Positions 1 through 64,000 of a stretch of 64,000 nucleotides of DNA are shown piece after piece. The stretch comes from Octopus vulgaris (lineage: Eukaryota), in the NCBI GenBank assembly GCA_951406725.2, contig OX597816.1, positions 147,746,001 through 147,810,000 of the forward strand, written 5' to 3'. The position numbers and the translations under genes were made by a program. Numbering within the stretch: position 1 is the first letter of the stretch; every line of letters begins with the position of its first letter. Below the pieces are notes generated by a model. It was not told where the DNA came from. It ran no database searches and was given only the letters and a program-made list of their open reading frames with translations.

Positions 1-247
1 TAAGTATAGAAATAGATATGTTACGTGAGATTAATTTTCAGGAGCTGATCACAGACTGCAATACCCAAATGCAGGAGAAAACTTTTCAAATATAAGTGAA
101 GTGGAAGTATACAAAAATAAACATTTTCCATTTTACTGTTAGTTTTCATTCATTTACAAATGTAAAAATTTATACTGTTTTATTATTGTTTATATTTTAA
201 ATTACATATATATGGGGGCACCAGGTATATATAATTATATATAAATT

Positions 248-294
<47 letters not shown>

Positions 295-409
295 GAGAGA
301 GAGAGAGGGGTGTCACTAAAGTAACTAAAGGTGCTGGTCAGCACCACTAATGCTAGAAATGAGAGTCAAAACAATTTATAACCGAACAAAATTGCGAATA
401 AGCTACCTT

Positions 410-467
<58 letters not shown>

Positions 468-1951
468 GAAAGGGATAAGAATGTGAGACTATAGATATGG
501 TCTTGTTCCTGCCTTTACTTTCTTGCCAAAAGTATGGATAGATGGATAGAATAAAGTATGTGTGCTATCATGCGAGAAAGATATTAACAATCTCTCTATT
601 GCACAAGCACCGTGTAATGTAATTTATAATACTTTCAAATAGATATGCATTTGTTATAACAGATATCCTAAAATATTTCCGCTTACTAAATTAGATGCAA
701 ACAATTTAATAATGCACCAAATATCTTTCTAAGTATATCTAGATGCTTTGAAGTCAATAACCTTGTTATAACTATGTTAATCAATTGTCGGTTTTCTTCC
801 ATAATTTCATTGCGATACGTAATGCGAATAGATTCCCTTGAAAATCCACTTATATATTTTAAAGGAAATATTTGTAAGACCCTTTGAAAAGAAAGAATAT
901 GAAAAAGACGAAGGAAGAATTATGTGAGGGATAACGTATATTTACTAACATTCTGTCAACGTGAAAATATGCAGAAATTTTAAAGACTATTATTTTAAAG
1001 ATGTTGCTTCTTTAATTACGCCATTAAAATCTAATCATTTCTTAGATATATCATTTCCTTCATATGCTTACATTTGTATAAATGTTTACTCCATTCGAAA
1101 AGTAATGGCCAATAATTTACTATTATTACGGAAGCCAAATACGTATTGTCATGAATATTAATGTCAAAAAGTGGTGAAAAATAGCGTGCGTTATTTTGCT
1201 CTGAGCCATTATTTTGTGAATTAAATTTTGATAGATTTGATTTTGTTATTCACAATTTCCGAGTCGATACAATATGTTGATTCAGGGGATTTTCTGACCA
1301 GATTAGGGGATCTAGGTTTTCATTGATTTCTTGAACAGTCGTAATGCGGTGGTTTTTCCGGTGGCGGGATAAGATATAAACTTAGAAAGCACAGTCAAAT
1401 TGAAACAGATAGGATGAGGGATCCCGTGTGATTCTCTACCAATTCTGCCACTTCCCTGCCCTGAATGTTTTTTTTTTTGTATGAACTCTAGAAGAATGAA
1501 ACCTAAATGTGACCTCAGCAAGATCTGAACCCAAAACACATTTAAGCGGAACAAATGCTGCAAAACATTTTATACAATACTTTCATGCCCTTCTTCACCA
1601 CAGACAAATAATTGTGGCTTTCTGCATTTATAAGAAGTACTAATTAGTTAAAACATACAAGACAGTAGAACACTTCTAAGAATTAGTTCCACAGAGTCTA
1701 CATTCGAAAATCTGTCCTCCTAGGACTAAGTTTACCTTTTCTGTTTACATTTGTGTGCAATGTCATCCCTTGTGTCCTTTACTTGAAAATTATTCACTGT
1801 TCGGCACTATAAGAAATCGTTATGGAAATAGAATAAATGCACAAGATTGTATGTAGCATTGCCGTGTGATGTACTACACTCTGGACATTAAATCAATATG
1901 ACATGCGATCGATTCCGTTTTTCATTTCCAGATCGATTGTCCATGAAAGTG

Positions 1952-1955
<4 letters not shown>

Positions 1956-2049
<94 letters not shown>

Positions 2050-2173
2050 CGTGTGTGTTTGTGCCTGTGTGAGTGTATGTGTGTCTCTGTATGTGTTTGT
2101 GTGCTCGTGAATCTCTGTGCGTGATTAGGTATATATGTATAAATACGTGTGTTTATACATATACATATATATG

Positions 2174-2209
<36 letters not shown>

Positions 2210-2249
2210 TGCACATGTGCATACATACATACATACATACATACATACA

Positions 2250-2280
<31 letters not shown>
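1956..2280. repeat. Compound microsatellite (TA)n-(TG)n-(TACA)n; representative of dozens of similar tracts in the window
   Basis: Direct reading; accounts for the YIYI/VCVC/YVCM ORFs. Confidence 0.95.
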
Positions 2281-2282
<2 letters not shown>

Positions 2283-3026
2283 TTCACATCAATGAACGAA
2301 TTTTCATCATAGTATTTTGAAGAATATTGATGTTAAGTTCAAGCGCCTAGATTCCACGGTTGTTAAAGAAATCTTCAAAGAAAACATTTCATATTTCTCT
2401 TCATTAAACATGGTTCGAGCATGCTAATGCATTATCGCACTCGTATAAAAATTTAACGATTTACTATAGAATTAAAACACATCGGTATTACGTTACTCAT
2501 TTTTACTCTCATAAGAGAGACCCAATGGTGAATGGGTAAATGCTAAATATTGCACTGTCATCGTCGAATAAGTTGAAAATATATAGAATTGTTTATGCAT
2601 ATTGGTAAAAGGATACAAACTTGTACTGGTGAAGTATTGAATCGATCATGAAAGCATCAAAATTTCGACAGCTGTAAGATTTTATTTCCCAACAGAGCGG
2701 TACAAAACTAAATATTGTAAAGTATTTAGTCTAGCCCTCTACTACGTGTAGTACTGCATCGTTTTCTTTGTCAAAGAAAATGATGCTGTGCAACGTGTCA
2801 TTACTTCTTTAATAGAGTCAAAACTACTGCTCTTAATTATTCTATGCTTTAGCAGAGTAGAAATCCAATAATATTTATAAATTGTTATAAATTGTAGTAG
2901 ATTAGAAGTCGGCAATCATGATCCTGTTGATACTAATACTAAAATCATTTAATGGTCGAGTTGTACATAGTTCATGATAATTCTTATATTGCAATCGACG
3001 ATGTGTTGTGCCAATGGTAAAGTGTA

Positions 3027-3076
<50 letters not shown>

Positions 3077-3078
<2 letters not shown>

Positions 3079-3172
3079 TTAAGGAATGGCTATTTCCGTG
3101 TCTTCTACACAGTTGTTGACCACTAGTGAACGCTAACTGTGTGGAAGACAAGGAAATCAACATTCCTTAACT
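3077..3172. repeat. Imperfect inverted repeat (38-bp arms) abutting a (TA)n tract
   Basis: 3077-3114 agttaaggaatggctatttccgtgtcttctacacagtt is the reverse complement of 3135-3172 with 5 mismatches; central palindrome cactagtg. Confidence 0.85.
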
Positions 3173-3448
3173 CTTCTATTCTTATTCGCAACCTCGGTTA
3201 TCCTGGTCGCCTACCGTTAAATATAAATAGAACTTTTTCATTTTAAACTTGTCGTTTGAGGATATCCCACATACCAGCAAAACCGAATATCGTACTTCGA
3301 TAAGAAAAAAAAAACTGAAACTTGTTTTTTTTATATTTACTATGGATTGTTTGAAGCCAACTTTTTTTCTACACCTCGATCCCTGGATTATGTGTGTAAG
3401 TGTGTGTGTGCCTCTGTGTGTGTGCCTCGTGTTTCTGAGTTTGATTGC

Positions 3449-3480
<32 letters not shown>

Positions 3481-5321
3481 GTGTGACGTTCAGTTCATCT
3501 AGCTGTCAGTAAGTTCCACATGTTGGCTTAGTTAAGAGCTGCATTCAATAGTGATAGAGTATAATTTATAATTCGACATTCATTCGCTTGTAGTCCTGTG
3601 TAGAATGTCACCGAGGGATAGAGTGTTCCATTAAGGGGTCCAGATATTTTTGTTAGTTTATTTAGTATATCATGGCAATGAAGCCTGGACTTTTATCCGC
3701 CAATATGGTAGGATTGAAATCCGACTGTTTTCAGATAAATGACGCAAGTATTCCATCACTTAATAGTTTTGTAATGTTTATTCTGTTCAATGAATGTGGG
3801 GGAAGCATTGAGGAATGTTGTTTCTGATAAAATTTATGATTAGTAGATTATACAGTTTTTCCAAAATAGATATAAATTGAAACTCACCGCAGAACGTCAT
3901 GAGAAACGCGCCAATGTAGAATATATGGTAATAAAATAATAAAACCCAACAATGAATCGAAACCCGCTTACGAAGTTACATTTCCGTGAGTAATATCTTG
4001 AAGCAGGTTTATTAAGTTTACCTGTTTACAGAGCATACATATTCCAGCGACACAGTTTAGAATGGATGACGAGAGCTAGACATGCATACAATCATGTACA
4101 TGTGTATGTGTGTCAAGCTATGTGTTTTATGTACGTATGTATATATGTATGTATGTATATATGTATGTATGTATGCATGTATGTATGTATGTATGTATGT
4201 ATGTATGTATGTATGCATGTGTGCATGTATGTGTGTGTGTATGTATGTATGTATATATGTATGTATGTATGTATGCATGCATGTATGTATTATGTATGTA
4301 TGTATGTATGTATGTATGTATGTATGTATGTATGTGTGTGTGTATGTATATATGTATAATTCATCAACCAAAACTTATCTGAAAGCTGTAACGTTTCGTT
4401 CAAACTACTTTATCATCGTGTGTCGTTATAGATGAAAGGGTATATCGGGCAGCTAAAGCAAAGCTTCTTGCAAATGAATTGTTCTAGAGAAATTGCACTA
4501 CTTCATAAGCTAAAGTTGTAAGCTTTGAGTTTCTTGCTATGTTGCCTGTTAGCAAGTTGCCGGTTTGAAATTGAGACACATAAATAATAGTCTCTTTTCA
4601 TCTAGGACGATCAACAACAATACGAATCGTTAGATAGTAAGCACCGAATAACAACGAACAATATTACTTTAAGTGCAATTTCTCAGAATTGTGGGCTTTT
4701 CCCATTAACTATGAAGTTTACTTGCGTTTTCACTTATCCCATAAATCTTGTTACATCTTCAAGATCACCTGATGTGCTAAGCTAACAAAGAGGGTCCAAT
4801 GATCAAATTAAATTGTGGCGACAATTGTATTAGACAGCGAACATAACGTAATTGATGGCATAAATTACAAAATGCTTTTCAGAACCAAAAATACATAGAT
4901 CGTATAAACAAAACGAATCTGTATGAGTGCGCAGAATGCATATATATGGAAAAAAAAAGGCTAGAATCAAGCCTCATATGGGAGGTGCCAGATATTACCA
5001 ACACGAAACCAAATATGCAAGGCTGGTTGCTTTCGCGTGTGTTGTTCCAAACGCGGCTTTTAAGGAGATACAGCAAATCTGTAAGATGCGTAAAATATAT
5101 CTGTGCCAATTCTGACATTTCTCCGATACAACCAACGATCATTCAGATACCAATATCACCTATTCATGCTTTGCTCTCTCTACGCTTCCTTGTTATACAC
5201 TCCATTATATTGATTTCTTCACCACAACTTTTATTCTCTAAGCATTATTCACTTGCTAATTACAGTGAAAAAAGCAAAACAAGTACATAAAATGGGCTCA
5301 TGGAAGTTCTCACACGTACAC

Positions 5322-5331
<10 letters not shown>

Positions 5332-5414
<83 letters not shown>
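5332..5414. repeat. (GATA)n microsatellite
   Basis: Direct reading. Confidence 0.95.
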
Positions 5415-5415
<1 letters not shown>

Positions 5416-5672
5416 TGCTTTCGACTATAATATATAAGTAGGTTTGAAGGCTATACACAGTTTACAGCAATAATACTTCATCCGAGAAATAAAAGTACTC
5501 AGCAGATATACAGTTGTTCTGTAGAGAAGCGTCATGTCTCTAATATTGTCATTATTTTGAAATAGAAAATAAACATTACGATAAACTTAACACAACACAA
5601 TTTCCTCACTTCATTAGCGTATATGTTTACTTCCTGCTTCTATATGCTTCATTCATTGATCTACTTTTTGTT

Positions 5673-5684
5673 ATAATAATAATG

Positions 5685-5781
<97 letters not shown>

Positions 5782-6220
5782 TAATAATAACATCAACAAC
5801 AACAATAACAACAGCAGGATAGATAGTTGCAGGAAGTAATGAGTAAAGAAGTAAGAAAAAGATTGCCAGCAGTAAAAGCTACCAACAGAAGGTAGCTGCT
5901 AGATATATCTAGTAAGTTCTGTTCCCAGAAGTATAGATATTAAAAATATGGATGACACTAACTTATTGATCTATGCAGGATGGGTAGTAGTTTCTAGAAG
6001 ACTAGATATTCCACAAGGAAAGATTAGAAAAGAGCAAATGTGGAAACGGAGAATGCAAAAAAGAAAAGAGAAGACTTTAAGACAAGGTCTGAGTAGAGTA
6101 GAAGTCTGAAAACTGAACAAGTTAGGAAACATAAGATTTAAATGTTCTCTTGAGAACAGATAATTAGTCAAAAAGAAAGGATGTGGGGCAGTCATCGCAG
6201 AGATGAAACAGTATTTAACA
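5673..6220 (+). mobile_element. (TAA)n tract followed by a decayed N-terminal fragment of a Dong/R4-like LINE ORF
   Basis: Translation includes LIYAG..VVSRRL..MWKRRMQK, resembling the WKRRL segment upstream of R4-clade RT; stops present. Confidence 0.5.
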
Positions 6221-6479
6221 TGAAGGGGCTTTTCTTGCAACTGTTTTATCATGATCCGTTGCTGTTCCAGTTTTAGTTTTGATTTACGTTGTTTTACAAC
6301 TTTTGGTGTTTCTTCTTGTTCTTCATAATCTTTATCCCCTAAGTTTTGTATTGGACAGCTTCCTTAAAGACTGGTAACAGTTTTCTTTTATTCGTGGGAT
6401 TGTTTTTTTGTGGGGGGGGCGGGGCTATGTCTATTATTTTTCCTTTCTTCCGAAGTAGGTATTTTTGTAGTGCTATGGT

Positions 6480-8170
6480 GGTTATTTTGTAATAGTTTTC
6501 TAGCTGTATAAGGCCTCTACCTTATATACATTGTATATATAGTCTTTCTTAGGGTGCGCATCCTAAGTAGTGTCATTATTTTTCTTGTTTTCCTGTCTAT
6601 TTTGGTTTGTTCATTTAGAGTGCAGTTAAGAATATTGTAGTTGTAACTTATATCTGAGGCGGCTAGTGTGTTGATACCTATTATCTTGCTTTTCGCATTG
6701 AGCTCTGTTTTCAATATTAATTTTACTCGTCTATAGTATTCTTTTTTCTCGCCTCTTTCGTGTGTGTTGTATAGTATTTAGTTCATACATTCCTAAGTAT
6801 TTGTACGTCTGGCTTTGGTCTAATACTCTTATTTCATTTGCTTAATCGAGTGCGATGTTTCTACCCTTAACTAGTTTTCCTATTTTCAAGGTTGTTTTGA
6901 CAAATTTTGACAAATAGACATTTCATGCTTATTTGTTTAGTAAATCCATGTGCTGTCTGTAGTAACGTGTCCAGCTGTTTATCATTTGTAGCGTACAGTT
7001 CTGGATCATCCGTATACAAGAGATGACTGAATGTTTTGCCGTAACAGTTGTATCTATAACCAGTTCTGCTTAGCATGTTAGATAAAGGTACCAGTGGCAA
7101 GCAGAAAAGGAGTGGAGAGAGCGTCTTTCCCTGGAATATTTCTCTTCTAACGGGGATGGCTTTGTTTTTCTCGAGGCCTTTTTTCTCAGGAGCTGTAGCA
7201 CTGTCTGCCATTTGTTCATGGACTGTTTTATATATCTTATGAGTATTGGTGCTACCTTGTTCGTAGCAAGAGTTTCTAAGATCTATGTGTGTGGAATACT
7301 GTCGAAAGCCTTTCGGTAATCGATCCAAGTCATACTTTGACGCTTCTTCTTTCTGCGGTTGTCATCACTTAGGGCTTTATTGATCGGTAGATAATCTTTA
7401 CAGCTGTATGAGCACTTGCACCATCCCTTCTACTCGTCTGGAAACAGGTGGTGTGTTTCTCAGATGTTTCCCATTCTCTGCGATTTTATTGTAGTAAAGG
7501 CATTGTAAATTGTAGCAGACAATTATCGGTCTGAATTTTTGTGAATTTGCCGTTTCAGTGGATTTAGCAATTATGATAGTTTTATTCTGATATGCACTGA
7601 ATAACCCATTCTGCTGGTATCCCTTCATTCTTTGGTCGTATCTTACCATCTTTGCTTTCTTTGCAACGAGGGGCTGTTTCAGTTCCTCCATTACTAATTT
7701 CAGGTCCTTTCTGTCAGTATCATACTTCCTGTTCAGTGCCCTATATTTTGTTCGCTTTTAAGCCTTCCTTTTTATATTCGCTCTAATACAGAAATATCTT
7801 TCGAGAGCATATCTAACCCCGCCTGTATTCTTTTTTGCACAGTAGATCTTTTCTTTTATCACTCCCATTATATTTCTCTTACTTGACATCAACACCCACA
7901 TTTTCTGCTACAACAATATTTGCTGCCTTGATCAAATTATTTTTTTCTGTGATGTTTTTTTCTTCTGATGTATTTCAGAATTTCTTTCATATTTTTTAGT
8001 TCTTGGTTCAATTTCCACCGATCGAACTTTTGAAGGTTGCGAATAATGTCGCTCTCGTCCTGCTGTAGCCTTGCCTTTATTGCTGTAGACTGCCTTTTGC
8101 CCATATTTTTGCACATTTTGCTTTATTGTCTTCTTCTAAACCATCTGTATGCCTCTCATCGAGCAAGCTA
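6480..8170 (-). mobile_element. Decayed Dong/R4-like (RLE-type) LINE, RT and pre-RT fragments
   Basis: ORF 6867-7328: RREIFQGKTLSPLLFCL and HLLYTDDPELYA (RT GIFQGDSLSP and YMDD motifs); ORF 6517-6714: AKSKIIGINTLA..IDRKTRKIMT. Confidence 0.85.
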
Positions 8171-8180
8171 TCAACGTTAC

Positions 8181-8184
<4 letters not shown>

Positions 8185-8268
<84 letters not shown>

Positions 8269-8860
8269 GACTTTGCACAGTATACAATGTCGTAAGGTTG
8301 TTGATTAAAAATAATGTGTCTACCGGGGATCTGTACTGTTTGTCGAGTCACAGTAAGGACTGCAGACAGGCAGTACTTTGCTCAATATGCGTGCAGTTCC
8401 AAGTAATGCCGACTTTTGCAATACACCTGGATTGCAGGGTATTTCTGAGGATGTCAGATGCTTTTTTCAGACTGGGTGGTATTGAACTCAATGATCCAAT
8501 GACAGTAGGGTTAAACTTTATTTTTGATTCTCGTAGCTGCCATATCTTAGCCATCTCAATTCTCAGGTCTCCACATTTATCAACCTTTTCTCTTTCTTTG
8601 ATGATGATATGTTCATCTCCTGTTACTGCCACCTCAATACTTAGGCACTCTTGTTTGTCGCTCCTAAAGGTTACTACATCCGGCCTTCTATCAGTAATTA
8701 AAAAAATAACAAAGTGGATTGGTTCTTTTCAAGGCCAAGTTCAGAGCTCTCTTTGGTCGTAAACACATTTTCCCTCTGCTGACTCAAAGTGTGTGGGGCT
8801 TCTTTTGTCTCCTTATCGCAAAGGTATATCCATTGCTAACCCTCACATATTTGTGATTAT
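8185..8860 (-). mobile_element. 3' end of a Dong/R4-like LINE (restriction-like endonuclease) ending in (TAA)n
   Basis: RRPDVV..EVAVTGDEHIIIKEREKVDKCGDLRIEMAKIW..VIGSL (PD-D/ExK-type RLE C-terminus); (TTA)n at 8185-8268 on + strand. Confidence 0.8.
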
Positions 8861-8867
8861 CTCAAGT

Positions 8868-9458
<591 letters not shown>

Positions 9459-9502
9459 AAGAAGAAGAAGAAGAAGAAGAAGAAGAAGAAGAAGAAGAAG
9501 AA

Positions 9503-10404
9503 GAAGCTCAGGACTCAAAGCAGAAGCTCAGGACTCAAATAAGAAGCTCAGGACTCAAAGCAGAAGCTCAGGACTCAAAGTAAGAAGCTCAGGACTCAAA
9601 GCAGAAACAGAGGGATTTTTAATTGTAAGAAGCTCAGGACTCAAAGCAGAAACAGAGGGATTTTTAATTGCAGCACAAGACCAAAGCCTCCCCACGAGAA
9701 ATTACCAAAAACATGTAATGAAAAGAAATATTACAAGTAACTGCAGAATATGTGGAGATGGACAAGAAACAATAAATCATATTATCTCTAGCTGCCCAGT
9801 CTTGGCTAAGAAGGAATATATTCACAGACATGACAGAGTTGGAACCTACATACATTGGAAGCTATGCCAACATTATGGAATAACAACAGAAAAAAGATGG
9901 TATAGGCACACACCAGAAAAGGTCACAGAAAACGAGAAAGCAACCATACTCTGGGATATGCCGATACACACAGATAGAGAAATTAAGGCCAACAGACCAG
10001 ATATAGTTGTCAGAGATCATGAAGAAAAAAATGCTTTCTAATTGATGTATCAATACCGGCTGATGACAACGTGTCTCTAAAAGAAATGGAGAAACTCTCA
10101 AAATACAAAAACCTGAAAATAGAGGTAACTAGAATGTGGAATCTGAAAACAGAAACAATTCCTATCATAGTAGGTGCATTAGGCATGATAAAAAAATATT
10201 CAGACAAATACATAACAAAAACACCAGGACTTACAAACACATATAACATACAGAAAATTGCACTACTAGGCACTGCACACATCCTACGCAGAACACTTTC
10301 CATACAATAACCATTAGAGCATCACAACAAATCACAGCACATACCCAAGGCACACAGAGCTGCGCTCGGTAGTGAAGTGAAAGCACGCTATAAAAATAAA
10401 ACTA

Positions 10405-10456
<52 letters not shown>

Positions 10457-10467
10457 TAATAATAATG

Positions 10468-10535
<68 letters not shown>
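9503..10535 (+). mobile_element. 5'-truncated, fairly recent Dong/R4-like LINE: CCHC knuckle, RLE domain, 3' UTR and (TAA)n tail
   Basis: ETEGFLIAAQDQSLPTRNY, CRICGDGQETINHIISSC, RHDRV, ILWD, RPDIVV, then (frameshift) IDVSIP..KEMEKLSKYKNL..PIIVGALG..LRRTLS; ends actactgaa(TAA)n. Confidence 0.93.
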
Positions 10536-10736
10536 TTAGCCAAAACACATGTGGGGTCAGACGAAATATTAACAATGACAGATAGTCAAAAGATTAAAAT
10601 AATAATATCAGTGATGATAAAAATAATAATGAAAGTAAGCGGTTGGTATTTCCCCATGTCCTGATTGATGACACAACTAGTGATGGTGTCACAAAAAAGA
10701 ACTGGTAATTGCGCAACCTGATAATAGCTACCTCAT

Positions 10737-11290
10737 ATGAGTGACAATGAAAAAAACAATATAATGTGAATAATGGTGGTAACGAAACTGAATCCCTTAA
10801 TGGTGACAGTGTTGCTGTCAGAGATATTGGTCTGACTCCAGCCGGTCGTTATCCTGGAAGAGGCCATTACGCACGGCGTAGATGGAACAAACAAGTCAAT
10901 GCAGTGCTTATGAAGTGTTACTACTTTAGCAAACCTATAGACGATAATGGTGTTCATATTAGGGGATACCGACAACGTATATATGATCGATGAAGACAAA
11001 GAGGATTGTTTCAACTCACGAACAGAGATTATGTAATCAAGCTAGAGCAATATGAAAAAAATCGTTGGCTCACAGAAGGAGAGCTCGAAGCTATCAAAAG
11101 ACGGGTATTGGAAATCGGGTATTGAAAAACAGCAGCATTGGAAACGATGAAAATACAGTTCCTACTGATAAATGTAATCTCATAGCAGAAATCATAAGTG
11201 AGATCTCTAATAAACCACAGGAAAGACACAGTTAAAGTTTGCATGGGCATTAGACAAACTAACCAGTTTAGACAGAAAGACAAGGAAGTT
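10737..11290 (+). mobile_element. Decayed N-terminal ORF region of a Dong/R4-like LINE
   Basis: RRRWNKQVNAVLMKCYYFSKP..RGYRQRIYDR..QRLCNQARAI..NRWLTEGELE resembles the R4-clade N-terminal domain. Confidence 0.7.
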
Positions 11291-11295
11291 GGTGA

Positions 11296-13025
11296 CTACA
11301 TATGGGATACTCGCTTATTCAATATTACAATATCCGGTCGACAGTGTGCGATTATACGATCCGTCTGAAAATCAAATTCACAGAGTGTCGTTAATTTTCC
11401 TCCCTCCTGCATAAATTTACTTGGTGCATGTTCATACCTGTTCTCTGTTACTTCATATAGGTATTTACAGCATAAGAGCCAATGAAGATACACATACACT
11501 TTATCGTGGCGGCGCTTGTATTCTCTTTATGCAAGGCTCTCACAACCCCTTACAAAGTGGGTCACATTTTCGACACTCTTTCCACAGGGTCTGCATTTCA
11601 GAGTCTCAGAAGTGTATAGATGCTATACTTCACTGACTTAGTAGCGAGAGCCTGGTCTTGTGCAGCAATGATCAGGTTTTCGGTGGCACGCTTCAAAGAC
11701 CTCACTCAAACCATGCCCACGATGCTGTATTATTCTTCACGTCTTGCGTATAGCTTTCAAACTGTCCATGCATTCTCATTTCCAGATCTTCTTGTCTCTT
11801 CTCTTCTCTTTGGTTAAAGTCTTCCTTCCCAAAATTTCATCTGCATTAACAACCTTATCTTTCGCGGCATATTGCAGCAGGTCTTCATCACTATTTATCA
11901 AATACTCGGCAAGCGTTCTCCTTCCACTACTAATACAATGGTCTATACTAATTAGTCCTCTGCCACCATCCTTTCTTCTTCTTCTTCTTCTTCTTCTTCT
12001 TCTTCTTCTTCTTCTTCTTCTTCTTCTTCTTCTTCTTCTTCTTCTTCTTCTTCTTCTTCTTCTTCTTCCTCTACTACCATTCTTTCTATTCATATACAGT
12101 CTGTTTACGTTTGCTTTAGACTGTAGCACCCCATGCAGCGTCATCAACTTTCTCGTCCTTTTATCCATTGTTGATATTTCTTCCTTAGTCCATTTGAGGA
12201 TGGATGCGCTATATCTGACCACCGCAACTACCCACATATATTCATTCCGGTAATTGAATTTTTGGCATTCAGGTTGGATTTCAACACCATTTTCACCTTC
12301 TTTGATACGCCTCGCTGACCGTTACTTTCATTTCTCTGTGGAGAATGTCATCCAGCTCCAAAATCCATAAATATCTATACCTCCCAGCCCCCACCCACCC
12401 ACCGTCGGGTTCACCCATGGGCTCCCCTGTTGGTAAACGCAATCCTCTGCAGGCTGCTTTCTTCCCTTTTTTCATATTAAATACTGAACATTCGGTAATC
12501 TAAATTCTATACTGATATCCCTGTATCCTTTCTGGACTGTATTGGTCGAGTAATCTATATCTATTTTTCAGATTTCCCAAACAATTACAGATCATCCATA
12601 AACAGAAGATGGTTCAATGATGGGCGTTGGTTCCCACATAGGAAATCAATCTTAACTTTCCTAGGTGCCATTGTTATGAGTATTAGTGCAATTACGAATA
12701 GTATCAGAGAAAACGAGTAACCTTGATAGATGCCCCTTTTAATATTAACTTCACCATGGAATACATTACTTGAGTACGAATTGGTTTTCCACAACTTCAT
12801 GCTATTCATCAGAAAATTTGTGATATTGTCAGTAACACCAAACATCTGCAAGCATTCAAAGATCCAAGAATGAGGCATCATATCATGTGTCTTTTTAAAG
12901 TTAATCCAAGAGATATACATGTTTGTATGATGTTTTTTACAATGCTTCAAAACTGTTTTATAGATGACCAGGTGATCCTTGGCGCCCTAAGGTCTCTTCC
13001 TACATCCCTTTGTTTGCCAAGGAGT
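11296..13025 (-). mobile_element. Decayed Dong/R4-like LINE (RT, thumb, CCHC, start of RLE) with an internal (AAG)n
   Basis: WINFKKTHDMMPHSWI, KRGIYQG..FS, NHLLFMDDL, MDKRTRKLMT..RLY..GGRGL, CRPDIV. Confidence 0.9.
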
Positions 13026-13069
13026 ATATATTATTTTTATTATATTTTCTTCTTCTTCTTCTTCTTCTT

Positions 13070-13152
<83 letters not shown>

Positions 13153-13196
13153 CATCATTATTATTATTATCATTATTATTATTATTATTATTATTG

Positions 13197-13752
13197 AGTG
13201 AGAGAGCAGTTCATGCCATCAAAGTGACACTGGGGTAAAATATACGAAGCCCAGTATACCCATCATGACTACCCGTCTGATAAGGGTACACCAGGCACAT
13301 GCATCTCAACCATATGTGCGCGACATGGTGATCTCATATCAAGATAAACAGCACATGACCTTGCTGGTGGGGCCCAGTTAGAATTTTCTTCAGGTTGAGT
13401 AGCCCATACCGCTCAAAGGGTACCTGAATAAGGGTTGTTTAAGGATGTTGAAAGAACCACCCATGTTTCCAGAGGTGAATTATTCAAACCCCAAAGAATC
13501 CCTCTCAACACATGGCTATGATGCTCCCCCACTACTTCTGCTCGTGATCAGAGATGCACATATCGTCAGCCACTAAGGGACATGCTCAACTGGTTATGGT
13601 CAAACAACTGACAAGCAAATCTGTGGTATTGAGCAGAATATTTGCTGTAGCCCATCTTTTATACCAAGACAAAACAATGTACATGATAACACCTCCAATC
13701 AGTTAAGATCAGAAGCCATGAGAGCCACTGCCTGGTACTGCATCAGGGCATA
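13197..13752 (-). mobile_element. Non-coding interspersed repeat (SINE-like / non-autonomous retroelement) inserted in (TAA)n
   Basis: Flanked by (TTA)n on both sides; a second, diverged copy is at about 14926-15367; no ORF. Confidence 0.75.
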
Positions 13753-13761
13753 CATGCTCAA

Positions 13762-13827
<66 letters not shown>

Positions 13828-13839
13828 TCTTTCGTAACA

Positions 13840-14395
13840 CAGTGTAGGTAATAAATGCACCGGAGTCTTTAGTTATCTGTCAAGTCACAACAAGGATCTC
13901 AAACAGAAAATACTTTCCTTAAGATATGCGCTGTGCCCAATAAGGCTGCTTTTTGCAAGACATCAATCTTGCCTGGGAGTTCCAGTTGCCTTAAGAAGTC
14001 TTTAAATTTCAGTGGGATTAGACCCACGCTTCGATCACCACTAGTATCACTTTTACATTACCCTCTCGCATTCCATACAGTCTTCCCAGTTTCACTTTCA
14101 ATTCGGAGTACTTGGTGATATTTTCAACCTCTTTACTCACAACATTCATGTCATTTGGTATGGCTATATCAATGATCTAACAGTATTTGTCTCTCTTATT
14201 CAATATAACAATATCCGACCGACTGTTTTCGATTACACAATCCTCTGAAAATCATAGTCCCAGAGTATCGTTACTTTTCCATCCTCCTGCATAACTTTAC
14301 TTGGCACATGCTCATACCAGTTCTCTGTTGCTTCACATTGGTATTTATACACAAGAGCCAATGAAGATACACAGATACATCGTGGCCGCGCTTGT
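13840..14395 (-). mobile_element. 3' portion (RLE domain) of another Dong/R4-like LINE copy
   Basis: WYEHVPSKVMQEDGKVTILWDYDF; DIVILNKRDKY..IDIAIPND; LQKAALLGTAHILRK; flanked by (TTA)n. Confidence 0.8.
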
Positions 14396-14398
14396 ATA

Positions 14399-14458
<60 letters not shown>

Positions 14459-14925
14459 AATAATATTATCATCATCATCATCATCATCATTATCACTATC
14501 ACCATCATCATCGCTACATTATAGTTTCAGATTTCAACTACATCACTAGCTAAATCACCGTGATTTCTTTTTTTTTTTAGTGTGTGTGTACATACTTTTC
14601 CTGGTTATTGCAATACATCAGTGCCTTTTATTATGGAATTTGACTGCACCTTTCTAAAGATTAGAAAGAAACTTATTGCATCTTTTGTTAAAGATATTTA
14701 AATACCGTGCGTTCGATGTTTGCTTTGTTCACTTGTTCGTACGTGAGTTGTATAAACATTGTATTTGCTGATGAGTAAGCGAAAAAGTGCAATGTGCATT
14801 TGTGTAGTAATGAAAATGCATATGTGATTAACTCTAGCACTCACAGTTCTGTTTGCAATGGGTTTCGCAGCTCCTCGTGGTGTTTACACTTTCTCGCACG
14901 TTGCACTGCGGTAAACATCATTATT

Positions 14926-15367
14926 GAGGGAGAGAGCAGTGCACGCCATCATAGTGACACAAGGGTCAAATATTCGCAGTCCAATACAACCACTATGACT
15001 ATGCGTCACAACCATATGTGCGCATGCATGACAACTATATGTGCACTCCACGGTTATCTGATATCAAAATAAAAAGCCCATAGCCTTGCAGAATTTTCTT
15101 AAGGTCTAGTAGCCCATCCCATGCAAAAAGTCCCCGAATAATGTTGATTTAAAGATAATGAACAAAACACCAATTATACAAACACTAAATGACTCCTCTC
15201 AACACATGGCTATGATGAACTCCACTACTCCTGCATGTGATCAGAGATGCACATTATCAGCCACGAAGGGACATGCTCAACTGGTTAAGGTCACGCAAAT
15301 GACAAGCAAATCTGTGGTATTGAGCTGAATATTTGCTGTAGTCCATCTTTTATGCAAGACAAAACAT
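14926..15367 (-). mobile_element. Diverged copy of the 13197-13752 repeat family
   Basis: Shared blocks such as cctctcaacacatggctatgatg, gtgatcagagatgcaca and gacaagcaaatctgtggtattgagc. Confidence 0.8.
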
Positions 15368-15405
15368 GTGTATTATGATTATTAATATTATTTTTACTAC
15401 AATAC

Positions 15406-16178
15406 GGCGAGCTAGCAGAATCGTAAGCACGCGTGGCGAAATGCTTAGTCGTATTTCGTCTGCCGTTACGTTCTGAGTTCAAATTCCGCCGAGGTCGACT
15501 TTGCCTTCCATCCTTTCGGGGTCGATTAAATAAGTACCAGTTACGCACTTGGGTCGATATTATCGACTTAATCCGTGTGTCTATACTTGTTTGTCCTCTC
15601 TGTTTTTAGCCCCATGTGGGTAGTAAAGAAATAGGCATTTCGTCTTCCGCTACGTTCTGAGTTCAAATTCCGCCGAGGTCGACTTTGCTTTTCATCCTTT
15701 CCGGGTCGATTAAATAAGTACCAGTTACAAACTAGGGTCGATATAATCGACTTAATCCGTTTGTCTGTCCTTGTTTGTCCCGTCTGTGTTTAGCCCCGTG
15801 TGGGTAGTGACGAAATTGGTATTTCGTCTGCCGTTACGTTCTGAGTTCAAATTCCTCCGAGGTCGACTTTGCCTTTCATCCTTCCTGGGTCGATTAAATA
15901 AGTACCAGTTACAAACTGGGGTCGATATAATCGACTTAATCCGTTTGTCTGTCCTTGTTTGTCCCGTCTGTGTTTAGCCCCGTGTGGGTAGTGACGAAAT
16001 TGGTATTTCGTCTGCCGTTACGTTCTGAGTTCAAATTTCTCCGAGGTCGACTTTGCCTTTCATCCTTTCGGGGTCGATTAAACAATTCCCGGTTATGCAC
16101 TGTAAACGACTTAATCCCTTTGTCTGACCTTGTTTGTTCACTCCATGTTTAGCCGCTAGTAGGCAATATCGAAATAAA
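15406..16178 (+). mobile_element. tRNA-derived SINE (Deu/Nin-like central domain) as a four-unit tandem array with a 184-bp period
   Basis: Head ggcgagctagcagaatcg (A box) and gagttcaaattcc (B box); core aggtcgactttgcctttcatcctttcggggtcgattaaataagtaccag; units restart at 15634, 15818 and 16002. Confidence 0.85.
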
Positions 16179-16895
16179 TATTACTACTACTACTACTACT
16201 ACTACAACTACTACTACTACTACTACTATCATGAAAATATTGACTTAGATACGATAGTAATGATAGTAATGCTAGATGTTGGAGATAGTGTTAGTATTTT
16301 AAGTTCTTCAGAGTGTTGTTTTATCTCAAATGTTAGATGTACGCAAGTTTAGATAGGTTTAAATAGTTATTTTCCTGTTTTTCATTGCTTTTTATTGCTA
16401 CATGTTCTTCCCAAATACTATCTTTAAATATTTCCTCATTGCCTGGTGATAAAATAAATTAGAAGATCTCTAGTTATTGTATTCATTCCGAACAATGCAT
16501 AAAATCATTTTATTCAAATAATAATTTTAGACAAATAATTGTTGTTCAACATAATACTGTAAATGTATTTGCCTCTATAAATTTGAAATGCTTAATTGAA
16601 TAAGGTAATAAAATAACTAAATTGTTCAAGTATGGCACAGGCATTATATAATGTTTCTGGGCGGGACACTTAATGCATAGACGCTTCAGTTCACAAATAT
16701 ATGCACACGCATACACACCAATGCATGCATACATATAGAAATATGTACAAACACTTCCACACACACACACACATATGTGTGTGTCTGTGTCTGTGTATAT
16801 ATATGTATATGTGTGTGTGTGTATATATATATATAATATGTATATGTATATATATACATATATATACATATATATATATACATATATATATATAC

Positions 16896-17012
<117 letters not shown>

Positions 17013-17017
17013 TATAT

Positions 17018-17048
<31 letters not shown>

Positions 17049-17782
17049 TATCTTTCGATATAATTCCTTCGCTGTTTTAGCTTGGCATTACTGAAAATGG
17101 CACAAATTATATTTCCCTTGAAAATATCGTTTTATTTTTTTATTATTTTTTTTTTTTGTTCAGTTTTTTCTGATATTTAGCTACGACATTGGTTCAAGGG
17201 CACAGAATTTGAAGTATGGAAATAGTTGTCATGACAACTTTGGCAATTATTTTATCGAATATGGAGAAACAGAAAGCCAATGCGGCACAAAACATAAAGG
17301 GCTATTTATCTAAGTACACTTCCCTTTCTCCCATTACCTTTTTTATAAAATTAATACGAATAGTTTGCAACTATGAATAGCCACGCCTCGAATAACCCAT
17401 ATTGGTAATGGTTAGATTGAGAAGAGTATAATTTTCCGGGTTACTAATCTCATCATTAGCGTGTGTATTTACAACGTGTATGCCTATGTATGCTTGGAAA
17501 TGTGATTGTTATATGCTATTTCTGTATGTGCAAATAGTCACAGATTCCGGTACTCTATTTCCAAACTATGTTTTATAAGACGGCAACCGCCATGTTACAG
17601 CCAGCGTCAGCGTTCATTTGACACAAAGCGGGTATGTGTTAAATGAGTTGGAAATAGGATATTACGTTATCTAAGGAAACTTGGGTTGTAAATAAATACA
17701 ATTAAATTCATTCGATATTTCAAATAATTTAATATCGAGCCACAGTTTCATGCACGAAATTATTTTCTGTGTCGTTCCAAAT

Positions 17783-17823
<41 letters not shown>

Positions 17824-17829
<6 letters not shown>

Positions 17830-17908
17830 AGAAGCCGGTGATTGTCCCACGCTGATGGCGGATCAATACTCAAAACCCCGGGTCTGTGTGTATCAAGTCA
17901 GTTTGAAG

Positions 17909-17910
<2 letters not shown>
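17824..17910 (+). repeat. Inverted copy (about 86 bp) of 18151-18237, flanked on both sides by (TA)n; contains a degenerate hammerhead
   Basis: Exact reverse complement of 18151-18237 by eye. Confidence 0.92.
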
Positions 17911-17955
<45 letters not shown>

Positions 17956-17969
17956 TATGTATGTATATA

Positions 17970-18002
<33 letters not shown>

Positions 18003-18004
<2 letters not shown>

Positions 18005-18172
18005 TGATGTATATTTTCCACTTAAATGTGGCTAACCCTTAAGGATGGACGCTACTGTAGCTTGTAACCCCAGGAAAGCATCTCCTCCAGCTGGCTATTG
18101 ACACTCTTTCTGTGCCCTATCAATATTTGCAAAGTGAGGTCATCCTTCCCATCTTCAAACTGACTTGATACA
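18003..18172 (-). ncRNA. Putative structured 3' RNA module, homologous to 27003-27163
   Basis: Shares ggNtgacctc, gtgtca, agctNgagg and the order of covarying hairpins with the 27 kb module. Confidence 0.5.
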
Positions 18173-18213
18173 CACAGACCCGGGGTTTTGAGTATTGATC
18201 CGCCATCAGCGTG
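18173..18213 (-). ncRNA. Degenerate minimal type-I hammerhead ribozyme (PLE/retrozyme type)
   Basis: Minus strand: cacg CUGAUGg cggaucaauacuc aAAA ccccggg UC ugug; stem I cacg/ugug, near-palindromic helix III; two core defects. Confidence 0.55.
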
Positions 18214-18552
18214 GGACAATCACCGGCTTCTCTTTATTATACGCACAAGTCCTGAATACAGTGGGGACATACGTAAACATGCGGGAACAAAAAACATATG
18301 AAAGAATGAATTACAATGAATTCAATTAAAAGGAATATGAGACGGTTTTCTTGGTCCCGCTCCGAGACGAAACCGTGATTTCGTCTTTACAATCAAAGGT
18401 TCTTACAGTCTTTTCTTTTTTTTTCCTTTTTAATCTCGTTCTTTTTCTTAGTCTTTTGTCGTTGTTTTTTTATCGTTTTTTTCCCCTTTTTTTCCTTAAA
18501 CTTTTTAAGAATCAATTTTCTCGTTTGAAGTACAAATTTTACTTACTTGTTT

Positions 18553-19546
18553 TTAAATTTTCGTAAAGGGTTTCAAATCTTCTAATTCCACGACCGGTGG
18601 GAGCTCGTCAAACTCGATTTTAACGCTCAGCGGGTCTATGAAATGTCCATACATCTCTCTCAACTTCAAAAATCTCTCTTGATCTATGACGATTCCTTTA
18701 GTGTATACCGAGTATTCTCCTGGCGGCAGCCTTACTCTTATTACCGATTTATATTTTACAATCGTTTTCTCTATTTCTTTACTTTGGGAATACGTGACCA
18801 AATTGCACTTATATCTCTTCCTTTTCACTTCTGCTTGCTTCGGCTCCGGTCCCGATTTGTTCGGGCGTGCAGAAACATCATAACCAATTTTTATAAACGC
18901 TTCCTCTTTCTCCCTGTTGTAATGCTGTTTTTCCTGTGTGCCTTCTTTCACTACTGCTTCTGTTGGCGCTTCACACCTATTTCTTTTCTTCCGTCTCAAT
19001 CTCTTTTAGCCTTTCTTAACTGTCTGGGGAAGAATTCACCCGTTTCTTTCTCTTCCTCGTGTTTACTACTGTGAAGGGTTCCTCCACTCTATCTGTATTT
19101 TTATTGGTACACCTCTTCGGTATTGTTTTCTTCACTTTTCTTCTCTTCGTTTTCCTTCTCGGAAAAACCTGTTTCATGTGCCCTTTTTTGCTGCATAGGA
19201 AGCATGTTGGTGGTCTTCCTTCTACTGTTATTCGATGTCTGGTGTATTCCGGGAGTATTATTTCCTCTATTATACTATGCAAGTCTTCCAAGAATACCTG
19301 CATGGTCACTTCGATGCCATATCCCCACCAATTGAGGTTTTGGGTCCTCGTTATCTCGAGGATCTCTACCCCATCCTTCATATCGTGCATTATGGCTGCT
19401 ACCACCCATTCCTCCTCGTTTTCGGAGGGCACTCTTCCAATTCTCACTCTGGCACAGTACGTCGGAAGTAATATCCATTTCGTTGGCCGTAACAGGTCCC
19501 TGGAGTGATTTATGGCATCTTCTTCATTGCCAAACCTTACTTCCAC
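18553..19546 (-). pseudogene. Disrupted gag-like/ORF1-like protein with a CCHC-type zinc knuckle (retroelement-derived), no RT
   Basis: ORF 19016-19546: ARVRIGRVP..RITVEGRPPTCFLCSKKGHMKQVFP (CX2CX4H, last Cys lost), basic linker; continues after a frameshift/stop in ORF 18553-18999. Confidence 0.7.
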
Positions 19547-19549
19547 TGA

Positions 19550-20300
19550 ACAAGGAAAACTAATACAAACGAAGAAAACAAAAGACTGTTTTCAGTCTCT
19601 AATGAAGCTGACAAATACAAAAAAGCAGCCATAATACCTAACAACTGTGAAGAAAAAGAAGAAACAACAAAATCTGTAAGACAAATGAAATCCAAACTAA
19701 AACTGGAACATCAACGGATCATGATAAAACGGTGGCAAGAAAAGTCCCTTCATGGGAAAATACTAGGTTAAATTAAACAGAAAAGACATACACAGGCAAA
19801 ATTCCAACTTTGGGTGAGAAGCTCAGGACTCAAAGCAGGGACTGAAGGATTTGTAACTGCAGCACAAGACCAAAGCCTCCCCACCAGAAATTACCAAAAA
19901 CATATAATGAAAAGAAACGTAGCAAGTATCCGCTGAATATGTGGCGATGGACAAGAAACAATAAACTATATTGTCACTGGCTGCCCGGTCCTGGCTAAGA
20001 AGGATTATATTCGCAGACATGACAGAGTTGTGACCTATGTACACAGGAAGCTATGCCAACGTTATGGAATGACAGCAGAAAAAAGATGGTGTAGGCACAC
20101 ACCAGAAAAGTTCACAGAAAATGAGAAAGCAATCATACTCTGGGATATGCCAATACAAACAGATAGAGAAATTAAGGTCAATTGGGCGGATATAGTTGTC
20201 AGCTTTCATCAAGATGAAAAAATGCTTTCTAGTCAATGTATCAATACCAAGAGATGACAACGATTATCTAAAAGAAATGGAGAAACTTGCAAAAACAGAA
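19550..20300 (+). mobile_element. Decayed Dong/R4-like LINE fragment, same subfamily as 9503-10410
   Basis: High nucleotide similarity to 9630-10100 (agaagctcaggactcaaagcag..gcagcacaagaccaaagcctcccc..ctctgggatatgcc); WQEKSLHG motif. Confidence 0.9.
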
Positions 20301-20431
20301 ACAAAAAGTTTTTAAAATAGTGCTCAAGGGAACAACTTATATCCTACGAAAAACATGCTGTATGTTTTAATCTGTAAATATTATCAAAAGTGTTTTGAAA
20401 TGTGCATTATATAGGCGCAGGAGTAGATATA

Positions 20432-20830
20432 GGCGCAGGAGTGGCTGTGTGGTAAGTAGCTTGTTTACCAACCACATTGTCCCAGGTGGCACCTGCGTGG
20501 CACCTTGGGCAAGTGTCTTCTACTATAGCCTCGGGCCGACCAAAGCCTTGTGAGTGGATTTGGTAGACGGAAACTGAAAGAAGACCGTCGTATATATGTA
20601 TATATATATGCGTGTGTATGTTTGTGTGTCTGTGTTTGACCCCCTAGCATTGCATGACAACCGATGCTGGTGTGTTTATGTCCCCGTTACCTAGCGGTTC
20701 GGCAAAAGAGACCGATAGAATAAGGACTGGGCTTACAAAAGAATAAGTCCCGGGTCGAGTTGCTCGACTAAAGGCGGTGCTCCATCATGGCCGCAGTCAA
20801 ATGACTGAAACAAGTAAAAGAGTAAAGAGT
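20432..20830 (+). mobile_element. tRNA-derived SINE, family 2 (ggcgcaggagtggctgtgtggtaag head, ccttgggcaagtg core)
   Basis: A-box-like tggctgtgtgg; other copies at 22412-22880(+), 37495-37751(-), 44387-44780(+) and 52505-52893(-). Confidence 0.8.
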
Positions 20831-20942
20831 ATAGGAAACACCTTTTACTGTCTTTTTCACATCAGACTATCATCTTATAATCAATTTATTTTAAAACAAA
20901 CTTCTAATTTTCTTTGTTTTAACCGACATTCTCTAGAACAAT

Positions 20943-20995
<53 letters not shown>

Positions 20996-21024
20996 AAGTG
21001 GAGTTGTAAGGTACCGCACAAGTG

Positions 21025-21071
<47 letters not shown>

Positions 21072-22411
21072 AAGCTGAAGATATTCTAAGTTTTCTCCGG
21101 TACACGGAGACAACAATCCACAGTGAATATTTCAATCCTTTCTATTCATAAGTATCTGGCACCTTTCATTTTATTTTCTCAATTCAATACGAATATGCAA
21201 CGTCCTTCCAACACATACTAATCAAATATTCAGTCATTTCATATAAGCTGATTTTAATGTGGTATTCATTGCAACACCGCGTGACTCTAATCGGTACAGA
21301 ACCAAACTAACTGAAGGAGATTCTTTTAGAATTCAATACTAATAAAAAGTTTCTTGTCGCACATAGGGGTTTAGTAGTCTTATCTGATAAACTATCCATT
21401 AATAGACACAGATTAGGTTGCTTAAGCTCAAAATGGGTAATACTTCGCCATATCTAAATATACACGATTATGAGATACTGTACTGAAGTAATCTCAAATA
21501 TTAATCTTATTTTCAAGAATCTATGTTTCATGCAGAAAGCTATTCAAAGTTATGTTGCGGAGTTGTGACAAATTATAATTTTCTTATTTCCTTTTTGTGG
21601 ATATCGAAAGTGTAAATATGGTTCATTTGATTCAGACACAAGAAATAAAATTGTGTGCTGTGCACGTGTGTCTAGCCACTATGACCGCCTTTTGTCCGTC
21701 TGCACTTGAATATTTCCATCGTCATTGCGTTGCGATCGCAATGTATTGATTCACTAGAACTTGCTAGGACTGACTCCTCCCTCGGCACGCCGATATAATC
21801 AATTGTGAATTGTGTACACCTCCCAGCAAGAAGCTGGTTCTCGCCCAAACAAATCTTCAACGTAGGATGTTAGCGGTGTTGCTAAAAGCAGGTGGAAATC
21901 ATGATAAATGATGAGTTAAATATACAGACAGCTTTATTTGTTGTATCTAAAACCAGTGTTTTTTTCACAATATGAGAATGTGCGTGTACATGGCTCTATG
22001 TGAATGTGTGCATGTATAGTGTGTGTGAGTGAGCGACGATTAATCACACGTATATAAGTATATATATTCCCAAGTATATGCTTATAAATGTATATATGTA
22101 TACATATATGTATAAGTGTAAATAAATGTGTGTATGTGTGTGTGCCTTGTGTGTGTATTACATATATATATGTATGTATAAGTATATGTATTTATATTAT
22201 ACATATATATTATATATATTATGTAATATATATGTCATATAAACATTATGTATTATATGTAAGTAAATTTTATATTCATATACATATATATATAAATTTA
22301 TATATATATGTACGTATGTATGTATGTATGTATGTATGTATGTATGTATGTATGTATGTGTGTATGTATGTATGTATGTATGTATGTATGTATGTATGTA
22401 TGTATGTATGT

Positions 22412-22880
22412 ATAGGCCTAAGCGTACCTCTGCGGCAAGAAGTTTGCTTCCCAACCGATTTCTTCAGTCCCACTGCGCGGCACGTTGGGGAAGGGCCTTC
22501 TGCCGCACCTCCGAGATGAAGAAAACCTTGTGAAAAAATGTAATAGGCGGAAACTGAAAGAAGCCCATCGTATATATAAGTGTATTTGTGTGTGTGTGTG
22601 TACGTATGTGTACCTGAGTGTTTGTGTGTATGAGCGCGCGTGTGTGCGTATGTTTGTGTGTATGTGTCTGTCTGTACACGGGTTTTTTGTGTCTCTATCC
22701 TTTACCACCGCTTGACCACCGGTGTTGGTGTTATTTAAATCACCATAACGCAGCGGTTCAACAATAAAGCCGATGAAATAAGTACTACCCTTAAAATAAA
22801 TAAGCTCTGTGGTCGATCCACTAGACTAAAATTTTCAAGTTAGTGCCCCGGCATGTCCAAAGGAAAATGATAAGAGATAA
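22412..22880 (+). mobile_element. Diverged family-2 SINE
   Basis: cggaaactgaaagaagcccatcgtatat and other blocks shared with 20432-20830. Confidence 0.65.
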
Positions 22881-22970
22881 AAGTTAAAGTTATATATCAT
22901 ATACATTCATATATATACATATATGTATGTATATATATGTACATACATATATACATACATATATATATAT

Positions 22971-24404
22971 TCATGGAACGAATAGTCAGAGGGAAGCTGA
23001 TCACCTTCCTTGAAGAGAATGACTTGCTGCCCGACACCCAACATGGTTTCCGACCAGGGAGAAGCTGTTTAACTCAGCTCCTACAACACTATGACTGGGT
23101 GCTGAAACGGCTGCTCAACCACTCAAATGTGGAAGTGATATATCTCGACTTTGCAAAGGCCTTTGATAAAGTCGATCATGGAATGATATGTCACAAACTG
23201 CGTGATCTCAACATGGTTGGAAAACTGGGAGAATGGCTTCATGGCTTTCTGAAAGATAGAGGTCAGGTGGTGGTGGCCAATGGGGCCACTTCCATTAACA
23301 CGCAAATAGTGAGCGGTGTTCCGCAGGGCACTGTTCTGGGACCACTACTGTTCATAATGGCCCTCTCAGACATGCCCTCAGCCACGCAGAGAGCCACAAT
23401 CACAAGTTATGCAGATGATACAAAAGTTTCACAGGCAATACAGAACCCTGAGGACACTAAACACCTGCAATGTGAGCTGGACAAAATATACAAGTGGGCC
23501 GAAAAGAATAGCATGCAGTTCAATGCTGAAAAGTTTCAAGCTCTATACTATCAGCATGCAAAACTAAATGCAATACCCAATGAATACACTGGACCCGGAG
23601 GAATAGCAATCCCAGAGGCACAATCAGTGCGTGACCTAGGTATTTACATGAGTGATGACGCGACCTTTCGTGTACATGTTGCTAAATTGGCAATGAAATG
23701 TAGACGACTGGCCGGATGGATCCTCAGAACCTTTAGAACAAGAGAACAAGAAACCATGATGGTCCTCTGGAGGACACTTGTCCTAAGCCACTTTGACTAC
23801 TGCTCTCAGTTATGGTCACCATCCAGTGTCAAGTTGATCACAGAGCTCGAGGCGATCCAACGTAGCTACACGAAGAAGATAGCCTCTATGCAGAATGTAA
23901 GCTACTGGGAAAGACTCAAGAGATTAAAACTATATTCCCAGGAGCGTAGGCGGGAAAGATATGCCATAATATACATCTGGAAGATCCTGGAGGGACGTGT
24001 CCTGAACTTTGGCATCGAGAGTTACGCAAATGCCAGAACTGGGCGCCACTGCGTGGTGCCTAGGACTCCAAACTTGCCATCAAGATGTAGGACAAGATTC
24101 TGTGATAGCCTGGGCTTCCGAAGCCCACAGCTCTTCAATATCCTCCCAAAGAACCTGAGAGACCTGCATGGGGTGGATGCAGATGTCTTTAAAATGAAGC
24201 TGGATCTCTTCCTGTCAGGTGTCCCGGATGAACCAACTTCACGGCAGGAGGGGCAGATGAGGGCAGCTGCATCGAACTCTCTCATGCACTAAATGGCAGT
24301 TGCTAGAAAGCTTTCGTGAAGTGAAACCAAGTAGCAACACCAAATGGCGGTGCCCCAGCATGGCCACAGCTCATAAGCTGAAACTAGAATCAATCAATCA
24401 ATCA

Positions 24405-24407
<3 letters not shown>
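22971..24407 (+). mobile_element. 5'-truncated CR1/L2-group LINE with uninterrupted RT ORF and (TCAA)n 3' tail, inserted in (TA)n
   Basis: QHGFRPGRSCLTQLL, YLDFAKAFDKVDH, SGVPQGTVLGPLLF, YADD, VRDLGI, DYCSQLWSP, YWERLKRLKLYS; ORF open to 24292; tail aatcaatcaatc. Confidence 0.95.
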
Positions 24408-24481
<74 letters not shown>

Positions 24482-24525
24482 GTATATATATGTACATACA
24501 TATACATATATATGTATATATATAT

Positions 24526-24703
24526 GTTACCTTCGAAACACGCATGGAGTCGAACTAGGGATAGCTGATGAAGGGGAATTTTCCTTGTATTGTTTGTCTT
24601 GTACTCTGTTTTTTCGTTGTTAAAAAAAAGTCCGTTTCCATGTTTGTTTTTACGTTTTCGTTTCTCGTTGAGTTCTACGTCTATTTGTGGTGTCCTGTAC
24701 TCA
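24526..24703 (+). mobile_element. (TA)n-embedded repeat fragment with hammerhead-like core boxes in permuted order
   Basis: ccttcGAAAc..gTC..ctagggatag CTGATGA aggg, followed by a T-rich segment; flanked by TA repeats. Confidence 0.4.
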
Positions 24704-24773
24704 CATATATATATTTATATATGCATGTATATATACATGTAGATGTAGGTACGTACATATATGTATGTATGCA

Positions 24774-24854
<81 letters not shown>

Positions 24855-24865
24855 CGTCGATAAAT

Positions 24866-25172
24866 ACTCTGTCGCTTACGAAGACGAAGGTTCCAGTTGA
24901 TCTGATCAACAGAAAAGATGCTCGTGAGTTTAACGTTTAAGTGACTGAACACTCCACAGACACGCGCACCCCTTCACATACATCTAAAAGGAGATTCAGT
25001 GTGACAAGTCTGGTCCCTTGAAATACAGGTACTACTCGTTTCTGCCAGCCGAGGGGATTGGAACACAGTGAAATAAAGTATTTTGCTCAAGGATACAACG
25101 CGCCACTTCGAATTGAATTCGCGACCCTATAATCGCAAGCCGAACACCCTAACCACTAAGCCACGCGCCTTC
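24866..25172 (-). mobile_element. tRNA-derived SINE, family 3 (diverged)
   Basis: Minus-strand head gaaggcgcgtggcttagtggttagggtgttcggc; body similar to 49300-49680. Confidence 0.75.
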
Positions 25173-25701
25173 ACATAGATACATACATACATACATACAT
25201 ACATACATACATACATACATACATACATACATACATACATACATACATGCATGCATGCATACATATAAATTTAATGATAGGAGATTGCAAATAGGTTTTA
25301 ATAGCGAATGATAAGAATAAGAAAATAACAAGGAAAAAGAAAGAAGCAAACGCCATTTCTACGCCGCGACTATTTCCCTCCAGTCCTTTAAACGATGTTA
25401 ATGGCTCAATAACAACAACTTCAAAAATAAAAGATGAAATCACGTCCACAACAAACAACAGCAACAACAGGTAGCGAAAACAATATTAGTATGCTATTAT
25501 ATGGATCGTAGAGCATTCGTTAAATTTCTCTATGGCAGCCGAATGTTTAATAGTAGTATCATGCGTATTAATAAAATGCCCAAATAGCCGTAAAAACGTA
25601 TATGTCTAACATTTGTACGTATGAATGTGTCTGCAAGAATATGCATACCTGTATGTATGCACATATATACATACACACGCGCGCACATACACACACACAT
25701 A

Positions 25702-25752
<51 letters not shown>

Positions 25753-26263
25753 ATAAATGAATAACGAATGTTATTTCTTTCTATATACTGTCATATGTAT
25801 GCATGTATGTATGTATACCTATATATGTATGCATATATATATATATATATATATAATTAGTCACCCATAGAGAAGCATGCATGTGCGTCTATGCTCATAG
25901 AAATTATAACTATACTTGATTTCATGCCCTGTCATACATGTAGAATACATTCTCTCCGTACCACTGCATGCAATCTACACCTTAGCTTTCTCTCTTTCTC
26001 CCTCTATCACACTCCACTAGACACGCGTACATACACGCGTATAAGCACACATGCACATAAATGCATGCACACACAAACAGACACACAGACACACACACGT
26101 CAGAACATTCACACATGTGATTCGACATGCGTAGACGCCTATGCCCATGTCTGTGAGATTATAACGGAAGATATACGCTTGACGTTCAGAAAAGAGATTG
26201 AAAGGCAACTGATTATACATATAGTCAATATTCATGCGATGGCTTATTGAATCCATACACACA

Positions 26264-26362
<99 letters not shown>

Positions 26363-26384
26363 TGATTGATAGATATATATATAT

Positions 26385-26418
<34 letters not shown>

Positions 26419-26420
<2 letters not shown>

Positions 26421-26550
26421 GTTTCTTTATTAGCCACACAGGGCTGCACACAGATGGGACAAAGTACAAGGTAGAGCTTGGGGGGGGATAAAAAAGGGGG
26501 TTTGGTTTTCGATCAAAAGGGGTCGTAAAAAGGAAAAAAGAAAAAAAATA
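26419..26550 (-). mobile_element. 3' UTR end of a putative LINE inserted in (GATA)n; tail shared with family-1 SINE
   Basis: Minus strand ccttgtactttgtcccatctgtgtgcagccctgtgtggctaataaagaaac then (TATC)n. Confidence 0.6.
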
Positions 26551-26698
26551 GATAGATAGATAGATATTGATATAGATATATGTCAGACAGAACCAAAAAA
26601 AGAAAGATTTGGGGAATATTTGCAGTGAAGGACATTTCTTTTGTGCAAAGCAATTAGTAGAGCTCAATGAAAATGAAAATAAGGATTAAATTATATAA

Positions 26699-26732
<34 letters not shown>

Positions 26733-26849
26733 TAAGAAAGAAAAATATGGAAAACCGCAGAGAAGGTTTGTATATTAAATTTTATGCTAATATTAAGATC
26801 ATAATAAAACAGTGTTGTATTACAACATCATATAATAATATAATAGACT

Positions 26850-26888
26850 GGGAGTACCGACTTCGCGTCTTACGCTTATCAAACTTCC
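26850..26888 (-). ncRNA. Minimal type-I hammerhead motif with U3-A8 core (one substitution in GAAA)
   Basis: Minus strand: ggaagu UUGAUAA gcgu aag acgc GAAg ucgg UA cuccc; perfect 4-bp stem II, imperfect stem I. Confidence 0.6.
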
Positions 26889-26937
26889 AAGGTCTTAGAA
26901 ATCAGCCATATATATATTTATATATATATATATATAA

Positions 26938-27328
26938 TAGAAATATTAAAATTACTAAGTTTCTCTAAAGGAGATTACGGCAGCGTTACTGGATATTAAT
27001 AGATATCGCCATACTAATATGGCAGTCTAAATATAAGACTAAAGCTGTCGTTGATTAGCTCCAAGAGGCCACCGCCTCTAGCTAGCCATATGACACACGA
27101 ACCTGCGTCCATTACAAGCTTCGAACAGGGGAGGTCAGCCGCTTCACCTTGCTAGTCAGACATCTGCAGACATGTTTCAGGGTTGTTGCCCTTTATCAAT
27201 GCAGCATAGTCAGAACCAGCAGGTGTCGCTACTGACCGTCTGTTCGAAGATTTTATTTACCTTAAAAGAAATATTAAAATTACATGTCTGCTGATGTCTG
27301 ACTAGCAAGGTGAAGCGGCTAACTGTTA
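26938..27328 (-). mobile_element. (TA)n-embedded Penelope-LTR/retrozyme-like module with HHR, structured 3' RNA and inverted partial duplication
   Basis: 27137-27175 is inverted at 27282-27320 (1 mismatch); HHR overlaps the inner end of the left arm; TA flanks. Confidence 0.7.
27164..27204 (-). ncRNA. Minimal type-I hammerhead ribozyme, apparently intact (U3-A8 variant)
   Basis: Minus strand: cugca UUGAUAA aggg caacaa cccu GAAA caug UC ugcag; 5-bp stem I, 4-bp stem II, palindromic ACAUGU helix III. Confidence 0.8.
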
Positions 27329-27437
<109 letters not shown>

Positions 27438-28157
27438 CATATATATATATATATATATGTATGTATATATATATGTATATATACGTAGGCGAATACACAC
27501 GCACGCACACACATACAACCATACATATGCATATATACATATAGAGATCCTTATACTGATGTGTGTTCTTGTAGTGCGTGAATGTGTGTGTATGTGTATG
27601 TGTGTGCGTATAGTTAGGAATACATATAAGGATATCTAAAATTAAGAGACACTTGACAATAAAATTAAGTTAAATATTGAAATGAATACGTAATATATTC
27701 TACATCTTTATTTATGGCAGCGTTATACTTAAAAGGAATATTACACATATTAACAGAATTGTCCAGATAACCGTAAAAACGTTTATTCCTAATGTTCACA
27801 TCCTTAAGTACACACACACATGCATGCATGCATGTACACATACATGCATGTATACATATGCATATGCGCACACACATATGCCTATGTATGTATATGAGAT
27901 GACAATATGAAATCATATACATACACACATGCCCTTGCACATAAGTACTGTTCACATATATTTCTTATAACTTTTTACATACGTAGATATACTCATGCAT
28001 TTATGCATATCTGGATGTTTTCCATGTCTTCAAAGTTTGTATGCAGCTATTAAAACCGACATTAAAATTCAGATAAAACTGGTAAATGCAGTAATGTTTT
28101 AGTGTGGCCTGATAGAAAACTAATGCACAATCTGCCTTGGTTATGCTTTCATATTGG

Positions 28158-28193
<36 letters not shown>

Positions 28194-28460
28194 ATACTCA
28201 GTGTTTGTGATACTTTTAATATACGGTTAAGTCTTTGTTGTTGAGGCCCATCAAAATCTTTATCTTGTTATCATGCTATCAAAACTATTCAAACTGAGAT
28301 GATGTCTACTGTTTTTAAACATAGTTTATCTTGGTCTACAATATGAATTATGACCTCTTTTTGTCTTTCCTTTTTTTCTTTTTACCGTTCTTTTCATATA
28401 TGGTTAATCTTTGTGACTTGAAAGAGAGAGTGTGCTGCACTTTTAGACCGATTTCTAGGC

Positions 28461-28523
<63 letters not shown>

Positions 28524-29556
28524 ATGAGGGGGAGGAGGATTCGGAGGAGGAGAAAGAGGGGGTGGAGGCCAAGCCGACGAATTCTGCTGAAAAGATTTCG
28601 ATGTGTGATCATTCTATCAGCTTTTTTCTTCATAAATAGAACCCAATGTGCTCTTTAAGAAAAGTACGATTTTAATGTAATGTGGTCGCTTTTCCTCATT
28701 GTTGTCTCGATTCTTGAGGGAGCCCCACCCCACCAAGTGTCACTTGCGCCTGAAACCAGGCCACATTAAAAAGAACTGTCCCCAGGACCAAAGTAAGGTC
28801 CTGGAACAGCTTGCTATGGAAGAATCCCCACCTCCTCTTTCGGAGTGAGAGATGGAGTCAATGGAGATCTTCCCGAAAAAAAGAGGAAAAAGGAAGAAGG
28901 TGGGAAACAATGGTTGCCCACCGAAGGACCCCAAGGTTGCGGGAGAAAGGGAAGATCCTCCGGTTAAAGCGGAGGAAACTACACCCTCCCGTAGCAAAGG
29001 GGAGAAAAAGAAGAAAAATGGGGCAGTGCCGACTGTTAATACACTACCGGCATATTTCGAAGCCCCGTCGGTGGGTATTGTGCCACCAACGGTGGATGTT
29101 GAAGCCTCGACCCATGTGGAGGATGAATTTTCGGTATTCTTCCGTAGGGGAGATGCGGTTGGAAAGTTCACTAAAAAGTTTGCCAGGAGAGGAGACATAA
29201 CCTGCATTAATGATCCTGGATGGCCTCCGCAGGTAGCTGTGGATGTCATCTCCGACACGGATCTTTTCACGGTAATAAACTCCCTCCCAGAAGATGTATT
29301 CCGCTTCCGTTTAAGGCGCCCTGACCTGGCACTATCGGTGTGCTTAAGCGACGCTTTGAACTTGGTCGGGTACCAGCGGGGCGGAAAATAGTAAAAATTA
29401 AGGGGCTGTGTGCCTCATACTGAAAGGGCATATGGCCCATAAGAGAAAATGTAATAGGCCTGATGTCACATTTGTAAGGACATTGTGTCATTTTTGGTAA
29501 GAGGCTTAGTGCCTCATTGTAAGGACCTTGTGGCCAATGGAACAATAGTAAGAGGT
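28461..29556 (+). mobile_element. Decayed gag-like (CCHC) retroelement fragment after (TAG)n, with a hairpin-rich 3' UTR
   Basis: LEGAPP..CHLRLKPGHIKKNCP (CX2[C>R]X4HX4C) at about 28710-28780; ORF 28852-29391; hairpins gggctgtgtgcc..ggcatatggccc and gaggcttagtgcctc. Confidence 0.6.
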
Positions 29557-30655
29557 TTATTATCTCAAATGTTGTGTTTGTAAAAGAACAATATTTTAGA
29601 GAAGCAGCGACAAGCGGGCGTCGTCTGCCTTCCTTCATTAATACCTTTTTTATCATTCATCTTACTAATGTTATTGTCCAGCCCGCAGCTACTACTTCTA
29701 TGTAATGCATTGATGGCAAATTGAATGAAATAATGCAGATATTTTGTCATCTGTGTTTTCTATACATGTATGTTGATAACTATGATATTTTGTCGAATTT
29801 TATGTATCTTAGTGCTGCTGCTAAGAAAAATTAATTTAGTATGGGTTGTTCTGGAACCATGTTTCTAATTGAACGATGTAGCGTTGTCATACTTGTACAC
29901 TTTTTTCTCAAGAATATGGTAGAACATGTAGCTATGATGTCATTCACGTATGAAATAGTTTCTATATTTTATGGAAGTGGTAAAGAAATTCATTATGCAT
30001 AGATTAAAGTATGGATCAGATAACGTATGGTTGTCGTTCTACATTCGACAAATCTGAAATACTGGACACAACATTGTATACAATAAATCCTGTATATAAA
30101 ATATAATGGAAGCTAGCATACTAACACGTAACTTGTATAGTTTCTAAACAAAGCGTTTAGTATTTTGCGTATAAGGGAATAATAGTAAATGGAACTGGAA
30201 GATTCTTCTGCTAGATGTGATGACTATTACGGTTTTGTTATTTTCTAAAAATCCATCGCGTATATTTGTTTAATGGCATTTAAGTGTAGTGGTCTAAATA
30301 TATGCTAGAATATATTAGCTGCAAAGCATTAGTCTGTGAGATGCTGTTTTAGAGTGGCTTTTTTTTTTTAGGTAATTTCAATTGCCTGTTTCACAGATTC
30401 TGTGGATTTGGTAATGTTGGTAAGACTATTGGAATGCTGCTGAGTGCAAGAATTTCTTCAGGCGCTAGTCAATTTATTTGTATCTTTAGAACACCATCAA
30501 GCTTCTGTGTATTTGCTTGATTTGCTAAAAATAATTGCCATGTTTCTTCAAGCTGCAATAAAAATAGTAAAAGTTGTACAGGATAAACCAATATAAACCA
30601 AGACTAACATCAACAAGAAGAGCAGCAGCGGTGGCAGTAGTAGTAGTAGTAGTAA

Positions 30656-30686
<31 letters not shown>

Positions 30687-30905
30687 TTTTGTCGTTGCTG
30701 TAGTTGTGATATATCTCCAGGTGACCACAAACAAAGCAGGCCTATCATCGATGACACTTGTCATAATTGTCTCTCAAATTATTGAATATACCGTCACATT
30801 TTTATAAGACGGTCGATTTAAGGAGGATTTAGCAACTATTTCTACTACTACTAGCATTACTACTACTACTACTACTTCTACTACTACTACTACTACTACT
30901 ACTAC

Positions 30906-30941
<36 letters not shown>

Positions 30942-30999
30942 CAACAGCAGCACCAACAGCAGAACTGTTTATGAATTTGCATGCAAACGTAATTCTTAT

Positions 31000-31081
<82 letters not shown>

Positions 31082-31129
31082 TAAAAACGGTAAGATATAT
31101 ATTTATGAGTGTGCATATATATAAAACTA

Positions 31130-31340
31130 CCACTCCAACCGTTACGTGGACAAGGGATCCAGATGATCCGATCAACAGGACAACCTACTTATGCAATAAT
31201 TGTGCAAGTGGCTGAGCACTCCACAGGCATAAGTAACGTTAACTACGTGATATAAAGTATCTTGCTCGAGGAAAAACAGCGTCACTGGAATCTAACTCAC
31301 GGCCTTAGGATCGTATACCGAATACACTAATCCCTAAGAT
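31130..31340 (-). mobile_element. Degenerate family-3 SINE
   Basis: gatccgatcaacaggaacaacc and gtggctgagcactccacag shared with 49300-49680. Confidence 0.6.
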
Positions 31341-31357
31341 GTGCATATATATATATA

Positions 31358-31585
31358 TTCAGTGACGCTGGATAAACCGATAAAAACCTTCGCCATGATA
31401 GCTTGCTAGCCACTACACATTCTTTATTTTCTCTCCTTGTTTCTGTCTGTGTTCCTTTCCGTGGAAGAGCATAGTAGGGTCGAAATCTTAAATACTTTTT
31501 CACTTCCTGAGCCTTATACAAATACAACTGTTTGTTGTCTACACCACCTGTCTTCTTCTTTTGTTTTTTTTTTTGTGAATTCTCC

Positions 31586-31586
<1 letters not shown>
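31358..31586 (+). mobile_element. (TA)n-embedded repeat fragment with a degenerate hammerhead-like motif
   Basis: uggAAGA gc auaguag gg ucGAAA ucu UA at about 31462-31490; T-rich flanks; TA on both sides. Confidence 0.4.
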
Positions 31587-31665
<79 letters not shown>

Positions 31666-32821
31666 ACTGTAAGATATCAAAACAAACGTTAAGGCAAGGC
31701 AAACATCTCAAGTCATATGAGCTATGAATTACCGTTACCCATATCATCCGTGTAGCCATGAACTTCTAAAATTAGCAAAGATATCTTCTGTTTACATTGT
31801 TTTGAATAATCTGAAATCTACATATACGTATTTTATGCTTCAACTCAATTACACATTTATGGAGCAGTCGGCGCATTTTTTCCGGTTTTTTTTCCCCTTT
31901 TTATGAATTATCTTCAATGTTAAATTTTCGAATGGTGTTTAACAAAATAGTTCAATGCACAATGTTTGCAAAAATCTTATATAGAAAATTACATTATAGC
32001 TAATTTTTTTTTTCTTTTCAGCTGCTTCTTAAAAATATTTTAATGAACAACACACTCGTTCAGACCGTGTTTCAGGTGTCGAAATCTAAGTACATCATCT
32101 TTTCTTCAACATGGCATTATTGACAAATTTTCAGTGTTCCTTTTGCCCTCATTGAAACATTGCCAATTCGACCACAGTTAAAGCAAACACTTTGTCATCG
32201 ATTACACTAGATAACCTGCAGCAATCGTTATCAGTCTTTCTTCTGGACCTTTTTTAACTACACAAACATAAATGAAACATCAAAACTGTCCGTAACATAA
32301 TTCACCTTTTCGGTTTTGTTTTCTTTCTGTGAAACGCCATAGAAATACTTTCATAAGAAAGTCTCAAAATTTCCTGGTTTTTTCCCCAGAGCTGCAGAAT
32401 AGAGAACAACTGATTATATGTTCGCTACACATAATATTTCGGCGTTCACACATCAAAGGAACACGAGGTAATTACATTATTTCCTTTCTCTTTCTATTCA
32501 TTAGTCAATTTTATGTTCCCTGCACAGCTCCTAAATTAACATTATTCCAACCACTCCCAGTGGAGAGAGAGAATAAAAGGATTCTCGTTCAAGTTAAAGG
32601 CTTAAAACGCCTATTTATTTCTCGCATGTTTTCGAAGGCTTTTCATTTTCTTCAATTTCATTTTCCGTTCATAATGAATGGATTCTTACCTAATCGGATG
32701 AGCACATGTATATTCAATTCTTCTGTCCGGCAAAATCTTCACATACACGAATTTTTTCTAAGTATTTCTTGGTTGTGTCCTTCATTACTTCTAGAATCGC
32801 AATATATGTAATCACAAAGCC

Positions 32822-33385
32822 GGCGAGCTGGAAGAAACGTTAGCACGCCGGGCGAAATGCTTAGCGGTATTTCGTCTGCCGTTACGTTGTGAGTTCAAAT
32901 TCCGCCGAGGTCGACTTTGCCTTTCATCCTTTTGGGGTCGATAAATTAAGCACCAGTTACGCACTGGGGTCGATGTAATCGACTTAATACCTATGTCTGT
33001 TCTTGTTTGTCTCCTCTGTGTTTAGCCCCTTGTGGGTAATAAAGAAATAGGTATTTCGTCTGCCGTTACGTTCTGAGTTCAAATTCCGCCAAGGTCGACT
33101 TTGCATCTCATCCGTTCGAGGTTGATAAATTAAGTACGAGTTACGCACCGGGGTCGATGTAATCGATTTAATCCGTTTGTCTGTCCTTGTTAGTCCCCTC
33201 TGTGGGTAGTAAAGAAATAGGTATTTCGTCTGTCTTTATGTTCTGAGTTCAAATTCTGCCGAGGTCGACATTGCCTTTCATCCTTTCGGGGTCGATAAAT
33301 TGAGTACCAGTTGTGTACTGACATCGATCTTATTGAGTGGCCTCTCCCCAAAAGTTTCGGGATTTGTGCCTAGAGTAGGAAAAAA
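32822..33385 (+). mobile_element. Family-1 SINE as a three-unit tandem array; last unit has an alternative 3' tail
   Basis: Units restart at ggtatttcgtctg (33050, 33220); final tail cctctccccaaaagtttcgggatttgtgcctagagtag. Confidence 0.85.
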
Positions 33386-33870
33386 ATATGTGTAACCACA
33401 AAACTTGAATGAACATTTTAATACTCATTCAAAGATCGTTTTTTCTTGTAATATATTAAGCGAGCTAAAATATATATTAGCATCTTTAATTTCTTCTGAA
33501 TCCAGTTTGTCTTCATTTTGAGAAGAGATGTTTGTTTCAGCATAATATTTCTAAGATTTATTTACTATAATACCAAATCATGGCTTTGATAATCTCATGT
33601 CTGTTTATATTTTTTAACTATAGAAAATCATTTAAAGCATTCATACCTTTATAATGCAAGGAAACGATAGTCAGCGAATTCGAAATTTTACTGCGGAGTG
33701 GCATCCTTAGACGAGTTTGTCTCAATATTTTGCAAAGAAATGATTCGAGCAATCCTTCAATTAATTTAGTTCATTGTTTTACCTGACAGTATATATATAT
33801 ATGTGAGTGTGTGTATGTGCGTGTGTGTGTGTGTGTGTGCGTGCGTGTGTGCGTGTGTGTGTGTGTGTGC

Positions 33871-33963
<93 letters not shown>

Positions 33964-33965
33964 CG

Positions 33966-34163
33966 GACAAACTGCGTAGCCGTATTTCGTCTGCCGTTAT
34001 GTTCTGAGTTCAAATTCCGCCGAGGTCGACTTTGTCTTTCATCCTTTCGGGGTCGATACATTAAGTACCAGCTACGCACTGGGGTCGATATGGTCGGTTT
34101 AATCCGTCTGTCTGTCCTTGTTTGTCTCCTATGTGTTTAGCTCCTTGTGGGTCGTAAAGAAAT
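33966..34163 (+). mobile_element. Family-1 SINE after a (TG)n tract
   Basis: Same core and tail as 15406. Confidence 0.85.
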
Positions 34164-34739
34164 ATGTTATATTGATTGATAAATATAGTTATATAAAAAA
34201 AAAAATTCGGCACATGTTACAAATTATATTCTATGTTCTAAATAGAAAGAATGCCTTCATTGCATTTCATTTTTGATACATATCTCTGACAGAATGATGT
34301 ATGGAGAAGAATAGTTTTGGAAAAAGCGACTCTCACAATACCTGGGTTTTGTGTGTGGTTTATCTTTTGTGTCAGAAAAGAGATATTTCAGATACTGCAG
34401 TATTGTAAAATTTTCTCCTAGAACAATCAATATTGAATGGATCATCTAATTCACTATCACAAACGGATACACAGATTTCACCAATGTAGAACAGGTTTAG
34501 CAGACTGATATATGAGCAGAATTGTCTATTCGTGTATGCAGTTATTCACTATTGCATAAACTTTCTATTACGTTTTATATATATATATATATGTATTTAT
34601 GCATGTATATATGTATAAAATCATATATATATATATATATATATATAGTGTGTTATCTATAAACACCAAATACGATTGACGAAATATGTATACAGTCATG
34701 TGCTTGCGAGTTTGTTCGTCTGTGTGTGTGGCTAGGACA

Positions 34740-35015
34740 AGACAAGAGAAACACCAATGGAGACAGATATCAAGAAACGAAAATGGCGATGGGTAGACCA
34801 CATGCTACGAAAGCCTGCACCAAATGTCACCAAGCAGGCCCTTGGCTGGAACCCACAGCGGAAGCAAAAAGCAGGCTAACCAAAACAGACTTGGTGCCGC
34901 AGTGTCGACTCAGACGTGAGGACAGCTGGAATGATGAGTGCCGAGCTGAAGAGGATCCCCCAGAACCGTGTTAGTTGGAAAAATGTTGTTGCGCTCCTAT
35001 GAGTCAAGAGGCCTA

Positions 35016-35063
<48 letters not shown>
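34740..35063 (+). mobile_element. 3' end of an RTE-clade LINE with (GA)n tail
   Basis: KRKWRWVDHMLRKPAPNVTKQALGWNPQRK..PKQTWCRSV..QNRVSWKNVV. Confidence 0.8.
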
Positions 35064-35067
<4 letters not shown>

Positions 35068-37494
35068 CTAGAGCAATATTTCTCTTACGCTGAATCAATT
35101 TAGAACATTACTAACTTTTTTAGCAACAATATGTATAAGAAGGAAGGCATGTAACACGGGCTTATCAAGGAAAATACACAACTTGGCTCCCCAAAGTAAG
35201 TCTTGTATAAAATTATAAGATAATGCTTTGTGTTAATGGATTAACTGAGAATATTATAAGTATGGTGAATCGATTATTAATTCCCTCAGTTCAGCGAAAA
35301 TATATGTAAGATCTTTAATGAAATCAGTAAATAATGGAGACTTTTTTTTAAATACAGAGAATGAACATTGAACAATGAGAGTACATAGCTATATTGCCAC
35401 AAACTATAGTCTCCATCGAATTATGATAATGAGCAAAGTACTAATAACAAATGGCTTTCTGAAGTAAGCCATCCTGATCACAAGATGTGTTTGGTTTTAA
35501 ACATCTATGAATGCTAAAATTGAAACGCATGAATAATATAACAAATGGAAAAGCAATATCTCTTGACAATATCTTCATGAATCATCTGAAACCTGAGGCA
35601 GAATATAGAAGCAAGATTTTTTTTTTTATCAACTGTCTTCTAACATAAAATATCTAAGGTTATATGGGAAAGCAAAGGTAACTTATGAAAAGATCAATCA
35701 CAAACAGAAACCTGAGTTCTAGTGTCATACTTAAATTTACGAAACACCACACAAATATAATATAGAAAAACGTACATTCAACATCAACACAGATCTGTTG
35801 TGCAGTATATAGATAAGCCTTTCTTTTTTTCCGAGATAAAAACGAAAAAAACTGTATATAAGATTTTCTCAATGAGAAAACGACAGTCGCCCACATTTCT
35901 TTTCTAGGAAATTGTTCACGTAATTCTGACTTGGAACCAACTGATGCCCAGAAACTTAGAAAAGTAGTCTGGCATAATAATTTTAAGCACTTCAACCTAG
36001 AGAACAAAAGTGGATTCCTGTATGAAAGAAATATTGAAAATGCACATTTTTACATCTCTCTCGAGTATGCAAAAAATGCGATAAACATCGTATTAGACCA
36101 GAGTAAGTCAAATTCATAAAAATGCACCAATATTACAAAGACGCTCAATGATTTAGATATGACACCAATAACACTTAATTAAATCTCACTTAAACGGCAC
36201 CTGTAAGCTTCTATGTAGAAGAAATGTCAAGTATAGAATTTTTGACAGCTAAAAGAATGCCGCAACATCCGAAGTCTTCCTTTAGCTGTTCACGTACATC
36301 TCTAGTTTTGAAATCAAGAATCGTCCGCTCCAGTGTCAAAATAGCATGACAGATTATCAAACTCTTTTCACAGATTTGTCATCAATTCTAGCCAAGAAAG
36401 GAGAAGCATATTGAATATCCTGCCATATTCTAGCGGACGATAGCTTCTCAGAGCAACATAAGACATATAAACCTAACTGAACAGAAGATAATCGAAACTA
36501 TAAGCCATTTCACAGAAAGATAAGGGCAGAACCGATAAAATTCCAGTGCTACACCTAAAATCTTATAAGTCTATTCTTTCTAATCTATTGCTAATAAATA
36601 CGCTATTGGCGCTACCTAAGTGCTGTACAACTACCAGAAATTTTAGACGAAATAATATTGAAAATACTACATAAAACAGCAGTAGAGCGCGGTCAATTAT
36701 TCTGAACTTGTGCCACATTCCAAAAGTTACGAATAATATTTCGCCATTTAGAGAGAGACAAGCTTTTTCACACATTATATAACTTCTGGTTTGGGAAAAA
36801 ATTTACACCATAACCAAATTCTTTAGGGTCTCCGACTTGATTCAAGTAGTGCCTGTCTTTATTTCGCTTTCGTCAAAAATCTTTCACTAGACCAACGCTT
36901 ATTTAATGAGTTGAGTTGAAAACATTGTGGCAGAACAATGTTGCATATGAAGTCTCCGCTTTCCGGAATGAAGAAACTGAAATGGTGCCACCCAACAGAA
37001 TTTTATACGTAAACTCTGAATTAAAAAGTGACGTGCTCTAATGTACCCCTCTAGTACTCTTTCTGTTCCTCAGTCTTATCCGGCATATAGAAAAATGTAC
37101 AGTCGATCACAATCAGCGGTCCTGCAGCCGAGACTGTAGTAGTAGTAGAAATTGAGACAAACAATGATACTTATGCTCTACCACGAGATCCAAGCGTCAT
37201 ATTATTGTGGTTAAATAACAACATAGTGTTAACGCTACAAAATTTCATGTTTTATAGTACGTAAATCGATTTAAACAATATGCTGGTTCGTAAAATAGAG
37301 ATAACTATTTGTAAAGAATTTGTCTCTAAAAATGTCTACAGCAAACATCGGTCTAAAAGCTCATTGGCTCGGTAATAGAATGGCGGCATTCTAAAATCCC
37401 TTCTTTAGTCCTCACGAAACGGATCCCCTAGTAGACTAGGACGTTCTTATTAACTGCAGGGATAAAATTTCAAAAGTTATTTTTGTAAATGTAT

Positions 37495-37751
37495 TTTACT
37501 TGTTTCAGTCATTAGACGGCAGCCATTGAAGAAGTTTAGTCAAATGAATGCAGTACATATTTTTTTGTAAAACCTATTACTTATTCCATCGGCCTCTTTT
37601 GCCGAGCCGCTAAGTTTCGAGGACGTACTCACAAGGCTTTGGTCGGTCCGAGACTATAGTAGAAGACACTCATCCAAGGTGTCACGCAGATGGTCTGAAC
37701 CCCAAACCATGTGGTTGAAACGCAAACTTCTTATCACTCGGCCACGCCTGC
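37495..37751 (-). mobile_element. Internally deleted family-2 SINE
   Basis: Matches both ends of 52505-52893. Confidence 0.7.
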
Positions 37752-39075
37752 TCAAATTTATGAAGCTATAGGAGTAAGTATATGTTTTTAAAATTATCGT
37801 TCTTTGTCTGCTTTTAAATTACAGATCAGATATTATTTATATTTATAATTTGATCAAATTCTAACAAAGTTCATGAAATTCCATCGTATTTATAGAATTC
37901 TGTTAAGATCGATCAAAATTATAAAATGGATTTTCAGAAATGTTTATTTTTTTAACCACCAATTAAAATACTTCATTTTATATTACTATAATATGTTACC
38001 TTTTTTGCCTCGGAAGCAACTGGTTTGCTTAATTTTACCAGCATTTTTACTTGTGAAAGGAAGCATTTTTTTGACAATATGCAAGAATTGCCTTAACCAA
38101 GATTCTATTACATGTTATCTTTCTGATGTCAGTTTCTTTACGAAAATCGTGTTTTATTCTATTACTAAATATCTACACATACACACATATTACCCAATAA
38201 GTAATAATTGTGCAATAATTTATGTAATATTGTTCCAGTTATGTAAAAAAAACGTACAAATTCTACTTAAAATATAATACTGTAGATGTGTCAAATTAGA
38301 ATATCTCCTTCAGGTATTAAATTTGAAAGGCAGAAAACAGCATGTATCTAAAGCAGAATGACAAAGCTGACGCCAAAATATTAAACCCATTTCACACAAC
38401 ATCGTTATTGCTAAAGACGTAATTGGCGTTTTTACATATTTGGTCCAAACTGTCAATTATTGTATTTCATAAAGTATTGGAAAACACTTTGTAGAAAAAC
38501 TTACAATATGACAGTAACAAAATTATCGTTCACGCAGTTAAGCTAACGTTGATTTCATGCTGGGTATATTACAAACAAAGCTGCAAATATTTTCACTTTT
38601 CTGAAACGAACTAGTTAACGTTTCGCAAGGCTGAAATTACAGTTTATCGCATTTCTAACGAGGATAGGGACAAAGTATGTAAATCCTTTCATAACAACGT
38701 TAAGGTGCTATTAGGTTTTCAAATGATGTTTACAGCATTCCTAATATCCATTTGCATACAAATATATACACATATATCGAAGGTCATTTATCAATCCAAT
38801 CCGAGTTAGTGGCAAGTAATAGACCTTTGTTCACATATCTGACCAATGGAATAGAAATTGGATTTACATTATTGTGGATGGAACTTATTAAGCATAGAAT
38901 TATATGTCTATACTTTTCTACATGTGCTTCATGCAATACATATACTTAAAATTATTGCACAATTATTACTTGCTGAGTAGTTGATGTGTGTGTATGTGTG
39001 GAAATTAAGTAATAGAATAAAACATGATCTTCGTAAAGAAAGAGAAATTTGACGATTCACGTTTCTAGTAGTATG

Positions 39076-39120
<45 letters not shown>

Positions 39121-40691
39121 AATGGAGTTAAATGTAGGTGTTAATTGTTAGCAATGGAAAAATACATACACATCTCTCTTTCTCTCTCTCTTTCTATATA
39201 TATATATATAGACAGAGAGAGAGAGAGAGACGGGGGTGGCATTAAAATATCCAAATGCGCTAACATTAAATATTGTAAATGTCTTTAGATAACTGGGATC
39301 GTGGATAGAACGCACAAAGAAAATCAGTGAAGTATGTATTGATTTGACATGGTCAGCTATAAAAAGATATCCAGAATAAAGAAAAGAAATCTGATCACCT
39401 TAAAATACAATGACTTAGAGTTCTATTGAAAGCGTATTAATAAAGAATTCCGATTAGTGAACACTTACCAAGTCAACTGGTGAACAGGCTGAAGGGAACA
39501 TATAGCAAGATGTTAAAGAAAAGGTCATACGTCTCTTGGAAGCACAATTTACCAAAAGGCGTGATATAAGTAAATACAGGATCATATAATTTCTAAACTC
39601 ACCATCTATGCCGATGAGACTGCTGTTTGTTCACGTCTTAAGAAAACTTTCAGACTTGAGCAATGTATCTCTCTTGAGGGTGATCTTCACAGGGTACTGG
39701 CAGACTGGTAATGTTTGATCCTGGCAAGACAAAGCTTTTGTAAATTATTCGTTAAAGGTAGCCATTCCTTGTGTCCATTACTATAAACCGGATTGCTCTT
39801 CCAGAAAGCTGTAAGAGCCTTATTCATTATGTATTTTTCTTCTTAAAAAGTCTTTCTTTAGAAATGGGAGCTACTAACCTATCTGCTACTAACAACTTTC
39901 TATATGGTAGAAACAGAAAGCTACCTCCAGAGGAATAAATTTTATATCGAAAGTTATATAATTGCTTGTACGATGCAGAAACCACTTCAGTAGTTATTGT
40001 AGTCTATTTGTTTTTTTATCGTTTTTTAACTAATTCTGTGTATGTGTGTTTGTGTCTGTGTGTGTGCCTGTGTGTATGTGTGTGTGTGCACGCACATAAT
40101 AATGATCCTGGTGGCTGGTAGAAATAAACGAACGCTACAAAGACACAGTGTCGGAGATAGAATCATAAAGCCAAGGAAGGAGGAAGAAGTGGAAATGAGG
40201 AAGAGAAGGAGATGTGCACATTGCAGAGTAATTATGGTAGGAAGATTTATATAAATGAAATCTTTACTTTATCTAATTTTAGTCTAACGTAACAAATATT
40301 TTTGTTTTGACAATAAATATTCATATATTAATTTCGACATTTGCGTTTAATATCAAAAAAAATTTTATAACAGCTAAATTTTAATGATTGCTTGTACGCC
40401 ATGTTACCTCCTATTACCCATGGTGTCAAAATATACTCCAAATGTCACCCAATGTTATATGCATCTATGTATATGGTAAAGGTGCGTTGCCTAGTGGTCA
40501 CAACTTTGTATTCATAATCACAATTTGTAGTTTCGATTCACAGACCGGCGCAAAATGCTTCATCTTACGTCACTCAAGTCCACTCAGATGCAACTGGGTA
40601 AACCCTGCGACGAACAGATGCTCTGCTGAGGAATAATGTTGGCCTAACCAGCGGGATGATATCATTCGAAAGCTACAAGAACGCAATGAAG

Positions 40692-40895
40692 TTCAATTCA
40701 ATTCAATTCAATTTTTATTGGCTCAAAAAGCAAAAGCAAGGCCATGTAGGTGGAGCAGGGAGTTATGTACATGGAGGGTGGTCATACAAAGAGTTCAGGC
40801 CATTTCTGGTCAAGAGAGACTTTGAACCGAGCGGTCGTCGGCATCTTCACTATCACGTCCGAAGTGCACTGCGACTAGCGGTGCAGAACAACATT
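40692..40895 (-). mobile_element. 3' end of an unidentified retroelement with a (TTGAA)n tail
   Basis: Minus strand ends gccaataaaaa(ttgaa)n; GC-richer than the flanks. Confidence 0.5.
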
Positions 40896-41871
40896 CATTA
40901 CTGATACGTGTGTATATACGGGGAATGGTATGTATGTGCTTCTCTATATATGAATGAATGGATGGATCAATGAATATTTATCACCGTCAGAGGTACTGTC
41001 ACTTGATATCCTGCTATATACAAGGCGCATACGGTAATATTCTCATCAAATAACATATCAAGCATTCACAGACTAATATGTCATCTTCCGTACAAGCAGG
41101 AAAGGAGGAAATGTAGTTGACAGTTGCATGTACATTTATGGCGATAGTTTTATTGACGTTGTTACATTAATTCTGAATGTGGAGCACCTAATTACTTTAG
41201 ATGATAGCAACATGCAGAATGCACACCGCGGTAACAAATATAAAATAGATGTATTTGCATAATTTAACGTACCATCATATTCTTTGTAGCTATTATACAC
41301 TTGCCTTCAAATAGCTTGCAATATTTTCTGTAACCCGGTTATATTTGTCGCAACAAACCACGTAAAATTAATTAAAGGCCTCAGGGGCAAACTGTTTATA
41401 AAATAAAGGATTGTCTAATTATGAGAGAAGAAAACATTAGATTTAGGATAAGTTAGAAAAAAATTATATTCAGTTGACTCAAACAATCTGCTCAGATTAG
41501 AAGTATTGATAATATATCACATCTCGCAATAACATGTCTTTGAGCATCAGTCTGAAAGCAATGCATCACTGTCCAAACTAAAATTTCTCAGGTTTCGTTG
41601 CAAATCAATTAAGAAAAATATCTCGACGCTAAACTGGCCCAAACGTTTCTGTGCGCGAAAGTGACAGAAGCACAATGCAAACAAAGCGTTGCGTATAACC
41701 AGATTGAAAGGCCAAAAATATAACTTAGAGAGAGAAACTTATTTTCAAATTCAGAAAGTTGATAAATCACTATCAAGAGAAAGACCGTGATAAAATACCC
41801 TACACAAGGCTTGAAAATAAAAGAAAATATTTGAAACTTTCTTTGAGTAAACACACTGCGAATGATAATCT

Positions 41872-42283
41872 CTTGCAAGACAGACGATTTGCGCTGGTAT
41901 GGTCAAGTGATACGTATTGACCAGGAGAGTTGTGTGAAGAAGTGCCGCACTCTAGCGGTAGAGGGAACCTGTGGAAGACATGGGACGAGGTGGTGAAGCA
42001 CGATCTTCGAATGTTGGACCTGTCAGGTGACTGAGACCTTTGGTGTTATGCCGCGCTTCAGAAGACCTACCGAGTCAAGTGAGATCGTAGTCGTGACCGA
42101 TGCCACTGCCGCTTAACTGGTACGTAAAAAGCAACCACTATAATCTTTGAGTGGTTGGCCTTAGGAAGAGCATCCAACTGTAGAAACCATGCCAAATAAA
42201 ATTGGAACCTGGTGCAGCTCCCGACCAACCCATGCCACCATAGAAACTCGGTTAAATGCTGATGATAATGATGACGATGATAA
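41872..42283 (+). mobile_element. 3' end of an RTE-like LINE/SINE with (GAT)n tail
   Basis: LRWYGQVIRI..CVKKC..GTCGR..TWDEVVKHDL; 3' UTR ggccttaggaagagcatccaactgtagaaaccatgcc; gatgataatgatgacgat. Confidence 0.7.
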
Positions 42284-42291
42284 TATATGTG

Positions 42292-42328
<37 letters not shown>

Positions 42329-42331
<3 letters not shown>

Positions 42332-42831
42332 CAACAATTGAGGGTAAAATTAATTAATTAATCAATTTCACCAAGTATTCAGTATGCAAAGGGACCATTT
42401 AAGGCGAATTCAAATTATTACATTATATAAAAGGGCTTAGTAAAATAAATTACTTTGCCGCATACTGAACTCATTAGAAATAGCAGCTAAAAAAACTTTT
42501 TTTAAAACTATTTCCAATACTTAAAGAAAATCTCTCTCATATAGTGTTTGCTCAATTCAACTCACGAAAGTATGAGGATAGAAACATTAAAAAATCAAAT
42601 GCAAAGGTTTGCAAAAAATCAAATGCAAACCTTTGCATTTGATTTTTTAATTTTTTAATGTTTCTACCCTCATACTTTCGTGAGTTGAATTGAGCAAACA
42701 CTATATGAGAGAGATTTTCTTTAAGTATTGGAAATAGTTTTAAAAAAGTTTCTTTAGCTGCTATTTCTAATGAGTTCAGTATGCGGCAAAGTAATTTATT
42801 TTACTAAGCCCTTTTATATAATGTAATAATT
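42329..42831. repeat. (TA)n-flanked element containing an approximately 200-bp-arm near-perfect palindrome
   Basis: 42413-42613 is the reverse complement of 42624-42831 with a few substitutions/indels; 10-nt spacer. Confidence 0.92.
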
Positions 42832-43136
42832 ATATATATATATATATATAACCACTGAGCACTAGCGGAATATTTACAGAATTTGATTTAAAAAATGATA
42901 GTCTTGCAGTATTTCTTCCGGCTATATTTACTCTGATTTCACATCACACCGAATTCAAATTTGCTCTTCATCCATCCACAGTCGATATGTTAACGAGCTA
43001 GTCAGGTACTGGAGTCGACTTAATTGACTAAACCCAACCCACTTCAAAACTGCGGGTCTTAAAGCTAAATTAGAACAATAATTCCGAAACAAACAAAAAA
43101 ATCAATATAATATTCTGTGCGTGGGTGGGTGTGTGT

Positions 43137-43184
<48 letters not shown>

Positions 43185-43863
43185 TGTGCTTTTAAATGTT
43201 TCAAATTACCATTTAATGGTATATTTATTTTATGACGTTGGAATTACGATTTAAAATATGACATTTACAAAACTTAAACACGGATCAGTGAATTCTGTAT
43301 ATCATGTCATTTGTGTTACAGTGAAATACAGTCATCTATTGTCTTCTTTGCTAAGTTTTACTTTTGATATGCTTTTATTGAACGCGAATTTAAGTTCCTA
43401 TTTGCAAGTAATCAACACTTTATTAATTTGAAACATATTTCCTTCGTATATACTAGTGGAAGATTTGATAGATTATTCATTATTATTTAGAATCCGCAAA
43501 TATTTTCGCCTATAAATAATACAAAATGTTTTAGATGTGCTTTATACATTTTCCCGATATTCAGTTTCTTTTAAAGATTTGAATAACCGTGAAGTAAACA
43601 AGTAGAATAATATTTTCCTTTCTTTTGTTAGCAGGATTCTTTTGATGTATCGAATTAGCGTAAGTTGGGATTAGAGGCTTGTTTACGAATTCTGAATAAT
43701 GAAACTGAATATACACATGTATGACATACACACACATAAACACAAAAACGCACATACAATCACGCATATTATACATGTGTGTATGCACGTGCGTACATGT
43801 ATATGTAATTATTTCGCATGCATGCGTGTGCGTATGTATGTGTGTATAACTATATGTGTATGT

Positions 43864-43920
<57 letters not shown>

Positions 43921-43935
43921 ATCCAAACATGAAAA

Positions 43936-43981
<46 letters not shown>

Positions 43982-44386
43982 GAGTGTGTATAATGTATGT
44001 ATGTGTGTAAGGAAGTTTATGGAAATATGTTAAGTTTATATTTAGCTTTTTCCATTGAAACCGTTTCTTAAGGTACGGAAATGCAAAGAAATTTTCATAA
44101 ATCGCTTCATAAATAGATAAACATTTCTAAACAAGAGGGGTGTATGCATATAGGAATGATAAAATATCAACATATTCAACCTTTCAATGTAGGATTAAAA
44201 TAAGAAAATTTGCACAAGGGAGCAGGAAATGTTTTGCTGCCGATTATCCTGTTGAATAGTATCCCTGTAAACCGGAGGTTCTACGGTTCAAATTCCATTC
44301 ATTCTTTTATACTGTATTTATCACCTCATTTCTTTTAGCACCGCTCGACTGTATGAAATTAACTGTTTTGTATGATATCCTTCGTA

Positions 44387-44780
44387 GCGCAGGCATGGCT
44401 GTGAGGGTAAGAAACGCGCTTTGCAGCCACACGATTTCAGATTCAGTTCCTCCCATTGTATGGCATCTCGGTCTAGTGTCTTCTGTTATGGCCCCGGGGT
44501 TACCAATGGCTTGCGAATGTATTTGGTAAACAGAAAATGTGCGGTACTCCGTCGTGTACGGTTGTGCATGCGTGTGTGTGTGTGTGTGGTGATCGCCCCC
44601 ACCGCTTCATAACTGGTATTGGGATGTTTACGACTGCTTAACTTAGCAGTTACAGCAAAAAGACCGATTTAATATATGCCAGATATAAAAAATAAATAGG
44701 CCGATTTGTTCGACCAAACCCCTAAAAGCGGTGATTGAGCATGGCGGAAGTTCGATGGCTGTCGCCAGTAAAAGAGAAAA
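44387..44780 (+). mobile_element. Diverged family-2 SINE
   Basis: gcgcaggcatggctgtgagggtaagaa head; colinear with 20432-20830. Confidence 0.6.
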
Positions 44781-45537
44781 GATAGAACCGGAGACTTATC
44801 TCTAGTATCATAAACGTTAAATGTTTGAGGAACCTTCCATCTCTGTTTAGAAAGTTGACTTGTAGACGTCTAAAATTTAAGATGGTTGCTGATAGTCAAG
44901 ATAAAATTAATTATATCTATAAGGTTTTTTTTAAAAATTACGTAATATACACTTAGACGAAGGAAGTGGAGTTACTGAATCTAAAACTGATTAAAATCCA
45001 AATATTTAATGTTGAAAGCGCTATAATACATTATACCGTGATATCTAAAGCTCAACAATAAAAGACCAGCACCTAAAATATGTGGAACTATCTTGCTTAA
45101 AGTTGAATATAACTAACAAAAAGAATAAACATGGGAAAAAGGAAACTAAACATAAAGCAGACAAAATGAGGTAGAAAATTCTAGTAACCGTTTTGAATAG
45201 CTGATACAAAATATAAATGTAACGACTTCGAAAAAATATGACGGAAATTTTGACGTTTCGTAATATATTGAATTATTGAAAAATCAGCGAAAATAATTGT
45301 TTGTTTTATTCCATTGTTCTGTCGGAAAGATGACTTCAAATATGACACTTCTGTTTACGTGCAGCTCAGTTGTTGTGTATTATTAAATTAAATTTCTAAG
45401 TCTATTGCAATGAGTTAAAATATAATCAATTATAATTATGGTATGGCTATCTTAATAAAAAGAAAACAGGTTTATATTATTTTATTAGAGAATGCAAAAC
45501 CCTCACTTCGTAGTTCATATTACAAACCAAGAAGGGT

Positions 45538-45760
45538 GGTGAGCTGGCAGAATCGTTAGCACGCCGGGCAAAATGCTTAGCGGTATTTCGTCCGCGTTGC
45601 GTTCTGAGCTCAAATTCCACCGATGTCGACTTTGCCTTTCATCCTTTCGGGGTCGATTAGATAAGTACCAGTTACGCACAGTGGTCGATGTAATCGACTT
45701 AATCCCATTATCTTTCCTTGTTTGCCCCTCTATATTTAGCCCCTTGTAGGCAATAAAAAA
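45538..45760 (+). mobile_element. Family-1 SINE monomer
   Basis: gagctggcagaatcgttagcacgccggg..gtcgactttgcctttcatcc..aataaaaaa. Confidence 0.85.
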
Positions 45761-46187
45761 CAAATATGACAAACCAGGAGCGATGAGAAAAGGAGATGCC
45801 ATGTAATATTGAAGGTTAGCATATTTTGTAGCAAACTACTTCACGTAACTAACACGAATGGAACAATTCCATGAATTAATGGAAAACAATAATTGTTCAT
45901 TTACTGTAGAAACTATAATTATTGCATTTCCTTGCACCATATATTAGAGTGTTTAGATTAACATCGATTTATGGATCAACAAATGAACATCCGTTAACCA
46001 TGTTATGAATTTGGATTGTCAGAATTGCTATAGTACCCAAGTAAATGCATCGTTTCACGTTCTGTGTTCCAACTCTCCTGAAGTTGATTCTGTCCTTCAT
46101 TCTCGGCGGGGAATGGATAAATAATGACCAGACAATAAAATCGACTATTTTCTGTTATCCATTAATATTATTGATGCGAGGAAGGAG

Positions 46188-46376
46188 ACGAGCTCGCAGA
46201 ATCGTTACCACATGAGCAAAATACTTAGCGGCATTTCGTCTGTCATTATGTTCTGAGTTCGAATTCCGCCGAGGTCGACTTTGCCTGTCATCCTTTCGGG
46301 GTGGATAAATTAAGTATCATTTGCTTAGTGTCCCCCTCCCCCAAAATTTCGGGCCATGTGCCTAGAGTAGAAGAGG
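46188..46376 (+). mobile_element. Family-1 SINE with the alternative 3' tail
   Basis: Same head/core; tail cccctcccccaaaatttcgggccatgtgcctagagtag. Confidence 0.8.
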
Positions 46377-46881
46377 ATATTATATTACGTAAATACGGAA
46401 AGCTAGATTTATAATTTTAAGATAAGCTGAGGTATTGTTGATTTTAGTGCTTATAGAACTTAGTATTTCTGTTTACATATATTATAATTATATTTACTGG
46501 TACTAGCTCGATGCGAAAACAATCTGTTTTCTACACTAGATCTAACAAAAGAGTAAACTCCTCTCATAACTTGCTTGCTTTAAACAATGCTTTCAGTAAT
46601 ACCCAAGCAATGCTACCGAACTGTTCTGAATAAATTTGATTTTCGTTCTCATGATTTATTATATGAATGCCCTAATAGAGAGACTCGATAGCAAAAAGCT
46701 TTTCAGCTGTAACCAATCCATCCTTTGCAAATACATGTACACCAAATGACATGACATCAGCCACTGCGTCCATTATAAGACGATAGCGTGTGTTTTGACT
46801 GAGATTCTGCTGCTATTTCTAGCGAGTGGTATGAACAAGTAGATGTTTCCTTCTAACTCCAGATATGCTGGAATGGTAAAT

Positions 46882-47395
46882 TTAATTCGTTGAAATAAGG
46901 TTTACAATGCTGAACGCATATCGGATCATGAGTAAAACTATGTAGAAGACGAATTTATTCAGTACAAGTTTATCCGAGTTCTTCTGTGAAACAGTAACAA
47001 TGAAAACATTTGGAAAAACTTTCTTTATAGAAAGTGAATCCAAACTGATGTAAACAGAACTATCAGGACGAATGTAATAAATAAAATAATCAATAGGGTT
47101 TAAATTTAAAGGAGAATGTTGATATTTGATATAGACTTCAAGGAATGGAATATTGGAACTACTCCAACAACTGTACAATAGACATTGTACTGATCTTCTA
47201 CGCAAGAAAAAACCAGCATCTTTACTTACTTGATATGGCATTACGTAACATTTTACCACGCTACCTCTATTCATAGCAAAATATAAGAAAATATGTACAA
47301 CAAAAGTAAAAGTAACAACCAAGATATTTAGCAACATTTGAACACCAAACGCTATCATATTAATAGCATTAATATCTGCACGATTTCATACAATG
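46882..47395 (-). pseudogene. Possible decayed, intronless Cys-loop (nAChR-like) receptor fragment, Cys-loop to M3
   Basis: Colinear resemblance: KSC..AFGVQM (Cys-loop PFDVQ), YSCW..IPFLEVYIK (loop C/beta10), YFIYYIRPDSSVYISL (M1-M2 LPxDSGEKISL), NVFIVTVSQKNSDKLVL (M2-M3); 158 codons open in AT-rich unique DNA. Confidence 0.4.
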
Positions 47396-47420
47396 TTAAT
47401 ATAACAATCTAATTTAAGTT

Positions 47421-47462
<42 letters not shown>

Positions 47463-49299
47463 CACTCTCGCTCTATACCTCACTCAATCATTCCCCCCCT
47501 CTCTCCCCTCTTATTCGAAATCTTTCTAGTAGTAACGAAGCATACTTTATAGTGAAATAGAATATCAGAGATAGATATTAGCCAATGCGTCCATTTTAAG
47601 ATGGAATTTGATTTGAGGGAAAGAAAAACTACCATTTCTAACTGGTTGAACAACCAAGTGGGGGTCTTGCTCTGAATGTATTTATAAAAATACATATCGG
47701 ATCTTTGACTTTTGATGGGCAACTCGATTAATTAATTAACTAAACACTTTGTAACTTCGGATACTGGTAGAATGCGTTATATAGAACATCTTTTACTCTT
47801 AGCGATGTTGAGAAAAGCTTCTATTTTCGAAGATATTTCGTGTTAAAGTTGTCGTATTTCGGTAATTTCAAGCAATCAATCACGTGTATTCAGCTGAATA
47901 AAATTACTGCTGTTGTTTGTCAATATGACACATTCGACTAGTATCCTAGTTTCAAAGTTCTTAGTTAAAGAAAATTAATCGAGCTGCCCGTGTAAAAGAC
48001 AAGATCCTACATATCTTTGGCATGTAAATTGATAGGTTTACAATACTGAACTCATAACATCTTCTTGGAAAATCTTAGTTTCTATAGAGTTTTCATTTTA
48101 TTTCTCTGAAGAATAGTGTAAAATTAATGTAATTTTTATGACGTCATTTTACATCATTCTAAAAGTTAAGACAACGTGAGAGTTTGTATGTTGGTACTCA
48201 ATCTGCATGAAATAGCCGACATATCTCTCTCAAATTTATTCCATCTTCTTATGAAAACAACTTATTGCATAGCATAGAATTTGATTCACTAAACCTGAAA
48301 AGAAAACGAAATTGATATAGCTCTAACACATTTTATTCTTCTTCTGCTCCATTGCGGCTAACCTAGGGTTATACAACAACATCATTGCATCTCCATGCAG
48401 TAATATCTACTCTGGGTTACGTAACAATAAGAAAGCTATTTAAATCAAGGACACATGTTTAACCTTGTTCTGATCGATAATAACAATGAGTTGTCAGATC
48501 TGTGTAAATCCGCTACTTATTTTCAATATCTAGTTCAAATTAGATTCTTTAAATATGTATCTTGATTAGAATACACAAATCAATCAGGATACTTGAATGT
48601 AAGAATTCACAAGTCTCTAATTCAATATTTCATAGTAGAAATCATTTTACCACAACTGCAGGCCCGTGTGGATGAACAATTTCTTCCATAATAATTCTAG
48701 GAAATTTAACCAAATTATATTGAAATGTTTCCTCATGTTGCAATATGTAATATAACAAATCTTTGGGGATAAGCACTGAGAACTATTTCGAAGCAAACTA
48801 GCGTGAATTACATGGACAGATATTAACATTAATAAAGATATAGACATGTTTCGTTAATAGGCTATATTTTGAAGCATTCAAAACATGGACGGGCAAACAC
48901 CGGTTGGCCGCATTACGCTTCAAAACACATTTATACGGCCTGGAGATACTATATATTCGAACTGTTTTCTATTTACTTTCTTCATTAACTTTATCTCCGA
49001 AAACGTGGATATTTTACATTCACGGTTTCGATTTTCGAAAGCCACCAGAATAACTTTAAAATCATTGCACATTCAGCAAATGCGTGCTCTTAACATAAAG
49101 CAAGGGTAAATCGGCGCGATGGAAGTGTAACAAAGTTAGGAGTGGAATTATACACAATATATCCGATGAGCTTTTATGACAAACGCCATTACAGAAAATA
49201 GTATGTAGAGAGGAACCTCTGGATTAGGAAAACAAAATTTACACCACCTCCGTCTCCCCAACCACGTGACACGTACCCATACGCTCGAACATGGATGGA

Positions 49300-49680
49300 A
49301 GCACTCCGTCGGTTACGACGATGAGTGTTCCGGTTGATCCGAATCAACGGAACAGCCTGCTCGTGAAATTAACGTGTAAGTGGCTGAGCACTCCACAGAC
49401 ACGTGCACCCTTAACGTAGTTTTCGGGGATATTCAGCGTAACATAGAGAGTGACAAGGCCGGCTCCTTGAAATACAGGTACAACAGAAACAGGAAGTAAG
49501 AGTGAGAGAAAGTTGTGGTGAAAGAGTACAGCAGGGATCTCTACCACCCCCTGCCGGAGCCTCGTGGAGCTTTTAGGTGTTTTCGCTCAATAAACACTCA
49601 CAACGCCCGGTCTCGGAATCGAAACCGCGATCCTATGACCGCGAGTCCGCTGCCCTAACCACTGGGCCATTGCGCCCCCA
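49300..49680 (-). mobile_element. tRNA-derived SINE, family 3 (well preserved)
   Basis: Minus head ggggcgcaatggcccagtggttagggcagcggactcgcggtcataggatcgcggtttcgattccgagacc (A and B boxes, tRNA-like) followed by a non-tRNA body. Confidence 0.85.
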
Positions 49681-49879
49681 CTAAGCTCGAACATAGTTAC
49701 AGATCGACTGATTTTTTCCAATATAAGATCAACAGGTTGTTTCATATAAAATCAACAAACTGCTCCATCAGGATCACAGAAAGGTTTATCTGCAGCTGAA
49801 ATGAATAATTAACAGATGTGAGAAACCTGATGCTGAAGAATGGATAAAAGAAAAAATCATAAGAAATATACTGAATAGT

Positions 49880-51128
49880 TGGAGGAATTAAGTTCGGAGG
49901 TCCAGGCCCGTATAGAGTACAAGAGTATTGCATGAAAATTTCCCGAAGCGGATGAGCAGAGAAAAAGCGTTTCTTTGCCAAAAGTACATTAGAAAAGTTA
50001 AAGCAGTGGTAAAGACCGGCCAATCTCCTGCCTACGCTTAATGTGAAATGTACCTCATGAGAGACATATTTCAGGAAGGTAGTCTGTCACCATTCATTGG
50101 AGATTGCTTGGAAAGTACGGTTTGCTTTTTGTATAAAACTCCGCACGTCTCTAAAAGTGGAGAAAAGTTGAATCGCCTAAAAAAGTATGAGTATAAACGA
50201 AAAGGCTTCACCGAAAATAATGAATATAAGACCCTGTGAGATTTTACATTCCCGTGTAATTCAGTGATTGATGCTCGGAGACCAGATACAGATGTTGTTC
50301 CCAATATGAAAAGAAACCAAGATCATAGACATTGCCATGCCTGAGAATGTACGAGTGGATGATAAAGAACTACTACATTTTGAAAAGCACAAGACGCTAA
50401 AAGATGAGATTGGAGGAATTTGGCAAATGATGAAAGTAACTATCATCTAGCTAGTTTTAGGAACATTGAGAAATTTGTTGGAGTAATTCGCTGTTCAGCG
50501 CCCAGGATGAAGCTCAGAGAAATAATTACACTAAGTTCTAATTAGTTAAGAGCAGCGAATTGCCTCTATGTAGGATATAAGACAGCAAAAAAAGGAACAA
50601 TCTCACATATTGTTATTAAGAGTAGCAAGCTCTAAAAAAGGTGGCACTATAGCTTGGCTAGGTTTGTTCAATGGAGATTGTGTGAAAATTACGGCCTGGA
50701 CAGAGCACAGAAATTGTACGAACAGGAATCAGGGGTCACTGAAAACAAGGAATATAGGATACTGTGGGATTTTACAATCTAATGTTACTCCCTAAACGAT
50801 GTTCGGAGACCAGACATTGTAGTGGTAGATGAAGGATAAAAGACAAACTAAGATTATAGTTATTGCAATCCCTGGGAACGCATGCATAAATGACAAAGAA
50901 GTAGAAAGGTTTGAAAAGTACACAATACTAAAAAACGAAATTGCAAGAAGAATGTGGGCTATGAGAAGAGTGTCTGTCGGCCTAGTAGTTGTATGGTCAC
51001 TCGGAGCACTGGCGACCAAGTTCGAGAAATATGCTAGAGAAATCGGAATTTACATGAGAGCAGAGCAAGCCCCAAAAACTGCTCTGCTAGTGAATGCTAG
51101 GATTTTGAGATTGGTTCTTAGGTGTTGA
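49880..51128 (+). mobile_element. Cluster of decayed Dong/R4-like LINE fragments (RT and RLE)
   Basis: RDIFQEGSLSP; TL*DF..ARRPD; ILWDF..RRPDIVV..IIVIAIPGNACINDKEVERFEKYTILKNEIARRMW..LGAL. Confidence 0.8.
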
Positions 51129-51154
51129 ATGTCTTCCATGAATATTAATAACTA

Positions 51155-51675
51155 GAAGAAGAAGAAGAAGAAGAAGAAGAAGAAGAAGAAGAAGAAGAAG
51201 AAGAAGAAGAAGAAGAAGAAGAAGGAGGAGGAGGAAGAAGAAGAAGAAGAAGAAGAAGAAGAAGAAGAAGAAGAAGAAGAAGAAGAAGAAGAAGAAGAAG
51301 AAGAAGAAGAAGAAGAAGAAGAAGAAGAAGAAGAAGAATGCAGCAGTACAAACAGAACAGACAGAACCATTAAAGCTAATAAACCGTACGTTGTTGTGAA
51401 AGACCACAGCAATAAAGTTGAGTATCCCTAGTAGTCATAATATCTCGGCAAAAGAATTTGGTGAATTCAGAAAAATATAAAGATTTGGTCTGGGAAATCG
51501 AAAAAATGTGGTATCTCAAGACGGTTACAATATCAATGATTGTAGGAGCACTTACATTGATTAGAAAGAAAAGGAAGTGAAAGTTAGTTGAAAATGATTC
51601 CAGGGTTACTATCCATGCAAGAATTCCAAAAGATTGCTTTTAACTGAAACATCACACGTATTGAGAAGAGATTTT
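51155..51675 (+). mobile_element. (AAG)n tract followed by another decayed Dong/R4-like RLE 3' fragment
   Basis: TDRTIKANKPYVVVKD..KYKDLVWEIEKMWYLKTVTI..IVGAL..QKIA..TSHVLRR. Confidence 0.75.
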
Positions 51676-52504
51676 GAGGCTGCCACTCTTTCACCGGTCG
51701 TGGTGTAGGTTCAGCAGGAATTGTGCTCCGTGGTATGTATAACATATTTTACAAGGCGCTGACACCGACTTCTTACATTTATTGTACGCCATCTGTGTGT
51801 ATTTGTGTATGTGTAAGCATGTTTGTAAAATATATAAATAACATCGTCATACGCACACCAGTGGAACATTTAGATAATAACTACTCAAGCTTCTCAACAG
51901 TCACCATTATAGCCTCTCTTCCTGTCCTTTTATTAAAGCAGATAAATTTTATTCCACATAACTAACAGCGAATTGAGGTTAAAATGTCATAATAAAAAGC
52001 TAAAGAAACAGAAATAAAAAGCAAAACTAGCAGACATACGACATAATAGCTTTCTTGCTTTTCTCTATGAAATAATAGTCTGAGCTGTCAGTTTGGCACA
52101 TGATGATGTGTATTGTCCGTTTCCTTCTCTGCTAACACTGGCAAATATTTAGAAATATGATTTATAATATATAACATTAAAACCCAAAACATATCTGATC
52201 GGGTAGATGAATCAACACCTGTGTTGAGAATATTTTACGTAATAAAATTGAAGATGTCAGACAACATAAATTGCAATTCAAAACGTAAACTGTTTCATAA
52301 ACGTTACTGCGTAGGAAGAGATATTTTTGGAGAAGAAGCAAGAGTATATAAGCCAGGTTGAAGAAGTAATTAACTCACGAATTCTATATTATTTAAATAG
52401 TGGGACAGAGAGAGTGCATGTAAGTAATAGTTGAAGCTTCACAGATCGAGTAAAGATTAACTTTGTGACTAAATTACAAACAAAATCTACTTTTTCCATT
52501 TCCT

Positions 52505-52893
52505 ATTACTCTTTACTCTTTTACTTGTTTCAGTCATTTGACTGCGGCCATGCTGCAACACCGCCTTTACTCGAGCAAATCGACCCCAGGACTTATTCTT
52601 CGTAAGCCTAGTACTTATCCTATCGGTCTCTTTTGCCGAACGGCTAAGTTACGGGGACGTAAACACACCAACATCGGTTGTCAAGCGATATTGGGGAGAC
52701 AAACACAGACAAACGCACACACATATATATACATATATACGGCAGGCTTCTCTTAGTTTCCGTCTACCAAATCCACTCACAAGGCTTTGGTCGGCCCGAG
52801 GCTATAGTAGAAGACACTTGCCCAATGGGACTGAACCTGGAACCATGTGGTTGGTAAACAAGCTACTTACCACACAGCTACTCCTGCGCCTAT
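52505..52893 (-). mobile_element. Family-2 SINE (well preserved)
   Basis: Reverse complement of the 20432-20830 sequence, with B-box ggttcagtccc. Confidence 0.85.
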
Positions 52894-53256
52894 GAGACAA
52901 GATGTTAGTTACATCTTGTCTGATGTACACTCTCGCTCGCACACATACACACACACCACACGCAGATATATACATATATATTCTTATCGATCAACTTGCG
53001 CAGATGACTTCTCTATGGTGATTAAATATTTGTCCTGCACTTTAGCTCCAGCCAATCGACACTCCCTGTACTAAATTATTGTGCCCTTTGCGTCAGATGT
53101 GGAGGTTATCGCAGGACAACGTGAGACGAAATGTGCTGCTCAAGAACGCAACTCGAGAATGTAACCTACGATCTGGCGTGCAATACACTAACTAGAAGGC
53201 TATGCGCCTTCACACACAAAAACACACACATACATACACATAAACACACACATAAA

Positions 53257-54526
53257 TACAAGGATTGAACAAAATAATAGAAACACCTAGCATCATAGCA
53301 TCATAATTTTGAAATATCTATAAAACCCTCAGAAGCTTGTCTATTTTTGTTTTTTATTTATTATTTGTGTTGCTTCATATGTTTTGCTAAAATTGGTGTT
53401 TCTTTTTAGATATCATCAGAAAAAAGTAATTGAAATTCATTAAAATGACAGATCTATCGGACTTTCAAAGAAGGAAATTGTTAGTGCTCCTATGGCATGC
53501 GCTAGCGTAACGAAAACAGACGATATATTTGGTGTATCAAGAAGTACTATCTCGAAAATAATGACAGGCTTTGAGAAAGAGAGAAAAACATCGTCGAGAC
53601 AAAACTCCTGAAGAAATCCAAAACTTTCAGATAGAGACCATCAGACTCTTAAGGAAATTGTTAGAAAGGTTCATAAAAGTACAGATCCCAAAATTATTGC
53701 AGAGCTTAATGACCACCTCGAGAACCCAGTTTCCACAAAACTTTTAGCCAGGAGCTGCACAAAGCTGGATTTCATGGGAGGGCTGCAATCAGAAAACAAC
53801 CACTTTCAAAAACAACCATTGCAAAGCGTTTAGATTGGAATAAAATCCTACAGAATTGCTCCCTAGAATAGTGAAAGAATGTTATTTTTTTGGACGAGTC
53901 ATCCTTTACCTTATTTCCAACTACCAGCTGAGTATACGTATGAAGACAGACAAAAGACGCATTTGATCAAGACTGCCTTCTTCAAACTTTTAAACATGGA
54001 GGAGGATCTGTGATGATCTCGAAGTTGGGTGGGGTATATCATGGAAATCCGCCGGCGCAGTGGTTTCCCTTCATAGCAGAATTAATAGTCAAGACTATTT
54101 AAGTATTTTATCTGATCAAATTCATCCTATGATTGCGGAACTGTTTCCGGAGGGAAACGCAATCTTTCAGGATGATAATGCACCAATTCACACAGCAAAA
54201 GTTCTTACTGAATGGCACGATGAACATTCAAGTGAAGTTGAATATTTTATCTTGGCACCACAGTCTCAATATTATTGAACATTTATGGTGCATATTAGAA
54301 AAACAAGTAAGGAGTCGATAACCTCCACCATCATCACTACAAGTACTGGAGGTTGTTGTAGCTGAAGAATGGATAAAAAATTCCTTTGGAAAAAGTTGAA
54401 ACTTTGTACGAGTCCGTACCTCATAGAATTCAGGCTGAGCTTACTGCCAAAAGCAATCCTACCCCATGTCAAAGTAAATTTGTTTGAAATTTTAAGGTGT
54501 TTCCATTATCCTGTCCAACCCCTGTA
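53257..54526 (+). mobile_element. Full-length decayed Tc1-like DNA transposon with about 30-bp TIRs and TA target-site duplication
   Basis: Left tacaaggattgaacaaaataatagaaacacct; right (reverse complement) tacaggggttggacaggataatggaaacacct; MTDLSDFQR, FLDESSF, KHGGGSVMI, FQDDNAPIH, LNIIEHLW with stops/frameshifts. Confidence 0.93.
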
Positions 54527-54551
54527 TGTATGTATATATATATATATATAA

Positions 54552-54717
54552 TATTAATTAGAGACAAAACCACTATTTTGCAAATCAAACAAAGAAAGAC
54601 TTAATCCAATACATAAAAAAATTCTAATTAATATTATATAATATTTTACTATAAAATTGGATTCAATCCTAAATCTGATTTTTCGTTGTAAATTTGGATT
54701 TATTCCCTAATATTTAT

Positions 54718-54722
<5 letters not shown>
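54552..54722. repeat. AT-rich (TA)n-embedded repeat fragment
   Basis: Non-microsatellite island between two TA tracts; family not identifiable from this window. Confidence 0.4.
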
Positions 54723-54752
<30 letters not shown>

Positions 54753-54768
54753 CGTATGTATGTAAGTA

Positions 54769-54801
<33 letters not shown>

Positions 54802-54863
54802 ATGTATGTATGTATGTATGTATGTACGTATGTAGGTATTTATGTAGGGATTTATGTATATGT

Positions 54864-55406
54864 AATATTTTAAATTTAATTAAATTCCATTTCCCTTTTG
54901 ATATGATTAAACATTATAACTTTTTGGATAATTTTCGGTTAAAGTTGGCGATTTATTGTAGCTAACGATAGGACTGCGATTGCGCAGAAAAATTTGAAAA
55001 GTTACTTCGAATAAACAGTAGACAGACAGCAGTTCTTGTCTTCTGTCTTATATGTTTTAACCCCAGGTTGGCCCTCGCCGAAAAAGATCAGACCTTGTGA
55101 GTTCCCCTGACTTGCCAAATGAAGATCAGAAAGCAATTTTGGTCCGGGGTATTAAATGGTAAATGTTTTTCATTTCCAAATTTTGTTCCTGTCGAATCTT
55201 ATCCGTTATTGTTGTGGTTCTCTAATGTGCTGAATTTTCACTCTAAGTGTGGATTCCCTATGTGTATAAATATACACTATCGTATAATTAATATATAGTC
55301 TTCTTGACTAATTTTTGCACGTTAGACCATTGGAAATGCAAATTTTGATTGAATATTTTAAATTGAATTAAATTCCATTTCACTTTTGATATGATTAAAC
55401 ATTATA
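54864..55406. repeat. 488-bp unit with a 55-bp terminal direct repeat, between (TATG)n and (TA)n
   Basis: aatattttaaatt(t/g)aattaaattccatttc(c/a)cttttgatatgattaaacattata at 54864 and 55352. Confidence 0.8.
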
Positions 55407-55419
55407 TATATATATATAT

Positions 55420-55910
55420 CTTGGTCACTGCTTCTGTCCTCAGCCTTCCATCTCCTTGGTCCCCTCAATCTCTGTCCCTCTTTCCCTCTCTCTTACCCCC
55501 TTCTCTCTCTTACCCTCTTACCCTCTTGCGACTTGCTGCCTCAGCCATTCCGTTGCCAACGGCCGCTTGTTTAACATGTGTCTCCTCACCGAAAAGGTAA
55601 TTATTTTTCCACGCTTGCTGATAAATTGTTTTTGTGTCTCCTTTTGTCTCAAAGCCGTAGGGCGCCTGTGTCATCCCTGTTTTTAACCGTTACTGTCTTC
55701 AAAAACATTTTTTTCGTTTCGTGTTCGTCTCTGTTGCGTTGCATTCTTTCCTTCTGGGGCTGGCCGATTCAGATCAGATCTCAGAATTAAACAGCCGAAA
55801 TTTGCGATGACGAATCGGTTTCTGACTGAAGAACGAAGGCTTTGAATGACCCGTCTGTCTCTTGTGTTCGTCTCTTCGTGTATTTCACGTTATTTATATA
55901 TGTAAAGGTT
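55420..55910 (+). mobile_element. (TA)n-embedded pyrimidine-rich repeat with permuted hammerhead-like boxes
   Basis: agccGAAA uuug cgauga cgaa UC gguuucuga CUGAAGA acgaaggcu at 55793-55841. Confidence 0.4.
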
Positions 55911-55913
55911 TAT

Positions 55914-55957
<44 letters not shown>

Positions 55958-56229
55958 CATGTTTACATACATATACACATATATACATACATACAAATAT
56001 GTATATATTTATACGGTATGTAAGTATGGGCGTGTGTGTGTGTCTGTGTCTGTGTGTTTGTGTGTGTATGTGTGTGTGTGTGCGTGTGTTTGTGTTCGTG
56101 TGTACAAATTCCTGCCAACAAAAGCGTACACATTCACTTTAAGAAAAGCATAACGTGTAGGCGTATTTTAATACTGTGCTTATTCAGACGCCACAGTATT
56201 AATACATGTTACCATAACTCCACAATTAC

Positions 56230-57225
56230 AAATCGAGCTCAAATTGCCAGCCATTTGCTTCAATACATTTATAAATAAGGCGAACTGCTGCTCGGGCAAC
56301 GTTGGTAAAAGAATCAAATGGGATTTCTATACTTGTCGCTAAAATTTCTTCCCGAATTTCTGTCAGTGTAGGGGTTCTCTACGACATACGACATTCTTTA
56401 GTGTTAACCATAAAGTCTGCAGCTGCTAAATCAAGAGAACGTACGGGGAACTCGGCGGTACCTCTTCGTTCTATCCAGCCTCTGAGTAAATTTCTCATAA
56501 AGTAAGCTTGCAGTATTGAGTCGGCGTGCCGTCTTAATGAAAGAACAAAATCTTTTCTATAAAGTACCTGTATGGCAGATAAATGGACGTGTATAGCATG
56601 TCTAGGTATGCTTGACCAGAAAAACTGGTCCTATTAAACCTCTTGATGAGACTCAACATCATCAGTCATTGACCAATGGTATACTTACATGCTTTTCCAC
56701 GTCCAAGCAAAGACTTTCTGGTACCCAGTAAACACACATATGTCGGTTCATTATTCCATTTAGATTAAATTGTGCTTCACCAGAGCAAGCATTCGTGCCC
56801 ACAGTCTCTGCACCTTCACCGACCATGTGTTGAAACCACTCACATAGCTCAATCCTTCGGTGTGGATTGCCATCGTTAATTGCATATTAACTTTGGATTT
56901 AAACTTTCCACTTAGCTCTTTTAGGAACCCGTCCGTCCACTGTTTCTACAGCATATTTAGCTTCACGTGCACTTCTGTAAGTGATTATGGGAAATGTTCC
57001 AACATCATAGTCAAGGAAGCAGCACTTGTTTGTGAAAGAAGTCTGCCAGAGATTCCAATGTGCATATCACCCATACAAAGATATCACGAATCCGAGAAAT
57101 TGTCAGGCGTGTTGGAGGTTCTGTTCCAAACGCAAGTTTCAATTGTTGAAGCTCAACGACAATCTTAAATTAGACGTACCACTTTAAAATGGTCTTACGT
57201 CCCTAAAACAACAGCTGTAACACGC
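56230..57225 (-). mobile_element. Highly decayed Tc1/mariner-superfamily (maT/DD37D-like) transposase
   Basis: Minus strand: SGEAQFNLNGIMNRHMCVYW (cf. SDEAxFxLNGxVNRHNCVYW), DGTPTQY (QDGAPxH), RGTAEFPVRSLDLAAADF (WPPRSPDL). Confidence 0.75.
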
Positions 57226-57759
57226 CATTTCGTTACAATTGTTCACAATAGTATCAAAAAGTAATCAGAAAGTTTCCAGTGTGTTTTTTTAAATAATTGC
57301 CAATGATTATTTCATACGTCAGCAATTAATAAAGTCAACCTAAATTTTTCAATATCACACCTTGCCAACAGTAAAAATTGTGGTATATTAAAATGAAATC
57401 CGTTTGAAAATATTTCATTAAAATGCAGTTTTATTCTCAAGCCATCCACATTAAAAAGTGCCTAGAAAAAGCAAAATATGTTAAAGGTGACTTGTATTAA
57501 TCTCGTAATATCTGTCTTTTTATTAGTAAAAAATTGCTACAGATTTTTCTTTTCCTTTTTCGCTTAAATGTGTATACATTTTCTGGAGGACTCTGTGTCT
57601 GATACATTCGTTCATCTCTTTCCAATGATATTTGAATTAATTCCAAAAATATTTTTATGGTAGTTTTTCTGTTTTGGGGTCGCATCTGTATATTTTTCTA
57701 AAACGTTTGTTTATTGTTTTTTTTTTTAATTTTTATGAATTTTATCTCTAGTCAGACAT

Positions 57760-58690
57760 ATAAGAATAGAGTATCCAAGTATACAGAAGCTAGCATTTTC
57801 GACACCGGCTTCTCTTCGTTTTAGGAAGTTCCAGAGCTGCCTTTGCAGCTCGAGGCATCAGTACTGAATGCATAGAAAGTACTATTCCTGAAGGAGCTGC
57901 TCAAAACTGGATTTTTTGCGCTTCAAGAAGCGAATATTCGAATTCACAGGCTCTCCGAGTTCTGGCCGATCTATTCAATTCAATGAGGATCAAATGAACG
58001 GGGTAACCCTTGCGAAACCAAAATACTTTATATTTATTCCAAGGGTAAAGTCCAAAACCTCGGTGCATGAAAGAAAGTGACACAGTCCAGCGCTCCCGAC
58101 CCGCCGCCTCCAGTTTGTTTGTATTATACCAGGCTACAAGTAAAAATAAACAGATTTCTTTACTCCAACGTCACTGGCGATGAATTATGGAGAATGCTGG
58201 TCAGTATGAAGCAGAAAAAGAATTACTGACGCGACAAAGTAGCAACTTCTCGAGCCAAGCGAGAGCTCCATACACAATATAATGACGTCTTTGGTGGGAT
58301 TGCGAAGCGCTAAGTTTTGTTTTACCAAACTCTTCAAAACGATCGTATGTCATTTAGAAAATACACTGGCTAAGCGAGGCAATCCAGCTGAAATGACTCG
58401 ACCAGTGACATGGCATACTTACCTCTGCGTCGCTAATTTTATCACGAATGTTATTTAAGAACTCGATAGGCAGTTCCACTGCATCCGCCGTATTCTCCTC
58501 ATATTGTGTCTTCAGATTATTGGCTTTTAGGTCACTCTCCGACAGTCTGTGAAGTAGTTTTGTTCGAAAATGTGGATTGACGAACTCTTCGAGTCAACCC
58601 CCGATGATTTCAGCCGTCAACATATTGACAAGTTTGTAAAAGGTTGGAAATAACACGTGAGGAAGGAAGGAGAATAATTACTGACAGAAT
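57760..58690 (+). mobile_element. Decayed mariner (DD34D) transposase
   Basis: FRHRLLF, RFKK..SPSSGR, SNVTGDELW (VTGDEKW), LHPPYSPHIVSSDYW (YSPDLAPSDY), IDKFVKGWK. Confidence 0.8.
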
Positions 58691-60325
58691 TCTTAAAAGT
58701 ATTGGTGAAAAAGGAAAATTAAAATAAATGAAAACAAAACAAAACAATATAGCCGAACACACGATATTCTAAAGTTAGATTGTATATAACTCCCCTCACA
58801 AATACAACTGTACATGCAAACAGAAAACTTTTGACAGCGAGTATGGACTTTAGGCTTAGTTGCCGTCATCGGTTTGTAGTTTAGTTTGATTTTCAAGTCC
58901 TATATTTAATGTTTTTGAATTAACGACCTTTTCGTAAATCGAGCAATTTGTATGGAAAATTGTCGCACTATAACTGAGTTTGCAAGAAGGAATAAGTGAT
59001 TATACAGGGAAGAGAAATCTGAAAGATCTTACTACATATGGAAGCATATAAGAGAGAATGAAAGAAAATGTAGCAGATATTGTATATAGCTGCAATGTCC
59101 ATGCTGCTTCTTCTGTTTCTTTTTCACACCAAACTGGAGATATATAACTGTAATTTTAATTAATTTTTGGGATATTTTTCATCAGTTGATATTTTCCTTA
59201 TTTGCCACCCATTATTAGTATGTAATACTCCCACTTGATATTTTGCGTTTTGATTTCGATTGCTTTGGTATTGTGACACCGTATGTCAACGATAGAAAAT
59301 CTTTTGCCACTCTATTCTGTTGAATGCATAAAACACACCGTGAATAATAGAACGAATTTTTGATGTGATAGTTGGTGAAATTGATTATGAAACTCGGGCG
59401 TGTCTACACTTTTACCCCAATTAATGCAATTGTTTTCTTAACAGCAATATTAGTGAAAATGCTTTCAACTTCCAGAGTGTCTATGTGTTTTTCGCGGACA
59501 TTATCATTGAATAGCCCCCAAAAGACACATGATGATTGTAAACTATATCTCTAAACGGTGAACTGCTTCAAAATATCATCCAATTATTTGAAAAGCGAGC
59601 GTAGGTGAAGTTATTTGGGAATTATAAGACGAAAGAATCCATATTTTTGTGGATTTTTACATTTTCGCTGATGTAAGCAAGATTGAGTTTTGTTTTTGTG
59701 GTAGAATGGAATATTTTCTATTTGTGAGATTGCTGCATTAATTAATTTCTAAAGCAGTGTTTAATGGACGTATTTTCCCACAATTAGCATTTGTTATTAT
59801 GCAATAGATTGTTAATATTCTTATATATTTATCTTTATCCGTAAATGTGAATTAAACTTATCAGTCCTTCATATTATTATTAATCATTAGTTTTCCATAT
59901 TTTCGAGTTAAGCCTTTTATCGATGTGTATGAATTAATGTATATTCTTTTCTTTCTGAATAAGTATTGAAGTTTGTCTTTATTTTGGTATATTTCGTTCA
60001 AAGGATTAGCAGAGGATTTCATATTTGAATTTCCATTCGTTGTTGTTGCATTTCTCTTAGAGAATGTCACTATCACGTTTGAAGCGCGAAATGTGTGTGT
60101 ACTTCAGAAAATTAACGAATTCGAATTTCTGCTTTATCAAAATTATTTTACTCTCATTGAACATGTTTAGATATGTTGTATTGCTTATTAATATGTGTGA
60201 AAAATGTCATTATACAATAGCTGTGAGTAAAATATTTACTAAATTGTGCTATGTGCCACTATAAATTTCTTTTTAATATGTACAAATTCAAAACATAGTT
60301 CAATTACAGATCCTAATATATATTG

Positions 60326-60552
60326 CTTTATTGCCCACAGAGGGCTAAACATAGAGGGGACAAACAAGGACAGACAAAGGGATTAAGTCGATTACATCGA
60401 CCCCAGTGCCTAACTGGTACTTATTTAATCGATCCCGAAATGATGAAAGGCAAAGTCGACCTCGGCAGAATTTGAACTCATAACGTAACGACAGACAAAA
60501 TACGGCTACGCATTTCGCCCGACCTGCTAACGTTTCTGCCAGGTCGCTGCCT
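60326..60552 (-). mobile_element. Family-1 SINE monomer
   Basis: Reverse complement of the family-1 head, core and tail. Confidence 0.85.
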
Positions 60553-60614
60553 TTACAAATCCTAATATACTCTGCATTTCTTGCATTTACTTGCTTTACT
60601 GCCTAGTTTACATA

Positions 60615-60670
60615 AGAGAATTTTAAAAAAACCCATTTATTTTGAAGACTGAAGGCGTTTTCTTTTAAAG

Positions 60671-60710
<40 letters not shown>

Positions 60711-60761
60711 CTTTAAAAGAAAACGCCTTCAGTCTTCAAAATAAATGGGTTTTTTTTAAAT

Positions 60762-60819
<58 letters not shown>

Positions 60820-60879
60820 CAACCACAAGCATAAAATTCAAGGAAATCATAGTTTCTAACAAAATATAAAGTGCAAATA

Positions 60880-60921
<42 letters not shown>

Positions 60922-60959
60922 TTATTTGCACTTTATATTTTGTTAGAAACTATGATTTC
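60615..60959. repeat. Double fold-back: both flanks of a (TA)n locus duplicated in inverted orientation
   Basis: 60615-60674 / (TA)n / 60707-60766 inverted; 60843-60882 / (TA)n / 60920-60959 inverted. Confidence 0.92.
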
Positions 60960-63900
60960 GAGTTCAAATAAATTTCCATGACCTAACTTCTAAATAATTT
61001 AATTCCAATGTTCGTTCTTTGTATTAATTTTTATTGTAGGTATTAATAATGAGGTATATGTCGTGCATGACCTTTTATTTGTAATCAGACGATTTGAAAT
61101 ATCATTTAACATTACAGCTAGGTTTTTTTCCGCAGTGAGCCGTTGTTCTAACTTGTGTATTCCACAAACTTTGGCTTTTCAAATACAAGGACATTTTCAT
61201 CATGAGGAAATAGTTGCAGTGCAACGTATCCCACCTTAAAATGTCGGTACAATCTATTTCAGGTTGAGCTGAATATTATAAGGATTGTATGAAATAAGGC
61301 AAATTTTAAAAAGGCAGTAATCCTCATCAGCTAATTTCTTATACGTATCATAATGCATATGGATTTGTAAACAACATCAAATCATTCTGTTTTAAAATCG
61401 CTTTAAAATATCTGCGCATGTAACATGGCTTTACACATATATACATGATTTTGCATGCAGGAACTATGTTATGTGAGGGAAATGCCATAGGTTTTCCATT
61501 TTTAACAATAAATCATTCGCATTTAGCTTATATTTTCGATTTTTCCGAGATCGCAACTGAGCACATTTAATTTCCCAAGAACGTGGCTACGATTAATATA
61601 TTTTCTCGTATATTTTACTGATTATATTATCAATAAATAGAATGTTTCCCAAAATATGCTACCCAGATCAAAGGTTTGGGGATGAAATTCTTAGAAAATT
61701 GCGAAAACGACTGCAATATTTTGTAAAAGTTTTAAAAAGAACAACACTTGTCGTGATCTCGAATATGGTTATTGATTTATTGTAAAAAGAAAAAGATCTG
61801 TCAGATATGTTTCCTTATTAACATGCCAGCTCGTCCTTTACCATACACTAGAACTTTCCATAATAAAATAATACAATATTTTTGTGTGTGCATGTGTTGT
61901 GAGTTTATGCTTGTGGTTGTAGTCTAGATGTTCGACTGTGTCCGTATCTGTGTGGGTGTGATATTCATTCTGGGACTTTAAAAGCCTTTTTCAGTATATT
62001 AATAAGTTTATAAGTAAAGATATGACAGACATAGTATTAGAAAAGCACAACTATGTAGCTTGTCCGTTGCTTTCTCTTTTTGCAAAGATTCCAATATTCG
62101 CGTTTCGCAAGACTCTTTGTAAGACTTCTAAGTACTATCTACTAGCAAAGATTGCATTGCGAGGTAGTAGGTTAGAAAGCAAGAATAAACAATACGTGCT
62201 TCATTACTGGAGCAAAGCTGCATCCGTGGATAATGTATTTATCTCATGTGAGACTGATCCATATGGTAGTATATAAATGCGATAGAGTAAAGTTTACTAT
62301 CAAACAACGATATTATATAATTAATAAGTTTCAGGGTAGAGTACAGATACTCGTGTAATATATCGCGATATCCCTGCTTACTTATTCTTGCATATTTTCT
62401 TTTCACTATTTAATGGTATTCTTAGACGTGAAAGAATTCCGATATATAATATTCGATTACATCTAGTACCGGTTTTTTTTAGTATATTTATACTGAATAA
62501 CGTATTCCTATTGTCGTTACTGTGTTGGTATGCAAAACGAATGTTACACGGATAAAATTACGGTATGAAAATAGGAACCCAATTTTATCGCATGAAGAGA
62601 AATTGTACTAAGGTTTTTTTTGGCGCCGGGAAAACCTGGCAATGTATTTGAAAAGTTAATATTTTCTTAATGAATGCCGCTAGCAATTTTCTATATTAGA
62701 TGTTCTACTATTAGGGTGACTCAGCTGTTTTTACATCTTCTGCACATGGAAGTATATGCCATTGGCAATTAATTTATTTTTTCTAAATATCAAAACTATT
62801 TGTGACAGCATATTAATTTGTCGTATCAACGTATTTTTGATCATATTTAAAATAATTTTCTGACGCTGGAACTCGTACATTTTCAAATTTATTAAATAGT
62901 ATGATTCCAAATACAGATTAGTTCATGCCAAATAGCATTTTGTGAAATCCAAATTACATAAAACAATTCTAAGAACATCTCAAAATGACAATTTTATGAC
63001 ATCGGGTTACAAATGACACTAAAGCTTCTTTCGAGTGTTTTTAGTTGGACGTGACAAATAATTATTGATTTTTCAGCGATTTATATTCGTTGTTTATACT
63101 AGACTCATAGCTTAAAGCATTGTACTAGGAAATACTTTGTTTGCTTATATTTTGAAATAGAGTAATTTTGAGGGATTCAGACAGGTAGCATTTTCTCCCT
63201 GTAATAACAGTAATTTTCCATGTTGAACCAGATATTTGTTTTACTGAACATCTGAATAAACTGCTTAGGACTTCTATAACAAACAACATTCAATTTCGTT
63301 CGTTTCCTTCGATTACGTAAATGGAAAGTGAAGTTTCTGTTTTGAACATTCATGCTCGTTTATAGATAATACATTTCAATTTTCAATAAATTTTGATTCT
63401 GCATATTGTCTGTAGATACAGTTACATGGACAATTCTTACTCAACAGTTCTTTTTCATGTAATGATTCAGATTATGAAAATGCTTCTTCACTAAATCATA
63501 TCGGGAAATGCTTGAAATCTCAAAGCTAAAACGGGTGACATCAGAACCAAGTGTGGCATACTGAAGAAACTCCTATAGTAAATTTGTTCACTACTCTTAC
63601 CCCGTTTAAAATTAACGACTTTCCATTAAACGCCAGGTCTAAAAAGATATATATATATATATATATATATTTACTGAAGATATTATGCTTAATTTATAGG
63701 TATATATACAATATGTGTGTGTGCATGCACGTATGTTAATACATGTATTATACATATACATGTACGCATGTACATATATATATATATATATTTAAATTTA
63801 ACAATTAAGGATAACTTCTTAATAAGGAATCTTAACAAGAAACTATCAGGTAGTTAGCGTGAAAAACCTCAAGAGAAAAATTCGAAAGTAATTTTTTCCT

Positions 63901-64000
63901 TTTGAATATATTAATTTATATTATATAGAGGGCATTATTACACATAAATGCCTCACACTAAGAGGGACATAAGTCATTACTACCAAAATTTCACTAATCA

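Follow-up and report, generated by a model that had tools for sequence, protein, structure and literature searches.

Penelope-type reverse transcriptases (RTs) are the closest relatives of telomerase. In the published accounts, as far as their accessible text goes, Penelope-like elements (PLEs) are marked by tails, partial tandems and inverted copies (Craig et al. 2021, PMC8557442), a U3-A8 variant of the hammerhead has already been described (PMC4209133), and the Poseidon RT, modelled as a dimer, starts at two internal positions in a stem-loop and needs downstream RNA (Frangieh et al. 2024, PMC11167929). Circular RNA has been shown for mussel retrozymes of 350-390 bp (Cervera and de la Pena 2020, PMC7229834), newt satellite 2 is a hammerhead repeat with a reported internal snRNA-type promoter (PMC2220036), and the target-specific LINEs of the Tx1 clade include Tx1 in Tx1D, Keno in U2 genes, and Tx1-Mar (PMC4494074).

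The window analysed here, 64,000 nucleotides of Octopus vulgaris contig OX597816.1, carries two minus-strand modules that are 5'-truncated copies of homologous 349-365-nt hammerhead repeats, i.e. animal non-LTR retrozymes. Both modules had been noticed in a first-pass annotation, and its cleavage sites (18177/18176 in module 1, 27169/27168 in module 2), hairpin order and quoted helices were all recovered. The local alignment of module 1 with module 2 scores 72.5, against 36.1±5.5 for dinucleotide shuffles, none of 1000 being as high. The proposed kinship with Penelope elements and retrozymes is borne out by the hammerhead repeats with their (TA)n targets, partial tandems and inverted arms. The features of module 2 are as follows.

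26934..27262, minus strand: main arm, a 5'-truncated family-B unit (-94 to +237 of the unit, counted from the cleavage site)
27164..27204, minus strand: minimal type I hammerhead with the U3-A8 core variant and a short palindromic stem III, predicted cleavage 27169/27168
27119..27249, minus strand: rod helix closing the hammerhead, from predicted folds
27092..27109, minus strand: hairpin H1
27056..27088, minus strand: hairpin H2 with an AGCU/UGG internal loop and a GRUG loop, the most conserved motif
27044..27051, minus strand: 5' strand of the long-range helix P3
27008..27040, minus strand: hairpins H4 (27024-27040) and H5 (27008-27023), within P3
26991..26993, minus strand: fixed end site 1, single-stranded, the inferred RT start 1, from family end mapping
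26977..26984, minus strand: 3' strand of P3, outside the module as first annotated
26962..26974, minus strand: hairpin H7 (CUC..GAG), lying between the two end sites
27263..27332, plus strand: rearranged inverted arm, starting at end site 1 (27332)
26908..26936, no strand: (TA)n target that borders module 2 on its 3' side
27329..27483, no strand: (TA)n target where the inverted arm ends

The main arm runs from 27262 to 26934 rather than ending at about 27003 as first proposed, and stops at fixed end site 2 in (TA)n. It lacks the promoter-like element of the family-B unit and is 95.8% identical to a natural tandem monomer at locus L046. The 5' arm of the rod, at 27232-27249 and onward, is predicted to pair with 27119-27138 and onward, and end site 1 lies about 9-11 nt 5' of the 3' strand of P3. 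The inverted arm consists of a site-1 piece (13 nt, E 0.88 taken alone), then unit positions -7 to +35 (27282-27323) and lastly a same-strand piece of unit positions +216 to +236 (27263-27283). Module 1 and its surroundings comprise the following.

18001..18226, minus strand: module 1, the stretch of a family-A unit that runs from its Tx1 target site across the hammerhead up to fixed end site 1 in (TA)n
18171..18215, minus strand: degenerate type I hammerhead, predicted inactive (site 18177/18176)
18100..18116, minus strand: H1
18065..18097, minus strand: H2
18051..18058, minus strand: 5' strand of P3
about 18036..18045, minus strand: H4
18018..18031, minus strand: H5
18227..19549, minus strand: Tx1-derived element, 5'-truncated and with ORF1 only, attached immediately 5' to the hammerhead
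17824..17910, plus strand: 87-nt inverted duplicate of 18151-18237, with 0 differences in 87 nt
17926..18002, no strand: (TA)n/(TG)n target that borders module 1 on its 3' side

Module 1 as first delimited forms the 3' end of a composite that extends to 19549, and it lacks the 3' strand of P3. A hammerhead had been assigned to both modules; the core is intact in module 2, with the U3-A8 variant, and degenerate in module 1, which has CUGAUGG for CUGAUGA (A9 to G) and has lost G12 of GAAA. Intact cores are present in 23 of the 30 best copies of the module 1 family and in 28 of the 30 best of the module 2 family. Since both window copies lack the promoter-like element and the ribozyme of module 1 is degenerate, both are probably inert products. 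The 87-nt duplicate matches its neighbour even in the private mutations and so reflects a local duplication, or else an artefact of assembly, rather than a second arm of the insertion. A hairpin gctac/gtagc considered in module 1 was dropped; it is not kept in A2-type copies, and its bases form the 5' strand of P3.

Genome-wide, a first look gave 2484 and 2575 repeat candidates for the two module families. The H2 motif has 4369 and 1974 exact matches and the H4/H5 motif 1071, with 0 in reversed controls for either motif, and a motif scan of metagenome contigs gave no match. The repeats occur as dispersed monomers and as tandem units of 349-365 nt (27 found, some chimeric), a length within the range of about 170-400 nt expected of non-LTR retrozymes, each unit having one type I hammerhead, with up to three hammerheads in a row. 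The unit itself is non-coding, the ORF beside module 1 belonging to the nested Tx1 derivative. Predicted folds of the 27 tandem units as circles have z values from -1.3 to -10.7 (26 below -2.9). Families were sampled with three motif patterns, by taking for each pattern its first 30 loci, which all lie on contig C1; the sample is therefore biased towards copies that keep these motifs.

At least six families share the predicted fold, with about 51% identity between the farthest aligned. It is more extensive than first described, with the long-range 8-bp P3, further hairpins, and the rod, which is predicted in families A, A1b, B, B3 and C with differing sequence. The string ggNtgacctc, at first given as a shared motif, is found in 1 of the 30 best copies of the module 1 family (2 of the 30 rows being mis-anchored) and recurs in other families as a rod strand; it is the 3' strand of this long helix and not a free-standing motif. 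Folded alone, the two hairpin clusters are modestly better than shuffles (z -1.9 and -2.2), and the whole module 2 arm gives z -5.35. When 11 B monomers and 7 from A/C (51% mean identity) were folded separately, the structures agreed: of 77 A/C pairs, 28 fall in columns identical to those of the B fold and 63 within 2 columns.

Covariation was assessed on the named structure, which was derived from the same sequences as were tested. In two tests, 92.5% and 86.8% of its cells are paired, against 31-50% when the structure is slid. Double changes occur in 10 of 33 and 18 of 37 pairs, controls being weaker here than for cell counts, as 19 and 26 of 500 shuffles reach the observed number. A tree-aware count gave 22 joint changes in 34 pairs, against 9.5±2.9 in the nulls (0 of 300 as high), with B rows shifted 3 columns for P3/H4 here and in the structure mapping. 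P3 contributes 9 of the 22 and keeps its pairing in 116 of 127 rows, H1 contributes 3, and H5 none. Among alternative states, 95 of 116 shared and 228 of 409 private ones are paired (p 1.5e-7, dependent on a star-like tree and hence of little weight), and the strand comparison of G-U with A-C gives a weak contrast (253 versus 146 cells, 11 versus 8 pairs). The loop sequences AGCU/UGG, GRUG, GCCA/UGGC and CUC/GAG are kept. An 8-nt palindrome in H2, considered as a dimer signal, is broken in B2 copies, where AGCU alone remains. The excess of compensatory changes over nulls upholds the earlier suggestion of selection on the fold, and the covariation indicates that the families keep it, in its predicted helices, by compensatory change.

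The first-pass annotation had a 170-200-nt RNA released by the ribozyme as the functional unit, possibly itself an undescribed ribozyme. The unit is instead the 349-365-nt repeat; the covarying P3 and the rod need sequence outside that module, and the presence of the rod calls for a unit-length RNA rather than a 170-200-nt fragment. That the hairpin cluster is a second ribozyme or an independent non-coding RNA of this size, freed by the hammerhead, is very improbable in our view. Such an RNA would fit the invariant unpaired motifs of H2 and the hairpin domain's want of any Rfam covariance-model match beyond the hammerhead: a search with the window and two monomers gave only Hammerhead_1 (32.2 bits, cut-off 34) and chance matches, those to the window being solely microsatellite-driven among the 150 matches listed out of 175. 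The covarying helices span the whole unit, however, the 5' ends of 52 insertion arms reveal no second fixed cut, and the sole 3' boundary near +175 is one of two fixed insertion ends, not an RNA end.

These two sites account for the 3' ends of 43 of the 52 distinct arms. They flank the 3' strand of P3 and the next hairpin, H7, and recur as loose ends in contigs of other runs, none of these runs being on record as RNA. The spacing from site 1 to P3 is a constant 9-11 nt in B, A and C; the two sites are about 60 nt apart in B and about 43 nt in A and C, and delimit an optional tail between two putative internal start sites. Both finish in 2-5 nt of AT-rich microhomology to the target. Of 47 insertions, 24 are two-armed, with their arms at opposite sites in 19, at the same site in 1 and off-site in 4 (p 4e-5 for 19 versus 1). 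A start at most about 7 nt from the cleavage site is seen in only 5 of the 52 arms, and 15 of 25 B arms read through the hammerhead. Such read-through arms, like the covariation of the rod, would be an indirect hint of a unit-length circular RNA. The Penelope-type features of 5' truncation, partial tandems and an inverted 5' arm are all present.

Because the fold surrounds the two fixed end points, it is likely a signal gripped by a borrowed RT, and an RT recognition or priming signal, one of the roles first suggested, is its likeliest role. Our favoured reading, which we hold to be probable, is that of two homologous retrozyme families of about 360 nt whose fold is a likely scaffold for a borrowed Penelope-type RT/endonuclease with two fixed starts. 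A tandem source copy would be transcribed from an snRNA-type promoter-like element in the previous unit, and two minimal hammerheads would cut as a dimer to give a unit-length RNA, probably circularised. This would fold, as the covariation suggests, into the rod plus H1, H2, P3 enclosing H4/H5, H7 and H8. To judge from the scars, a Penelope-type protein, probably with two RT sites, would nick (TA)n, with priming by 2-5 nt of microhomology at site 1 (in the P3 loop) and site 2 (3' of H7). The outcome would be a main arm with an inverted arm back to back to it, both truncated at the 5' end and often crossing an uncut or religated hammerhead, thereby giving partial tandems. A more specific proposal, which we advance tentatively from the sequences, is that in animal retrozymes, in addition to the hammerhead, H2, P3/H4/H5 and H7 may form a conserved protein-binding domain holding two Penelope-type RTs at the two start points; this would be the first defined RNA cis signal for PLE enzymes, and could carry kilobase cargo such as the Tx1-derived gene of module 1.

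The AT-rich microhomology at both sites means that local sequence could set them without the fold. The repeats may then be retrozymes whose fold acts in RNA metabolism alone, be it in circle stability, host-ligase ligation, control of the hammerhead or nuclear export, with AU-rich single-stranded patches that match (TA)n setting the ends. Retrozyme circles are generally highly self-paired in the accessible account (PMC7229834), and the position of site 2 differs between B and A/C. Generic stability, on the other hand, needs neither the fixed loops nor the constant distance between site 1 and P3, and arms do not end in the other AU-rich stretches of the unit; we regard this alternative as unlikely. 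Part of the conservation may also act at the DNA level, since H8 overlaps the promoter-like motif, a point that likewise favours a metabolic role. In 5 of 7 A/C monomers this motif, ATCAG(T/C)G, a candidate for the PSE-like element of an snRNA-type promoter, precedes an ATCG-like start by 58-59 nt, and family B has a weaker match (ACAAGT/ACCAGT); in 9 of 10 U2 loci, ATCAGT lies at -57 to -61. Newt satellite 2 is likewise a hammerhead repeat, with an internal snRNA-type promoter reported there and a promoter-like motif here. Judging by the titles of Coats et al. 1994 and Green et al. 1993, its domains are said to be conserved across salamander families, and the latter may already describe conserved non-ribozyme domains.

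The first-pass annotation had also proposed looking upstream, in full-length copies, for an ORF with RT and GIY-YIG domains. None joined to the repeat was found in cis at the loci examined, and the ORF 5' of module 1 resembles ORF1 of Tx1 LINEs. No autonomous PLE with this fold was seen at 30+19 inspected GIY-YIG loci of 6136 candidates; these are mostly Neptune-like elements with a different 3' end, and the domain matches at L099, L202 and L218 proved to be independent neighbours. The units could nevertheless be pseudo-LTRs (pLTRs) of an autonomous Penelope-like family, with the fold as its cis signal and the short copies as truncation products. Xenopus retrozymes are described as related to PLE pLTRs in the accessible part of one preprint (bioRxiv 10.64898/2026.07.22.740005), and the inspected candidates are 49 of 6136. 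In the set of loci that was scanned for similarity to PLE proteins, no co-oriented PLE ORF was attached on the 5' side of the hammerhead, and the units self-close as 349-365-nt tandems, which makes a pLTR origin improbable.

The element adjoining module 1 has broken ORF1-like frames at 19019-19591 and 18556-19005 (the latter with a zinc knuckle) and a 3' UTR with AATAAA. The window copy retains ORF1 alone, while full-length relatives have, besides an ORF1 with a CCHC knuckle, an ORF2 with APE, RT and zinc finger. A full Tx1-like LINE (ORF1, APE, RT, zf-RVT; top Atlas match 'Transposon TX1 149 kDa protein family', score 0.97) lies inside the family-C unit at L194, and of 17 copies that have ORF1 only and an intact 3' end, 16 are located at a retrozyme unit. 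From this it might be argued that the LINE is the mobiliser and the fold its recognition signal. We consider this highly doubtful, as the Tx1 3' end is present in only 1 of 90 unbiased loci and Tx1 copies generate their own 13-16-nt target duplications (seen at L063, L194 and off-target L068) and stacks, whereas the units show the PLE pattern of two internal sites in (TA)n and back-to-back arms. A Tx1-like 3' end also adjoins one U2 gene (L276). Module 1 is a retrozyme+Tx1 composite, likely carried along by the route of the retrozyme, through which such composites appear to be re-mobilised; at L062 the inverted arm includes part of the LINE. Fixed-site insertion in another repeat, target duplication and stacking are shared with Tx1-clade LINEs as described in the accessible text of PMC4494074; the differences are that the target here is a hammerhead retrozyme and that the composites appear to be re-mobilised. 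Tx1 in hammerhead repeats was not found described in the open-access literature.

These results bear on how Penelope-type RTs choose RNA and start site, and on which enzyme moves animal retrozymes. The families constitute a natural mutagenesis series, with thousands of insertions, two mapped putative start sites and named covarying helices. If the fold is a portable RT-loading signal, it would explain the tails and inverted arms of PLEs and suggest a compact handle for RNA-templated insertion. The element class is already known; the helix-level covariation map of a retrozyme fold outside the ribozyme is what the present analysis adds, and no description of that fold was found in the open-access literature. 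Going by the accessible text of the cited papers, the octopus repeats resemble metazoan non-LTR retrozymes (PMC7229834; bioRxiv 10.64898/2026.07.22.740005) in having non-coding units, tandem or dispersed, that each contain a single type I hammerhead, in a unit size close to the 350-390-bp mussel repeats (PMC7229834), in the predicted self-paired circle, and in that PLEs are proposed as mobiliser. Circular RNA and cleavage have been demonstrated for those retrozymes and are predicted for the octopus repeats. The accessible text of those papers (PMC7229834; Li, Clavereau and Pollet) gives per-element MFE folds only, whereas here helices covary across families and two insertion ends are mapped on the fold. 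With PLE pLTRs (PMC8557442, PMC4209133, PMC11167929) the repeats share the minimal hammerhead, palindromic stem III and U3-A8 variant, and with PLEs in general the 5' truncation, partial tandems, inverted 5' arm, AT-rich or (TA)n targets and an optional tail between two internal RT start sites. They differ from PLEs, as these are described in that text, in that an ORF with RT and GIY-YIG was not found in cis, in a tail of 43-60 nt versus 30-40, and in microhomology of 2-5 nt, where an anole PLE was reported to start at a non-homologous site.

The minus strand carries both modules that the first-pass annotation described, each with a hammerhead ribozyme followed by the same series of hairpins. 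Features of the window, and one other locus to which it is compared below, are as follows.

15451-16082 and 32866-33312: 184-bp tandem arrays of a common SINE-like repeat
17824-17910: 87-nt inverted piece near module 1, identical to a neighbouring copy
18001-18226, minus strand: module 1 (family A)
18227-19549: 5'-truncated, ORF1-only element beside module 1
22874-24289, plus strand: 472-aa frame matching RVT_1 (E 6e-24); it belongs to a LINE fragment that lies between modules 1 and 2 and is unrelated to both
26934-27262, minus strand: module 2 (family B)
27263-27332: rearranged inverted arm of module 2
28849-29388, plus strand: 180-aa open frame that may be part of a LINE ORF1 and matches nothing in Pfam at E 0.1
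60643-60738: perfect inverted repeat with (TA)n at its centre
L194 (G000:C1:21247500-21257400), about 1950-7270, minus strand: full-length, degenerate Tx1-like LINE in a family-C unit

The two modules are homologous, their local alignment scoring 72.5 against 36.1±5.5 for 1000 dinucleotide shuffles, none of which scored as high, and the predicted cleavage sites map where they had been placed, at 18177/18176 in module 1 and 27169/27168 in module 2. The end assigned to module 2 (about 27003) proved too short, the copy reaching 26934. The hammerhead that had been read in both modules is intact in module 2, a minimal type I ribozyme with the U3-A8 core variant, but degenerate in module 1. Because A9 is changed there and G12, the general base in hammerhead chemistry, is lost, the module 1 ribozyme is probably dead by established hammerhead chemistry; the core is intact in 23 of the 30 best relatives of module 1. 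The inverted piece at 17824-17910 we take, on its sequence, to be a local duplication or artefact. The U3-A8 variant has been described from Schistosoma Penelope-like elements (PLEs) (PMC4209133). A subfamily found at L113 and L170 has the core CCGAUGA (U4 to C).

Both modules belong to high-copy families, with 2484 first-look candidates for that of module 1 and 2575 for that of module 2. Exact matches to the H2 hairpin motif numbered 4369 and 1974 and those to the H4/H5 motif 1071, with none for the reversed controls; the counts come from separate patterns that may overlap. Tandem copies define a unit of 349–365 nt, and motif sampling distinguishes at least six groups (A1, A2, B, C, D and E, plus subgroups), of which B is alignable with A/C over the whole unit at a mean identity of 51%. 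Family B also occurs in contigs of runs X16, X17 and X8 (organism labels C, D and B; compared at L039:1560-1930), and its loose ends there coincide with the mapped insertion end sites.

The fold was predicted from 18 natural monomers, folded one by one as circles. It comprises a rod that closes the hammerhead, hairpins H1 and H2, a long-range helix (P3) enclosing H4 and H5, and then H7 and H8. H2 carries an AGCU/UGG internal loop and a GRUG loop, and the rod is retained in the predicted folds of five monomers compared, despite their quite different sequences. P3, a predicted 8-bp helix, was missed in the first-pass annotation because its 3' strand falls outside the module.

Strands of helix P3 by family
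Family A: ACAGTAGC/GCTACTGT
Family C: ACAGTAAC/GTTACTGT
Subgroup B3: ACGGCAGC/GCTGCCGT
Family D: GTAGTAAC-type

Of 77 pairs that A/C support, 28 occupy identical columns in B, and 63 lie no more than two columns away. Cells of the named structure are paired in 92.5% (18 rows) and 86.8% (27 rows) of cases, versus 31–50% with slid partners, and double changes affect 10 of 33 and 18 of 37 pairs, respectively, counts matched by 19 and 26 of 500 shuffles. The covariation that had been claimed from two copies extends across the families. Of 127 rows collected, 10 chimeras were excluded and one duplicate was merged, and the B rows were shifted by 3 columns at P3/H4. On the tree of the remaining 116, joint changes in the 34 pairs number 22, whereas matched random partners give 9.5±2.9 and none of their 300 sets reached as many. 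These changes are distributed over P3 (9), H2 (8), H1 (3), H4 (1), H7 (1) and H5 (0); H8 and the rod lay outside the count and were assessed by eye and from per-copy folds. The hammerhead is the sole Rfam match and the hairpin domain matches no named family there. Within the literature covered, which leaves aside the supplement on mussel retrozymes and the primary papers on salamander satellite 2, no conserved fold outside the ribozyme is described for animal retrozymes.

Insertion scars were sampled as arms, each being one inserted piece, from loci chosen by motif (the first 30 on contig C1 per pattern), and 8 rows were removed as repeats of one arm or duplications. Arms end mostly at two fixed sites, positions here being counted from the cleavage site. 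In B these are +176-178 and +229-237, where 19 of 25 arms stop; in A/C they are +164-175 and +215-225, which account for 24 of 27 arms. Most of these arms run on into (TA)n. Site 1 lies within the P3 loop, and in B, A and C alike some 9–11 nt separate it from the P3 3' strand that follows; site 2 is located after H7. Contigs of other runs break at both B positions. The 5' ends of arms are scattered (5/52 within about 7 nt of the cleavage site), and 15 of 25 B arms traverse the hammerhead. An inverted arm is present in 24 of 47 insertions, and in these two-armed cases the arms mostly use opposite sites, with 19 having one site per arm, one having site 2 twice (p 4e-5 for 19 against 1) and four having an off-site arm. 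Module 2 obeys this rule, its main arm running to site 2 and its inverted arm to site 1, and module 1 ends at site 1.

The ORF1-only element beside module 1, a type with 179 candidates, encodes a protein with a CCHC knuckle that is 32% identical (E 4e-24) to ORF1 of the Tx1-like L194 LINE. The L194 LINE is flanked by a 13–14-nt duplication starting at the predicted transcription start; the composite as a whole ends at site 2 and bears an inverted arm at its 5' end. Among the best 20 of the 179 candidates, the 3' end is intact in 17, of which 16 are nested in the retrozyme unit, directly 5' of the hammerhead. Some copies are stacked, and one (L068) is off-target, flanked by its own 15-nt duplication. 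The upstream half of the unit is missing from all five on-target truncated copies, the window's included (L061, L062, L073, L075 and L080), and one of them has an inverted arm that leads from the end of the retrozyme on into LINE sequence. This pattern suggests that composites of retrozyme and Tx1 are copied via the retrozyme route; in L076, by contrast, a stacked truncated copy is joined to the upstream half. A Tx1 end was found in only 1 of 90 unbiased loci, and Tx1 is therefore a passenger rather than the mobiliser. At locus L200 (G000:C2:85833000-85842900), a single retrozyme target carries a stack of Tx1-derived elements, at least three in number and of two kinds, whose 5' end bears an inverted composite arm.

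Comparison with U2 snRNA genes points to a candidate promoter element: in 9 of 10 U2 loci ATCAGT stands at -57 to -61, and 5 of 7 A/C monomers have a matching motif 58–59 nt upstream of an ATCG-like start. The match in family B is weaker, and both window copies lack the element. If this promoter is used, transcription would start downstream of the rod's outer 5' arm, and only a multimer or a unit-length circle could form the rod. For newt satellite 2, an snRNA-type promoter is reported at second hand (PMC2220036). At L276, the sole U2 locus of the ten without ATCAGT, a Tx1-like 3' end (AATAAA) directly adjoins the first base of the U2 gene.

GIY-YIG and RT reading frames had been proposed as something to look for upstream, and the fold was joined to none in the 49 loci, of 6136 GIY-YIG candidates, that were inspected with the model of the fold; we therefore infer the mobilising enzyme from the scars only. 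Loci L085-L110 hold an abundant young Neptune-like PLE with a 781-aa frame, at whose 3' end a U3-A8 hammerhead occurs along with numerous CCAAT/CRE-like repeats. At L159:3485-4560, immediately behind a B array, lies a PLE of a further type; it is 5'-truncated and has a hammerhead-like motif of a different kind close to its 3' end.

On the loci inspected, the repeats are not autonomous PLEs. They are very probably retrozymes, and they behave as a non-LTR retrozyme moved by a PLE, displaying the testable features of that class. Cleavage, circularisation, promoter use and a role of the fold in loading the reverse transcriptase are predicted steps, and we moderately favour the whole chain. The tail, tandem and inverted structures seen in the retrozyme scars are likewise described for PLEs (PMC8557442), and the anole Poseidon protein is reported to use two internal reverse-transcription starts, with both strands extended and a dimer model proposed (PMC11167929).
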